A DNA stretch of 64,000 nucleotides from assembly GCA_002633005.1 (NCBI GenBank), contig NMRA01000227.1:365863-429862 (forward strand). The letters are read 5' to 3'. The stretch's first letter is position 1, and every line of letters begins with the position of its first letter. Both the position numbers and the translations under genes were made by a program. Shown here piece after piece: positions 1-64,000 of the stretch. The notes under the pieces were generated by a model, which was not told where the DNA came from, did not search any database, and saw nothing but the letters and a program-made list of their open reading frames with translations. Source of the stretch: Phoronis australis (Eukaryota > Animalia > Phoronida).

Positions 1-689
1 TCAAAGCATCAGCTTCACGAGCAATAAAATGTAATAGATTGTAGTTTCAGTTTCTCTAGTCCCAAGTCATCCGGAGTTGTCCCATTCAGTTGACAACTCC
101 AGCCGGTCTCTCACGAGGATTTAACATTATGAGTCATCTAGAATTTGACTATGTAAGGACCAATTTGAGACCAATGGCATACTGGCAGTAAATTATTATA
201 AATCAAACGTTGATTTTTTTTTGCTGTAATACAACTGCCCTGCTCATGGCAGGGCATTGTGCTTTTTAAAACTTCAATTGTTTACCTCCCATCACTGCCC
301 ATCAAAATGTCGCTCTTTTTTGACATACTCAAAATTGGTGTGTTGTTGTAGGGCCTTTCCACGTGATTAATCCCCGCCATCCTATGGATGGAAGATCATC
401 ATGGCCGTTTGATCACCCCAGGTTAACATTATTTCTCAGCTATCGACAGACAAAAAATGACGTTCCTCCTCTGAAAGTTATGATGTATTCTCACTCAAAT
501 ATAACAATGTTTCCCAAAATGCAATTTTTATCACTAATGCCAAGGCCTAAGTCAGCACATTTTGTGGTGGATCGAACACTGTAGGATGGTACGCCGGACG
601 AGTTTCAGTAACGTTAGGACTACGCAAGGACCAAGCTGAAATATAGCCAAAGTCATGTGATCTCTTTGAAATACACGACAATACCTCAC

Positions 690-770
690 GTAATCTCGCG
701 ATGATTTGGACTTTAGCGAGGTCCTGGCGTTACTGAACTCTGTTCCCCGGCCCGTGGGCAACTTCCGTCC
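690..770 (+). promoter_or_regulatory. Probable TALDO1 proximal promoter
   Basis: Locally CpG-rich; TCTCGCGA (partial BANP/ZBTB33-type motif) at 694 and ACTTCCG (ETS-like) at 761, just upstream of the ATG. Confidence 0.35.
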
Positions 771-803
771 ACCTGAACTGTTGACCTAAATAAAAGAACC
801 GAC

Positions 804-900
804 ATGGGGGAACCAGCTATAAAGCAGTCCAAAATGAGCTCTTTGCTCGATCAGCTTAAAGACTTCACCACTGTCGTCGCTGACACTGGCGATTTCGAAG
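804..900 (+). CDS. TALDO1: Transaldolase exon 1
   Basis: MGEPAIKQSKMSSLLDQLKDFTTVVADTGDFE; donor G|GTAAAT; second in-frame ATG at 834. Confidence 0.93.
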
Positions 901-1019
901 GTAAATATTCATACCATTTTCGTATGTTGGGACCAGTCAAGAAACATTGCTGTTGAGTGATCTTTTGTATAAACTACACTAACAGCTGGAACCACTCGTG
1001 CATGTCCGGATGACTTAGA

Positions 1020-3600
1020 GTAGTAATAAATCCTTATTTAAAAGTCGGTGAGATTTAACAATGAAACGTTAGTACAAGTGTAACCTTGGTTCAAAGCTGT
1101 ATATAAATATACAGCTAGCAGTCTTCATACAGCTAGCTGGCTGGCTAGTACAAGTGCTTAATTATCCGACAAATTTAATTTCTACAAAATGAAAATACAC
1201 CAAAGTACGCATACATGTTAGTTGTTACGTGTAGACATCGTAGCAGTTTTCACAAGAGCAGATCTCAGAGAAAAAATCATGAGCAACAGTGGCAAATTCA
1301 TTTAAGGCAGTACATTGTCTCATTACTGATGGCAATGAGTTCCATAGCAAAGTACCTTTATGGGAGATTGAGTTCAACCGTAAGTCATGGTATTAAAGCG
1401 TTTCACATAGAGACAGTTTTCACCTCTGAGACCGTATCCAGACTCTCTAAATTCAAGCTTTCCTGACAAAGGACAGGGTCCAATAACATAAACATTTTTG
1501 AATACTTCAATAGATAAACTTTTCATCCGCCAACTACTTAGAGAGCAGCTCCTAGCCTTATCTAAGAGTTGTGAATAGCTCGACTCGCTGTCATTGAACA
1601 CAAATTTTAAAGCACGGTGTTGTATCTTTTCCATTTTTCCTACTTTTCTGTAATCCACACCAAACGAGAATAAAAATGCGTGATATAACTTAAGCTTACT
1701 GTTAGTGCCTAAAACATTACGAAGACGGAACAAGGCATTGTCGGGTTTTTGCAAATATCAACGTACTAATGAAATTTAAACTGGCTGTCAAGTTTGACAC
1801 CTAGCAGCTTAACGGACTCTTCACACTCAATCATAGTATCACCGGACATGAGATACCTGAAGTATTTTCTGGCCGGTTGGAGGCACAGGCACAGAGGTCG
1901 CAGACGGTCACTTGCACTGATCTAATTATAGGTCGTCTGGGAATGTGGGAGTGACAAATTTCAGGCACAGTCTTCGAGGGACAATGGCGATTAGGTGTCA
2001 GTCCGCGTGACAATGAATTCCGTGTTTCTCCTATCCTCGGACAGGAAGAAAACGTTGGTAGTATAATGATCTCTGAATGCCGATCATCCGTTCAGAACAG
2101 TCGTTTCTTGCACTTACGAATTTTCGTCTGCTGGTCGACGGACAGGTACTATAGGGTTTGCAGACAAGGGCGCGTCGCGGCTTCACGTTGTCCGGCTCCC
2201 GGTAGATGCACGAAAATTAGTTTCTGCATTTCACCAAAGTCCATTTAGTTGCACAACATCGGTCCTGGCAATCACAGGAATGATTGTGTTTTCACCGTTG
2301 CCACCATGAAGTATTATCTGGCCGGTTAGAGGCGATAATGAAGACACCAGGTTTAGAACAGTAGGGTTATATTTGAAGACTAAGTACCGAGAGAACTACT
2401 TCATTCACAGCAATATATGACTACGCTACATAGTAATACGATACTACAACAATACCTATCATTGTTATGTACACGATTCGTAGAAAAGATGATTGACTTA
2501 AGTTTACCAAGGTTTAAACCCATTCCATTAGAGGAGAACCAATCCATTGCTATCTGCCTAGCTACCTTGAGGCTGAGGCAAATTGCAGATAGAGAGAAGC
2601 CTGCTTGCAAGAGGGTACTGTCATCAGTGCTTATTGCGTAAAATATATCATTTATAAAAATGTTGAATAACATGGGGCCTAAGACAGACCCTTGAGGAAC
2701 GCCCTTGGGAACATTTAACCAGTCACTGACAGTGGAGCCAATTTTCACTCTCATCCTTCTATTACTGAGATAGGACATTATGAGTTTACAGGTATTCAAT
2801 GTGCAACCATAGGCTTTTAGTTTGGCAACAAGGAGCTCATGGAGGAGGCAATCAAAAGCCTTAGACAGATCAATTAATATGCACCCAGCAAATAAATTAT
2901 TATCCAGAGCTAACCATTCATCTTCAGTTAGGTGCAACAAGACATCCTGACAAGAAAAACCTTTACGGAAAGCACATAAATTTTCATTTAAAATTTCATC
3001 AAAATGCAGTTTCAATTGGTCTAGAATAAGTCATTCAAAAACTTGGTTCACAGCATTTAGCACACCAACTGGTCTATAGCAGGATTTATCCATTTGGTCC
3101 CCTTTCTTAAATACTGGGCTAACCTGACTTTTTTTTCAACATAGAGGGATGGGATACTCATTGGAGGCTATACACTTGTTGAATATGGGTGTTAGGGACT
3201 TACATATTGCATGAGGGCCATACTTGAGGAATATTGGATTTAATGAGTCATAACCCATCGATTTATTGCATGTAATGACCTTAAGCTTACACAGGACGTC
3301 GTTTTCAGTGACAATTGAGAAGCTAAGGACCCGTTGAATCGATCCTTCTGCACTTTTGGAGAGAATCGAGATGACACTCGGATGAGAAGTATAAGCATTG
3401 TAAGAATTTACATTTGGAAACTGGGAACTGATTGATTCCACCGTTTCAAAAAAGTAAAGTAACTGTTAAAGATTTCAGCTACCTTATCAGCATCCCTGAC
3501 AACTTGACCATTTTCATACAACGATATCCCATTTCTGTCTGTTCCTTCACATACAAAAGGCTTAACACTGTCCCAGAAGAGCTTTGTCAAAAACCAGACT
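1020..3600 (-). mobile_element. Degenerate, 5'-truncated non-LTR retrotransposon (CR1/L2-group LINE) in TALDO1 intron 1
   Basis: Frameshifted RT pieces (ORFs 3408-3590, 3136-3441, 2401-3015, 1374-1754): FRKGFSC, IDLSKAFD, GVPQGSVLGPMLFNIFIND; YADD degraded to STDD; VKLLGVKLD; EKIQHRALKFV; 3' tail ccgacttttaaataagg-(atta)n near 1020. Confidence 0.88.
1832..2447. mobile_element. About 0.6 kb insertion interrupting the LINE RT
   Basis: The LINE reading frame stops near 2447 and resumes near 1830. The insert has short inverted ends TAGTATC/GATACTA and a duplicated internal motif TGAAGTATTwTCTGGCCGGTTrGAGGC (about 1858 and 2307). Confidence 0.5.
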
Positions 3601-3810
3601 GGAGTGGAGCCGTGTCCGGACTTAATAGCTCGAAATGTTGCATCTGTTCCTAGCGTCAGTTGTAATGCACAGGCGCTTGAGTTTATCTGTTCCTCGTGTG
3701 TTTATCATGTCTGGGCTGTACGATGAGTGAATGTGAAAACGTACTAGTACTAGTAGACATAGGCAATCAGGAAGTCAAGACCTGGGTGGGGATAGCCACC
3801 AGAAACTTAA

Positions 3811-5055
3811 AAGAGAATGCCACCAAAAAACAATTACCGGTAAGATCAAGCAGTTCCACTCGATAACAGCAATTTCAGTTCTTTTACCTGACACCAGATG
3901 GCAGACAGAAGTGCTGAAATTAACCAATGATGTCACAGGTTCCAACACAGTCTGCATGGCAGTTCACAAAACACTTACTGGTGTCAGATTATTGCTTGAA
4001 TTCATTGTTTAACACCAATAAATCATCAAAAACCCTTATAAATGTACATTGAGTTTTTAAACAAATGAGTTGTTTTATTTCGCTGTTACGGATTTATAGA
4101 AATATTTAGCATATAGGGTAGCCTACAAAGTTCGATCGGTAGGCCAATTTAACGAGGTCGGTCGCGGGAAGCTTGAAGTCTGTTCGGTGATAAGTTAGAA
4201 TTATTCTTCTGTGAAATACAAGCAGGAGAACATAGCTGTGTGTTGTAATTTTAGACTTGCGAATTGTTTCTGCTCTAAACACAAAATACTCGTTATAACT
4301 CGAAGCCCGTTTCAGCCAGACTGGAGACATTACGAACATAAACCAGCCGGGTTAGTCGGATGTGAAAGTTGAAAACTAAACTTCCAGTCACGAAAAGACT
4401 AGACTAGTGAACCAAAGAGATAATGTGCACATGAATATTTTAGTGAATTCGTCGCGAAATTGCAAATTTACTTACTTTTCGGGGGCCCCAGCAGAACTGT
4501 ACAGGGAAAAGGTGTACAATAACAATGATTTGATTGAATAATGTATATAGATCTTAGTATTAAAGATATAAAATCAAGTTATAGCTTTCTGTCAGCCAAA
4601 CACTGAATTAGCATGCGCTCACAGTGCGGTTAATTACTTTTATAGCATCTGTAGCAGGTAACGCAGTATTATTTATTCATTGTTGATTTCTCAAAACATT
4701 TGCACTCACAAACACTCCTAAGGCATTACAAATTGTATCTCCTGAGACAGACTTTGACATATTGATTCAGTTTCATATAAACTTTGGTTTGGGTGAAAAT
4801 AATTTATTGTGAAACAAAACACTGCCGACCACAGACACAGAGATATTTCACGGAATCATACTTTGTATTAACGAAGTTTCATGATTTGCACAAGCGGCAC
4901 ACACTCAGCTGAAGAACTACTGACGCTGCTGTGTTGTTTATTCACCTTCCTCACAGGTTAACGTGAAACCTTTCACCGAGGTGAGATCAATTGTATACGA
5001 GGTGATGTGGATGTAGACCGTTAAAAAAACTAATTAAATTGTGTGGCATTCTCCT
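3811..5055. mobile_element. Non-autonomous TTAA-target DNA transposon (Kolobok-like)
   Basis: TTAA|AAGAGAATGCCAC ... GTGGCATTCTCCT|TTAA: 13-bp TIR with 1 mismatch and TTAA TSD. Confidence 0.65.
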
Positions 5056-5992
5056 TTAAGGTAATTACATCGCCCTGAATGCCACAGGCCTCCAGCCAAA
5101 GAGGGGCTACATGTTGCCAACCAGAAACTTGGGTATCAACTACAAAATCATGACCCTATTGTCTAATTAATAACATGAGCTTTCCCCAAACTGGTCAGTG
5201 ATATATTACAATAATTTTCGAAGTTTAAAAATTATGTCCATGTGATTATGGCAGAATATGCTCAACAAGAACTTTATCATGTATGATATCTATGGCCAAT
5301 ATCCATAGATCGAGATCTTGACAATTTTGTTGTTAAAAATGGCTCCTTCTCTGTTATCATTCATTTTCACAAAACTTCATCATTTGGGTAAAAAGCGCCA
5401 TTGGAAAGCTTTCCACAAGCTCTTGGTATGTGCCATATTAATGCCAGACAGTGCCACCGTTTTGACTGGCCATCAAGATAGTAAAGTTCCTGTATGCGCT
5501 TCATATGCTGGAAGCTTTTTGGTAAATTATGCCTCACACTGATTACAAGTCACGTTGTTATAAGAACCTTGATTTCTTTAATTCCTTCCAACTCGAACAA
5601 ATACTCCTGTAATCAAATATGTTTTCGAACAGTTCTTCATTCAGTTACCCAAATTGTCAACTGGCGATTTTTAACTCTGCGGGTGCTCCTATTTTTACCA
5701 CACACCAGGAGTGCTCACAGTGTTAAAAACTATTAAAAACAAATGAATGTTAAGCAAAACTTATTTTTTTAAGTAGCAGCTGCACATTTTTGTGAAGAAG
5801 TTGCATGGGTATGAGGTTACACTTGGAGGTCAAATAAATGACCGAAGGTCTGATTTTATATCCACGTTTGAAAACTTGAGTCGGAAGATTGCACAAGTAG
5901 ACACGAGATAAACAATTAGCTTTCGATAACACCTCTTGCCTAAAAACGGAAAGTGTAGCAAAACTTGAGTGTTTCTTCTCTAAATATTTCAG

Positions 5993-6116
5993 CCATGAAG
6001 AAGTACCTACCGACAGATGCTACAACCAATCCTTCTCTTATCTTGGCTGCATCCCAGATGCCACAGTACAAGAAGATGATAGATGAAGCCATCAAATATG
6101 CTCGTGGAAAAGTATG
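5993..6116 (+). CDS. TALDO1: Transaldolase exon 2
   Basis: tttcAG|..[40 protein letters not shown]..|GTTAGT. Confidence 0.93.
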
Positions 6117-6814
6117 GTTAGTATAGAAAGTTTCTGTCTTAGATATTCTGTAACAGTTGAAACAATGATCTATGATGGATCATTGGTAAAAAATATGTTA
6201 GTCTGTTGCGTGTTCACTAAAGAAAATTTAAAAATCAATTTGGAATTAGTTTTTGATGTCCTTAACAAGATGAAAGTGTTGAACACTAGGGAACATTGAG
6301 ACGATACATGTGGTTCGTAGAACCCAAATTACTGATTTATTGGAACAGTCAGTAGGAATGTTAAGGGGTTTGAAATGTCAGCCAATATAGCTATCAAGTA
6401 ATAGAACTACTTCTGCAAAAGGAGTGTGTGCTGCGATAACAGCTAAAAATGGATTACTTCCAATTTTCCATGTATTTTGATGTAAAATTTTCTTAAAATA
6501 AGTTGTAACTATTCATTTTTTGTGAGAAATGAAATTTCATTTTCGGCTTCATTATTATTTGGAGATACTCAACCATACTCTAAACACAATCAGTCACGAC
6601 ACACCTTATGATTTGGACATAAATTTGAAGATTTTCTCAAAACGTGCCATATAGTTGGTCAATTATGGAGTCGAGTTTCGAGTCCAGAGATTAGACTGAA
6701 TGCTAAATGCTTTTGAGTGTTCAGGTACTGGTATGTACTTTGTTGTACACAGTCACTATTGTTTTTAGTATTTTGTACACCTACATGCCTTAACATTTGT
6801 ATTTGTTTTTCTAG

Positions 6815-6922
6815 TGAACCTGAGGACCAGCTCAAGATTGCAATGGACAAACTTTTTGTGTTGTTTGGCTTGGAAATTCTCAAGATTGTACCAGGCCGTG
6901 TGTCTACTGAAGTAGATGCCAG
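6815..6922 (+). CDS. TALDO1: Transaldolase exon 3
   Basis: [35 protein letters not shown]; AG/GT bounded. Confidence 0.95.
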
Positions 6923-7049
6923 GTACGTCTCCTAGTTGACTCCATAATATTCAAATTATTCAAAAACATCTTTAAGAAGGTAAGTTGCATCTTTAATGCT
7001 TGGTTTTGACTCTGTTATAAATTCACAGTCGAAGAGGAGTCTGTTTGCA

Positions 7050-7100
7050 CCCTTTGATCTACGCCCTTTGATCTACGCCCTTTGATCTATGCCCTTTGAC
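7050..7100. repeat. 14-bp tandem repeat, about 3.5 copies, just upstream of the exon 4 acceptor
   Basis: CCCTTTGATCTACG. Confidence 0.85.
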
Positions 7101-7121
7101 CCAATGCTTTTCTTGTTGCAG

Positions 7122-7253
7122 GCTGTCCTTTGACAAGGAGCAGTCAGTTGCTCGAGCCAGGCAGCTGATAGACATGTATGAACAGGAAGGTATCAATAAA
7201 GAGAGAATTCTCATCAAGTTGGGCTCTACCTGGGAAGGTATTCAGGCTGCAAG
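7122..7253 (+). CDS. TALDO1: Transaldolase exon 4 (catalytic Lys)
   Basis: [43 protein letters not shown]. Confidence 0.95.
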
Positions 7254-7487
7254 GTATGAACATAATGTCTTCTGTGGTTATTCTCAGATTATCTTCCAGT
7301 TTTATTGTGTAACTGATCTATCCAGTCAGGATGTTCAAATTCACTTTCCAATCGGCATTTTTTAAACTTTACACAATTTGTTAAAAAAACTGCGTAATGT
7401 GGAAGTCACTGCATTTTTAAGGAAAAATTAATCGCTGCATCTGTTGAACACAACTTTGCATCATTCAACTTAAAGTTAAAACCATCT

Positions 7488-7952
7488 ATGCTGATAACGT
7501 GCACCCATGGCTGATAACGTATACCCATGCCTGATAATGTGTACCCATGGCTGATAAGGTTTTTGTAGTCTTGGCTCGCAACGTGTGTGTACCCATGGCT
7601 GATAACTTGCGTGCACCCATGGCTGATAATATGTGTGCACCCATGGCTGATAACGTGTGTGTACCCATGGCTGATAACGTGTGTGTACCCATGGCTGATA
7701 ACTTGCGTGCACCCATGGCTGATAACGTGTGTGCACCCATGGCTGATAACGTGTGTGCACCCATGGCTGATAACAAGTATGCACCTATAATTGATAACTT
7801 GTGCCTACCCATGGCTAATAAAGTGTAGCCATGGCTGATAACGTGCACCATTGCTGATAACGTGCACCCAAGGCGGAAAACATGCACCCATGGCTGATAA
7901 CGTGCAACCCTGGCTGATAATGTGTAGCCATGGGTGATACCGTGCACCCATG
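7488..7952. repeat. 20/24-bp minisatellite
   Basis: CCCATGGCTGATAACGTGTGTGCA units; source of several spurious ORFs. Confidence 0.92.
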
Positions 7953-8150
7953 ACTGGTGAATACAATGACTACCCCATTTAATTAGGTTAATTAGTCATT
8001 GTTGAGTCAATACTTAATCTTGGTGAAGAATTCTGTAGAGTACGTAGCCTGTCAGTGGCCATTTTATAAATTTAATTAAAATTAGTTAATTAGAATTTGT
8101 TTTCTTATTCTTGAGAACTTGAATATAATGTTGAAATATGCACTGTTTAA

Positions 8151-8553
8151 AGTTGGTGGTGGTGTAGTTGGTGGTGGTGTAGTTGGTGGGGGTGTAGTTG
8201 GTGGTGGTGTGGTTGGTGGTGGTGTGGTTGGTNNNNNNNNNNNNNNNNNNNNNNNNNNNNNNNNNNNNNNNNNNNNNNNNNNNNNNNNNNNNNNNNNNNN
8301 NNNNNNNNNNNNNNNNNNNNNNNNNNNNNNNNNNNNNNNNNNNNNNNNNNNNNNNNNNNNNNNNNNNNNNNNNNNNNNNNNNNNNNNNNNNNNNNNNNNN
8401 NNNNNNNNNNNNNNNNNNNNNNNNNNNNNNNNNNNNNNNNNNNNNNNNNNNNNNNNNNNNNNNNNNNNNNNNNNNNNNNNNNNNNNNNNNNNNNNNNNNN
8501 NNNNNGTTTGGTGGTGGTGTGGTTGGTGGTGGTGTGGTTAGTGGTGGTGTAGT
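8151..8553. repeat. 15-bp G-rich repeat spanning an assembly gap (N 8233-8505)
   Basis: GGTGGTGGTGTRGTT on both sides of the gap. Confidence 0.9.
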
Positions 8554-8659
8554 TTCTTGTTAGAACTTGGTAACCTGTGTTGTTGGGCACTATAAGTAAA
8601 TCTGGCTGAAGCGCTGCTTCACGGTCACTGTATTATGTTGTCTGCATCTTTGATTTCAG

Positions 8660-8720
8660 ACAACTGGAAGCTGACTATGGAATACACTGTAACTTGACTC
8701 TACTGTTTTCATTTGCTCAG
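8660..8720 (+). CDS. TALDO1: Transaldolase exon 5
   Basis: QLEADYGIHCNLTLLFSFAQ|GTAATG. Confidence 0.95.
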
Positions 8721-9260
8721 GTAATGTCGGTTAGTCTAGCATCATCTATGTTTCTCATTTTACTGTTTGTTTCCCAAGACTGACACAAACTAATGTTTAT
8801 AGAGGTTTAGCACATTCAAACTGCTGGTAAACACTAACTAAAATGTTATTACTTTAACCTTGCAGTACACACAGTCTCATAGTGACTTGTGAACATAGCT
8901 AAAGAGTGTAAAAGTATAATTTTGTCCAATCTACTGAACAATTCTTATTAGTGTTAAGAAAAGTGTAGTCTCATCACATAACATAAGTTTTGACAAAGCA
9001 TGTGGTCTTTATAAAATGGGACCCAAACTTTGCAGGAGGACTCACTTTCTTAAGAGGTCAACATCTCTTAAAACATGACATGACCTTTATGTATCATGCT
9101 GTGTCAGTGCATTTAGTTGATGCTTGCATCTAATTTAATTGTTCTGTCAAATTTCCCTCTCTGTGTAACGGATGTTCCAGACTGGGAAATGAGTTATATC
9201 TTTGAAATGGAAATTTACTTAATCACACAAACTCTCATCTAAATGGGTTTAGTTTCCTCT

Positions 9261-9327
9261 TTGTAGCTCCTATCATTTTTAGACACCCACATAATAGGTG
9301 GGTGCATAAAAATGATAGGAGCTACAA
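9261..9327. repeat. Near-perfect 67-nt inverted repeat (hairpin)
   Basis: TTGTAGCTCCTATCATTTTTAGACACCCAC-ataatag-GTGGGTGCATAAAAATGATAGGAGCTACAA. Confidence 0.85.
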
Positions 9328-9771
9328 GGAGTCGATGACCATCTGAAGGCTGTTACTACGTTTAATAGCATTGCTCTGTTTAGCGGGAAGATTGAAAATA
9401 ATGATGTCATCTGTATTTGCGCTCTGGTGTATACCAACGGTGCGCGTTGCATTTGAATTTTTTATTTAACTGATGAAGCTTTTTGTGCTAAAACCAGACT
9501 TTTTACCTTAAAAGCGGCAAAAGACTATGAAGGAGCTATAAACCCACGTTCTAACCTAGAAACGTACTTTTGATTTAGGTCACTTTTCTCTACAAAACTG
9601 GCAATTTCTATATACCTTTAAACAGTATTGGGTGCATAAATTGAGACGCAGTGACAAGCCAAGTTAACAAATTTAATAAGCTATTCTTTTGACAAAATTA
9701 TTGACTTTAATAACCCAAAGACAAAAAGATGCTTTAAATCATGTCACTGTATTGCTTTCAATCCTTTTAAG

Positions 9772-9886
9772 GCTGTGGCTGCTGCTGAGGCTGGTGCAAC
9801 TCTCATTTCACCATTTGTGGGCCGTATTTATGACTGGTATGTGAAGAAAACTGGCCAGAAAGACTATGGTATACTGGATGATCCTG
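9772..9886 (+). CDS. TALDO1: Transaldolase exon 6
   Basis: [38 protein letters not shown]. Confidence 0.95.
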
Positions 9887-9906
9887 GTGGGTGTCAGATA
9901 TGTTGG

Positions 9907-12750
9907 ATGCACACATCTTTAGATAAGTTAATTTCATGTTAGTTACATTAGCTGCTCACAACTTTTGATAAGTTAATATCATATTACCGTAATCGTTCGG
10001 GTTAACGCCCTGGGCGCTTAAATTGGCGAATCCAAAAAATTGGGGGGAGGGCGGTTAACCGAGCAGTGGGCGGTTAAATCGAAAATCCACCTAAAGTAGG
10101 GGATGGGCGGTTAACCGAACATGGGCGCTTATTACGACAGACAACCGCCCTGGGCAGTTAATCTTACCTGGCGATCAAAAATCCCGACACGACAATCATA
10201 CTCGGAACGCGTAGCCCTTTTCAAAGAGCTTTATCGGCACGTCGCCAAATGACTGTGAAAACGTCATAACAGTGGATGATCCCAACAAAGGTTCTCTTGC
10301 CCTCAGATTAGTAATTCACTATTAAATTTACAAAATTGCTGAGTAATAGCCCCGTGCCGTCCTGCGGTGCGCAGACGACCAGTCACCACGCAGCCTCCAC
10401 TAGAATTAAAACTGTTTCAAGATGTGACCCTGCTTAAGTGCGCGCGTGCAATCTTCACGTGTTGCAGAGGTCAGACGTCAAATTTATGGTTACAGTCTCG
10501 TACTATATGTAGCTGTCAAGTTCTGAGTCAGAGAGCAGTTTTAACATTGGTTGTAATAAAAGTTTGAAAAACTTAACTCTGCTGTTTTTTGTGTTTAGGA
10601 TGTTATAGTCGACACTCCGTGACTCAATGACATTTTCAGCGTATGGTTCTGCGGCTGTCTTATCTCGACAGCCCGGCATTGCTCTCTTGCCGTTGCGCCA
10701 AACATGCTATGCAAAGAAGTAAGACAAGGATCGGGGGTGGTCGAGCCAGTCGTCGATCACGAATAAAATTTCAAGCAACTGCATAAATATGTTACAAAAT
10801 GTCAGAAAACAGCAATGTTTCAATTCACTATTCTAAACGATCACCTTACCAAAATTCGTGGTGGAAAAACATTTATTTTTCATGCAAGATGTCCAGATTA
10901 TCCTATTTATATCGCTTGTAATATCGCACTACGGCACTGTTCGGTCCCGCTGTTCTCGCGCAATGTCTCAGTCGGCTGACAATCGTGATTTGGAAATGCC
11001 GTCAGGTAATATAATGGCCTCTTTCTATATGCATCTCGTTTTTTATGGCCAAAGATAGTGGCGGTATTCAGCACGCACGTAGGGCCTACATGTGAGTCAC
11101 CTGTCAATCACATGTTGGTGTCAAGGTAACATGCACTCCAAAGTGTGGGAACTTGCGCACGTGCACCACTACAAATCGGTCACACATAGCGACAGTCCGA
11201 CGAAGTAACAAAAACGGGCGTGATTATGTACTTTTAGCTGCTGTTATGAAAGACCCACTTCTTTACGATATTCCTCCGTCGCCAATGTTCCCCAAAACTG
11301 CGATGTCAAGTCTATTCCCATATTTCCCGGCTCGATGCTCCCTAAGCCCATCCCTGTAACTAGCTGCGTGAAATCTCCTACCCACTATCGTCAAGCAGTC
11401 TACGTCGTAGACATTTCAGACTCAAATGGTAAGAATTTTTGTTCAGGCTGAAAATGGTCAATGTATAAACAAAATTATTCTGGATGGCTAAAAAGGAGAT
11501 GTGGAAATGATAATTCACACAGTCACGCTTACGTGGGGGCTGACGCAAGAAATAGTAAAGAACAGCCAGCGACATTAGTTAAATCTGCTAACCAGTTTGA
11601 CTGAGATGCAATAAGCGAAAAACAAAAAAATTGACTAGCCGTTTTTTATTACTTCAAGATCATACACAAACATACATTATTGCCAACGTTTGAATTCAGA
11701 AATCGACAGGCAGCAACGAAATCGGTAACCCAGTAAGGCACTTGTACCGTCCCTTCAGTCGCCCCACATCCTCTATAACCCGGCAGTTATATTCATCAAA
11801 ATATTGAGAATTTGATATCTTTCCGTGAGTTGTGAGATTTGTTCAAGATACGAGAGCTTCCCACTTTAATAGAATTTGGAGGGTTGGCAAAACCATTGTC
11901 ATTTCTCTGGCCTGATTTTTTCGAATATATGTTTTATCTAGTGCACTGCAGACGGAAACTCAGCGCGGCAGACAAAGTCGCTGAAAGCGGAGGTTTTGAC
12001 GCCGGCGGCGTTCTTAAAAGTTTGCAAACAAGGGAAGAAAATAAAGTGACAAAAAGGTTCAAGTATTATATTTTGAAGTGAGTTCATGACCCAAGACAAT
12101 AACTCGTTACCTAAACCACCGTCTCGGAGTCCCGGTGTCGTTGCACTCATTGTGATCATCGATCTTTTTCTAGAAGTCGGGGAATCGCGCGTTTCCTTAA
12201 CACTAGGCGCTAAATCTCCCTTCTTTAAAATGGGCTCTTAACCGAGAGATGGGCGCTTAACTGGAAATCTTCAAAAATCGCAGGGGGGGCGCTTAACCGA
12301 GCAGTGGGCGGTTAAATCGAAAATCCACTTAAAGTCGGGGATGGGCGGTTAACTGAGCATGGGCGTTAACCCGAACGATTACGGTAGTTACATTAGCTGC
12401 ACACAACTTTAGATTAGTTAATATCATATTAGTTACAATAGCTGCACACAACTTTAGATAACTTAATATCATATTAGTTACAGTAGCTGCACACAACTTT
12501 AGATAAGTTAATATTATATTATATTAGTTACAATAGCTGCACACAACTTTAGACAAGTTAATTTCATATTAGTTACATTAGCTGCACACAACTTTAGATA
12601 AGTTGATATCATATTAGTTACATTAGCTGCACACAATTTTAGATAAGTTAATATCATATCAGTAACAATAGCTGCACACAACTTTAGATAAGTTAATATC
12701 ATGTTAGTTACAATAGCTGCAATTTGAAATAAGTTTTAGATAAGTTAGTA
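9907..12750. repeat. 45-bp minisatellite split by a transposon (9907-9986 and 12385-12750)
   Basis: AGTTAATATCATATTAGTTACATTAGCTGCACACAACTTTAGATA; the phase continues across the insertion. Confidence 0.9.
9987..12384. mobile_element. 2.4 kb non-autonomous Tc1/mariner-superfamily (pogo/Tc2-like, CCGTA ends) element
   Basis: TA|CCGTAATCGTTCGGGTTAACGCCC ... GGGCGTTAACCCGAACGATTACGG|TA: perfect 24-bp TIR, TA duplication shown by the host minisatellite; no transposase ORF. Confidence 0.9.
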
Positions 12751-12992
12751 CTATTTTTTTGCTGCGCATCTCCCGAGTATCCCGGGGAATGATCAGGAGA
12801 TTAAAGGTTCACTGAATTAAATAAGACATCATCTCCAGTACTACATAACAAAATATTTTTCACAATTTGCTTTTTAATCTGTTCAAATTATGACTACTTT
12901 ATGTATACAACAATACTAATGACCACCAGTCTCTAAAACTGTTGTCTTCATAATGAGGTGTGTCTTACCTGAGTGTGTTGGTCTTTTGACAG

Positions 12993-13122
12993 GAGTGAAG
13001 AATGTCACTGTCATTTACAACTATTATAAGAAGTTTGGTTACACCACGGAGGTGATGGGTGCCTCGTTTCGCAATATTAAACAAATCCAAGGTCTCGCTG
13101 GCTGTGATTTGCTGACCATATC
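12993..13122 (+). CDS. TALDO1: Transaldolase exon 7
   Basis: [42 protein letters not shown]|GTAAGT. Confidence 0.95.
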
Positions 13123-13546
13123 GTAAGTGTTCCGCTCTGTTATTTTAAAAAGATTGTTTTATTTGGTGTCATGGGTAAACAAAGCTTCCCATAATTGAAA
13201 AAGATGTCTGACTTCCCACAATCTTTTGTAAACTTTTGTTTCGCTAACTTTCAGGCTCTGCCAAGGCTTGCATAAATCTGAACAGTTTTTACTGAGTGAA
13301 AAATTTACATGAAATTTGAAAGTATACTTGACACATGCCATGGTCAAGTTTTCAGTCAAGTGTCAAGTTTGATAGTCTCGGTTAGTCCTGGTGGCTTAAT
13401 GTATTACGCTGCTATTTTTAGGCATCCTGGTGATCAAATTGTAAACATACACTAAACATTCTTAAAATGAAATTGATTTTAAAATCGCCTTTTCTTGGAA
13501 ATAAGTCATTATAGTTGGTTATTCAATATTTTGTTTTTGTCTGCAG

Positions 13547-13614
13547 GCCAAAGCTGCTGGAAGAATTGTCTTCACAAACATCCAAGCTGCAAGCACACCT
13601 AACTGAAGATGCAG
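13547..13614 (+). CDS. TALDO1: Transaldolase exon 8
   Basis: PKLLEELSSQTSKLQAHLTEDA. Confidence 0.92.
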
Positions 13615-14821
13615 GTCTGTACTGTTGAGTGATTTTCTTGTTGGTTGTAGTACTAATTATTTTAGTTTATAGTAGAACTACTGGTGCTGTACAAATTTAC
13701 AGTAAAATGTCATCACGTTTGGACAAAAATAATTGCTAAAATTGCCTTTTTTCAATTTTCAAAAGCTCTACCATTGTTTTAAATGCCGTCAGTTTCTCAA
13801 AATGTTGTTTGATGGTAGCTACTATATTAGGAAGTCATTGATGGTAGCTGCAGTCCACATCTTAACAACGTTAAAGGACCATGATGGTGCTACTTATGGT
13901 TTATAAAAAATGAGAAAACAAAAACTCACTTGTCTCCGCCATGTTGTGTCCTAAATTGGTGAGATTTTACCGTGCTCACTGTCAACATAATTGGTGAATT
14001 GGTGGTTGAAGAATCAACTTTGAATTCAAAAGCACTCAAGGAACTCTGATTTATGGCGACGCATTGCAAACTTATTAAAGCTTTGGATTCCACTTAATGA
14101 GTGTTTTGTGAATCATAAGGTGCAACACATGTTTACATCATGTACGTGTGTTTCTCACTTCATAGTAGTACATTGCTTTGATGTAACTAAATGGCATCTT
14201 TTTGTGCATTCAAACAGCCATTAAACAGTGTTAAACTTACTACAGACACCGGTATCATCCACCAACCTGAACTAATTGGTCCGTGCTGTTTCCATAACTT
14301 CCCAGTCAAACTGTACTCTAAATACACTCAAACAAGCAAAACTTCAATTTTATATTAAGTCTTCCATGGTGGAAGTAACCAGATGGTGCACGACCTTTTC
14401 ATTAGTTCTTTGGTAAATACGGGAAAAGTACCGTTTCATTCAACAGAAAAATCTTATTCCAAATGCTTGATTTGGATAACCAAAAAGATTTTTTTTGAGT
14501 TATGATAAAGTGGGTTTCATGAAAAGTGGGGCCTGAAGAAAGTAAGTCAACACAATCTGAAGCCTGAAGTACTTTTCCTGCTGCCAGATGTTGATCATGA
14601 CAAATGTAAAAATGTTAAAGTTTGAGTGAAAAATCCATTTTGAAATTGAATTTTTTCTTGAGGTCAAAGATATTTTGAGGTAGTGGCTCACTTTGGACAA
14701 TAGAAGAAAAAGAGTTCCTCAAATAGGGTGCGTGTGGAATAGGAGAATAGAAATGGAAACCTTGATTTTGTAAGGTAGTAAGTTTTTAAAAGCAAGTAAT
14801 TATATTCTTTAATTGTTTTAG

Positions 14822-14985
14822 CCAAGAAAGCAGATGTTGAAAAAATTAGCATGGACGAGAAGACGTTCCGTTGGATGATGAATGAAGACGAAATGGCTAC
14901 TGACAAGCTGTCGGAAGGAATACGCAAGTTTGCTGCCGACTCTGTGAAACTTGAAAAGGTGATTCGTGAAAAGTTATCAAACTAG
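14822..14985 (+). CDS. TALDO1: Transaldolase exon 9 (stop)
   Basis: [53 protein letters not shown] (TAG). Confidence 0.95.
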
Positions 14986-15483
14986 GTGTCAGATGTCACC
15001 AGTTGCCGAGATATACATCAGGGCATTTTGAGCTCAGTGGTCAATGTTATCTCTACAATGCTTGGAGTTTTTATATCGTACTTCCGCACATGTATTTTTA
15101 TGCATTTACTAGTCTATGGTGAAATGTTATTGTGTTATTATTGTGTTACCTAATCAATGTTCATTAGAATTTAAAGGTTCTTTTGAATAACAAATTTTTT
15201 TTTTCATGAGAATTGACGATTTGTTGACATGGATGTGAATTACATTTAATGGCGTTTAAAGTTTTGATGTTCTGAAGCAATAGTTGATAACTAATTTGTC
15301 TAATTGTAATTGTTAGAGCTATTGTATTGTTCTTTAGTTCAGAAATGTAGCACAGATTATGTACATCTGACTTCAGATAATTGAGTATGAAAACCTCCAG
15401 TCCAGTTTATCATTTATCACACGTTCTTGCTGGTATATTGTGCATTAAAAATTATCCCTGTTTACTGAATATTTTTGATTAAA

Positions 15484-15489
15484 AATAAA
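15484..15489 (+). terminator. Candidate TALDO1 polyadenylation signal
   Basis: AATAAA about 500 nt after the stop; a second copy near 15550. Confidence 0.45.
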
Positions 15490-15574
15490 CAATGATTGTA
15501 AATTGCTTTATTTCCATTTTCTCCAATCATCTTTTATAAACGTAATTGAAATAAAATACAACAAAATTGTTTAA

Positions 15575-15902
15575 CAGGGCCCTTGTTCACCTGAGGGTTA
15601 AGTGCCTGTGCCTTCTGATGGGAATTTTTTGGGTATGGGGGAAATTTCACCCTGGTCATTATCAGTAGCACCCCCACGTTGGCCTTCATAGTCTCTGCCT
15701 CAAGTAGCCAAAACTAGCATTTTGTGCTGTTTCAAATCATCGCCTGTGTGAGCTACAAGGGATTTAAACCTTGAGTGGAATTTTTTATCACTTGAGGGGA
15801 ATTTTTGGGCCTCATGGGGAGAATTTCGCGTGATTTTAAAATATTTTGCAGAGGGAAATGGGACTGATATTCGACCCCAAAATCGAGGGATTGAGGGCCC
15901 TG
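15575..15902. mobile_element. Possible hAT-type MITE
   Basis: CAGGGCCCT...AGGGCCCTG ends with internal GGGGAAT(T)T motifs; TSD not clean. Confidence 0.45.
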
Positions 15903-18339
15903 ATTAAGAATACATACTTTGAATAACCACAAAAACAGTAACTTATAGTGAAGTGTCATTAAGTTATATTATAAACTTTAAGAAAATATTTTTTGTACAA
16001 ATTGGCAGTTCTAAATCTCACTCTTCCTGAAGGTGTAACAAAAATGATAACATTGCTTGTCTGGGATCTTTGCAAAAATTATAATTTTTACAAAAGGTAC
16101 ACCAACACATCCTGCCGTGTCGTGTGGTTTGAATACATTCCTAGAAGCACAAAAAGTTGGTGTGAGTGCAATCAAAGGGACATGCTTTAGTTTGCGTCAG
16201 TGGACGAGAGCAGCTTCTTGCTTGCCGAAATATCTGTAATCTTCACTAGGCTACAGGGTAGGTGACCATGATTTTTGTTGTGTTTGGGTGTAGACGACAA
16301 CCTGGAAATGTGTTTTGTGTACTTTTTAAGTTTGCCATATCAATCAAGATAAGTCCCGGCACACAAAGTTCTTGGCCCTGCTTTGCAGTCATAGACCCCC
16401 TCAATAATGTTTTGTTAATGAGAAAACTTGAGAAAATATTTAAGTGTAAACACAGTCCTCTGTGTCTATGTTTAATGGAAACTGACGGTTTTGTTGACTG
16501 AACATGTTATATGGTATTCTGCCATGTAAATGCCATGTGCATTATGTTTCACAATGCTTAAAGTTGGAGATGGGCGTTAAATAGGACAAGGATGCTTTTG
16601 CTTACATATCTAATCAAGCTATTCGCCCACCTGACTATACAAATGCCCACAAGCAAAAAGGGTTGCTTTAATCAGTATTTTGATGTTCAATTGCGACTTA
16701 TCCAAAAACATTGAAACCATTTGACTCGTAAAATTGCAGGGTCTCGTGAATGTTTAACGAAAAGTTTTCAAAAGTCAGAGGTTAGGCGTTAAAACGAGCA
16801 CTCCTGGGTGCTTAACGAACTTCACTAAAAACTTGGACGTAAAGGTAAAAATGAGCAATGGGCATTTACATGGCAGAATACGGAACGTTCCAGAGGAAAA
16901 TTCTGTGCATATAAAACAATATGTGTACTGATTGTTTTTCTGTGATGCATTAAACTGGTTCTGCCACCCACCAAAAGCTACAGCCACCAAATTAGGCTTA
17001 TTCTTAAGGACCCCTGGCTGAAGATTAATCAATGAACAAACAAATACTTTAGTAGAACGACCAGACAATTTTTTCCTTATTTCAAATATTCAGACATAGG
17101 CCCCAAGTATAGTTACTAACAAAATAACACTACAGAGGCACATTTACAAACATTTCTTTATACATAGATGGTCTCTTGCAAATTAATGGAATTGAAGAGA
17201 TAAATAACCTGAACACCTACCTCTGAGATTTCCTTACAACTATTCACTATGGCTCCACCTAATGCCACTTATTAGATGTTATAAAGTACTTTGGAAACCA
17301 CTTAAATAATTCACTAAATAATAAATTGAAAGTCGGATAACATTAGATGCAACAGAATATAACAAACTTCTACAGATCTGCTTTCTAATTTCCAACTGGA
17401 ATATCACCACAATAAATGATCCTTTACATTTTAATTATTTACATATTAATTAAAATGAATATTCAGACGAAACTAATTTCCTTGTTCTTCCTGAAAAACA
17501 CCCCACATCTCCAAATCTTGCACTGTGTTAGACATGGCTGACCAACATTCCCGAGCACTTCACAAAAAACACAACATTTTTACGTAATACGTTATTCTAA
17601 ACCTCAAGAACACAAAAGAAACTATGTGACTGTACATTTAAAACGGTTTTACAGAGTAACTCAAGAACAAGTTTAGATGAAACCAAGGCAAACGGCGGAA
17701 AGTCAATACACTTCTAAACGTTTTCTAAAGAAAATTTTTTTGACTCCCAAGATCATATACGACAAGATGATGACATCATTCAATGTGAATTACAATGCAA
17801 AAAATTGCAGTGAAATCCAGTTTTGAGGTTTTCTTTTTGCATCTAATGCACAACAAGCCTAATTTGGTACTGTAAAATATATATATTTCTGAATGAAGTA
17901 ATTGAAACAATTACAAGACTTTGGTAACCAACATTCAGTTGACAACCAAACACACAAGCAAATAACAACAACATGGAAAAACATTGCACCAGAAATGTAT
18001 GCTTAAAGTGTCTATAAACCTGCCTTTCATCACACAAAAAAATTTTAATTTAGTCTACTTGCTGTTACGAAATTGGTTTCAAGTTGTTCCTTAGCGACAG
18101 TTTGTTATTTCTCGAGAACAGCCTCCACAAGTTGGCTTGTCATGATGGTGTGTCATGTGATTTGCCATGCATGGTCTCAAAGGAATAGCTAACTTATTTT
18201 TTGCCAAAAAATTCCTTTTACTAAAGTAAGGAACATGTTGCGACCAATCCTGTAGTGGTAAGTTTCTTTGACGCGGGTTTAATGCCAGCTTAAACAGAAC
18301 ACACCATGTCCTTCATCAAGATGTCGATGGTTAAGTCCA

Positions 18340-18354
18340 TTATCCCACTTGCCA
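18340..18354 (-). CDS. SVIP: SVIP exon 3 coding part
   Basis: ttccttctctttttAG|TGG CAA GTG GGA TAA = WQVG*. Confidence 0.85.
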   Translation of the reverse strand, partial: WQVG

Positions 18355-18356
18355 CT

Positions 18357-19247
18357 AAAAAGAGAAGGAATACAATCAAGCATACAAGCAACAGATACAA
18401 AAAGAGAAGGAATACAATCAAACATACAAGCAACAGACATAAAAAGAGAAGGAATACAATCAAACATACAAGCAACAGACATAAAAAGAGAAGGAATACA
18501 ATCAAACATACAAGCAACAGACATAAAAAGAGAAGGAATACAATCAAACATACAAGCAACAGACACAAAAAGAGAAGGAATACAATCAAACATACAAGCA
18601 ACAGACATAAAAAGAGAAGGAATACAATCAAACATACAACAGGGCTTGGAATGACCAAGGACAAAAAACGCGGAAACTTTGAAACTTTTACGGCCCAAAT
18701 CATGCGCGCTACCCAGCCTTGAAGTTGAAATGGTCGATGTGAACCTTTCCCCGACAAAAATCGGGAGGGCTAAAAAAAAAATAAAAATAAACGTTACCAC
18801 CATCAGTAGCATGCGTCTGCGTCCTTTAAGCTCGTCTGTCCACTCCCAACCCACACACTTTTGGCTGCAGAGCCGTAGTGTTTGTCACTGTGGTTTACAA
18901 GAACACGAGACGCCATTGAAAATCCCACCACGCTATCCCAGATGTCCCGGCAATGTTGACAATTTACGTTCCTCCGAAACATAAAGAGCAACTTCCGCTT
19001 TTCGAGGTGAACGTCGTCTGCAACGCCGCGGAAATTTTATATCAAATCCGATTTTTTTTACGCGGAAATATTATAAAATATGCGGACAGAACATTTGAAA
19101 AAAGCGGAAATCCGCGTTTCCGCGGAAAATTCCAAGCCCTGATACAAGCAACAGACACAAAAAGAGAAGGAATACAATCAAACATACAAGCAACAGACAC
19201 AAAAAGAGAAGGAATACAATCAAACATACAAGCAACAGACACAAAAA
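18357..19247. repeat. 42-bp minisatellite in SVIP intron 2 (18357-18639, 19142-19247), split by a MITE
   Basis: AAAAAGAGAAGGAATACAATCAAACATACAAGCAACAGACAY, about 9 copies. Confidence 0.92.
18640..19141. mobile_element. 502-bp MITE with CAGGG ends and a 6-bp TSD (hAT-like)
   Basis: ATACAA|CAGGGCTTGGAAT ... ATTCCAAGCCCTG|ATACAA; subterminal (C)GCGGAAA repeats. Confidence 0.85.
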
Positions 19248-19483
19248 GGTGTACCTTTTCAATTTTACTTTCATCAACAGGACTTTATCAATGCACAGGA
19301 TAAAACTTAAGCTACACAAAGTATGCTTTTTGAACAGCACTCAAAACCCTTACTAAGTCTAAGAGGACTATAACACTTCATCCCTGACATCACTCAACTT
19401 CCCACTAAGTCTAAAAGCATTCACACTAAACTCTTCACATGCTGACAGTGCTTAACACTTCCATTAAGTCCAAACCAACTCAC

Positions 19484-19648
19484 CCTCAACCCTTCACCCC
19501 CTTGATTTGGTTGTTGCTCAGCTCTTCTTTCTAACTCTTCCATGCGTTGTTGTTTCAGCTTCACCCCCACCGGGTCTTTAAGTCCTCTAGCCTCATCTTC
19601 ATGCTGTCGTTTGAGGGCAGCTTCTGCCTGTTGTTTCCTTCTAGTTTC
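19484..19648 (-). CDS. SVIP: SVIP exon 2 (VCP-interacting motif)
   Basis: acAG|ETRRKQQAEAALKR...GGEGLR|GTGAGT, 165 nt. Confidence 0.93.
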
Positions 19649-21868
19649 CTGTTATAACAAATCACGACAACACTTCATTTATCATGCCTTTAAAGAACAC
19701 GCTTAAAATCCCCAATTTCATATCAAAAACACAAAAACAACTGCACCAGTAAATCAGCTGTCAAATGAAAACACCCACCAACACTATCTGAAGATATATT
19801 AATTAGGTGATCTCGAGTTACGAGCACTTATTGGTCGATATATACTACAGAGAATTGGCCCAAACAATCCCAACATATAGTCATCCTCCACTGTATTCAG
19901 GGTGAAATGTCATCAGATATTGCAGCAACCTTTTCTGTGATTTATAGTATAATAAATAATGGCGAGGTGAAGTGTTTGTGGTGGTTGTGATTAGTTAGTA
20001 TTTGATCACGCTGTGTCTCTCTTCACTTTGCCGTGGGACATCATAAAGGAGTGCATATAGCACATGTTTGTTGCCTATTGGTGGACATGACTGACAGGCA
20101 CCGAGTATGTTCATACGTCACAATCATGTGCGTGGAGCTAAAAAACTTTTGTTTTTCTTTTCGTTTCTCGTTTTTTGGGATATTGAATTCGCGGTTGTGA
20201 TATTCAGTGCCATAGGGGAAAGTTTAACAACGGTGACAATTGTAGTCACTTCCCAGTTGTTAAAGCAAGACACATACACGGTGATTGCACTTACAAACCC
20301 ACATTTCATCACAAAAACTTTAGATTTTGACCACTTACCACCACAAAATGTGTCTCAAATTGCTCCCAGCTCAAAATAAATGTGATTTCTGGACTTGGGA
20401 AGCACTCTCAGTATATAGCTTGAGAACAGTGTCTGAAAGTTGACTTATCATGATGACACGTCATTTTATTCGCTGAGTGTGGTCTCGAGCAATAAAGAAC
20501 TTTTTAAAGTTCTTTGCAATACAAACTACTTATCATCTGAATAAGAAACAAGCTAAGACCAAATTGATACCAGTTGTCATCTAAATTGAAATTTATTTTT
20601 TCGAAGAACAGTGGGTTATACCCATTTGAATGATCACATCTAGGCTTTCACTATTCCAAGTCTCAGTGGACTTCAGACCGGTCCCTCATCTGTACTGCGT
20701 CTTAGTGTGGCTGGCTAATGGGTGATCTCCCTACAACCCTCTGTACGGTTCCATTTGTCCTTGAGCACACTGGCTGTAATTGCATTCACTCTTCAATTTC
20801 ATTGACTGAATGAAAAATGTTGACTGACGCCAGCAGTGTAAAAATGGTCATGTTGTCGATTTGGGCAACTGAACGAAGGACTGCTTGCAAAAACGTTTGG
20901 CTACAAGACTATTTGTTCGGATTGGGAGGAAATAAAGACATTGACGACCTTAGTCCTAAGGTGTACCTCTATGCACAAAAGGTACTTAAAATAATGTGAC
21001 TTTGATGGTTTAATCAGTGTGAGGCATAATTCGACGAAAAACTTCTGCCATATGAAGGCCCTAATGAAGCACCACCGTCTAAAACGTACTGTCTATACTG
21101 TGTCAAATGAGTAACAAAAACCCTTAACTGTATGACAAAACAAGAGCAACGCGGAGCGTTGAAATGCGCCCACGAATGCATTGCAAATGGTGTGCTTTTA
21201 GGATTATTTATTTGTATCACAAAAATGGCCACTAGATGGCGGAAAAACATACAATCTATCCAAAAACACGAATATGCCATATTTCAAAAAAATCTGTCAA
21301 CAAACTTCAGAGAAACAAAGGAAAACAGAATAAAATGAAATTGCCACTAGTGGGCACAGTGTCCGTTGGATCCGCCTAAAAGTCGTCGTCATCTGTTGTT
21401 ATCTTCATATAAAAACACTGTCTTACTAAATTTAGTAAAGATCCTGCAGTGGGTTTAGGCGATACAACTATGGGCGCAAAACAAAACTACCACTAGGAGG
21501 CGCCACAGTAGTCAGTCACCATCATCAAAGGTCATCTTCACACTGAGAACATATATGCCAATTGTCAAATGATTTGGTTGATAAAGGGGTGGACACCAAA
21601 AACAAGATTTGAAAACAGCAAAAATGGCAACTAGGTGGTGCAAAATACCTTGGTTCCACCCAAAAACAGGAAGATAGCGTCATCACACCAATAGATGTCT
21701 ATATTTAAAATTTTATGAAAATCTGTTGAGGACCTTTGAAGATACTGTGTCAAACATAAAAAAATTAAATTACAACTAGGGGGCACAGCAGTGGTCAGAT
21801 CTGTGTGAAAGTCGTCGTCATCCGTAGTCAACATCATATAAATACACTTGCTAAATTAAGTAAAGATC

Positions 21869-24565
21869 GGTTTGTCTTGGAATGAATGTGACCAAAACCG
21901 GCGATAAGTTATGCGAGACCTGCCAACGCTACAAAATAACTAAACAGCCGAAGAACAAAGACGTCCTCGCTTCGCTTGCGACACGCCCACTCGAACGAGT
22001 CCACACAGATGTCTGCGGGCCAGTGACCCCTACATCAAGAGAAGGTTACAAGTACATCGTTAATTTTGTAGATGAGTACTCCAGTATGCTGTTTGTTTAC
22101 TTCATGCGATCCAAAGACGAAACACATGTCGCACTCAAAAGCTTCATCGCTGACGTCGCACCAATGGGACGAATATCTGAGATACACAGCGACAATGGTG
22201 GCGAATAGGTCGGAGCCAATTTCCGTAAAGTGCTCATCGATAACGGCATAAAACAAACCACTACAGCGCCCCACACGCCATTGCAGAATGGTAAATCTGA
22301 ACGCTCTTGGCGCAGTCTGATGGATATGGCTCGTTGTTTGCGCGAAGACGGATCAATTCCGAAAAACCTCTGGTCATACGCTGTGAAAAACGCGCAGTAC
22401 CTGCGAAACAGAAGTTTTCAACAGAGAACAAAAACAACAGCTTACGAACTGTTCTGTGATCAAAAACCCGACATGCGACTCATACATGCATTTGGAACAT
22501 AGTGCACTGCATACATCGAGCGTCACAAGCAGAAATTCGACAACCCAATTAATAAAGGCTACTTCGTTCTGTGCAGGAATGGAAGGGTAATGACCTCGCG
22601 AAATGTCTTGTTTGGCAAACAAACGACACGTGACGCCAAACCAGACGGAGATGACACGCCCATCAAGCTGATAAAACCCGGTACATCAGAACCGACTGGC
22701 AGCCGGCACGACGAGACACAAACTCAGACACCAGATGTCAAGGAGGAGGAGCCAACTGCCCATGAGCGACCACGCCGAGAAACCAGACCGCCCAAATATT
22801 TAGACGATTATCATGTGTATATGTCTGCAACTGTGGACTATGCGCACAGGGCGATACATATGATACCGGAGACATATGCAGAAGCTATTAACTCACATGA
22901 TAGCGATAAATGGAAAACGGCTATGGACATTGAAATTGAAACTTTACAAGAAAACAACACATATGACCTTGTTGACCTGCCGGAAGGTAGAGCTGAAACA
23001 AAAGGTAGATGGGTTTACACCCTAAAACAGGGACGGACCCCAAATGACGTGCAATACAAAGCGCGTTACGTCGCGAAGGGATACTCACAAATCCCTGGGG
23101 TTGACTTCGACGAGACGTTCTCACCCACGACACGTCTCACATCAATCCGCATGCTACTGCAAAAAGCCGCCAATGAACAGTTGGAGCTACACCAGATGGA
23201 TGTCAAGGGCGCGTATCTAAATGCACCCATTGATAAAGACATCTACGTTGAACAGCCGCCCGGATACGAACAATCTGGCACGAACGGCAAACTCACATGT
23301 CACTTGAAGAAATCACTCTACGGATTACGTCAGAGCGGACGCAACTGGCATACGACCCTCACTGATTTCCTCAAGCACGCGGGATTTCGTGTGAGCGATA
23401 ACGACCCGTGCGTCTACGTTAACGACGACACAAACATGTATGTTTTGTTTTGGGTCGATGACATAATTTTGGCATGTGACAACACTGCATGCATTAAGCA
23501 TATGAAGGAACAACTAAGCGAACGCTTCCGAATGGACGACCGTGGACCCCTACACTGGTTCTTGGGAATAGATTTCTATCGTTTACCCGACGGCTCATAC
23601 ATGATGAGTCAAGAACGTTGTGTTGAGACGATACTCAAACGTTTTGACATGTACGAGTGCAAGCCTGCACTGACACCTGTAGACACTGGTGAGATACTTG
23701 CCAAATCATCAGACGAGGAACACGCTCAGTTTCTCAAACTAGGATTTCCCTACCGTCAAGCCGTGGGAAGTCTAGTTTATCTCGCGAATGCCACACGCCC
23801 GGACATCTCTTGGACATTGTCAAAATTGTCACAGTTCCTCGACAAAACTGGACCGGCACAGGTGACCGCTATAAAGCGCGTATTGCGATACCTGAAAGGG
23901 ACCAAAACGTTCACGCTTACTTTCAGAACAACGGATAGTCTGTTAACAGGATACTCCGACTCGGACTAGGCAGGAGACGTCGACGATCGTCGACCTACTT
24001 CCGGTTTTATCTTCACGCTCAGAAGTGCACCAATCTCTTGGAAAACTCGGAAACAGCCGACAGTCGCGTTGTCATCGTGCGAAGCCGAGTACATGGCACT
24101 CACTGAAGCCACTAAGGAACTGATGTATTTACGATGTTTGTGTTCAGCTTTCGGAATCCCTCAACCGGACACTACGGTTATTCACTGTGATAATGAAGGG
24201 ACTATCGCCCTCAGCAAGGAGTCACCGAAACAACATCAACGCACAAAACACATTGACGTGCGCTACCATTACATACGGAACAACGATTGTGTGAAGTTTC
24301 AGTATGTGAACACCAAAGACAATTTGGCTGATATTTTTACGAAACCGCTCTCGAAAGATGGACATTTGAGAGCCGTAATCGCGATCCAAGGGGCATGTTG
24401 ATTAGAATCGCTCCCATGACCAGACACTATTTATCATTACAGACTCATACATCACTGCTTAGCATGCGCAGTGTCTTTTCTCTGCCCTCCACGTTTCATA
24501 GTGTGTAGTTTGTAGACGTGTATTTTATAGCTCTCAATAAATCAGTTATGGATCGCAAATCAACA
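21869..24565 (+). mobile_element. Ty1/Copia LTR retrotransposon, 5'-truncated (INT-RT-RNase H plus 3' LTR), with premature stops
   Basis: INT: HTDVCGP, FVDEYS, SDNGGE, PLQNGKSER. RT: KARYVAKGYSQ, QMDVKGAYLN, KSLYGLRQSGRNW, FWVDD. RNase H: YSDSD, SSCEAEY, KHIDVRYH, ADIFTK. INT precedes RT (Copia order). In-frame TAG at 22206, 22500 and 23967. Confidence 0.96.
24396..24565 (+). repeat. Copia 3' LTR (170 bp)
   Basis: Purine tract AAGGGGCA, then TGTTGATT...AATCAACA (8-bp inverted ends); internal AATAAA; the host repeat resumes immediately after. Confidence 0.85.
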
Positions 24566-26654
24566 GCGAACGGTTTAGGAGATACAGTCATAGGTGCAAC
24601 AAAAACAAAACTGCCACTAGGAGGTGCCACAGTAGTCAAAATCGTCGGAAAATCATCGTCAACCGTTTTCTTCATAGTAAGCACATACACGCCAATTTTC
24701 ACAATCATCCTTTGAGCGGTTTGGTTGAAAGAGGGGTGGATGCAAAAAAACTCAAAAACAGTAAAAATGGCCACTAGGTGGCACAAACTACGTTGAATCC
24801 ATCTGAAAACGGGAGGATAGCGTCACCTCACTAATAGGTGCCTACATATTGAATTTCATGAAAATCCGTTAAGGACTTTTGAAGATACAAAGGTAAACGT
24901 AAAACAAATTGCCACTATGGGGCACACCGGTAGTCGAATCTGTTCAAAAGTCGTAGTCGTCCGTTGTTAACATCATATAAATACACTAACTAAATTTTGT
25001 AAAGATCCTGCAAACGGTTTAGGAGATAGAGCCATAAGCGCAAAAAAACCAAAACTGCCACTTGGAGGCGCCACAGTAGTCGAAATCGTCGGAAAATCAT
25101 CGTCAACCGTCCTCTTCATAGTAAGCACATACATGCCAATATTCACAATCATCCTTTCAGCGGTTTGGTTGATAAAGGGGTGGATGCAAAAGAACAGACT
25201 TGAAAACAGTAAAAATAGCCACTAGGTGGCGCACACTGCGTCGAATCCATCCGAAAACAAGAGGATAGCGTCATCTCACTAATGGGTGCCTACATACCAA
25301 ATTTCATGAAAATCCGTTCAGGACTTTTGAAGATACAAAGGTAAGCGTAAAAAACTAAAATTGCCACTAGGGGGCACACCGGTAGTCGGATCCGTCTGAA
25401 CGTTCGCTCATGGCGTTCCATTCATAAATGGAACATATAAGCCAAATTTCATGAACATACGTCAAAGGGTTTTGGATTTGGAGATAGAGCAGCGGACGGA
25501 CGCCGCTCAGACGGACGGATGGAGATGACAGCATAATGCGTCCACATAAGTAAATATGTGGGGGCATAAAAATGCTAGATGTTTTTGCTTGTGTTTTACA
25601 AGTGGGGTTAATTTAAAAGATTTATATTTGGTTGATGCTCATGGCCAAGGAAGTGATTAATTTTTAAATTTGGATTCAAGCAATATCAGCATATATGCGC
25701 TTTTCTCTTTTGGAGTTACTCTTGGAGTTAAAATTTTCACTTTAGCTAAGAATGGTTGCCCGCTCGAGGATCCTCAACTTTTCAGTCGTGCGATTCTCAA
25801 CTAAGTAATGGAGCACAAAGAAATTCACTCTTGTTTTATAGAAAATATTGGGCTGGGTCAGTATCAGGGCGGGGGAAATTAGGGCCGGGGAACATTGGGA
25901 TGGGGAACTTACATAACATTAAATCGTCGTGAGAGACCGTCCGAAGTTGGTATATAGTGCAACTCCGGACGGTCTGGGATGAACAGAAAACCACAGTTCT
26001 ACTGTGAGTCTACACCAATGTGATCCCTGTAAAGTCCTGCACGATCTACGTTATGTAGGTTTGGTAAACATCGCCGACGTGGGACATAGGGTTACTAGTA
26101 GTGGAACATAGAAATGGGCAAATATAAAAGTTAATGAAACAGTGAACTCAGTGGTGAGTGAATTTTTCAGTCAGTAACTGTATGATTGACTCTGGTCGTG
26201 GCAATTGCCGAGATCACCCAACCTGGGAATCGCGCCAGTTACACCCGATAAAACGAGTAAGCTTAATTGCTAACCATCTGGCTACGGTAGAGGCTCATAT
26301 GCATTCACCGGAAGCACGTCTAGCACACAGTGTCATAGACGCGTAACCGGCCCACATTTCGCCAAATTTCTTTGAGCGGCCGATTGCAAAAACGTCAAGC
26401 AAAGCCTAAACTTTTGATTGCAGTGTGGCGTGTAACTGAGTCAGAAAAGACAACTGATGTTCTTTACTCATGGGCGGTGCACCATAAGGGGCTGAGGAGG
26501 CTATAGCCTCCTCCCCCACTTTTTTCAGTGCCACGCCGCACATGATGGTCTATAGCCATAGGCGTTGCACCACAGCCACTGACGGCTGAGGCAGTGAGGG
26601 GCTTTAGTTTAGCCCCCCACTATTTTTCAGTGCTTCGCAGCACATGTTACTTAC

Positions 26655-26720
26655 AGGATCCGGCTGCGTGTCATCGTAATCATTACTTTCTCCCTGTAAA
26701 CACGGTAAGCACAAACCCAT
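26655..26720 (-). CDS. SVIP: SVIP exon 1
   Basis: MGLCLPCLQGESNDYDDTQPDP then donor GTAAGT. Confidence 0.92.
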
Positions 26721-26947
26721 TACTAAAGGCACTAAGTTCGCAAAATGCGAAGTAAAGTGAAGTCTCGTAAACAGGGAAATTTACGGAAACTGAATTGTTT
26801 ATACTTTATTAGTTCTTCACATGTCCGCCAGGTCTCGACTAAAGCGACATCTAGTGTATTTGTTGTAGCGATTGCTTTCTGCTTTGTGCGGAAAGCCTAC
26901 TCTAGTACTCTGTTAAACTTAAACTTTAAAGTGCTATTGGATTAGCA
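26721..26947. promoter_or_regulatory. Bidirectional promoter and 5' UTR region shared by SVIP and NADSYN1
   Basis: Divergent ATGs at 26720(-) and 26948(+), 227 bp apart. Confidence 0.75.
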
Positions 26948-27032
26948 ATGGGTCGTGCTGTCGTTTTGGCAACATGTTCGCTGAACCAATGGGCAATGGA
27001 TTTCGAAGGCAACTTGGAGAGAATTTTGCTAA
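26948..27032 (+). CDS. NADSYN1: NADSYN1 exon 1
   Basis: [28 protein letters not shown]|GTACGT. Confidence 0.95.
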
Positions 27033-28470
27033 GTACGTGGGTGTATCATTCCTAAGACAGTCCATCCTGCCGGTGGACGCGGTTGAACTCCAAGTGGTGT
27101 TGCTTTACTCTTGCTAACTTGCTGAGCGTCGTTACCGCTGCAATGTCTGCCCTAGCCTGCCAGCCAACTAGCTGTATAAAGACAAGCACGCCATTGTTAC
27201 TTGGCGAAATGTATTTCGCCAAGTATGTTGCCTTGCCATCAATTTTGTTTGTTTTTTGTTTGTTCGCACTCTACAGGTCGCATTTTTCTTCTGATTTTCA
27301 CACTCAGCCTCAAGTTCCGGAAGTCCTGGAAGCCTATTGTTTTTCGTCAAGATCGGATCCAAGATGGCGGCCATTTTGTTTTCAATTTTAGATTCAAACG
27401 CTCGTACGTAGAGGTTGTAAATTTTAGGTACACGGCTGAAAATAAGCACATATGTTGTACCGTACTTGTTCTACATTTGTGGTGAGAATCATTTATTTCC
27501 AGTGAAAGATGGCGGAAATATAGGCAATTGCGCATGCGCACCTCGATTATTCGGCAAAAAATATTTTCTCCTGTAGCTGGCACATTATAGAATCAATTTC
27601 TTTGAAATTTTCAGGTATTGGTTTTTTATGACGCGCTATTATTCAGACCTAAAAAAACGAAAGTTGCTGTCAAGATGACGGATCTGGCGCATGTTGACCC
27701 ATTTTCAGTCATGCTGGGGTGCCATTTTAAATAGGAAGTGAAAATGACATGAACTTTTGTATATGAATTCTCTAAGGCATACCCTTTTAAATGGCCTGTA
27801 ACAATTTTTTTCGTAGACTTACCGTTTTCGAGTTATCTGACTTTGAATTTCAAAAAAAATGCAAAATTTCAAATTTTCAAAAAGTTTACAGACTTTTGCA
27901 ATACTACCATGTTAGATAGAGTTTTAAATGGGCTTTGAGACGATATTTTCCATATTTTCTCTAGGACGTCTACTTTTTGAATTATTTGAGATTTTATGAT
28001 AGCGCTGTTCCTTTGTTGACCGGTCTTGCTGCACTGATGTTGATTTAGCTTCTATTGAAGAAGACAGTAGCCTATTTCTTACTGATTTCTGACATCTTTG
28101 CTAGTCATATGAATGTTATCGTGTAGTTCATAATCCCCACTATCATCATCATAATCATCACTGTCTTCGTCATCTCCATCGTCATCTTTTCGGTTAATTT
28201 CGCCAAGTGTCACTCCTCTGAGTGCTCTCATTTAAATAGTTACTAGTATGTACCAGGGATATATGTGCCCATAACAGTTAATATTCATGGTGGGGGGAGG
28301 TTATTTCTTCTTTCCCATGTCATGGTCATGGCCATTGTGTAATTGATGGAAGAGGGGAGGGAGTGGTCAAATAAACGGGTCTCTCTTCAAAATTGCTATA
28401 GACAACCAGTTTTCACTGAACAATGGCAATTGGGCAGTGNNNNNNNNNNNNNNNNNNNNNNNNNNNNNNN

Positions 28471-28547
28471 GGGTACCAGGCAGTGGGGGGTACCTGGCAG
28501 TGGGGGGTTCCAGGCAGTGGGGGGGGGTACCAGGCAGTGGGGGGTAC
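28471..28547. repeat. G-rich ~18-bp repeat next to an assembly gap (N 28440-28470)
   Basis: GGGTACCAGGCAGTGGGG. Confidence 0.85.
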
Positions 28548-29056
28548 CATAGCATATACATGCTAATGCAGTACCTGAGCAATCAGAAAAATGGGTATTG
28601 GCATACTCGAGACAGTATCAAAAACTTTCACTGACCCCTAACCCCAGTTTGCCAACATTCCCTTGCCACCACTTTTTTCCTTTCTAGTCAATGATTTACA
28701 TGATTTCATCCTTTGCCGCTACCATTTTCAGTTAGCGTCTGAGATAGACAATTTAAGACTCAGCCCCCTCATCTGCCATATAGGTGGGGGGGGGGGGCGT
28801 TGTTTAGATTTAGGAGTGTTCAACTGTTTTAATTTATGAGTGATGGAATCAAATATATCTTCTTAAGGAATTAAGAAACGATACATAAAGCTATCTTGGT
28901 GACTTGATATGCAGAGATTTAACAATTTTAGTTTAGCTGAGTTCTCTCAGAATTGTTCCTCACTGTTTAAGTGATTTTGTTTTCAGTTAGAAAAGTGTGT
29001 TTGTTCTGATCATCTTTGTGAGTTTCTTGGTCATTTTTTCTGTTTAATTGTTTCAG

Positions 29057-29117
29057 GCATTGAGGAAGCTAAGAGAAAGGGGGCAAAGTACAGACTGGGT
29101 CCAGAACTTGAACTGTG
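29057..29117 (+). CDS. NADSYN1: NADSYN1 exon 2
   Basis: IEEAKRKGAKYRLGPELEL. Confidence 0.95.
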
Positions 29118-29808
29118 GTAACTTTTGTAGTTGAGCTGAAAATAGCAACTAAAATTTTCCATTTCACTACAGATTATGCTATGTGTCGAATGTTAACAAA
29201 CAAGCTGGCCATTGGCATTTGAAAACAAAATTAACCTTACCTGGATAACGACTTGATCCAAGTTAAACACCAGGGGAGTTGCCATCATATCAGGTTCTTT
29301 ATACACAAGAGTTAAATAAGACATTGGGGTACACTGTTTAAAGTGTTAGTCAAGTGTAAGCTAAATGTTTGTGCTGAGGGGAACTGAAATTTTGAGTAAA
29401 ATGACATTCATAAAAACATATGCTTAATTTGAGAAAATACCGTAGACATACCATAGACATGCTGTAGACGTTGGAGTGAGTGTAACCATGTTTTGATCAA
29501 AGGTAGTAATGCACATGGCAGGAGATGAACAGGTATTTATTGGTTTCATTCACGTAAGGCAGGATAAAGTTTCTTTTTTACAAACTGAACACTACCACTT
29601 TTGATACACTGCTTTGTTTTCTTTTAAAAAATCAACAAATGTTAAAATGAACGCCTTTGGGTACTCTTTTCTGTCAACGATATCCTGACTTCTTGTGAGC
29701 AGTCTTATGTTAGTTTTGAAATGAGAACCATGATCTTTTGCACATGTATTAGTAAGATGACTGTGGACAAGTGGTGCAGGTAAGACTTGTTTGTAAATCT
29801 GTTTCCAG

Positions 29809-29925
29809 TGGCTACGGCTGCCAGGACCACTTCATGGAAAGCGACACCTTTCTACATTCATTTGAAGTGTTGGCTAGTCTGCTCAAGTCTCCTGTATGTA
29901 AGGATATATTGGTAGATGTTGGCAT
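29809..29925 (+). CDS. NADSYN1: NADSYN1 exon 3
   Basis: [38 protein letters not shown]. Confidence 0.95.
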
Positions 29926-31217
29926 GTAAGTAAACTATGAACTGTCTTCTATATTAACATTGATTTCAGGTATGTTCAGTTGACCTATTATTACCAGCTG
30001 TCAGTCATTGATTAATTGACCATTTGCCAACCGGTCAGTTGAAAGAGTATTACACCCATGTCTCGGTTTTGTTTCGTAGCTTTTGTTAATGTTCTTTACT
30101 TAATATCAAGTTTCCTGTAGAAGCTGAGCATTGAGTCACTAGGAATGATTATAATTTAGCCGAACTACTAAAATACAATGAAACTATTACAATATAGTGA
30201 AGACACAATTGCACTATAATGCCCATTTTTGGGCTTGTCATATGGAATGACCAGAGCAACTGAATGTGATTACAGGTCTGTGCGAAAATAGTTTGGTCTT
30301 CAAATGGATACATCTGAATCGTGTTATTTATCTATTTCATTGTCTTTTTCAAAGGCGACCACATATTTTTGATGAAAAATCAATAAAACATCATTTCCTT
30401 CAGGAAATTGAATGTAATTTCTCTGTGGACTTTGATAAATACTACTAATGATAAATATGACTAATTTACACGATTTGATTTCATGAGCAGTATGGAATGC
30501 TATTGATGACTTGATGTAGGTCGTCAATGAAACCTCAGATTTTGTTTGGCGACTTCGTAAAGTTTCACAAATTTGCCATGTACACATCCAAGCATGCTCT
30601 CAAAATACTACAGGAAGTAAACAGACAGGACTCAGAATTGTTCTGCAAAAATTGGAGGGGCACATTTGTGACTCATGCACAGATAACACGTCCTTGTGAT
30701 ATTTGCCTTTTCTCTTAGGCATTCGGAGTTGGTGAGCCTGTGTGGGAAATTGGATTTTAACGAGCTTGCATTCTACAAAAAAGGCTCTGGGGCCATCCGT
30801 AGTACTCCGGCAGACATTTGCTCAGTCTGCCAGTTTTTCTTGTTAGTTTCAGTTTAGGCCGCTGCCAAAGTGCTTGGCTTGTGGAGTACAGGACTTTCGC
30901 AACCCCAAATACAGGATTTCATTGTTTTGGTGACCTCATTTCCTGTTTTGCCGACCCGGGAATTTTGCCAAGTCACATTTGACAAGTAGATGTTATGTTA
31001 AGTGTCGAACCCTGTAATGATTCTAGCAATATGCATTCCATGGGAGGGGAACTTCTTTGATAAATGGCAGATGTAAACAATGACTTTACCCAGTCAGCTC
31101 TCTAATATAAAACAATGCTTTGTAATGCTGGTTGACCCTCAGAAGTTTGGAGAAAGTTTGATAGCTACATACTAATACATTATATGCGAGTTACGCCACT
31201 GTGGGGATGGTCTACGT

Positions 31218-31434
31218 ACCAACACTATCATAGGAACCATTAGTTGAATACTGTGTTTATCACTGAAGACACCAACACTATCATAGGAACCATTAGTTGA
31301 ATACTGTGTTTATCACTGAAGACACCAACACTATCATAGGAACCATTAGTTGAATACTGTGTTTATCACTGAAGACACCAACACTATCATAGGAACCATT
31401 AGTTGAATACTGTGTTTATCACTGAAGACACCAA
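31218..31434. repeat. 53-bp minisatellite x4
   Basis: ACCAACACTATCATAGGAACCATTAGTTGAATACTGTGTTTATCACTGAAGAC. Confidence 0.92.
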
Positions 31435-31779
31435 TGGTGGATAAGCATTGGACAGACCAAGGATTGGCTGAAATTATCAAAACATAGGTTCATAGTTCAA
31501 AACCAGACTTAGTGTCCTCTTAAGTAGTTGACTGCATAACTTCTTGGTTGGCATTAAATGAATTATTGTATTTGATACTGCATAATTTTTGTTGTTTTAA
31601 CAAAGGGTTGGAAATTTGTTGCTTCTGTTTTTTAAAATTCCTATTGGATGTTATTTTTTATGCACTGCAGTATCCTTAAGTCAGACACAAGATGCTCCTC
31701 AAGTTTAGTTTTAACTACAGTATGTCTCATCATGTTTATAGTGCCTGTGTCATGACCATTGATCTCTAACCTGTTACAG

Positions 31780-31833
31780 GCCAGTGAGGCACAAAAACGT
31801 CCCCTACAACTGCCGGGTGTTCTTCCTCAACAG
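31780..31833 (+). CDS. NADSYN1: NADSYN1 exon 4
   Basis: PVRHKNVPYNCRVFFLN. Confidence 0.93.
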
Positions 31834-32257
31834 GTAAGACTGTATATAGTGTTTACTAATTTAGTCCACTGTCTGTCAATACCCGTTATGACCAAACTTA
31901 CCTGCACCTATAGTCCACATTGTTTGGGATGCAGAATGTTCCTTTATTGCATATTATAACATGGATATGGTAAAGCTTCTTTTATTTTGAATCCCCCTAA
32001 ACACTCTTGATGTCGAATGATGAAAGTTTGTTCCTTTCCAAACAAATCATTTGTTGATAAAAGCCATGATTTTTATTTACATTGTAAGTGAATATCAGAA
32101 CCAAAAAACTTCTATCGGTGGAACATGCAATCTGTGACATTGGTGAAGATTTTTTTGTGATTTGTAAAAAGTAAACAATTTGCAAGTTTGAATATAGAAG
32201 CTCTTGCAAGTTTCTTTTCAGTTGAGTATCTCATGAGTGTGGTTTTCATTTGAGTTT

Positions 32258-32399
32258 GTTATGAGTGTGGTTTTCAGCCTCACCACTAGAGTATGTTATG
32301 AGTGTAGTTTTCAGCCTCACCACTAGAGTATGTTATGAGTGTGGTTTTCAGCCTCACCACTAGAGTATGTTATGAGTGTGGTTTTCAGCCTCACCACTA
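32258..32399. repeat. 37-bp minisatellite, about 4 copies
   Basis: GTTATGAGTGTGGTTTTCAGCCTCACCACTAGAGTAT. Confidence 0.9.
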
Positions 32400-32494
32400 T
32401 GCCAGTAGAACATGAAGAGGAATCAAACTTACAGCCATAATATTGCCACATTATTTAAGGTGCTTACCATCATCCTATTCCACACTCATCTTGA

Positions 32495-32996
32495 TGATAT
32501 TTGGATATTGCCTCAGACCATGCACATCAACTTAGAGGATATCCGGTTATTGCCTCAGACCATGCACATCAACTTAGAGGATATCCGGATATTGCCTCAG
32601 ACCATGCACATCAACTTAGAGGATATCCGGATATTGCCTCAGACCATGCACATCAACTTAGAGGATATCCGGATATTGCCTCAGACCATGCACATCAACT
32701 TAGAGGATATCCGGATATTGCCTCAGACCATGCACATCAACTTAGAGGATATCCGGATATTGCCTCAGACCATGCACATCAACTTAGAGGATATCCGGAT
32801 ATTGCCTCAGACCATGCACATCAACTTAGAGGATATCCGGATATTGCCTCAGACCATGCACATCAACTTAGAGGATATCCGGATATTGCCTCAGACCATG
32901 CACATCAACTTAGAGGATATCCGGATATTGCCTCAGACCATGCACATCAACTTAGAGGATATCCGGATATTGCCTCAGACCACGCACATCAACTTA
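32495..32996. repeat. 42-bp minisatellite, about 12 copies
   Basis: GATATTGCCTCAGACCATGCACATCAACTTAGAGGATATCCG. Confidence 0.95.
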
Positions 32997-33134
32997 ACTG
33001 GTGATGGTGAGTTAGTCTCTGCCAACGCAGTAGTACAGCACTCATGGGACTTCTAGGCATTTTAGTGTGCCCAATTTCAATTCAAGCACAGGATAGGAAC
33101 ATGATGATGTTGATTTGGAAAAAGTTGTTGTGCA

Positions 33135-33314
33135 TGTGTGAAGAAAGTTGTAATAGAGGTGTGAAGACAGTTGTAATGGAGGTGTGAAGACAGTTGTAAT
33201 GGAGGTGTGAAGACAGTTGTAATGGAGGTGTGAAGACAGTTGTAATGGAGGTGTGAAGACAGTTGTAATGGAGGTGTGAAGACAGTTGTAATGGAGGTGT
33301 GAAGACAGTTGTAA
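33135..33314. repeat. 23-bp minisatellite, about 7 copies
   Basis: GTGTGAAGACAGTTGTAATGGAG. Confidence 0.92.
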
Positions 33315-33424
33315 CACTCCTATGAAGAAAGTTGTTATTGACAACAGAACACTGTTTATAGCTACATTACATTATGTGGTAATATCATGGTAACACAGAC
33401 TTTCACATGGGAGAATCAACTTTA

Positions 33425-33539
33425 GATTGAGGATAGAGGACCATGCTGGATATTAGCCTTTGGCTAAAGCATGTTTTACATTTATTGTATTTTTATCCTC
33501 TTTAAATAAAGTTTACTATTATTATTATCATTATTATTG
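33425..33539 (+). mobile_element. Short LINE 3'-tail fragment
   Basis: GAGGA..stem..TCCTC, AATAAA, (ATT)n tail. Confidence 0.45.
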
Positions 33540-33654
33540 ATGCAATAACCAGATTACATAAACCCCCGGGCCTACTTATCACTGCGAGTATAGCCTGAGG
33601 GGGCACGTGTTAATTATCAATATTTATACACTCACATATACATATGAATTGTAG

Positions 33655-33796
33655 CAAAATTCTGCTGATTCGACCCAAGATGATGCTGGCCAATGATGGC
33701 AACTATCGAGAGACTCGCTGGTTCACAGCTTGGACCAAACCTAAACAAACTGAGGAGTACCACCTACCTCGTATAATTCAGCAAATTACGGGACAG
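33655..33796 (+). CDS. NADSYN1: NADSYN1 exon 5
   Basis: [47 protein letters not shown]. Confidence 0.95.
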
Positions 33797-34236
33797 GTGA
33801 CATTAATTGTTGATACTCTTAAACGTTCTAAAATGGTTTTAAAAATACAGTTATCTATTAAATAACATAAGTGGTAAATGAATAATAATTGCTATACCTT
33901 TAAATAAGATAACATTTAGCTAGGTACGATTTATTACAAAATGGTAATAAGGATAATTGTCATAACATTAATTATAGAGCTGTAATTCCAAATTTTTGTT
34001 CATTCAGTCAGTGCAGGTTTTCTTCCTCAAGGTGCTGTGAGCTAATACCATAATTGTCCATCAGTGTGTTATGTGACTTTGTTGCTATTCAGAAGATACT
34101 GAACTAGGTTCCTGTGGGTATATTAAATGACAAAATCGTGCATTGTATAAATCAGTGGGGGGTTGGGGTATTATCCTAGTATGTGGCTCAATGCAAAGGT
34201 TGGTTTACTGTTCAAACAATACTACATTTTAACTGA

Positions 34237-35054
34237 GGTCTGTTCCAGTAAAATCCGTGTGTGAGGGGGGGGACAGCAGTAGAAATAAAAATTCATGGGT
34301 GGTGGTCTTCAGAAAAAAAACTCAAATTATGGGTGGTCGTTCCTGTAAGAAGTGATGCATTAAAAATGGGTGGTATTTTTTGACCTGCTAATGTTGACAG
34401 GTTGGTTACTTTAGCTGTCAAAACTCAAAAAAAATGCAATTGGCACATATCCTGGCATATATCCTAATTTATCCCAATACAAAAAAACCCATATTGCCAG
34501 TGAACAGAGTGCATTATGTTCACTAAGCCATTAATCAAGTCATGGGCAACTTGATTTGAGCCAACTTTTTGTCTACAGTCCTATTGAATTGAAAAGTTAT
34601 GCAACTGGTGTTAACACATATAGGAAAATTGATGATTTTTAAATAAAAAGTATGAGGAGTAAGATAAACAAGTTCCAGTATTCACTTGTCATAGAAGTAT
34701 AAAAGAGTTCGTGGAGAGAGTTTGAGATATACATAGATCCTTATAATTGAAAAAATGTTCATTGAAATTATAGACACATGGTGAACAGAGACACCTGGTG
34801 GCTGCCAAAAGTATTGCTCACAGGCTACTTTAGTTTTTGACAATATTGGACAAGACAACTAGTTCTTGTCTGTCAATCATCTAAGTTCTTAACAGGTCCT
34901 CCTGGAGGCAATTTGTTTGCAAGTTTTGGATTTTATATTTTAACTTATTAAAAATAATTAAAAAAATTATGGTTCATGGGTTGGAAAAATAAATGAAAAA
35001 TATGGGCGGTGGGTGCCTTCCCACCCTCCCATACAGATTTTGCTGGAACAGCCC
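34237..35054. mobile_element. About 0.8 kb MITE (PIF/Harbinger-like)
   Basis: About 30-bp imperfect TIR GGTCTGTTCCAGTAAAATCCGTGTGTGAGGG / CCCTCCCATACAGATTTTGCTGGAACAGCCC; flanks TGA/TGG. Confidence 0.65.
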
Positions 35055-35119
35055 TGGTCTGATTGATTAATGAGTTGTCTATAATGTGTACCATCAAGTT
35101 TTATGTTAAACTATTTCAG

Positions 35120-35208
35120 AGAACAGTACCATTTGGTGATGCTGTCATAGCTACATTAGACACCTGTATAGCGAGTGAAATTTGTGAAGAGTTATGGAAT
35201 CCAAAAAG
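35120..35208 (+). CDS. NADSYN1: NADSYN1 exon 6
   Basis: [29 protein letters not shown]. Confidence 0.95.
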
Positions 35209-35878
35209 GTTACTGTTTAAACTGTTTTCTCAAACCCGATGTGAGCAATGAGTGAATCCATCAATATTATGTTTTTGACCTTATGGTTAATCTGGTTATG
35301 AAGTGCGAATAAGTCACAGTCTCCACAACACTACAGACAGAACTTACAGGGGGAGGAATGTAGTGGATGTATTCGCTGTGTCATTAATGTGCTGATTAGT
35401 TGAGCAAGTAGTTGATTTTTTCACAAAATTTGTTTTAAAAGACAAGACATTTGATAACATTAAAAATGAGGGTCATAGTCAAATTCCTAGTTTCACCCAA
35501 GTCTACAAACACCTTATTTTGCTTCTTCTCGAAAAAGCATGAAATCACTCTCAATTAGTATAGTTGTGATACATAAGTCCATTTAGAATGTACTCTGAAG
35601 TAACATTGGTTCTTAAGTCTGTGAAAAATGGTTGCTGCATTTTTGTAAGTTGTAGTCATTGTGTACTCTTTTTAAGTCTAACCAATAACCTTTCATACTT
35701 TGGGCTTCTTGTTATAATTCTTCAAACTCATCTGTGGTGTCTGTAATGTTCTTTCCTTTCTTTCAGTAATGTGCATACAAAATGAGGGCAGTGAGTTTCA
35801 TGAACCATGTAAAATCACAAATAGTTGTAACAAAGAGAGTGAACAGTGACCCTTGTTTTGTTTTTAATGCCTTTATAG

Positions 35879-35996
35879 CCGACACATTGACTTGGCGCTT
35901 GATGGTGTAGAGATAATCACCAACGGAAGTGGCAGCCATCATGAACTGCGAAAGGCTAACCTACGCACAGATATCGTCAAGTCAGCAACCTCAAAG
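35879..35996 (+). CDS. NADSYN1: NADSYN1 exon 7 (GC donor)
   Basis: [39 protein letters not shown]|GCAAGT. Confidence 0.9.
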
Positions 35997-36562
35997 GCAA
36001 GTGTGTTCAGTTACGGTTATGACGTTGTCTTGTGTAAGATAATAGTGAAAGCCTTTCACCTAGCGGGGAGATGGGAAACCTCTTATACCTCTCCTGGTGA
36101 ATATGAAATATGTGTAGGTAAGGAGGTGAGTTCAGATCTAGCAAAAATTGTTGGATTATCTGAGTATATTGTAGAGGCTTCTTCAAATTTATCCAAATAA
36201 ACTATTTTAAAACAATTGTGGCAGGCAATTGTTACACTGAAATTGCAGATGTTTAGATTTGCATTGATTACTCCAGATTTTGGCTCAACATATCATAATT
36301 TGTGTCCTGCCTTCAACTCAAATGGGTCAAATTGACTTGTTTAGCTTGTGTTAAACAATTTAAATAATTATTCAGTTTACTTATCTTTCTACTCTCAGTA
36401 GAGGAAAGCCTTCAATTCTTTGTTCGTCAACTAGACTTGGGCTGTGAATGCCTTGCCCTGGGTGGCCAGTGAATGTTTCCTAAGAATAGTGCAAGCGTGT
36501 ACCTGTGAATATTAACTGTTTTACTGAAAGTTAACTCTGTGGTAAATGCCTTTATTCTTCAG

Positions 36563-36694
36563 AGTGGTGGAATCTACATGATGGCTAACCAGTGTGGCTG
36601 TGATGGTGATCGACTGTACTTTGATGGCTGTGCCAGTATAGCCATCAATGGTGACATAGTCGTGCATGGCTCCCAGTTCACCATCAAAGATGTG
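36563..36694 (+). CDS. NADSYN1: NADSYN1 exon 8
   Basis: [44 protein letters not shown]. Confidence 0.94.
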
Positions 36695-36846
36695 GTGGGT
36701 ATCATGGGCCTTTGGTGGGTATCATTAGGCTTTTGGTGGGTGTCATGAGCCTTTGGTGGGTATCATTGGGCTTTTGGTGGGTGTCATGGGCCTTTGGTGG
36801 GTATTGTGGGCCTTTGACGGATATCGTGGGTCTTTGGTGGGTATCG
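36693..36846. repeat. About 21-bp repeat starting at the exon 8 donor
   Basis: TGGTGGGTATCATGGGCCTT, about 7 copies. Confidence 0.85.
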
Positions 36847-37189
36847 TGTGCTTGTCTTGACAGGTGTGATAGTTTGGGAACTGTTCAAAGTGTTGGCTTG
36901 AGGCAGTTGAAGTAGAGTTGGTTTTTTCATAGCTTGTAAAATTAAGATAATGCAATTAATTTGAAAAGTACTCTATGCTTATATGAAGATAAATTTTCGA
37001 GAGACATTCTTTTTTAGTTTTCAGCTTGAGCACATGTAACACAAATCATTAGTCTGGAGACATTCTGTAAAGTTTGCTGTTCTATCCACCAAAGGATTTC
37101 CAGCACCATCCTCATTGTGAAATGATGTCAAGTGGCTGCAGTGTTTGAAAATGAGGTAGTAACAAAATGTTGGTGGCTTATTCATCCAG

Positions 37190-37389
37190 GAAGTCATCAC
37201 AGCCGCGTTAGACCTAGAAGATGTACGGTCGTACCGCTCCAACTCTGTGAGTCGACGCAATATAGCTGGAAGTGAAACAGTGGAATTCCAACGCATTTGT
37301 GTGGATTTTGCTCTGACCACAGAAGACGCATTCATATCATTTTCTTCACCTATTGAATGGAAGTTTCACACCCCCGAGGAAGAGATTGC
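37190..37389 (+). CDS. NADSYN1: NADSYN1 exon 9
   Basis: EVITAALDLEDVRSYR...IEWKFHTPEEEI. Confidence 0.95.
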
Positions 37390-38069
37390 GTAAGTATTTT
37401 TCTTTTTCTAAGAGACTTCTGGCTGAACGAAAAGTGTTACTCAAAAGCACGGATTGTTATTTAATATGTACATCTGATGTTTACAGAGTGACTGCAGAGG
37501 AGTCAATGTCTACTGCACTTTCTATTTACAGTTCTCTTAAGTGATATTTTGTTAGCAGGAATGAGCATTGTGTACAGTCTATCAGTAGTCAAGTTTGTGT
37601 CATGTTTGGTACGTTTCATTGAAATCATCTTTGAAGTGCTACATTCTGTTTAGGTTGAGCAATACCTTATGGACAAGTCTACACATTTAGCCAAATGTCT
37701 ACAAAACTTGATTTTAACTCAGTAAAAGAATATATTATTTTTCTGAAAGTAGAAAGTCCATACAATTCGATCTTTGGCATTTTACCAATCTGCCATCTTT
37801 TGCATCACATGACCATGTCTTTTTAGAAAAATGTAACACAACAGAAAGGTACATTGACAAGCCATCGGTATCAGTAACATAATAAAATTTTATTTGATTT
37901 AAATGTTCAAGGTGATTAAGTTTTCTTAACTCATTTCATCTATCTTAGTCCAATTTTCACCATCCTTCGTCATTTATTTATTTTCTGAATTCAGCACCTG
38001 TTTTAGATGCAGTTGTATCTTTGTTACATGTATTTAATTATTGTTTTACTAACTTTATTGTATTATTGT

Positions 38070-38153
38070 TGTTGAGGGTCCTCTTGGAAAGCAGTGCTGT
38101 CACTGAAGAGGCCACCCTCATTTTAAATATCACAATAAATAAAATAAATAAAT
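38070..38153 (+). mobile_element. LINE 3'-tail fragment related to the tail at 47230-47310
   Basis: GAGGG..GAAAGCAGTG..ACTGA..ACCCTCATT..AAATAT + (AATA)n; closely similar to the reverse complement of 47230-47310. Confidence 0.6.
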
Positions 38154-38547
38154 ATGGAACGCCAGATGTTTGGCATGAAAATCGTAAAAGTCCCTCATGC
38201 CAAAGTGTAACTTTAAAAAAAAAATTAAAAATTTGTATCTGAAAGTTTCATATATGAATCTGATCAGCAATTTCTGAGATATGTCTCGTAGTTAGCCAAA
38301 TTTGGACGTTTTTCCAGGGTCCTAACCTGATCTTGACACACTACAGTAGCAGTTTATTTCACATCACAATTATACAGGAAGATTATTTGTTACCGCTGTG
38401 GTTGATGACAAAGTTACAGAGGTATTACACAATGAGTTAGGAATTGGCTGGACATGTGGACCTGAGTTATTGTTTTTTCAACTCTTTTTGTACTCAATGT
38501 TCAGATATTGTTTATCATAGATGACCTTTTATTTCTGATTATTATAG

Positions 38548-38699
38548 TCTTGGTCCTGCATTGTGGTTATGGGACTATCTCCGTCGAAGTGGTCAGGGTG
38601 GTTACTTCTTACCTCTGAGTGGAGGTATAGACAGTTCTAGTACAGCATGTATTGTGTCGTCTATGTGTCATCTTGTCTGTGATGGTGTGAGTGCTGGAG
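38548..38699 (+). CDS. NADSYN1: NADSYN1 exon 10
   Basis: [50 protein letters not shown]. Confidence 0.95.
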
Positions 38700-39098
38700 G
38701 TAGGTCATAGGAAGAGATGTTTAAGTAGGACATGCATTGTGTTACTCACATGTCGTCTAGTCTATCATGCTTTGAATTGTGGGGCAAGATGTGATGAGAC
38801 AAAGAGTCTAAGTACCTCGTGTTTGAAAAATGTTCACTTATGTGACCTTGCTTAGGGATGTGTGGACGGTTGCTTGAAACAGTCCTGATAGAATTTTAAA
38901 AGTTATATTTTCTATCTTTATCGGAATAGCCATGACAACCAATTATTATGCATTAAGTAATCACTGTGTTATAGTGTGCTGTGGCATGGTGAGTTATTGA
39001 TTTGTGATACTGTAAACAGGTGAATTAGCCCGCCCTTATAGCAGCCATTGAAACATTATGCATCAGACACAGGTCCAATGTTTGTTTTACTTCTCTAG

Positions 39099-39267
39099 AT
39101 AAGCAGGTTCTACATGACATCAGACGTATAGCTGGAGACAACACGTATACACCTACAGATCCCAGGGAGTTAGCAGGTCGACTCTTTACCACCTGTTACA
39201 TGTACTCCAATCACAGCTCTACGACAACGCGTAATTGTGCTACTCAATTGGCCCAGCAAATCGGCAG
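39099..39267 (+). CDS. NADSYN1: NADSYN1 exon 11
   Basis: KQVLHDIRRIAGDNTYTPTDPRELAGRLFTTCYMYSNHSSTTTRNCATQLAQQIG. Confidence 0.95.
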
Positions 39268-39714
39268 GTGATATTTTGTTATATTTGTTGTTTCAGAGCA
39301 GTCAAGCTCTTCTGTTTTGAGTTTAAATGATTAAACGTTCTCTTCACTGTAGTGCTTTTACTGGGACGTAGACCTCACCGCTGACAGACATTACATCTGT
39401 TCCTGAAGTGTCTGTTGAAATAGTTTTGTTTTCAAAATTGCAAAGACATCCTTTCAAATGTGGACACTCTTGTCGTTGCATCTGAATCGCCACTATCGCT
39501 TCATAGCAAGTGGCTTTGCAGTGCAGGAAATGACGTTTCCTAAGAGTATAGTCAGTCATGGACCTTCTTTCCATGCCACAGCAAATTTATTTTCTGAAGG
39601 AATTTCTTTTCACAGAACCCATGTTTACTTCCTTTTCAAAATTTCAGACAGTCAAGATAACGTCATGTGAAACTGTTCGAATGGGATATGCAGATTGATT
39701 TGCTAGGTCCAAGC

Positions 39715-40020
39715 AAGGCCAACGTGGTGATTGGCTACAATGACCCAGTAACTGAAACACCACTGCAAAGAGGCTAACCTTGTGATTGGCTAACAATGTC
39801 ATGACCCAATAACTGAGACACCACTACAGAGAGCAATGCTAATCTTGTGATTGGCTAAAAATGTCATGACTCAATAATTGAGACACCACCACAAAGAGCA
39901 ATGTTAACCTTGTGATGGGCTAAAAATGTCATGATTCAATAATTGAGACACCACTACAGAGAGCAATGCTAACCTTGTGATTGGCTAACAATATCAGGAC
40001 TCAATAACTGAGACACCGCA
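39715..40020. repeat. 65-bp minisatellite, about 5 copies
   Basis: GTGATTGGCTA at 39727, 39782, 39847, (39912 variant), 39977. Confidence 0.88.
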
Positions 40021-40889
40021 ATGCAGATGTTCTGTACTTACCGTTCTGCAAACGCTCTTTTTCTGTTATCTTGTAAACACAATTTTTTTATCAACGTGGC
40101 ACATTTAAATGGTTTTTAGGTGTAAGCCGGAACCATGAACTTGGTTTATTGTTTACTTTGTCTTATTAAAAAATTGTTGCCAAATTGACAATGACTCGGC
40201 GTGTTCTGAATGAATATGTCACCGCTATATCAACGTGTGAGCGAAGAATGTGTTTGACATCTCCACTGCGTCACTCAAACTAGATCAAAGAGTAGTCTGC
40301 ATGTACACCGCAGCGTGAATCCAAATAACTCGATAGGTTTTAGAATTTAGAATTTAAGTCTGTGTGTTGTTAAGATCACAATCAATATGTCAAATGTGTT
40401 GCTGGGAATATCTGGTCATGCTCAAAAAGCATTTTGTTGGTAGGATAAGAATTCTGACTGACTAGCTAAGCCCTATAAACAAACAATTTTTTATCAATTT
40501 TGGCAACAAGTTTGTCGGCTGTGCCAATGCAAAACTGGACTTTTGAGTCCTGCATTTACGTATTTAACTTCTATTTAACAAAAATGTATAACCAAACTTT
40601 GGAATGGGTCACTTGGTTTTCTGACTTGGTCGCCTAGCTGACAACTGGGCTTTTGAGGACTAGGTCTGTCAGGGGAGATTTTGATAAAAAGGTGACAGCT
40701 TCGTCAAAATTATGGCAAAAATCTAGAAGGAAACCAGACAAATATTAAAAATAATCATTTGAAAATAAGCCAACTTTTTAATTTAATCTGTTATTTTTTT
40801 AGTTTGTCTGGCCTGTGAAGTGTTTTGTGAGGCTTATTGGTGCTGGGAAATATACTCACATTGTTTTAGACTTATATTTAAGTAGAAAC

Positions 40890-41070
40890 AACAATAATAC
40901 AAACAATAATGATACAAACAGTAATGATACAAACAGTAATGATACAAACAGTAATGAGACAAACAGTAATGATACAAGCAGTAATGATACAAGCAGTAAT
41001 GATACAAGCAGTAATGATACAAGCAGTAATGATACAAGCAGTAATGATACAAGCAGTAATGATACAAACA
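40890..41070. repeat. 15-bp minisatellite
   Basis: AGTAATGATACAARC, about 12 copies. Confidence 0.92.
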
Positions 41071-41718
41071 CTGTGTAAGGTTCAAATGCACTTGGAAAGG
41101 AACCTTTATTTCATAGTCACAGAGTTTAAAGGTCAACACAGTCAGAACCCAAACTGAGTACAGCCTCAATGTAAACTGAAAAGAAACAAAGAAATGCTCG
41201 TGGGATAAGGTAACAAAATGATACACATCACAGAGAAGTTCAAATAGACTACAAAGTTACTAAGCAGCTAAAGAATATTCATACAGACATATGCCTACAA
41301 CGAACAGATAGCGTGCTCATGGCCTACGTGACAAAGTCAAAGCATGAAAGTAGGTCAAACATATGGGCCACAAATTCCAAACAGAATTCTGCACAAAATG
41401 ACTAAAGCTAGTAACAACATAACCGAGGAGGTAAGGCACCCATGAACGTTGCAACTAACATAATGAACATTAATACATAGCACTATTTCGGGTTCTAGCG
41501 ACATTCAAAGAAACCGACGTCTTGTCAGCCGAAAGTTCCAAAACTCAATGAAACAATGACCCTAGTGACAAAAGAGGATCATAACCAAAGCTAGCGCCAT
41601 CTATAATCAGTACTACAACTAACGGGGAACCGTACACACTGTGACCACTAGGGGTCGTATCGTTATAACGCTACACTGCAGCCTGTGTTGCTTAAGACTA
41701 TCTCGTGTTATATTTCAG

Positions 41719-41854
41719 CCATCACCTCAACATTGGTATTGAAACTGCTGTGCATGCTATTCTTGCTGTATTTACTCAGTGCTACAAGCTGACACCTAAA
41801 TTCAAAGTGGATGGAGGCAGTCCTAGGGAAAACTTGGCTTTACAAAATGTTCAG
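41719..41854 (+). CDS. NADSYN1: NADSYN1 exon 12
   Basis: HHLNIGIETAVHAILAVFTQCYKLTPKFKVDGGSPRENLALQNVQ. Confidence 0.95.
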
Positions 41855-43032
41855 GTAAGCAAAAGTAGCGTTGAAAGTACGTAGTCATGTTTTGTGGATA
41901 ATTAATTTTTAAGTGACAGTTGTTGATTACACTTGTCACTTTGACATTTTTATGTCGTCCATCATTATCTTTTGTAGTCTGTCGATTTTCTCAAAAATTG
42001 TTTGACAGATTGTGATGAAGTTGCTCATAGGCTTATATGCCAGGGATACACTGGCACGGCTCAATTTTCAAACTGATTTGACTTCTGTGGCAACCCCTGT
42101 TGGATGTTTTATTAGTTTTCTGCAAGACATTCTTTGTCCGTCAGTTTTTGGCAAAATGAGTATCAATTTTGACAAAACATGATGACGTGGTGGATATGGG
42201 CCTACACCAGTTGATTTTTAATTGACTAACGTGAACCCCTGGTGAGCATTTTAGCTTCCGATAAGGGATTCCTTGTTCTTCAATTTTTGATGAAATGATT
42301 ACAAATTTTGCCAGAGCTAGATGCAAAGTTATGTGGTGGGAGTGCACTGGCATCATTTGATTTTCAGATGGTTTTGACCATTGCAGCCCCCTTTTAGCCC
42401 TTAAATTTTGTGTAAGGAATTCAATCTGTCAATTTGTTAGTTTTGATTTTTGCAAAAACCACTTGACGGATCATGATGAAATTTGGCACAAAGTTATGTG
42501 ACAGAGATGCATTGGTACCAGTTGATTTTGAGACAGATTCGACTATACTTTTTGACAAGAAATTCCTTGTATGTCAATTTTTTGATAAACGTCTTCATTC
42601 ACTCACCTTACCAAAAATTGACACAGCAGTCTTTGGAGTACATGCGGCGACACTAGTTGATTTTCAGATGGACTCGATATAACCCGTTGGCAATAAGTTG
42701 TAGTCATATATGACATATTTTGCTTTCTTCACCTCCTTTATGGACAGTTCACAATTACAGCCACGGTTGTATAAACTGTACACTGTTGGAAGGTAGGTGG
42801 TCTACGGTTTCTGCTAACATATGCTGTTAAGATCATAAAAAATGGCTATGCACTTTTTCACATAAAAAATACACTGAGAAGTGTTTAAAAGTTGTTTTAT
42901 TTTGTGTCGATGAACTTGTATTGTTGAACTTTAAGGCATTGTTTACTATTTCCTGAATAAATACTGACTTATGAAAGTAAAACTTTCTTCATCTGACTGT
43001 ATTGTTTCCTTTTTCTCCTCTGTTCTTCTCAG

Positions 43033-43139
43033 GCCCGTGTGCGCATGGTGCTGGCTTATCTCTTTGCCCAGTTGACTCTGTGGGCCAAAGGTCGACCAGG
43101 AGGACTCCTGGTGTTGGGTTCTGCCAACGTTGATGAAAG
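43033..43139 (+). CDS. NADSYN1: NADSYN1 exon 13
   Basis: [35 protein letters not shown]. Confidence 0.95.
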
Positions 43140-44029
43140 GTATTGATATAACTCCCTTGAGCTGATGCTCAGTATTGTGTTGTCTATTGGTCTGGACACA
43201 GACTCACTGTGGTAGTTTACTGAGTACTCCATGCAAGCATAAAGCTCTTTTATTGCAAGTACAACCTTTGTCCTGCCTGGAAACTGGTGGTTTTGCATTT
43301 TTGTTTGTTATTTAATTTATTGTAAATTTAGTTAGCAGTATGTTGAAGGGTGTCAGTTTGATGTCAAAATATGTTGAAGATTACTGTTTGATAAATGTCT
43401 GGCAGCATTGTTTACCTCTGATATAAATATTATGACGATGAAATGTCTGGCAGCATTGTATACCTCTGATATAAATATTATAATGATGAAATGTCCACAC
43501 GATCTCCTACTACATCACAAGAAGTCAACACTTTGTCAGCTGCAAGTGGGTGACTGCAACACAATTTTATTTGATTGGGGATAGGTTAAAATACATGCCT
43601 CTAAATGTCATTGATTGGGTCTGAGTTCTTTGTCATTTTCTTGTCCTTTGGGGTAGTATTGCACATATTCATGTAAAATGTTGCTCACACTGTCTGTTCT
43701 GTTGACATGCTGGCCTGTGATATGCAACCGCACATGTCAGGCATGGGGAAAGAGGGGAGATACTCTCATTCATTTTCAGTGTTTCAGTGGTTTTACATCA
43801 CTGCGTAAGTATAATAGATTTGAAAACGATTAATCTATAGTTTATTTATGTTTTAGTTTGACTTATCACTGCCATTTTATTATTTTCATTCACTAGACTC
43901 GCAAACACTAAATAGTTTATTTGGCGAAACAAAATTTTGCCAAGTATGTTGTATTTACAATTTTTTGACTTCCGCTTTGGTACCTATAAAACTGTATGCT
44001 TAATCACTGTTTGCGAAATTCAGAACATA

Positions 44030-44130
44030 CTGTATTCGTCCGCGTTACTGGCCAGGGCGCTTAAATTGGGAATCTAGAAAAATGGAGTGGGCGGTAAGCC
44101 GAGCATGGGCCGTAACCCGGACGAGTACGG
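44030..44130. mobile_element. 101-bp miniature relative of the 9987-12384 element
   Basis: TA|CTGTATTCGTCCGCGTTAC ... GTAACCCGGACGAGTACGG|TA; same GGGCGCTTAAATTGG and GGGCGGTAAGCCGAGCATGGG motifs. Confidence 0.75.
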
Positions 44131-44817
44131 TATGTTATAATTAATGAGAGGATTACCCTGTCAGTTTTAGACGACTTGCTGTGTGCCCCTTGTATGCTAT
44201 TTTTAAGGTGGCAATAATCCTGCATTCCGTTAAAGAAACTAAATTTTGATTTAGACTACTTATCACTTTAAAAGTTGTATAAAATCGTTCCTTGCTCAGG
44301 TGAGAAGTGATATTTGGTCTTCCAAAAACTGACAGTTCCTCAAATTCATTGTTGGTGAATAAAAATGACACACCATGACAAGCCAACTTGTAGAGCCTCA
44401 GTCTCAAGCAATAACAAACTGTCAGTTCTTTCCAAGGCCAGAAATAACACTTAGCTTGACTAAGGAACAATTTGAGACTGAGTTTTTAATGGTAAGTGGT
44501 CTCAATCATCAGTTGGCAAATTACTGTAAGTGATCTGGTTAGTGGAAATGTTGAAATAACCATCCTTGTTTGTGTATGTGCTGTATGCCACAATGCATGT
44601 GGTAGGCGCATAACTATGGTCTGTGCAGTATGTGGTGGGCGCTTATCCATGCTCTTCATTGCTCTTGTTTTTAATATTTACTTGCAGATAACTCTTTGTT
44701 ACCTTTTAGTTTTTTATTATTTTCGGTCATGGATTTTGTTAGCTTTACAGCAGAAACTGTTGTCTTTGGGAGTGATACTGGAATCCAGTAAGTCACTTGA
44801 TACCTGTTTTATTGCAG

Positions 44818-44949
44818 CCTGAGAGGTTACATGACTAAATACGATTGTTCAAGTGCCGATATCAACCCTATTGGTGGAATAAGTAAGACTGATCTTCGCA
44901 GCTTTGTCAAATACAGCATGAAGAAATTTGGCCTCACTGCCCTCAAAGA
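44818..44949 (+). CDS. NADSYN1: NADSYN1 exon 14
   Basis: [43 protein letters not shown]. Confidence 0.95.
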
Positions 44950-44956
44950 GTAAGAA

Positions 44957-45124
44957 ATGTTCACTGTCTTGCTGACCATAGATAGTGCAATGTTCACTGT
45001 CTTGCTGACCATAGATAGTGCAATGTTCACTGTCTTGCTGACCATAGATAGTGCAATGTTCACTGTCTTGCTGACCATACATAGTGCAATGTTCACTGTC
45101 TTGCTGACCATAGATAGTGCAATG
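44957..45124. repeat. 33-bp minisatellite x5 starting 7 nt after the exon 14 donor
   Basis: ATGTTCACTGTCTTGCTGACCATAGATAGTGCA. Confidence 0.92.
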
Positions 45125-46202
45125 AGTGACGTTTATGATCACTGGCAACTCATCCTGTGGTATTGACAACAAGACAACTAAACAAGCGTGTACAGTTACG
45201 AAACAGTGTACTACAGCTGCTAGCGTGTACAGTTACGAAACAGTGTACTACAGCTGCTGTAACTTTGTGAAAGTCTTCTACTGCTATGTCTATGGGTTTA
45301 ATATTCAAATCAAAATGGATGCCGAATGTATAATTATTTGCTTATCAGAAATGCCTATAGTCTTTTTTTAAAAGCTTTTTTTCATGTCATCCGGATTCTG
45401 ATGTCACGTTAATTTTGTTTTTTAGTAACCATGCAAAAAAATAAATCACTCGGTCAAGGCAGTTCCCTCCATCACACTATTGCACAAAGGTGCATTTAAA
45501 TTAAGGGGAAAGTTCATATTTTCAATACACGTTATCTGGGCAGACTTTAGGGTGTGCACTCTGAGTATGCTGACATGCAGATTGTGATTGCATTGATATA
45601 AACAAATGGCGTTGTTTTGCATTAAAAATGACTTGAATCACAGCAAAACATATCTTTCCCAAAATATTGATTATTCCTTTGTCCATGCGGAGCATCTCCT
45701 GAAAGTTTTTACAAATCTGCTCAACATTTTGGGTAAAAAAATTCTAGCTGACTGACCACACAAGTGATGGACAGAGCCTACTTCCAAGAATTATGTAGTG
45801 GAGGTACTCGTAAAATAAAACAATTATTGACTTTCACACTCAGTATATTTATTCTTGGACCCCAAAAATGTGATAATGACTTCGTCTCTACCTCGTTTAT
45901 TATCGCATTTTGGGGTCTGAAAACCAAAATATTGCCCTCTGTGAAAATCAATAATTGCATAAGAATGGTTCTAACCAGTCAATGTAATTTTATTAATTTT
46001 CACAGAATTTGTCACTGTGGTCTTGGCTGATACGCAGAAAATGCAAGAAAAATAGAGACTAGCTTCGTATACGAAGAAGCGGAATTTGCTTTGATGATAT
46101 AGAATGACACTGGGTTTTGATAGTGTTTGTATCTGTACGCAACTTGTCGTCCTTTTCAATTGCAATGTGATTTGACCCAAAAGTTTGTAATGTTTTTTCC
46201 AG

Positions 46203-46272
46203 CATCCTTGACATGCCTCCTACTGCTGAACTAGAACCACTCAAAGATGGACAAGTGGCTCAGACTGATGAG
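46203..46272 (+). CDS. NADSYN1: NADSYN1 exon 15
   Basis: ILDMPPTAELEPLKDGQVAQTDE. Confidence 0.95.
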
Positions 46273-47229
46273 GTATGATGTCATTGGACCGGTCTGATGC
46301 TCAGTTTTTATGTGCCCACATTCACGCGGGTGCACATTGCCGTCATCTCTGTCTGGGCATCTTTGTTTTGCTGCTGTATCTCCTGAACCTCTAGGAGAAT
46401 CGAAATGAGATTTGGCAGACTTGCTCTTTTGAACCTGACGACAGATGACATCAAGTTTTGAAATGATTTGACTTATTGCTGCGGTTGTGTCTCCTTTACA
46501 CTTTGCAGCATCTTTGTGAATTTGGAAAGTGTTTTCCTTTCTGTGTAATAACAGCCGACCATAAGTTGGAAAGATCTGACTTCCACTGTGCCCTGTAGGG
46601 GCAATTTTAGGTTATCTTCTTTATATTCGGAGTATTTGCATGAAATTTGGCATGTACAATAGCTTTTTATTGAGACAACAGCAACAATGCCTTTTCTTTG
46701 TTGGACGGATTTGACTTACTCTGTGCCACCTAGTGGCCATTTTTAATGTGTCCACATGTTCACATGGGGATTCAACTGCCAGTGTGCCCCCTAGTGGCAC
46801 TTTTAGTTTTATATGTTTGATTCTGTATTTGTCCAATTCCATGATGGATTCTCACTAAATAAGGTAAATATGTTTCTATTAAGAAGGTGACAAATAATTT
46901 TCAGTTTTGGCCGTATGCAACGTATTCTGCGTCATATAGTGGCCATTTTTATTATTTTTGAGTCTGTTTTTCAATGTTTGCCTCTATCTGCCAAACTGCT
47001 GGAAAGATCATTATGAAAATTTGCAGATGTGTTTCTGCTGAGGAGATGATAGCTGACATTTTAGAATCCTTGAATATTGGGCCACCCCTAGTGTCAATTT
47101 GTATGTTTCCACGGTTGTATTTCCTTAACTCTTCGCAAGGTATTTGTGAAATTTGACAAGTTTTTTTCTTATGATCGATGTGACTGCGTGCAACCATGAC
47201 TTTAGGATCTATCTGACTACCACTTTTAT

Positions 47230-48215
47230 TATTTTTATTTTTATTAATGTAATATTTACAATGAGGGTAGCCCCATCAGTTCACACTGCTTTTCATGGGG
47301 GCCCTCGGTAAAAAACGAACAGATAGTAAGACAAAAACAGAATTACACAATGAAAGACAAATTTAAGTAATAAGCAAAGAATAAGAAGTTAACATGGAAA
47401 GACTGATGAAGCAAAATAAAAATAAAATATGATAAATAAAAGATAAAGAAATTAAGACAAGGTAATTAACTAAAAATAAAATAAAAATATAAATATAAAA
47501 AATTAAAACAGACAATAAATAATTAATAAAAGTAAGACATTATATAAATAACAAATGAATAAACATGCAATTTAGACACTACATGGAGTTAAATCTATTT
47601 CTTATAATTCTTTTAAAGGTTAGAAAGGATGATGTAGATTTGGCATCTGCAGGGAGAGAGTTCCATAAAAAGGGCCCGCTGTAGGAAAATGATTTTTTCC
47701 CAGTCTCGCTTCTGCGTTTAGGAAGATTGAAATCAGATGATGATAAGGACCTAGTATTGTAGCGATTAGTAGTCATCTTAAACTTAGTACATAAGTAAGA
47801 TGGGACAAGGCCTTTAAAACATTTGTTCATACAACAAGCAGATAGGAATTGATGTCTTGTGTGAATTTTCATTATACCAGTCTCATTATGAAGGTTTTTG
47901 ATACTAATATCTCTAACACCAGCTCCCAGAATAATCCGGGCAGCCCTATTTTGGATAACCTGGATGGTTTTCATACCGTTGTCTGATGCAACACCCCACA
48001 CCGGGAGGCAATAATCTAGGTGAGGTTGAATGATAGCATTGAAAAGGGTTTTCAGTGTTGCTCTGTTAACAAATTTACTAATGCGTTTCAATACGCCAAT
48101 TTTCTTAGACACCTTTTTCGAGATATAATCAACGTGGTGAGACAATTTAAGATTTTGATCATATATAAGTCCCAGATATTTGTGCCATGTTGTAGCGATT
48201 TTAGTTTTTTACATT
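47230..48215 (-). mobile_element. 5'-truncated LINE (CR1/L2 group): C-terminus of ORF2 plus 3' UTR
   Basis: ORF 47579-48145: KVSKKIGVLKR, IIQPHLDYCLPVW, IQNRAARII, SFSYSGPFLWNSLP; KYLGLI upstream; A-rich tail. Confidence 0.88.
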
Positions 48216-49395
48216 CGCTGCTGTATGTTCAGGGATGCTTGATGATTTTTCATGAAATTTGGCATATAGATTTCTGTTATGGAGCCTACAGCGCCTTTCC
48301 ATTTTTTAATGGATTCTGCCATACGTTGTGGCCATCCGTCAAGCTGCTATGATGGTCACTATGAGAATTGCTTCATGTGTTCTTCTGACAACAGCATAAC
48401 TGACGTTAATTTTTCAATGGGTCCAACTACTGTAGCACACCTTGGTGACATGTTATTACATCTGCTGTTGTATCTCCTAAACCTGTGCCTGCTCTTTATT
48501 CTTATTTATATGTGGACGCATATTGCCGTCATGTCTGTCTGGGCATCCGCCGTCTGCAGCTTTATCTCCTAAACCCCTCACAAGATCTTGATGAGATTTG
48601 GCAGATGTGTTCCTATGAAGGTGACGACGAATTTTGAAGGCCTCCGACTACCCCTGTGCCCCCTAGTGGCAATTTTAGTTTTTTATGTTCACCTCTGTAT
48701 CTTAGTTAGATGACGATATCCTCTGGTTTTTAGATTGATTTGCTACCTAGTGGCCATTTTTACCGTTTTCAAGTTTGTTTTTTGGCATCCTCCCCTGTAT
48801 CATCCAAACCGCTTTAGGGATGATTGGGAAAATTGGCATATACCTTCTTACTGTGAAGTGAGTGGCTGACGATGTTTTTCCGACGACTTCAACTACTATG
48901 GCGCCTCCTGGTGGCAGTTTTGTTTGTTTTTCGCGCACATGGCTGCATCTCCTAAACGCTCAACAAGATCTTTATTAAATTTTTCAAGTCTATTTATTTA
49001 GCTGACGATGATTTTACAACCTCGACTAATGTGGCGCCACCCAGTGGCAGTTTTATTACACCCATGGCTGTATCTCCTAAACCCTCTGCAGGATCTTTTT
49101 ATTTATACGAAGTTGTCAACGAACGACAACAACTTTCAGACAGATCCAACAAACACTGTGCCCCCTGGTGGCAATTTCATTGTTTTCCGCTTTCCTCTGT
49201 TTCTATGAAGCTGCTTGATGGATTTTTATGAAAGTTGGTAAATAGCTGAAACAATGACATTTTCCTGTTTTCGGATGGATTCGACATATTTTGCGCCATC
49301 TAGTTCTCATTTTTTACTGTTTCCTAGTCTGTTTTTGGCATCCTCCGCTCTATCAACCAAACCACAACAAGGATGATTGTGAAAATTGTCATATA

Positions 49396-52188
49396 CCGTA
49401 TTCACCCTAATAAGCGCCCATGCCAATATAAGCGCCCCCCCATGCTGAAGTAATCGCCCAGTCCATGAACACCGCCGTATATGCGAAAAATGCCTTACCT
49501 ACAGTTTCAAAATTCTACAGTAGCGTCTTCAATTTATCAATAAGATCCGACAGTCCTGAAAAATCATTATGCGTGGAAGACCACGAGCCTGACCGCTATG
49601 TCGGTATTTACCCGTGACTATACAATGCACACCTAGATCGTTACATCGCATTTACTCTGGCAAATGAACACTGATGACATGCACGCGCTCGCTCACTCAC
49701 ACACGCAGACGAACTTCAAACAAACATCACGTGGCAATAATGTGCGTTCGTCCAGAGATTTTTCTTGTTTTGCGGAATACGATCTAGCGCAGATTTGGAC
49801 TTAATTATGCGCCCACATATTTATATGTGGACGCATTATGCCGTCATCTCTGTCCGTCCGTCCGTCCGGGCGGTGTCCGTCCGGCGTCCGGCGTCCGCGG
49901 CTCTATCTCCAAAACCCTTTGACATACGTTCATGAAATTTGGCACATATGTTCCATTTATGAATGGGACGGCATGTGCGAACTTTCGGACGGATCCGACT
50001 ACCGGTGTGCCCCCTAGTGGCAATTTTAGTTTTTTACGCTTACCTTTGTATCTTCAAAAGTCCTGAACGGATTTTCATGAAATTTGGTATGTAGGCACCT
50101 AGTAGTGAGATGACGCTATCCTGCCGTTTTCGGATGGATTCGACATAGTTTGCGCCACCTAGTGGCCATTTTTACTGTTTTCGAGTCTGTTTTTGTGCTT
50201 CCACCCCTCTATCAACCAAACCGCTCAAAGGATGATTGTGAAAATTGGCATGTATGTGCTTACTATGTAGAGGACGGTTGACGATGATTTTCCGACGATT
50301 TCGACTACTGTGGCGCCTCCTAGTGGCATTTTTTTTTTTTTGCGCCTATGGCTGTATCTCCTAAACCGTTCGCAGGATCTTTACGAAATTGTGTAAGTAT
50401 ATTTATATGATGTTAACAACGGAAGATGACGACTTTTGGACGGATCCGACTACCGGTGTGCCCCCTAGTGGCAATTTTAATTTTTTTACGCTTACCTTTG
50501 TATCTTCACAAGTCCTTATTGGATTTTCATGAAATTTGGTATGTAGGCACCTATTAGTGAGATGACGCTATCCTCCCGTTTTCAGATGGATTCGACATAG
50601 TTTGCGCCACCTAGTGGCCATTTTTAGTGTTTTCGAGTCTGTTTTTGTGCGTCCACCCCTCTATCAACCAAACCGCTCAAAGGATGATTGTGAAAATTGG
50701 CATGTATATGCTTACTATGTAGAGGATGGTTGACGATGATTTTCCGACGATTTCGACTACTGTGGCGCCTCCTAGTGGCAGTTTTGTTTTTTTGCGCCTA
50801 TGGCTGTATCTCCTAAACCGTTCGCAGGATCTTTACAAATTGTGTAAGTATATTTATATGATGTTAACAACGGAAGATGACGACTTTTGGTCGGATCCGA
50901 CTACCGGTGTGCCCCCTAGTGGCAATTTTAGTTTTTTACGCTTACCTTTGTATCTTCAAAAGTATTGAACGGATTTTCATGAAATTTGGTATGTAGGCAC
51001 CTATTAGTGAGATGACGCTATCCTACTGTTTTCAGATGGATTCGACGTAGTTTGCGCCACCTAGTGGCCATTTTTACTGTTTTCGAGTCTGTATTTTTGC
51101 GTCCACCCCTCTATCAACCAAACCGCTCAAAGGATGATTGTGAAAATTGGCGTGTATGTGCTTACTATAAGGAAGACAGCTGACAATGATTTTCAGACGA
51201 TTTGGACTACTGTGGCGCCTCCTAGTGGCATTTTGGTTTTTTTGCGCCCATGGCTGTATCTCCCAAACCGTTTGCAGGATCTTTACTAAATTTAGCAAGT
51301 GTATTTATGTGATGTTGACAACGGACGATGACGACTTTAGGATGATTCTGATTACCGGTATGCCTCTAGTGGCAATTTTAGTATTTGCCTCTAGTGGCAA
51401 TTTTAGTATTTTACATTGACCTCTGTATTTTCATAGGTCTTCAGGTGTATACTTTGTGTTACTTCGTGACTGTGAAGGAAAAGTTCCAAGTAGAAATTTG
51501 TTTCTGGCATTCTAATGCTGTGCTAATCTCGTATGTTGGTAAATTTGTTTTTAATTCTATGTTTCTGTGGTGCTTTAAGCAACTGGTGTATAGGATGTGC
51601 TTGTATTATGAAGATTACTCACATTTTGCCCCTAGCCTATTGAGGAGACAAGGACCATGCCTTTCCATTTTGCAAAGTATGCCCTCTACTGGCCACTTTA
51701 TGGTACCAATAAACAACCCTAGAAGGATACCGTATGCGGTGCAATTGTGGGCGCATTTCAACGCTCCGCGTTGCTCTTGTTTTTATTATGCAGTTAATTC
51801 CGACTCCACAGGAACTTGAAAATGTTAGGGACATTATTATGAAAACTTAAGGAGGACTTCATATTTTTTGTTGAGTCGAAACTATATTTTTACTCAAGAA
51901 TTCAAGTTGACCTTTTAGCAGTCGTGAGGCAGTGACGCATCATTGGGCGAGTTTTCGCACTGGGATTTTCTGAAAAATGCTCATAATTTAACAACAAAGT
52001 TTGCCACTGCAATATTGTAGAAACTCGTAGGTTGCAGATGCGTCACAGAGTGTAAATTTTATGAATTCTAGCTTACGATTTCACCTGTTTCGGAGACCAG
52101 GTTTCAACCACTTTTGGGCTATAATAAGCACCCCCTTCCTGAAGCAAATTTTTCTAAGCGCCCTGGGCGCTTATTAGGGCAAATACGG
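49396..52188. mobile_element. Pogo/Tc2-like TA-target MITE inserted in a HINE and itself containing a HINE
   Basis: TA|CCGTATTCACCCTAATAAGCGCCCA ... TGGGCGCTTATTAGGGCAAATACGG|TA. Confidence 0.85.
49801..51784 (+). mobile_element. Youngest HINE copy, with three near-identical 451-bp units
   Basis: 5' TTATGCGCCCACATATTTATATGTGGACGCAT hairpin, (GTCC)n, unit starts GGATCCGACTACCGG at 49991/50442/50893; 3' GTGGGCGCATTTCAACGCTCCGCGTTGCTCTTGTTTTT. Confidence 0.85.
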
Positions 52189-52776
52189 TATGCTCTTATT
52201 GTGAATAGGACGATTGACGATTATTTTCTGATGACTTCATCTACTGTGGCCCATTCTAGTTGCAATTATTTTTTGTGCTCCTAGCCTCCTAGTGGCAATT
52301 TAATTTTTTTTCTGTTTTCCTCACTGCAGGTTTTTATGAAATTTGGTGAATAGCCTTGATGGCATATAGCAAACTTCGGATGGATTCCACATATTTTGCG
52401 CCATCTAGTGGCCATTTTTATGATGCAAATAAATACCCCTATGAGCACGCCGTTTCCGGAGCATTCGTGGGCGTATTTCAACACTCCACATTGCTCTTGT
52501 CATTTAACTTGTCAAGTAATTTTCTAATGACACCATCCCGTTTTTGGACGAATTCGTCATATTCTGTGCCATCTAGTGGCCATTTTTACGATACTGATAA
52601 GGGCCCCTGAAAGAATACCCTTTGCGATACAGTCGTGGGCATTTATCAATGCTCTGCGTCGCTTTTGTTTATTTTGTTTATGGTTTTTAGCCACTGAATT
52701 AATCAGAATTGACAATACTTTTTGCATTGTTTAGAAATATTAATTTCACTGTGCTAAGTATTAAAGTGTATTACAG

Positions 52777-52905
52777 CAAGACATGGGGATGACGTACGAG
52801 GAGTTGTCTGTATATGGGAGACTGAGGAAACAGTTACTGTGCGGTCCATACAGTATGTTTAACAAGCTGGTGCATATTTGGAGGGACAGGTGCACACCTG
52901 CTCAG
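52777..52905 (+). CDS. NADSYN1: NADSYN1 exon 16
   Basis: [43 protein letters not shown]. Confidence 0.95.
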
Positions 52906-53112
52906 GTGAGATAACCAGATGACAGTTATTTACTACCAAAATGCTCATTTTCCTTGACAATCTCATTCTTTACCACATATTTCAACATGGCAATACTCAA
53001 CTACTACAGATTTTGTTATGGTAAAATCAATTTAGGACACAATATGGCAGACACAGCAAATTTTGTTTTTTCATTTTGTTCATCTAAGATAAATGGCACC
53101 AAGTTAACGGTT

Positions 53113-53802
53113 TATCATATTCAGGGCCTGCACTATACCTACCATACCTACCATAAGACAATATTATATTCAGGGCCTGCACTATACCTACCATACCTAC
53201 CATAAGACAATATTATATTCAAGGCCTGCACTATACCTACCATACCTACCATGAGACAATATCATATTCAAGGCCTGCACTATACCTACCATACCTACCA
53301 TGAGACAATATCATATTCAAGGCCTGCACTATACCTACCATACCTACCATGAGACAATATCATATTCAAGGCCTGCACTATACCTACCATACCTACCATG
53401 AGACAATATCATATTCAAGGCCTGCACTATACCTACCATACCTACCATGAGACAATATCATATTCAAGGCCTGCACTATACCTACCATACCTACCATGAG
53501 ACAATATCATATTCAAGGCCTGCACTATACCTACCATACCTACCATGAGACAATATCATATTCAAGGCCTGCACTATACCTACCATACCTACCATGAGAC
53601 AATATCATATTCAAGGCCTGCACTATACCTACCATACCTACCATGAGACAATATCATATTCAAGGCCTGCACTATACCTACCATACCTACCATGAGACAA
53701 TATCATATTCAAGGCCTGCACTATACCTACCATACCTACCGTGAGACAATATCATATTCAAGGCCTGCACTATACCTACCATACCTACCATGAGACAATA
53801 TC
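53113..53802. repeat. 49-bp minisatellite, about 14 copies
   Basis: ATATTCAAGGCCTGCACTATACCTACCATACCTACCATGAGACAATATC. Confidence 0.95.
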
Positions 53803-54529
53803 TTGGAAAACTCGCTATTTACAACAATGGCGCCCCTTAGTGGCAGTTTTATTTTTTCTCATCCGCGACTTCATCTCCCATGAAACCTCTTGCAGGATCT
53901 TTTTTAATTTGACTGGTGTATTTCTAGGAATCTGACAGTAGGAGATGGCAACTTTTGGATAAATCCAGTTACAGTTTAAACCCCCTACATTTACTTGCAT
54001 TGCTCAATTTAGTATGAATGTTTGAAATAGTTACCATATCTTTGTATCTGTGCTGTATGTGGTGCACATGGTTGATGGATATCAATACTTCATGTTGCTG
54101 ATTTTTGATGCTAAAACTTTTAATGACTTATAGTTTACATAATTATCAGAATAAGATGTCCAAATGTAAACCATTCTATTCAGTAAAATTTTGTTCTTTG
54201 AAATGATACCAAATTTTGTAGAATTGTTTTTGGATTGTGGAAAATGTTTGAGGAAATTTATGCGGAACACTTTTTGGGTGGTATCATTATAGATTTCTTG
54301 TGCTACTATGATATTTTATATTATGTCTAACTAACTAGTCAGTAATCACTGAGAGCTGTTACTGATTTAGACCATATACTTTAAACAAATAGCAAAGGAT
54401 TTTAGAACAATAGTCGAACATTTCAGCATCACTTTGTAAGACAAAAAATAGTTTACACTCTATTAAAAATATTAAATAACCTTGTTAAACATTCTGATGT
54501 TTCCAGTGTTGAGACTCCTCTCATTTCAG

Positions 54530-54706
54530 GTGGCACAGAAAGTCAAGCATTTTTTTCGGTCCTACGCCATCAACCGGCATAAGATGACTGTGCTGACACC
54601 TGGCTACCATGCGGAGACTTACAGTCCAGACGACAACAGATTTGACCATCGTCAATTCTTGTACAACATCCGGTGGCCATGGCAGTTCCATAGAATAGAC
54701 ACAGAG
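54530..54706 (+). CDS. NADSYN1: NADSYN1 exon 17
   Basis: [59 protein letters not shown]. Confidence 0.93.
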
Positions 54707-54938
54707 GTAGTGTGAACGCGAGAGTCACGTGATCGAAGTTGTATGTCATACTCTCAAATGGAAAAGATTTGATCAGATTTCGTCTGCAGTCTAATTGATT
54801 CACTGTAATCCCACATTGATATGGAGTTTACTTAACTTGAGATGACCTTTACTGATGTTGAGGTCGGCAGGTAAACAGTTATCGTTACATTGGCTTTCAC
54901 AACAACTTTTGATCTGGGATACTATGTCCATGTAAAGC

Positions 54939-55170
54939 CTAACTTGTGTCTACACTAACTTGCGTCTACACTAACTTGCGGCTACACTACTAACTTGGGT
55001 CTACACTACTAACTTGCGTCTACACTACTAACTTGTGTCTACACTACTAACTTGCGTCTACACTACTAACTTGGGTCTACACTACTATCTTGGGTCTACA
55101 CTACTAACTTGCGTCTACACTACTAACTTGTGTCTACACTAACTTGTGTCTACCTTAACTTGTGTCTACA
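54939..55170. repeat. 16/19-bp minisatellite
   Basis: CTAACTTGBGTCTACA(CTA). Confidence 0.9.
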
Positions 55171-55590
55171 AAGTGTTAGCCTTGTTACTGACTCCATATT
55201 TCTCACAGAGGTTAAGCCTGACCTGCAAATGACCCCGATTCAGTTTTGGGTCAGTTGGTCCAGGTCACATTAACTTTCAGTATAATCTTGTACAATCCTT
55301 AACTGTAGAATGCTTGAGGCTTTTGTCTTTTTAAGAGTTTGGTAGGGAGGTTGGTGATTCCTTGTGGGTAACCTTGAGTTCACCTGGCCTGAAGGAAGTT
55401 AGTGTGATCACTTGCTTTGTTTCCATGTATCACAGGTTAAGCAAGCTGGTGTGATCACTTGCTTTGCTTGTAGTATATGGCAATATCTCACAAAGTCTTG
55501 TGTTCTCACAAGCTTATTGCATCTAATGCAATTTTTCTCTCTTTTTTCATTCTTGTTACACTTTAAAATACAGAGTAATACATTTTGCAG

Positions 55591-55653
55591 GTTGAGAACA
55601 TCGAGAAACTTCAAATGCCAGTAGATGATGCCAGGTCAGGGGTTACAGTATAG
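55591..55653 (+). CDS. NADSYN1: NADSYN1 probable terminal exon 18
   Basis: ttttgcAG|VENIEKLQMPVDDARSGVTV*; phase 0; length similar to the vertebrate C-terminal tail. Confidence 0.7.
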   Translation, partial: VENIEKLQMPVDDARSGVTV

Positions 55654-58132
55654 ACCCAGATAGTGGAAGACCAAACTGCATAGATCTACATCAACTTTAT
55701 CTGTTTACACTGAGTCAGTTTGCCTTTGAAAACAGTGACTGAGTCGCACATTTTGAAGTCCTAGATCTTTCAATAATGTTCATAACTGTGATCGAGTCTC
55801 AAGTTATGATCCTAGATCCTCCAGTAATGTCCATAACCACTGGGTTCATTGAACAGCTAGTTGGCAACCTCCTTTGTTTGCTGTAATATTTAATTAGAGC
55901 ATAATTTGTTTGAATGGCTTCAAGATGATTTGTTAGATGCATTGCGCAGAGTGCATTCTGGGAGATAGTAAAGATGGTGGCACTTGTGAAACGAGCTTTT
56001 GAAGTTTGATTAAATCCAATTTGTTATTACACAAGTGGAAACCATGGCGATCACCCCCAGCATCACTGTAATAAAGTTCATTTGGACAGTACACTGTAAA
56101 TCAACTCTGTTTGGTTGGTCAAACAATCATCTTAATAAATTTTGTGATCATATTTAATTGACAAGTGGTCAAAATGTTGATATTCGTTAGTAGTGTCTTT
56201 TGATAGGACTGTTTTGTTTGTACACATGTATAAGTACATTCCATGTTGTTAAGAGTCTACAGGTAATACTCAGTAAGTAGAATGCTATTTTTTGTATACT
56301 TTCCATGTAAAATTAATTAAGCATTTATTGCCAATCTGAAATACAGCAATATAATTACAATGAAATCATGGTTGAAAATTGTTGTGGCTTGTGAATGTCA
56401 GTGTTGGTTCATCAAGGTAGTGCACTATATTAAGTCAGTCACAAAGCCACCGAGGTCATATCGCATGAAGCATGCTGTAGCTACTGCTGTCATGCTAATC
56501 ACTGCCCTGCTGTCTAATTTATATTCATCTTTAATTACTTTATATTAATCATTTCACTGCTCACAGATTAACTGTTGCGCAGTAATTGGCAGTGGCGTCA
56601 CCAAAAACATGCAAGTCGGAGGGACACGATGTATCGTTCTTTTCTCATCCATATCTGCATAGTGTTTTAATGGCTGTCCTTTTGAAAACTAGGTTAATCC
56701 TAGAATTGATTAATATTTCAACTTTCACTTAACATCGCAAGTTGAAACCCGGTTTCCATCCAAAAATTTGAATTTAAGCCACTTTGAAAGTGGTCCCAAA
56801 TTTTTCCTTAGTCAAAAAAGATGCGAACTTGGCTCTACAAGGGAACTTGCCAGTTTATTCACTTAACAAACCACCCGAGACCAATTTTATAGCGGTAAGT
56901 TGTCTAAATCAAAATTTTACATTTTCAACACAACACAAGTTTACTGCCGTTTTAAATGTGACATTTCTTACTGCTGCATGGCAAGATGCCATTCTCAAAA
57001 TTAGACTGGAATATTCAAGCTTTTTTTACAAAGGGGATATTTAGGGACGTACGATATAATTAGGTGAATACACTTAAGGACTGTTCACGATTATTCCAGT
57101 TTTCACCAGCGTACCCACTGTACTCTTCCCCGACCCCACAAAGCGAACAAAAATAAAAGATCTTGGTCTGTATTTTCACCCGAGCTGCAAGTTGTGAAAG
57201 TGAACTCTGCACCAAAGTTACTAGGTGCACGAAGGCCTTCAGGCGAAAATCATGACATTTTCGTACTGGAAGGTGGAGTTGCTTGTGTGTGCGTGAGTTA
57301 GCTTGGTAACCAAGGAGAACCAAAAGTGACTATGGTAAGTGGCACATGTCCCTTCTTGTTGAACAGGCATTTTCCCACAACTTATTGTTCAGAATGTGTG
57401 CAGCAAATAAAAACCCGTAAAAAGACCAGTTACCTGTTTTTACAAAACAATCAGGTTGAAAGTAACTGTTAGTAACAGAAAATGCACTCTGAATGTCTCT
57501 GTTTTAAAACATTGGTCGGTTGAATAAAATTGTTATACACTTCAGTGGGAAAGTGGCAGTCGTAAAAATTAACATGAACAAAGCATGATCAAAAACAAAC
57601 ACTTGTTACAAATTGCTATATTTACATAATGCACAAACTCAACAAATGGACAATTTGGATTGAAATCCCAAACCCTGATATTTTATATATTCCTAAATTA
57701 TGACAATGACACTTCATTTATTTAAAATACAATACAAAATTTTCTTGTTATAAATACTATAGTTGCACTTATGTAAGCCAAATTTATTATTAACTACTTT
57801 GCCACATTTTATGGACCAAGTGCAAAAATGCACATGCAAAATAGTCTATCAAGAATGTAAACAAGTAGGCCCCATACCTCACGAGTTAAAAGTACACAAC
57901 TATTAAAGTGGACATTATCATTCATTCAAGTGAAATACTTGATGTGCAAACTTTCAATCAAAACTGGAAACCCGTATCGCAGAGCCTCTGCTACTACTAG
58001 GGAATGAATGAGAAATTCCCACAAACATTGTGTTGTCCTCTGTTGGTTTTCCTGGACAACATCTCCAGGGTTGTGGAGTGGACTTTACCAAAGTAAAGAA
58101 TCCTGCACAGGTGAGATGGAACAGCTGCTTGG

Positions 58133-58424
58133 AAACTGGACATGTGAGGAGTGCAGGGATATTGCCAGTGTTTGAACTGGACATCTGAGAAGTGCAGGGA
58201 CATTGCCAGTGTTTGAACTGGACATGTGAGAAGTGCAGGGATATCGCCAGCATTTGAACTGGACATGTGAGAAGTACAGGGATATTGCCAGTGTTTGAAC
58301 TGGACATGTGAGAAGTACAGGGATATTGCCAGTGTTTGAAGTGGACATCTGAGAAGTGCAAGGATATTGCCAGTGTTTGAACTGGACATGTAAGGAGTGC
58401 AGGGATATTGCCAGTGTTTGAACT
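58133..58424. repeat. 41-bp minisatellite x7
   Basis: AACTGGACATGTGAGAAGTGCAGGGATATTGCCAGTGTTTG. Confidence 0.92.
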
Positions 58425-58479
58425 CGGTAATGTCTGAACACATCGGAGACACGTGAGAATGCTCAACAATTTGGGGTTT

Positions 58480-58721
58480 AAAAAAATAATTGCAGGTTGT
58501 CTGATACATGTTGTACCAGACGTGCGCCCGCCTCACATGTGGGCCCATTGCACTGATCACCTGGAAATATTTTTATGCTTTATTAATATACGGTTAAAAC
58601 CGAGCTGAGGAGCTAGAAACCTGGCTCAAGGGTTTAGCAGTGTGACCTGGTGGGACTTGAACCCATGACCTCGAGTAAAGAAAGCGAGCACTTATCAACC
58701 AGGCCACACTGCCTCCTCTAA
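58480..58721 (-). mobile_element. tRNA-derived SINE, 242 bp, with a 15-bp TSD
   Basis: Minus strand: A box TGGCCTGGTTGA, B box GGGTTCAAGTCCC, then CCTTGAGC; T-rich end; TSD AACAATTTGGGGTTT at 58465-58479 and 58722-58736. Confidence 0.8.
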
Positions 58722-61572
58722 AACAATTTGGGGTTTGAGAGGGGTTCAAAAAGGTGGAGTGTGTGATGACCTAAGAAACTACAGGAAAACCAAATGTTGC
58801 CAGGAATCAATTGTCATTCCTGTGTAGAAGGAGAAAGGTAGCTCTGCAACACAAGGACAACATTACAGCAAGTTTACATAGTAATTACCTGCACACCAAT
58901 TACACCATTAAAGTTTCTAAATATTCAAATAGAATAATACATTTGGACAAGACAGTTGTGATTTTGATGGCCAAAATAAATGTACATTACTGAGCAGGCA
59001 TATGCCTCAAAGCAAGAATTACCTGATGGACAATTACTGGACATAACTTGCATGATTAAAGTTTACAGCAGACAATCAACTTTCCTGCACTAACTGTCAG
59101 TAGCAATATGATCATCACAAAATATCACAATATCTTTATCACAAACATTTACCATAAATACACATCAATTGTTAGTAATTTACACATTGACACAGATGTA
59201 GCTAATACAAGATGTAGAGGTAAACAACATGATAATATACTGTACGGGTAAACAACAATTTAAAACAATCACATTCTGACAAATTGGTAAGCTGTGATAA
59301 TTGTAATTGTAACTTGTACTTATATTTTAAACAGTTCAATAATGGAAGATACCTTCCCCTTACAGTCTATGCAAGTCACATGACAAAGAATATCAGTAAT
59401 TGCAACATCAGAGTTTAAAGTAATTAATAAAGTAATTAGCAAACCGGGCTTGATGCCACAAAGCAGCTACGACAGAGAAAGGTGGATTTAGGCAGACCTA
59501 GGTTTGTCCCTCCTCGCTGCCAACAGAAATAAACAATAATCTGTTATACAGTTGTAGCATCAATGGCCAAGATTTAGTATGCAAACAAAGCTCAAGACAT
59601 CTGAATGTCACTAGGGATGGAAGTTTGGGTCCCCTCTTATCTCCGATCCACCTAAATAATTTGGACCCCCTCTTCCATCCATCTACATTGTTAAGTTAAC
59701 GAAAAATAATGGGATCTTGTGCATAACTTATTAATTTTAAGCAACTAAGCCATGCACAAAATTAGCCAAGATCATGTAATGAAATATACGAAAAACATGG
59801 AGATGTTGGAAGTCCAACAAACCACAGTTTACACCAAAAAACTTGCTTGCAACATCAAAACTGCAAAATACCTAACATATTGACAGGTACAGGATTTTAG
59901 TAAAGTGAGATGAACACACCTATTACTAGAAACCAACATACAATATGAAGAGACCAACATTTTACTAAAGATTATGCAGTTTGTCATTCATTGCAGCAGT
60001 GTCAAGAGACCAAAAACTCTGAAATAAGATAGAACAAAGCAGTCGCACAAGATGTCTGTAAACAGACTGACACATTTTTAACACTTCCCCCAGACAAGCA
60101 AAATAACATCAAACTGAAATCTAAGCTCATTCTCCCACATGGATTCCATTAAATGAGCGTCACTACTACTAAAGGGAACTGTTAATTAGCCTTAACGAGG
60201 TGTCTACCTTAAGAAGCACCTGAGACATGTTAGACATAACTACACAGGCTACAAATATAGCCTTGTCAGTCATGCATTACCACCACCTAGTCACATAGCA
60301 ACAACTTTCAGCAAGTAATAAACACCACTACACTCTCTTCAACTATATTATGTTAATATTTACAAAGCCATCGCCAGATATCCAAATGAGCAAAAATTAG
60401 TTCAGCACAAAATATACAATTACAGGCTTTTCATAACTGCTGGTGCTCCTGTAGTATAATTAACACACTTTTTTGTTCATGAAGACCACAAAGCAGTATA
60501 TATCCTCGTTGGCATAAAACAGTTAACGCTGTGCTAACCCTGAAGTTGCTTCCATGAATTAAAGACAAAGTCAAACCATTATGTTGTTGCCTTCACTAAA
60601 AAATAAAATTCCGGTCACCTTTTTGAGACATTTTTGATGTTAATTATTGTTCTCCTGGTCTTCATGACCGACTACGCAACAATTGAGTGAGCTGACATCT
60701 GTGGCCCAGCAAAATGTACGCAACTCATTTCTGCATCCACTTACATTGAACTAACACAGCAGTGAATATAGTATGTATCAGTCATTGGCCAATGTTCAAT
60801 GAAAGTGAATCCAGATTACCAGTGCAGTGTATTTTTAGTAAAACTATCCCCAAAAATGTTTGATTTTACACTCATGACATTTTCCTGAAAGTAGATAAAA
60901 GTTTCTGTCAACACATGGGCAAAGCTTTTCTCAAAGGTCGAAACATTTGGCTTAGTTTTCAACAGTATCCTAAATATGTTAACTGCACATAGGGAATGGC
61001 ATCTCTCAATCACACAAATTGATAATAAATTAATAAATCTAACAACAACACTATGTCACATGATGCTGGTGTACAACTTACTCACTTGGAAACCCTGCTC
61101 ATCTCCTTTTTGAACCACACCTATCTTTCACTTAAAGACTTTCTTAACTATCACTTAAATGAGAAAAAAATATTAGTTGCTTATGATGATTATGATTTAT
61201 TAAGATTGTGAACATCACATCACATCACATCGCACCACATCACCTTTTGGAACTTTAATATCCATGTCTACATATATGTTAACGTATACACATATATGTA
61301 TGTATAGATATGTACATGCATGTGTAGTGAAGGAAATGCATGTTGTGACAAAGGAGTTACCTTGCTAATAAACAGCCCAGAGCTTGACTACCTATCAATA
61401 GAAGAAGTTAAAAAACTAATAAAACACCGTGATCAGTCCAAGTTTGCCCCAAGCCCCACCACAACTTAATGTTTCAACCATACCAGTGCTCGAAAAGTCT
61501 TGTTTTTCATAGCCATTGGTGACAGCAAATGCGTAAATGGTAATAAGTTATTCAGCGTGTCACCAAATTGCA

Positions 61573-61614
61573 ATAATGCGTCCACATATAAATATGTGGG
61601 CGCATAATAAAAAA
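61573..61614 (-). mobile_element. Isolated HINE 5'-terminal hairpin
   Basis: Reverse complement TTATGCGCCCACATATTTATATGTGGACGCATTAT is identical to the start of the 49801 copy. Confidence 0.7.
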
Positions 61615-63292
61615 TGTCCATTAACAGCAGATCTTCCCAATAACGGTCCTGTTGCCTTCAGATTAGTCTTTCATGAATAAATTTACAAAACTGTAGAGTG
61701 GTGTCCTCTCAATTCGACTGAATAATGCGCAGACGATTAGTGACCAAGTAGCGCTCCATTTGGATTGCAGCTTAACTATCGTCATGTGACTCTGTAGAAC
61801 TACGTGCTGCGTGCAAGCTGTCAAGTTTTGAGTCAGAATGCACGCCATAAGTAGTTTGAAGACATATATGTTTGAAATAATAGTTACGATGGTTTATGTG
61901 TTTGGGATGTTTATTTTCCAGGCTCTGCGACCCAACAAATTAGCGAATTGTCATTGTAAGGTTTAAGTGCGGCCGTCTTATTTTGATTGTCAGGCACCGC
62001 TCACTGTTGCCATTGTGTGAAACATGCTACAGGGTGTCATTTCTCGCGACACCATTTTGACGATCACTTTTAAATGGTCCCATCACCATTTGGCTAAAAC
62101 AAGTGATGTGGACTTTCAGCACTGCATAAAAGGCCCAAAAAGCATACTTGATTCTTGTGTGTACTCCAACAATCATTTTGAAAAGGCCTGACATCATCAA
62201 AAAAAGCAAGCACCAGTCCGCATTATTTTCAGATAAGGTCTCAAATGTTTTGAAAAGCCCCACAAGGCTTGCAAATAAGACCTAACTACACACTACCAGC
62301 CCAGATGGATAGTTAGTATTGACAATCAACCTGGAGCAAACCTAGTCACTGGAGACAGTCTATCATCCCATAACCACAATTTGTGATGACACTATTAATA
62401 CCACTATATTACATATTTGAGAAATACAATTGGTTTCTTAAGACAACATGCTATCAAAAGCACTCAACCAGTCATTCTGCACACCTTAGGGTAATAGCCT
62501 TCATTCATTACCAACCACCAAATTTATTGAATAACTGTTCAAGTACCAACAGCAAACTCATAAAACTACGTTCATGATCAAAGAATCTCATTATGTTCAT
62601 GAAAGCAATGCCCAGGTGTTCATAACCATACGATCACATTTTTTCTTAAGTTGTGACTTTTCACACATCGCTGTATTTTCCACAAACATGATTTTTTGAA
62701 CAACTTGCAATTTCTGTTTTTATATTCTATTATTGATTTTCTTATTAAAGACTTTTAGCCAAAGAGACTGGCTTAACCTCGGTTTTTCAAAGGACAGTGA
62801 AGTTCTTTAAGTAAAAAAAAACAAAAGAAAGTCACAGACATACTATTGTAGATAAGAGAACAAACATACATGATTTCCAAGCGTGTGGAAAAAATGGCAA
62901 TCTGCAAAAAAACCAAGATTTCTTAAGAAAACATAAATCAATAGGACATTCTTTTTGGACACTATGATTTAGTGACCATCAAGGACTTCACAAACATGTA
63001 GTTTCATGGGTCTACTTATAAGTTATTCAAGAAACTTGATGCTAGGTAACAAAGGTAGTCCACTATCTTAATTTGTAACCCGGTTTGACTGACAGAAAAA
63101 TCTCATCACTTTATCTCAGAAAGCCTTTCAATTCAGATAATAGTCTCAAACGAAAACAGCATCTCTACGAGAACCACAACTTCATGAAGAACTTCTTAAC
63201 TTTGGACACAACACTATATGTGTGCTAGTCGACTACAGACAACCACATAGCCTCAAAGCCCTTCAATATTCCAAGGCTGTATACAGCCAGTA

Positions 63293-64000
63293 CTATGCCA
63301 TGGCGGCATGCCGTAACAATAGAATGAACAAAATGGCAAAAAAGAACAGAGACGTGAACATGATCATGAATGCAATCAGTAGGTTCTTGCCCGCAGACTT
63401 GCGGTGCTTGAGGTCACGGCGCACAATGGGGGTCTCCCGTGGGCACCGCACACGGAAATCATTACGGATAAAATTATGACAGCCTTGGCGATGAAACTCG
63501 TTCCAGATGATTCTTTTTTTCTTGTCTGGAATGTCGTGACAGCTGATGATACACTGACAATAGAACTCAATGCGCAGCGACAGAGGCCACACTTTGAACA
63601 TGCTGTAATGTTCTACTTTGTAACCCAGTAGGTACATGATCAGTCCCAGGTAGACATCCTCCAGCGGAAGGGAGGGAATGTTGGGTGACAGGGCGTACAA
63701 TTGGCGTGCCAGAGGCAAACCCATCACATAAGCTGTGCCTGAGCAGAATGGGGGATACCAGTCAAACATGTACTCCTCGTAGGTCACATGATACTTGCTT
63801 TCAGGGCTGCGGTAGGGCTCGGTCATCTCCTTGTTGCAACTGCCCACTATGGTCTGAGAGAAGTTATACTGCGCAGTGCGCAGGAAGTTGAGCAGCTGAG
63901 GCACATTGATAAACATGTCTTCATCTGTCTTCATCAGATAGCGTGCGCCACTACAGAATGTAGACGCCCACTTGACTGTCATCACCGTCTTGAGCGTTAA
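63293..64000 (-). CDS. GT31 family beta-1,3-galactosyltransferase-like protein, 3' part (5' end outside the window)
   Basis: LTLKTVMTVKW, MKTDEDMFIN (DxD), YPPFCSGTAYV, LEDVYLG motifs; the frame is open to the window edge. Confidence 0.9.
   Translation of the reverse strand, partial: LTLKTVMTVKWASTFCSGARYLMKTDEDMFINVPQLLNFLRTAQYNFSQTIVGSCNKEMTEPYRSPESKYHVTYEEYMFDWYPPFCSGTAYVMGLPLARQLYALSPNIPSLPLEDVYLGLIMYLLGYKVEHYSMFKVWPLSLRIEFYCQCIISCHDIPDKKKRIIWNEFHRQGCHNFIRNDFRVRCPRETPIVRRDLKHRKSAGKNLLIAFMIMFTSLFFFAILFILLLRHAAMA

What the first reader, a model, noticed from the sequence alone, without database searches (positions are those of the whole stretch)
49801..51784. A Helentron-type element carries arrays of near-consensus CTCF motifs at ~150-bp spacing
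Seen: the 451-bp internal unit consists of three diverged ~150-bp subunits (spacing 145+161+145). The most recognisable shared part of the subunits is a CCTAGTGG core, at 50013, 50158, 50319, 50464 and onward. On the other strand these read TGCCACTAGGGGGCAC, TGGCCACTAGGTGGCGC and TGCCACTAGGAGGCGC, all co-oriented. Knowledge: the bilaterian CTCF core is about CCASYAGRKGGCRC, and HINE/DINE-1 elements are known to amplify internal tandem repeats. Inference: this is a rolling-circle vehicle spreading homotypic, nucleosome-scale clusters of insulator sites. The motif persists in old diverged copies while flanks decay, which hints at constraint.
Basis: partly seen in the sequence, partly recalled or inferred. 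Interest (0 to 1): 0.8.

Follow-up and report, generated by a model that had tools for sequence, protein, structure and literature searches.

The report
Rolling-circle transposon spreading CTCF-like site arrays
An abundant, non-coding jumping gene of the rolling-circle (Helentron) type in a marine invertebrate carries an internal repeat in which every ~150-base unit holds a close match to the docking sequence of the genome-folding protein CTCF; the match has likely been kept because it helps the element itself, while binding and any insulator role for the host are untested.

Summary
49803-51784 is a complete non-autonomous Helentron (HINE): 11-bp subTIRs, 5' inverted repeat, GTCC microsatellite, 3.1 copies of a 451-bp unit and a 3' hairpin. 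It lies in an intron of NAD synthetase, in a host that is likely a lophotrochozoan. Nine co-oriented cores sit 144-161 bp apart; six match the CTCF consensus 14/14 and three match 13/14. The window has 28 hits against 0.24 expected.

The core is the best-kept block between the three ~60%-identical subunit types (12 of 14 columns invariant against ~35%). In old copies it carries 0.64 of the expected changes. After insertion it is not clearly protected: across thousands of reads from many copies, subunit B's core varies as much as its flanks, and its CpG decays. The constraint therefore likely acts on the active element lineage, not on host insulators. The ~150-bp spacing is normal for HINEs and is not evidence.

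Unexpected: all 7-8 in-gene insertions lie sense to their host genes, and RNA reads are 96-97% one strand. CTCF presence in this species and binding are untested. Transposon-borne CTCF sites are known; I did not find this HINE array form in print.

The parts
49803..51784 (+). Whole non-autonomous Helentron (HINE), ~1.98 kb, no coding capacity; T-rich ends, exact termini uncertain by a few bases
   Evidence: no ORF over 145 aa in it; no Rfam match
49807..49817 (+). 5' subterminal inverted repeat (11 bp, perfect complement of the 3' subTIR)
49826..49836 (+). 5' inverted repeat pairing with the 5' subTIR (hairpin z = -3.72, 0 of 200 shuffles)
49851..49898 (+). Eroded (GTCC)n microsatellite typical of HINE left modules
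   Evidence: definition in PMC7492417
49981..51386 (+). Central array: 3.1 copies of a 451-bp higher-order unit = subunits A (145) + B (161) + C (145), 57-64% identical to each other
50007..50020 (-). CTCF-like core, type A (14/14); repeated at 50458-50471 and 50909-50922
50152..50165 (-). CTCF-like core, type B (14/14); repeated at 50604-50617 and 51054-51067
50313..50326 (-). CTCF-like core, type C (13/14); repeated at 50765-50778 and 51215-51228
51361..51411 (+). 25-bp local duplication of a damaged type-A core at the array edge
51679..51692 (-). Terminal degenerate core (13/14); intact in the older 3' ends at 21229, 52398 and 52566
51746..51756 (+). 3' subTIR
51759..51773 (+). 3' palindrome (6-bp stem, 3-nt loop), identical in the copy at 21147-21161
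49396..52188 (.). TA-flanked terminal-inverted-repeat element (28-bp arms) inside which the focal HINE lies
   Evidence: (I2)
48502..52503 (+). Older HINE of the same family, split at a TA by the TIR element
46308..48486 (+). Old HINE copy (~66% identity), apparently split by a LINE-like fragment
21137..25569 (-). HINE copy in SVIP intron 1; 5' part 89% identical to the focal copy, 3' part resuming in register after a copia fragment
52526..52672 (+). Extra HINE 3' end (tandem 3' module or short insertion)
53817..53949 (+). HINE remnant in the next NADSYN1 intron
41989..42681 (+). Faint HINE remnants (E 0.005-0.006) in another NADSYN1 intron; a faint 3' end at 44631-44676 (E 0.02)
46204..52908 (+). 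Host context: NADSYN1 exons at ~46204-46272 and ~52780-52908 bracket the intron holding the focal element
19484..26720 (-). Host context: SVIP gene (start codon 26720, exon 2 from ~19648), head-to-head with NADSYN1
   Evidence: (Pfam SVIP E 3.3e-9)

Best explanation
This is a non-autonomous Helentron (HINE), likely copied by the rolling-circle enzyme of an autonomous partner, whose internal ~150-bp units each carry a CTCF-consensus core that is predicted to bind CTCF and has likely been kept by selection on the active element rather than on the host. Steps: (1) shown: HINE termini, a three-subunit higher-order array, one core per subunit, many diverged copies. (2) Inferred from family knowledge: a Rep/helicase acting in trans recognises the subTIRs and 3' hairpin and inserts copies at T-rich sites without target duplication. 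(3) Inferred: an ancestral monomer carried the core, then triplicated and diverged to ~60% identity while the core stayed put. (4) Inferred: CTCF zinc fingers 3-7 bind the core. Position 2-3 is CpA in all subunit types, so the methylation-sensitive position cannot be CpG-methylated. Occupied arrays would exclude nucleosomes (125-142 bp between footprints) and keep donor copies accessible, so lineages with intact cores out-replicate others. (5) Shown in part: once inserted, most copies decay about neutrally, cores included, so most are not maintained host insulators. (6) Shown locally, suggested genome-wide: copies lie sense to host genes, so the cores point back toward the host promoter.
For: HINE anatomy meets the published features. 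Core 12 of 14 columns invariant among subunit types against ~35% elsewhere (binomial 1.4e-4, not corrected for picking the best block); the two variable columns are the degenerate K and R positions. In 7 old segments the core has 62 changes against 97.4 expected from base-matched non-CpG flanks (O/E 0.64; 46 of 20,000 random window triples as low). Between adjacent 451-bp units: 0 of 84 core against 53 of 816 flank differences. None of the 40 shown (of 363) variant rows falls in a core, and contig depth peaks on cores A and B. [quoted passage not shown] The host gene groups with protostomes beside molluscs (SH-aLRT 89-91), and CTCF orthologues are reported in molluscs and annelids (PMC10658182; PMC7854359). 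Hairpin folding does not explain the core (z -1.26, -0.97, -0.12). Oyster HINE arrays lack it, so it is not a general transposition signal.
Against: There are no binding data, and CTCF was not shown in this species. The benefit to the element is inferred only. In old copies, fixed core positions are not better kept than degenerate ones (32 of 179 against 30 of 133, p 0.32) and not significantly better than A/T flanks before base-matching (p 0.13). Only motif A ranks in the top 1.3% of windows; B and C rank at 24% and 20%, and a non-motif block is equally kept (O/E 0.42). The best-kept windows straddle the core's first half plus the adjacent T-run, which a CTCF core does not require. In the many-copy sample the B core shows 4-18% variants at positions 6, 8, 10, 11, 12 and 13. 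Type C has carried a non-consensus base in every lineage seen. Copies are not independent samples, and local alignment favours conserved blocks. CpG o/e falls from 1.03 (young) to 0.73 and 0.47 (old), so the arrays were not kept unmethylated. By eye the 5' flank is an A-run with no upstream CTCF motif (upstream consensus recalled).
Confidence: 0.55

Rival explanations
1. Host domestication: inserted arrays act as clustered CTCF insulators or loop anchors, and host selection keeps the cores in individual old copies.
For: Cores are better kept than base-matched flanks in old copies (O/E 0.64); several 66%-identical copies still hold perfect cores (46723, 46784, 52398, 52566). Repeat-borne CTCF binding is documented in lamprey (489 of 586 copies of hAT-Tip100 #274 under peaks; PMC5504073). 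The uniform orientation to genes could reflect host selection.
Against: The B core varies as much as its flanks across many copies (6 of 14 against 28 of 85 positions with listed variants). 32 of 179 fixed positions are mutated in old copies, and fixed positions are no better kept than degenerate ones. Seven or more insertions inside two housekeeping genes is far more than boundaries need. The old-copy signal is also what conservation between subfamily masters gives.
Confidence: 0.15
2. The kept box is bound by something other than CTCF, or serves repeat maintenance or rolling-circle template handling. The conserved unit is the core's first half plus the T-run, and the CTCF likeness is partly coincidence.
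For: The most conserved 14-nt windows are TAGTGGCCATTTTT and CCTAGTGGCAATTT (core half plus T-run), and core positions 1-7 (O/E 0.52) are better kept than 8-14 (0.76). Other boxes are also kept. Oyster HINE monomers also share relatively conserved segments (PMC7492417).
Against: A 14/14 match arises in 4 of 200,000 shuffled monomers. Positions 10-12 and 14 are also invariant among subunit types, and the variable columns are the degenerate ones. There is no significant hairpin. The box is absent from oyster HINE arrays.
Confidence: 0.2
3. Neutral passenger: a host CTCF site was captured, or arose by chance, in the founding monomer and was amplified by array duplication and transposition with no selection on it. 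Its apparent conservation comes from CpG poverty, gene conversion between subunits and alignment bias.
For: Post-insertion variation in the B core equals that in the flanks. C>T and G>A dominate all changes, and core positions 1-11 hold no CpG. A genome-scale scan examines very many repeat families, so a 2e-5 to 5e-4 match can occur.
Against: The base-matched, CpG-excluded tests still show a deficit of changes. A 9-bp invariant run among subunits that are ~60% identical compares with a next-longest run of 4. 0 of 84 against 53 of 816 differences between units.
Confidence: 0.1

Closest known systems
HINE / DINE-1 non-autonomous Helentrons, especially Cg_HINE of Crassostrea gigas and pearl (PMC4067079 passages; PMC7492417 parts 1-2 of 7, passages and supplement searches)
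   Same: 5' subTIR + IR + GTCC microsatellite, short central satellite-like array of ~140-180-bp monomers, 3' subTIR + palindrome, T-rich ends, insertion into other repeats and introns
   Different: Three-subunit 451-bp higher-order unit with a CTCF-consensus core in every monomer. The oyster arrays hold CTAGTGG 11 and CCACTAG 54 times in 3.37 million characters (long cells cut), i.e. no such box. The subTIR sequence was not found in the oyster supplement.
Transposon-borne CTCF sites: lamprey hAT-Tip100 #274 (PMC5504073 passages), zebrafish non-autonomous DNA transposons (PMC7182764 passages), rodent B2 SINEs (review PMC7786948 passages)
   Same: A lineage-specific repeat disperses CTCF motifs; the lamprey motif likewise avoids CpG
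   Different: Those are vertebrate, ChIP-verified and, as far as the passages read show, not described as tandem arrays in a rolling-circle element; here up to 10 co-oriented cores per copy, in an invertebrate, with binding untested. I could not see the family names in the zebrafish Table S3.
Drosophila miranda ISX/ISXR helitrons carrying MSL recognition motifs (PMC4384637 passages)
   Same: A rolling-circle non-autonomous element spreads a binding motif for a chromatin complex
   Different: One MSL motif per copy, 77 copies, with host selection shown; here a tandem CTCF-like array, very many copies, and little sign of per-copy host selection
CTCF-rich tandem repeats DXZ4 / ICCE / FIRRE (PMC6125249 abstract)
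   Same: Tandem organisation in which short CTCF motifs are what is conserved; ICCE is intronic
   Different: Single fixed mammalian loci, not mobile and not dispersed
C. elegans Helitron minisatellite-derived PATCs (bioRxiv 10.64898/2026.08.08.743475 passages)
   Same: Helitron internal repeats in introns proposed as chromatin barriers
   Different: They work by 10-bp mechanical periodicity in a species without CTCF, not by a protein-binding motif

Membership tests
HINE (non-autonomous Helentron) | 11-15-bp subterminal inverted repeats, a few nt from the 5' end and ~38-60 nt from the 3' end | tested here: met
   11-bp perfect pair 49807-49817 / 51746-51756; definition
HINE (non-autonomous Helentron) | Short inverted repeat close to and complementary to the 5' subTIR | tested here: met
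   49826-49836; hairpin z -3.72
HINE (non-autonomous Helentron) | 3' palindrome / stem-loop after the 3' subTIR | tested here: met
   51759-51773, identical in a second copy; predicted in the MFE fold, although the 61-nt window is not unusually stable (z -0.92)
HINE (non-autonomous Helentron) | GTCC-type microsatellite and central tandem repeats; no coding capacity | tested here: met
HINE (non-autonomous Helentron) | Insertion at TT / T-rich site without target duplication | tested here: inconclusive
   Both ends are T-rich and no duplication is evident, but no empty site was available
HINE (non-autonomous Helentron) | Autonomous Rep/helicase/endonuclease partner with the same termini | not testable with these tools
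   No whole genome held; pattern scans of metagenome and prokaryote collections found 0
CTCF binding site | Match to the 12-15-bp core read by ZF3-7 | tested here: met
CTCF binding site | Upstream (ZF9-11) motif (optional) | tested here: not met
   5' flanks are A-runs, judged by eye against a recalled consensus
CTCF binding site | Species encodes CTCF | tested here: inconclusive
   Host placed among protostomes beside molluscs (no cnidarian, echinoderm, brachiopod or chiton named rows); CTCF reported in molluscs and annelids and lost in flatworms; gene not searched
CTCF binding site | Occupancy in vitro or in vivo | not testable with these tools
   no ChIP, ATAC or EMSA data
Domesticated insulator | Motif under purifying selection in inserted copies | tested here: inconclusive
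   Deficit of changes in old copies, but none in the many-copy sample of subunit B; fixed positions not better kept than degenerate ones
Domesticated insulator | Enhancer-blocking, barrier or loop-anchor activity | not testable with these tools
   none

The most novel reading that the evidence does not exclude
This HINE family is a CTCF-recruiting rolling-circle element that has seeded a lophotrochozoan genome with a very large number of occupied, clustered CTCF sites. These are almost all placed in introns pointing back at the host promoter, either because Helentrons integrate into the displaced non-template strand of transcribed genes or because the opposite CTCF orientation is selected against. 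It would then be the main author of that genome's CTCF landscape and a natural test of whether CTCF polarity matters outside vertebrates.
Probability: 0.2. Interest if true: 0.82.

Novelty: new variant of a known kind. Interest (0 to 1): 0.52.

Why it matters
Whether CTCF organises spiralian genomes, and whether its orientation matters there, is open (PMC10658182 passages). A high-copy family with strong, medium and decayed cores at many loci, all in a fixed orientation, is a ready-made series for testing binding, methylation and insulation in one CUT&Tag or Micro-C experiment. It also suggests why a HINE keeps an internal array: recruiting a host chromatin protein for its own benefit. The strong sense bias to host genes bears on how Helentrons choose targets. 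If binding fails, it is an ordinary HINE with one conserved box.

Tried and rejected
No whole genome was held, so neither a genome-wide copy alignment nor a CTCF gene search was possible. Pattern scans for related copies found 0 in metagenome contigs and 0 in prokaryote genome contigs. Rfam: 0 matches. The SVIP exon search gave no hit, and the second NADSYN1 exon search returned mostly fish at ~50% identity; neither refined the host. The cluster look-up left the nearest tree neighbour unnamed. Both trees are quick trees without bootstrap or an AU test. Core as ssDNA hairpin: rejected; only type B has a 5-bp stem and the z-scores are not significant. Spacing as evidence for nucleosome design: rejected. 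T-run availability as the cause of the sense bias: too weak (T4 runs 264:208 in the NADSYN1 span, 35:33 in the SVIP intron). Copy number from summed contig depth: not used, since the tool says it is no copy number. No RNA holder was listed among indexed runs. Earlier scan notes held nothing on this family. Preference for consensus-permitted changes at degenerate positions (20 of 30, counted by hand) is not decisive, because most are transitions.

Full report
Observation. The nine CCTAGTGG cores, their 144-161-bp spacing and the three quoted strings are exactly as reported. The array spans 49981-51386 with a 450-bp period and 3.1 copies. Its units are 92-97% identical, and its three subunit types 57-64%. 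Six cores match CCASYAGRKGGCRS 14/14 and three match 13/14. The window holds 28 matches with at most one mismatch against 0.24 expected, 27 of them in copies of this family. Because all cores descend from one monomer, the fair chance figure is per monomer: 4 of 200,000 shuffles for an exact match and 10 of 20,000 for one mismatch.

What it is. The element has an 11-bp perfect subTIR pair (49807-49817, 51746-51756), a 5' inverted repeat forming a hairpin (z -3.72), an eroded GTCC microsatellite, the central array, and a 3' palindrome at 51759-51773. These are the features that define HINEs in PMC4067079 (passages) and PMC7492417 (parts 1-2 of 7). It encodes nothing recognisable. It lies inside a TA-flanked TIR element (49396-52188) that itself splits an older HINE (48502-52503). 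All of this is in one intron of the glutamine-dependent NAD synthetase gene. The family is abundant: 27,781 of 2,622,197 contigs of run X1 lay on one 511-bp stretch at 80% identity or more, and contigs of two other organism labels lay on it too (148 and 140). No copy number can be read from this. No empty site or autonomous partner could be checked.

Host. A 618-column NADSYN1 peptide falls among protostomes, beside bivalves and gastropods, in two quick trees (SH-aLRT 89-91, unstarred). No cnidarian, echinoderm, brachiopod or chiton named rows were included. An earlier scan note called this genome probably echinoderm (untested). CTCF orthologues are reported in molluscs and annelids and are absent in flatworms (PMC10658182 passages); a CTCF motif is the commonest in open chromatin of one annelid (PMC7854359 passages). 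CTCF in this species is therefore likely but not shown.

Is the motif constrained? At depth, yes. Among subunit types, 12 of 14 core columns are invariant against ~35% elsewhere (binomial 1.4e-4, uncorrected). The two variable columns are the degenerate K and R positions, and the core holds the longest invariant run (9, next 4). Between adjacent 451-bp units, 0 of 84 core and 53 of 816 flank positions differ. Between the two young copies, 2 of 76 non-CpG core and 48 of 784 non-CpG flank positions differ. In 7 old segments (66-80% identity) the cores carry 62 changes against 97.4 expected from base-matched non-CpG flanks; 46 of 20,000 random window triples are as low. None of the 40 shown (of 363) variant rows lies in a core.

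Against this: fixed core positions are not better kept than degenerate ones (32 of 179 against 30 of 133). Motifs B and C rank only at the 24th and 20th percentile of windows, and a non-motif block is as well kept. In one search, 7,107 contigs and 7,887 and 6,752 RNA reads were laid on subunit B, and 40 of 77 variant rows were shown. The core has rows at 6 of 14 positions and the flanks at 28 of 85. The core's CpG shows 18% and 11.5% transitions, like flanking CpGs (7-17%). The two stretches without rows are the core's first half with the T-run, and the non-motif block. C12 methylation does not block CTCF (PMC10484683 section 13), so this does not refute binding, but it shows no protection. 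CpG o/e drops from 1.03 in the young copy to 0.73 and 0.47 in old ones. Copies share ancestry and local alignment favours conserved blocks, so the p-values are optimistic. The pattern fits constraint on the active lineage with mostly neutral decay after insertion.

Spacing and structure. Oyster HINE monomers are 138-181 bp, and their arrays lack this core (CTAGTGG 11, CCACTAG 54 in 3.37 million characters, long cells cut). The ~150-bp period is thus a HINE norm, and the core is not a general transposition signal. The 125-142 bp between 19-bp footprints cannot hold a 147-bp nucleosome (length from general knowledge), so full occupancy would give a nucleosome-depleted tract. The cores do not form significant hairpins.

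SVIP lies on the minus strand, head-to-head with NADSYN1. The copy in SVIP's intron is on minus, and all copies and remnants inside NADSYN1 are on plus. That makes 7-8 insertions by my grouping of the hits, two of them faint and several nested, all sense to the host gene, with none antisense. One 38-bp 5' end at 61572-61609 is on minus, beyond the last NADSYN1 exon found. T-run availability is only about 1.2:1. The copia fragment and the LINE-like fragment in the same introns lie antisense. In two RNA runs of one study, 97% and 96% of depth has the first mate on minus, from reads with more than 100 starts and mostly 80-95% identity, i.e. many copies. In the usual stranded library this means RNA of the element's plus strand. 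The library type is unrecorded and I laid no exon control. Self-transcription, targeting of the non-template strand, and selection against the A-rich antisense orientation all remain open. In this orientation the cores point back toward the host promoter.

Mechanism. Best reading (0.55): a HINE mobilised in trans whose monomers likely recruit CTCF, keeping donor copies accessible, with selection acting on the element. Rivals: another binder or repeat-maintenance box (0.2), host-domesticated insulators (0.15), neutral passenger (0.1). Shown: anatomy, motif, deep conservation, decay, local orientation. Inferred: mobilisation, binding, benefit.

Known kinds and novelty. Repeat-borne CTCF sites are established in mammals (PMC7786948 passages), lamprey (PMC5504073 passages) and zebrafish (PMC7182764 passages). 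The zebrafish Table S3 names were not visible in the two supplement files searched, and I recall, untested, HINE-like fish repeats with similar cores, so prior art may exist there. Helitrons spreading a chromatin-complex motif are known from D. miranda (PMC4384637 passages), CTCF-rich tandem repeats from DXZ4/ICCE (PMC6125249 abstract), and Helitron-derived barriers from C. elegans (bioRxiv 10.64898/2026.08.08.743475 passages; its supplements are closed). No paper describing a Helentron/HINE with CTCF cores appeared in searches (40 of 1,065 listed) and 74, and none on a sense bias of Helentrons in one search. The library lacks most subscription journals, and Dfam/Repbase could not be searched. 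Verdict: new variant of a known kind, interest 0.52.

Noticed in passing
window 21137-25569 (-), 41989-53949 (+); RNA runs X16, X17 on 50122-50230: All 7-8 in-gene HINE insertions or remnants are sense to their host gene, and RNA reads of the family are 96-97% one strand; this may reflect Helentron targeting of transcribed DNA, selection, or self-transcription.
   Followed up: partly
window 19484-26720 (-) and 28987-54709 (+): SVIP and NADSYN1 are head-to-head; a YY1-like motif (recalled consensus) lies at 27361-27374 in the shared promoter region.
   Followed up: partly
window 49396-52188: TA-flanked non-autonomous TIR element with 28-bp arms (Tc1/mariner-Tc2 style by recall, untested), nested between two HINE generations; a similar arm lies at 44022-44063.
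   Followed up: partly
window 21864-24566: Copia-type LTR retrotransposon fragment (integrase, RT) interrupts a HINE whose two halves resume in register.
   Followed up: partly
window 47582-48208 (-) and 2404-3030 (-): LINE-like fragments; the first (no Pfam RT hit) appears to split the old HINE at 46308-48486, the second matches RVT_1.
   Followed up: no
window 50208-50223 and repeats: A non-CTCF block (TATCAACCAAACCG) in subunit B is as conserved as the cores, in old copies and in reads; unexplained.
   Followed up: partly
window 61572-61609 (-): Isolated 38-bp HINE 5' hairpin, 97% identical to the focal 5' end, with no body attached.
   Followed up: no
whole window: About 25 unrelated minisatellites (periods 14-65 bp), most of them in introns, and a ~300-base assembly gap near 8230-8510.
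   Followed up: no
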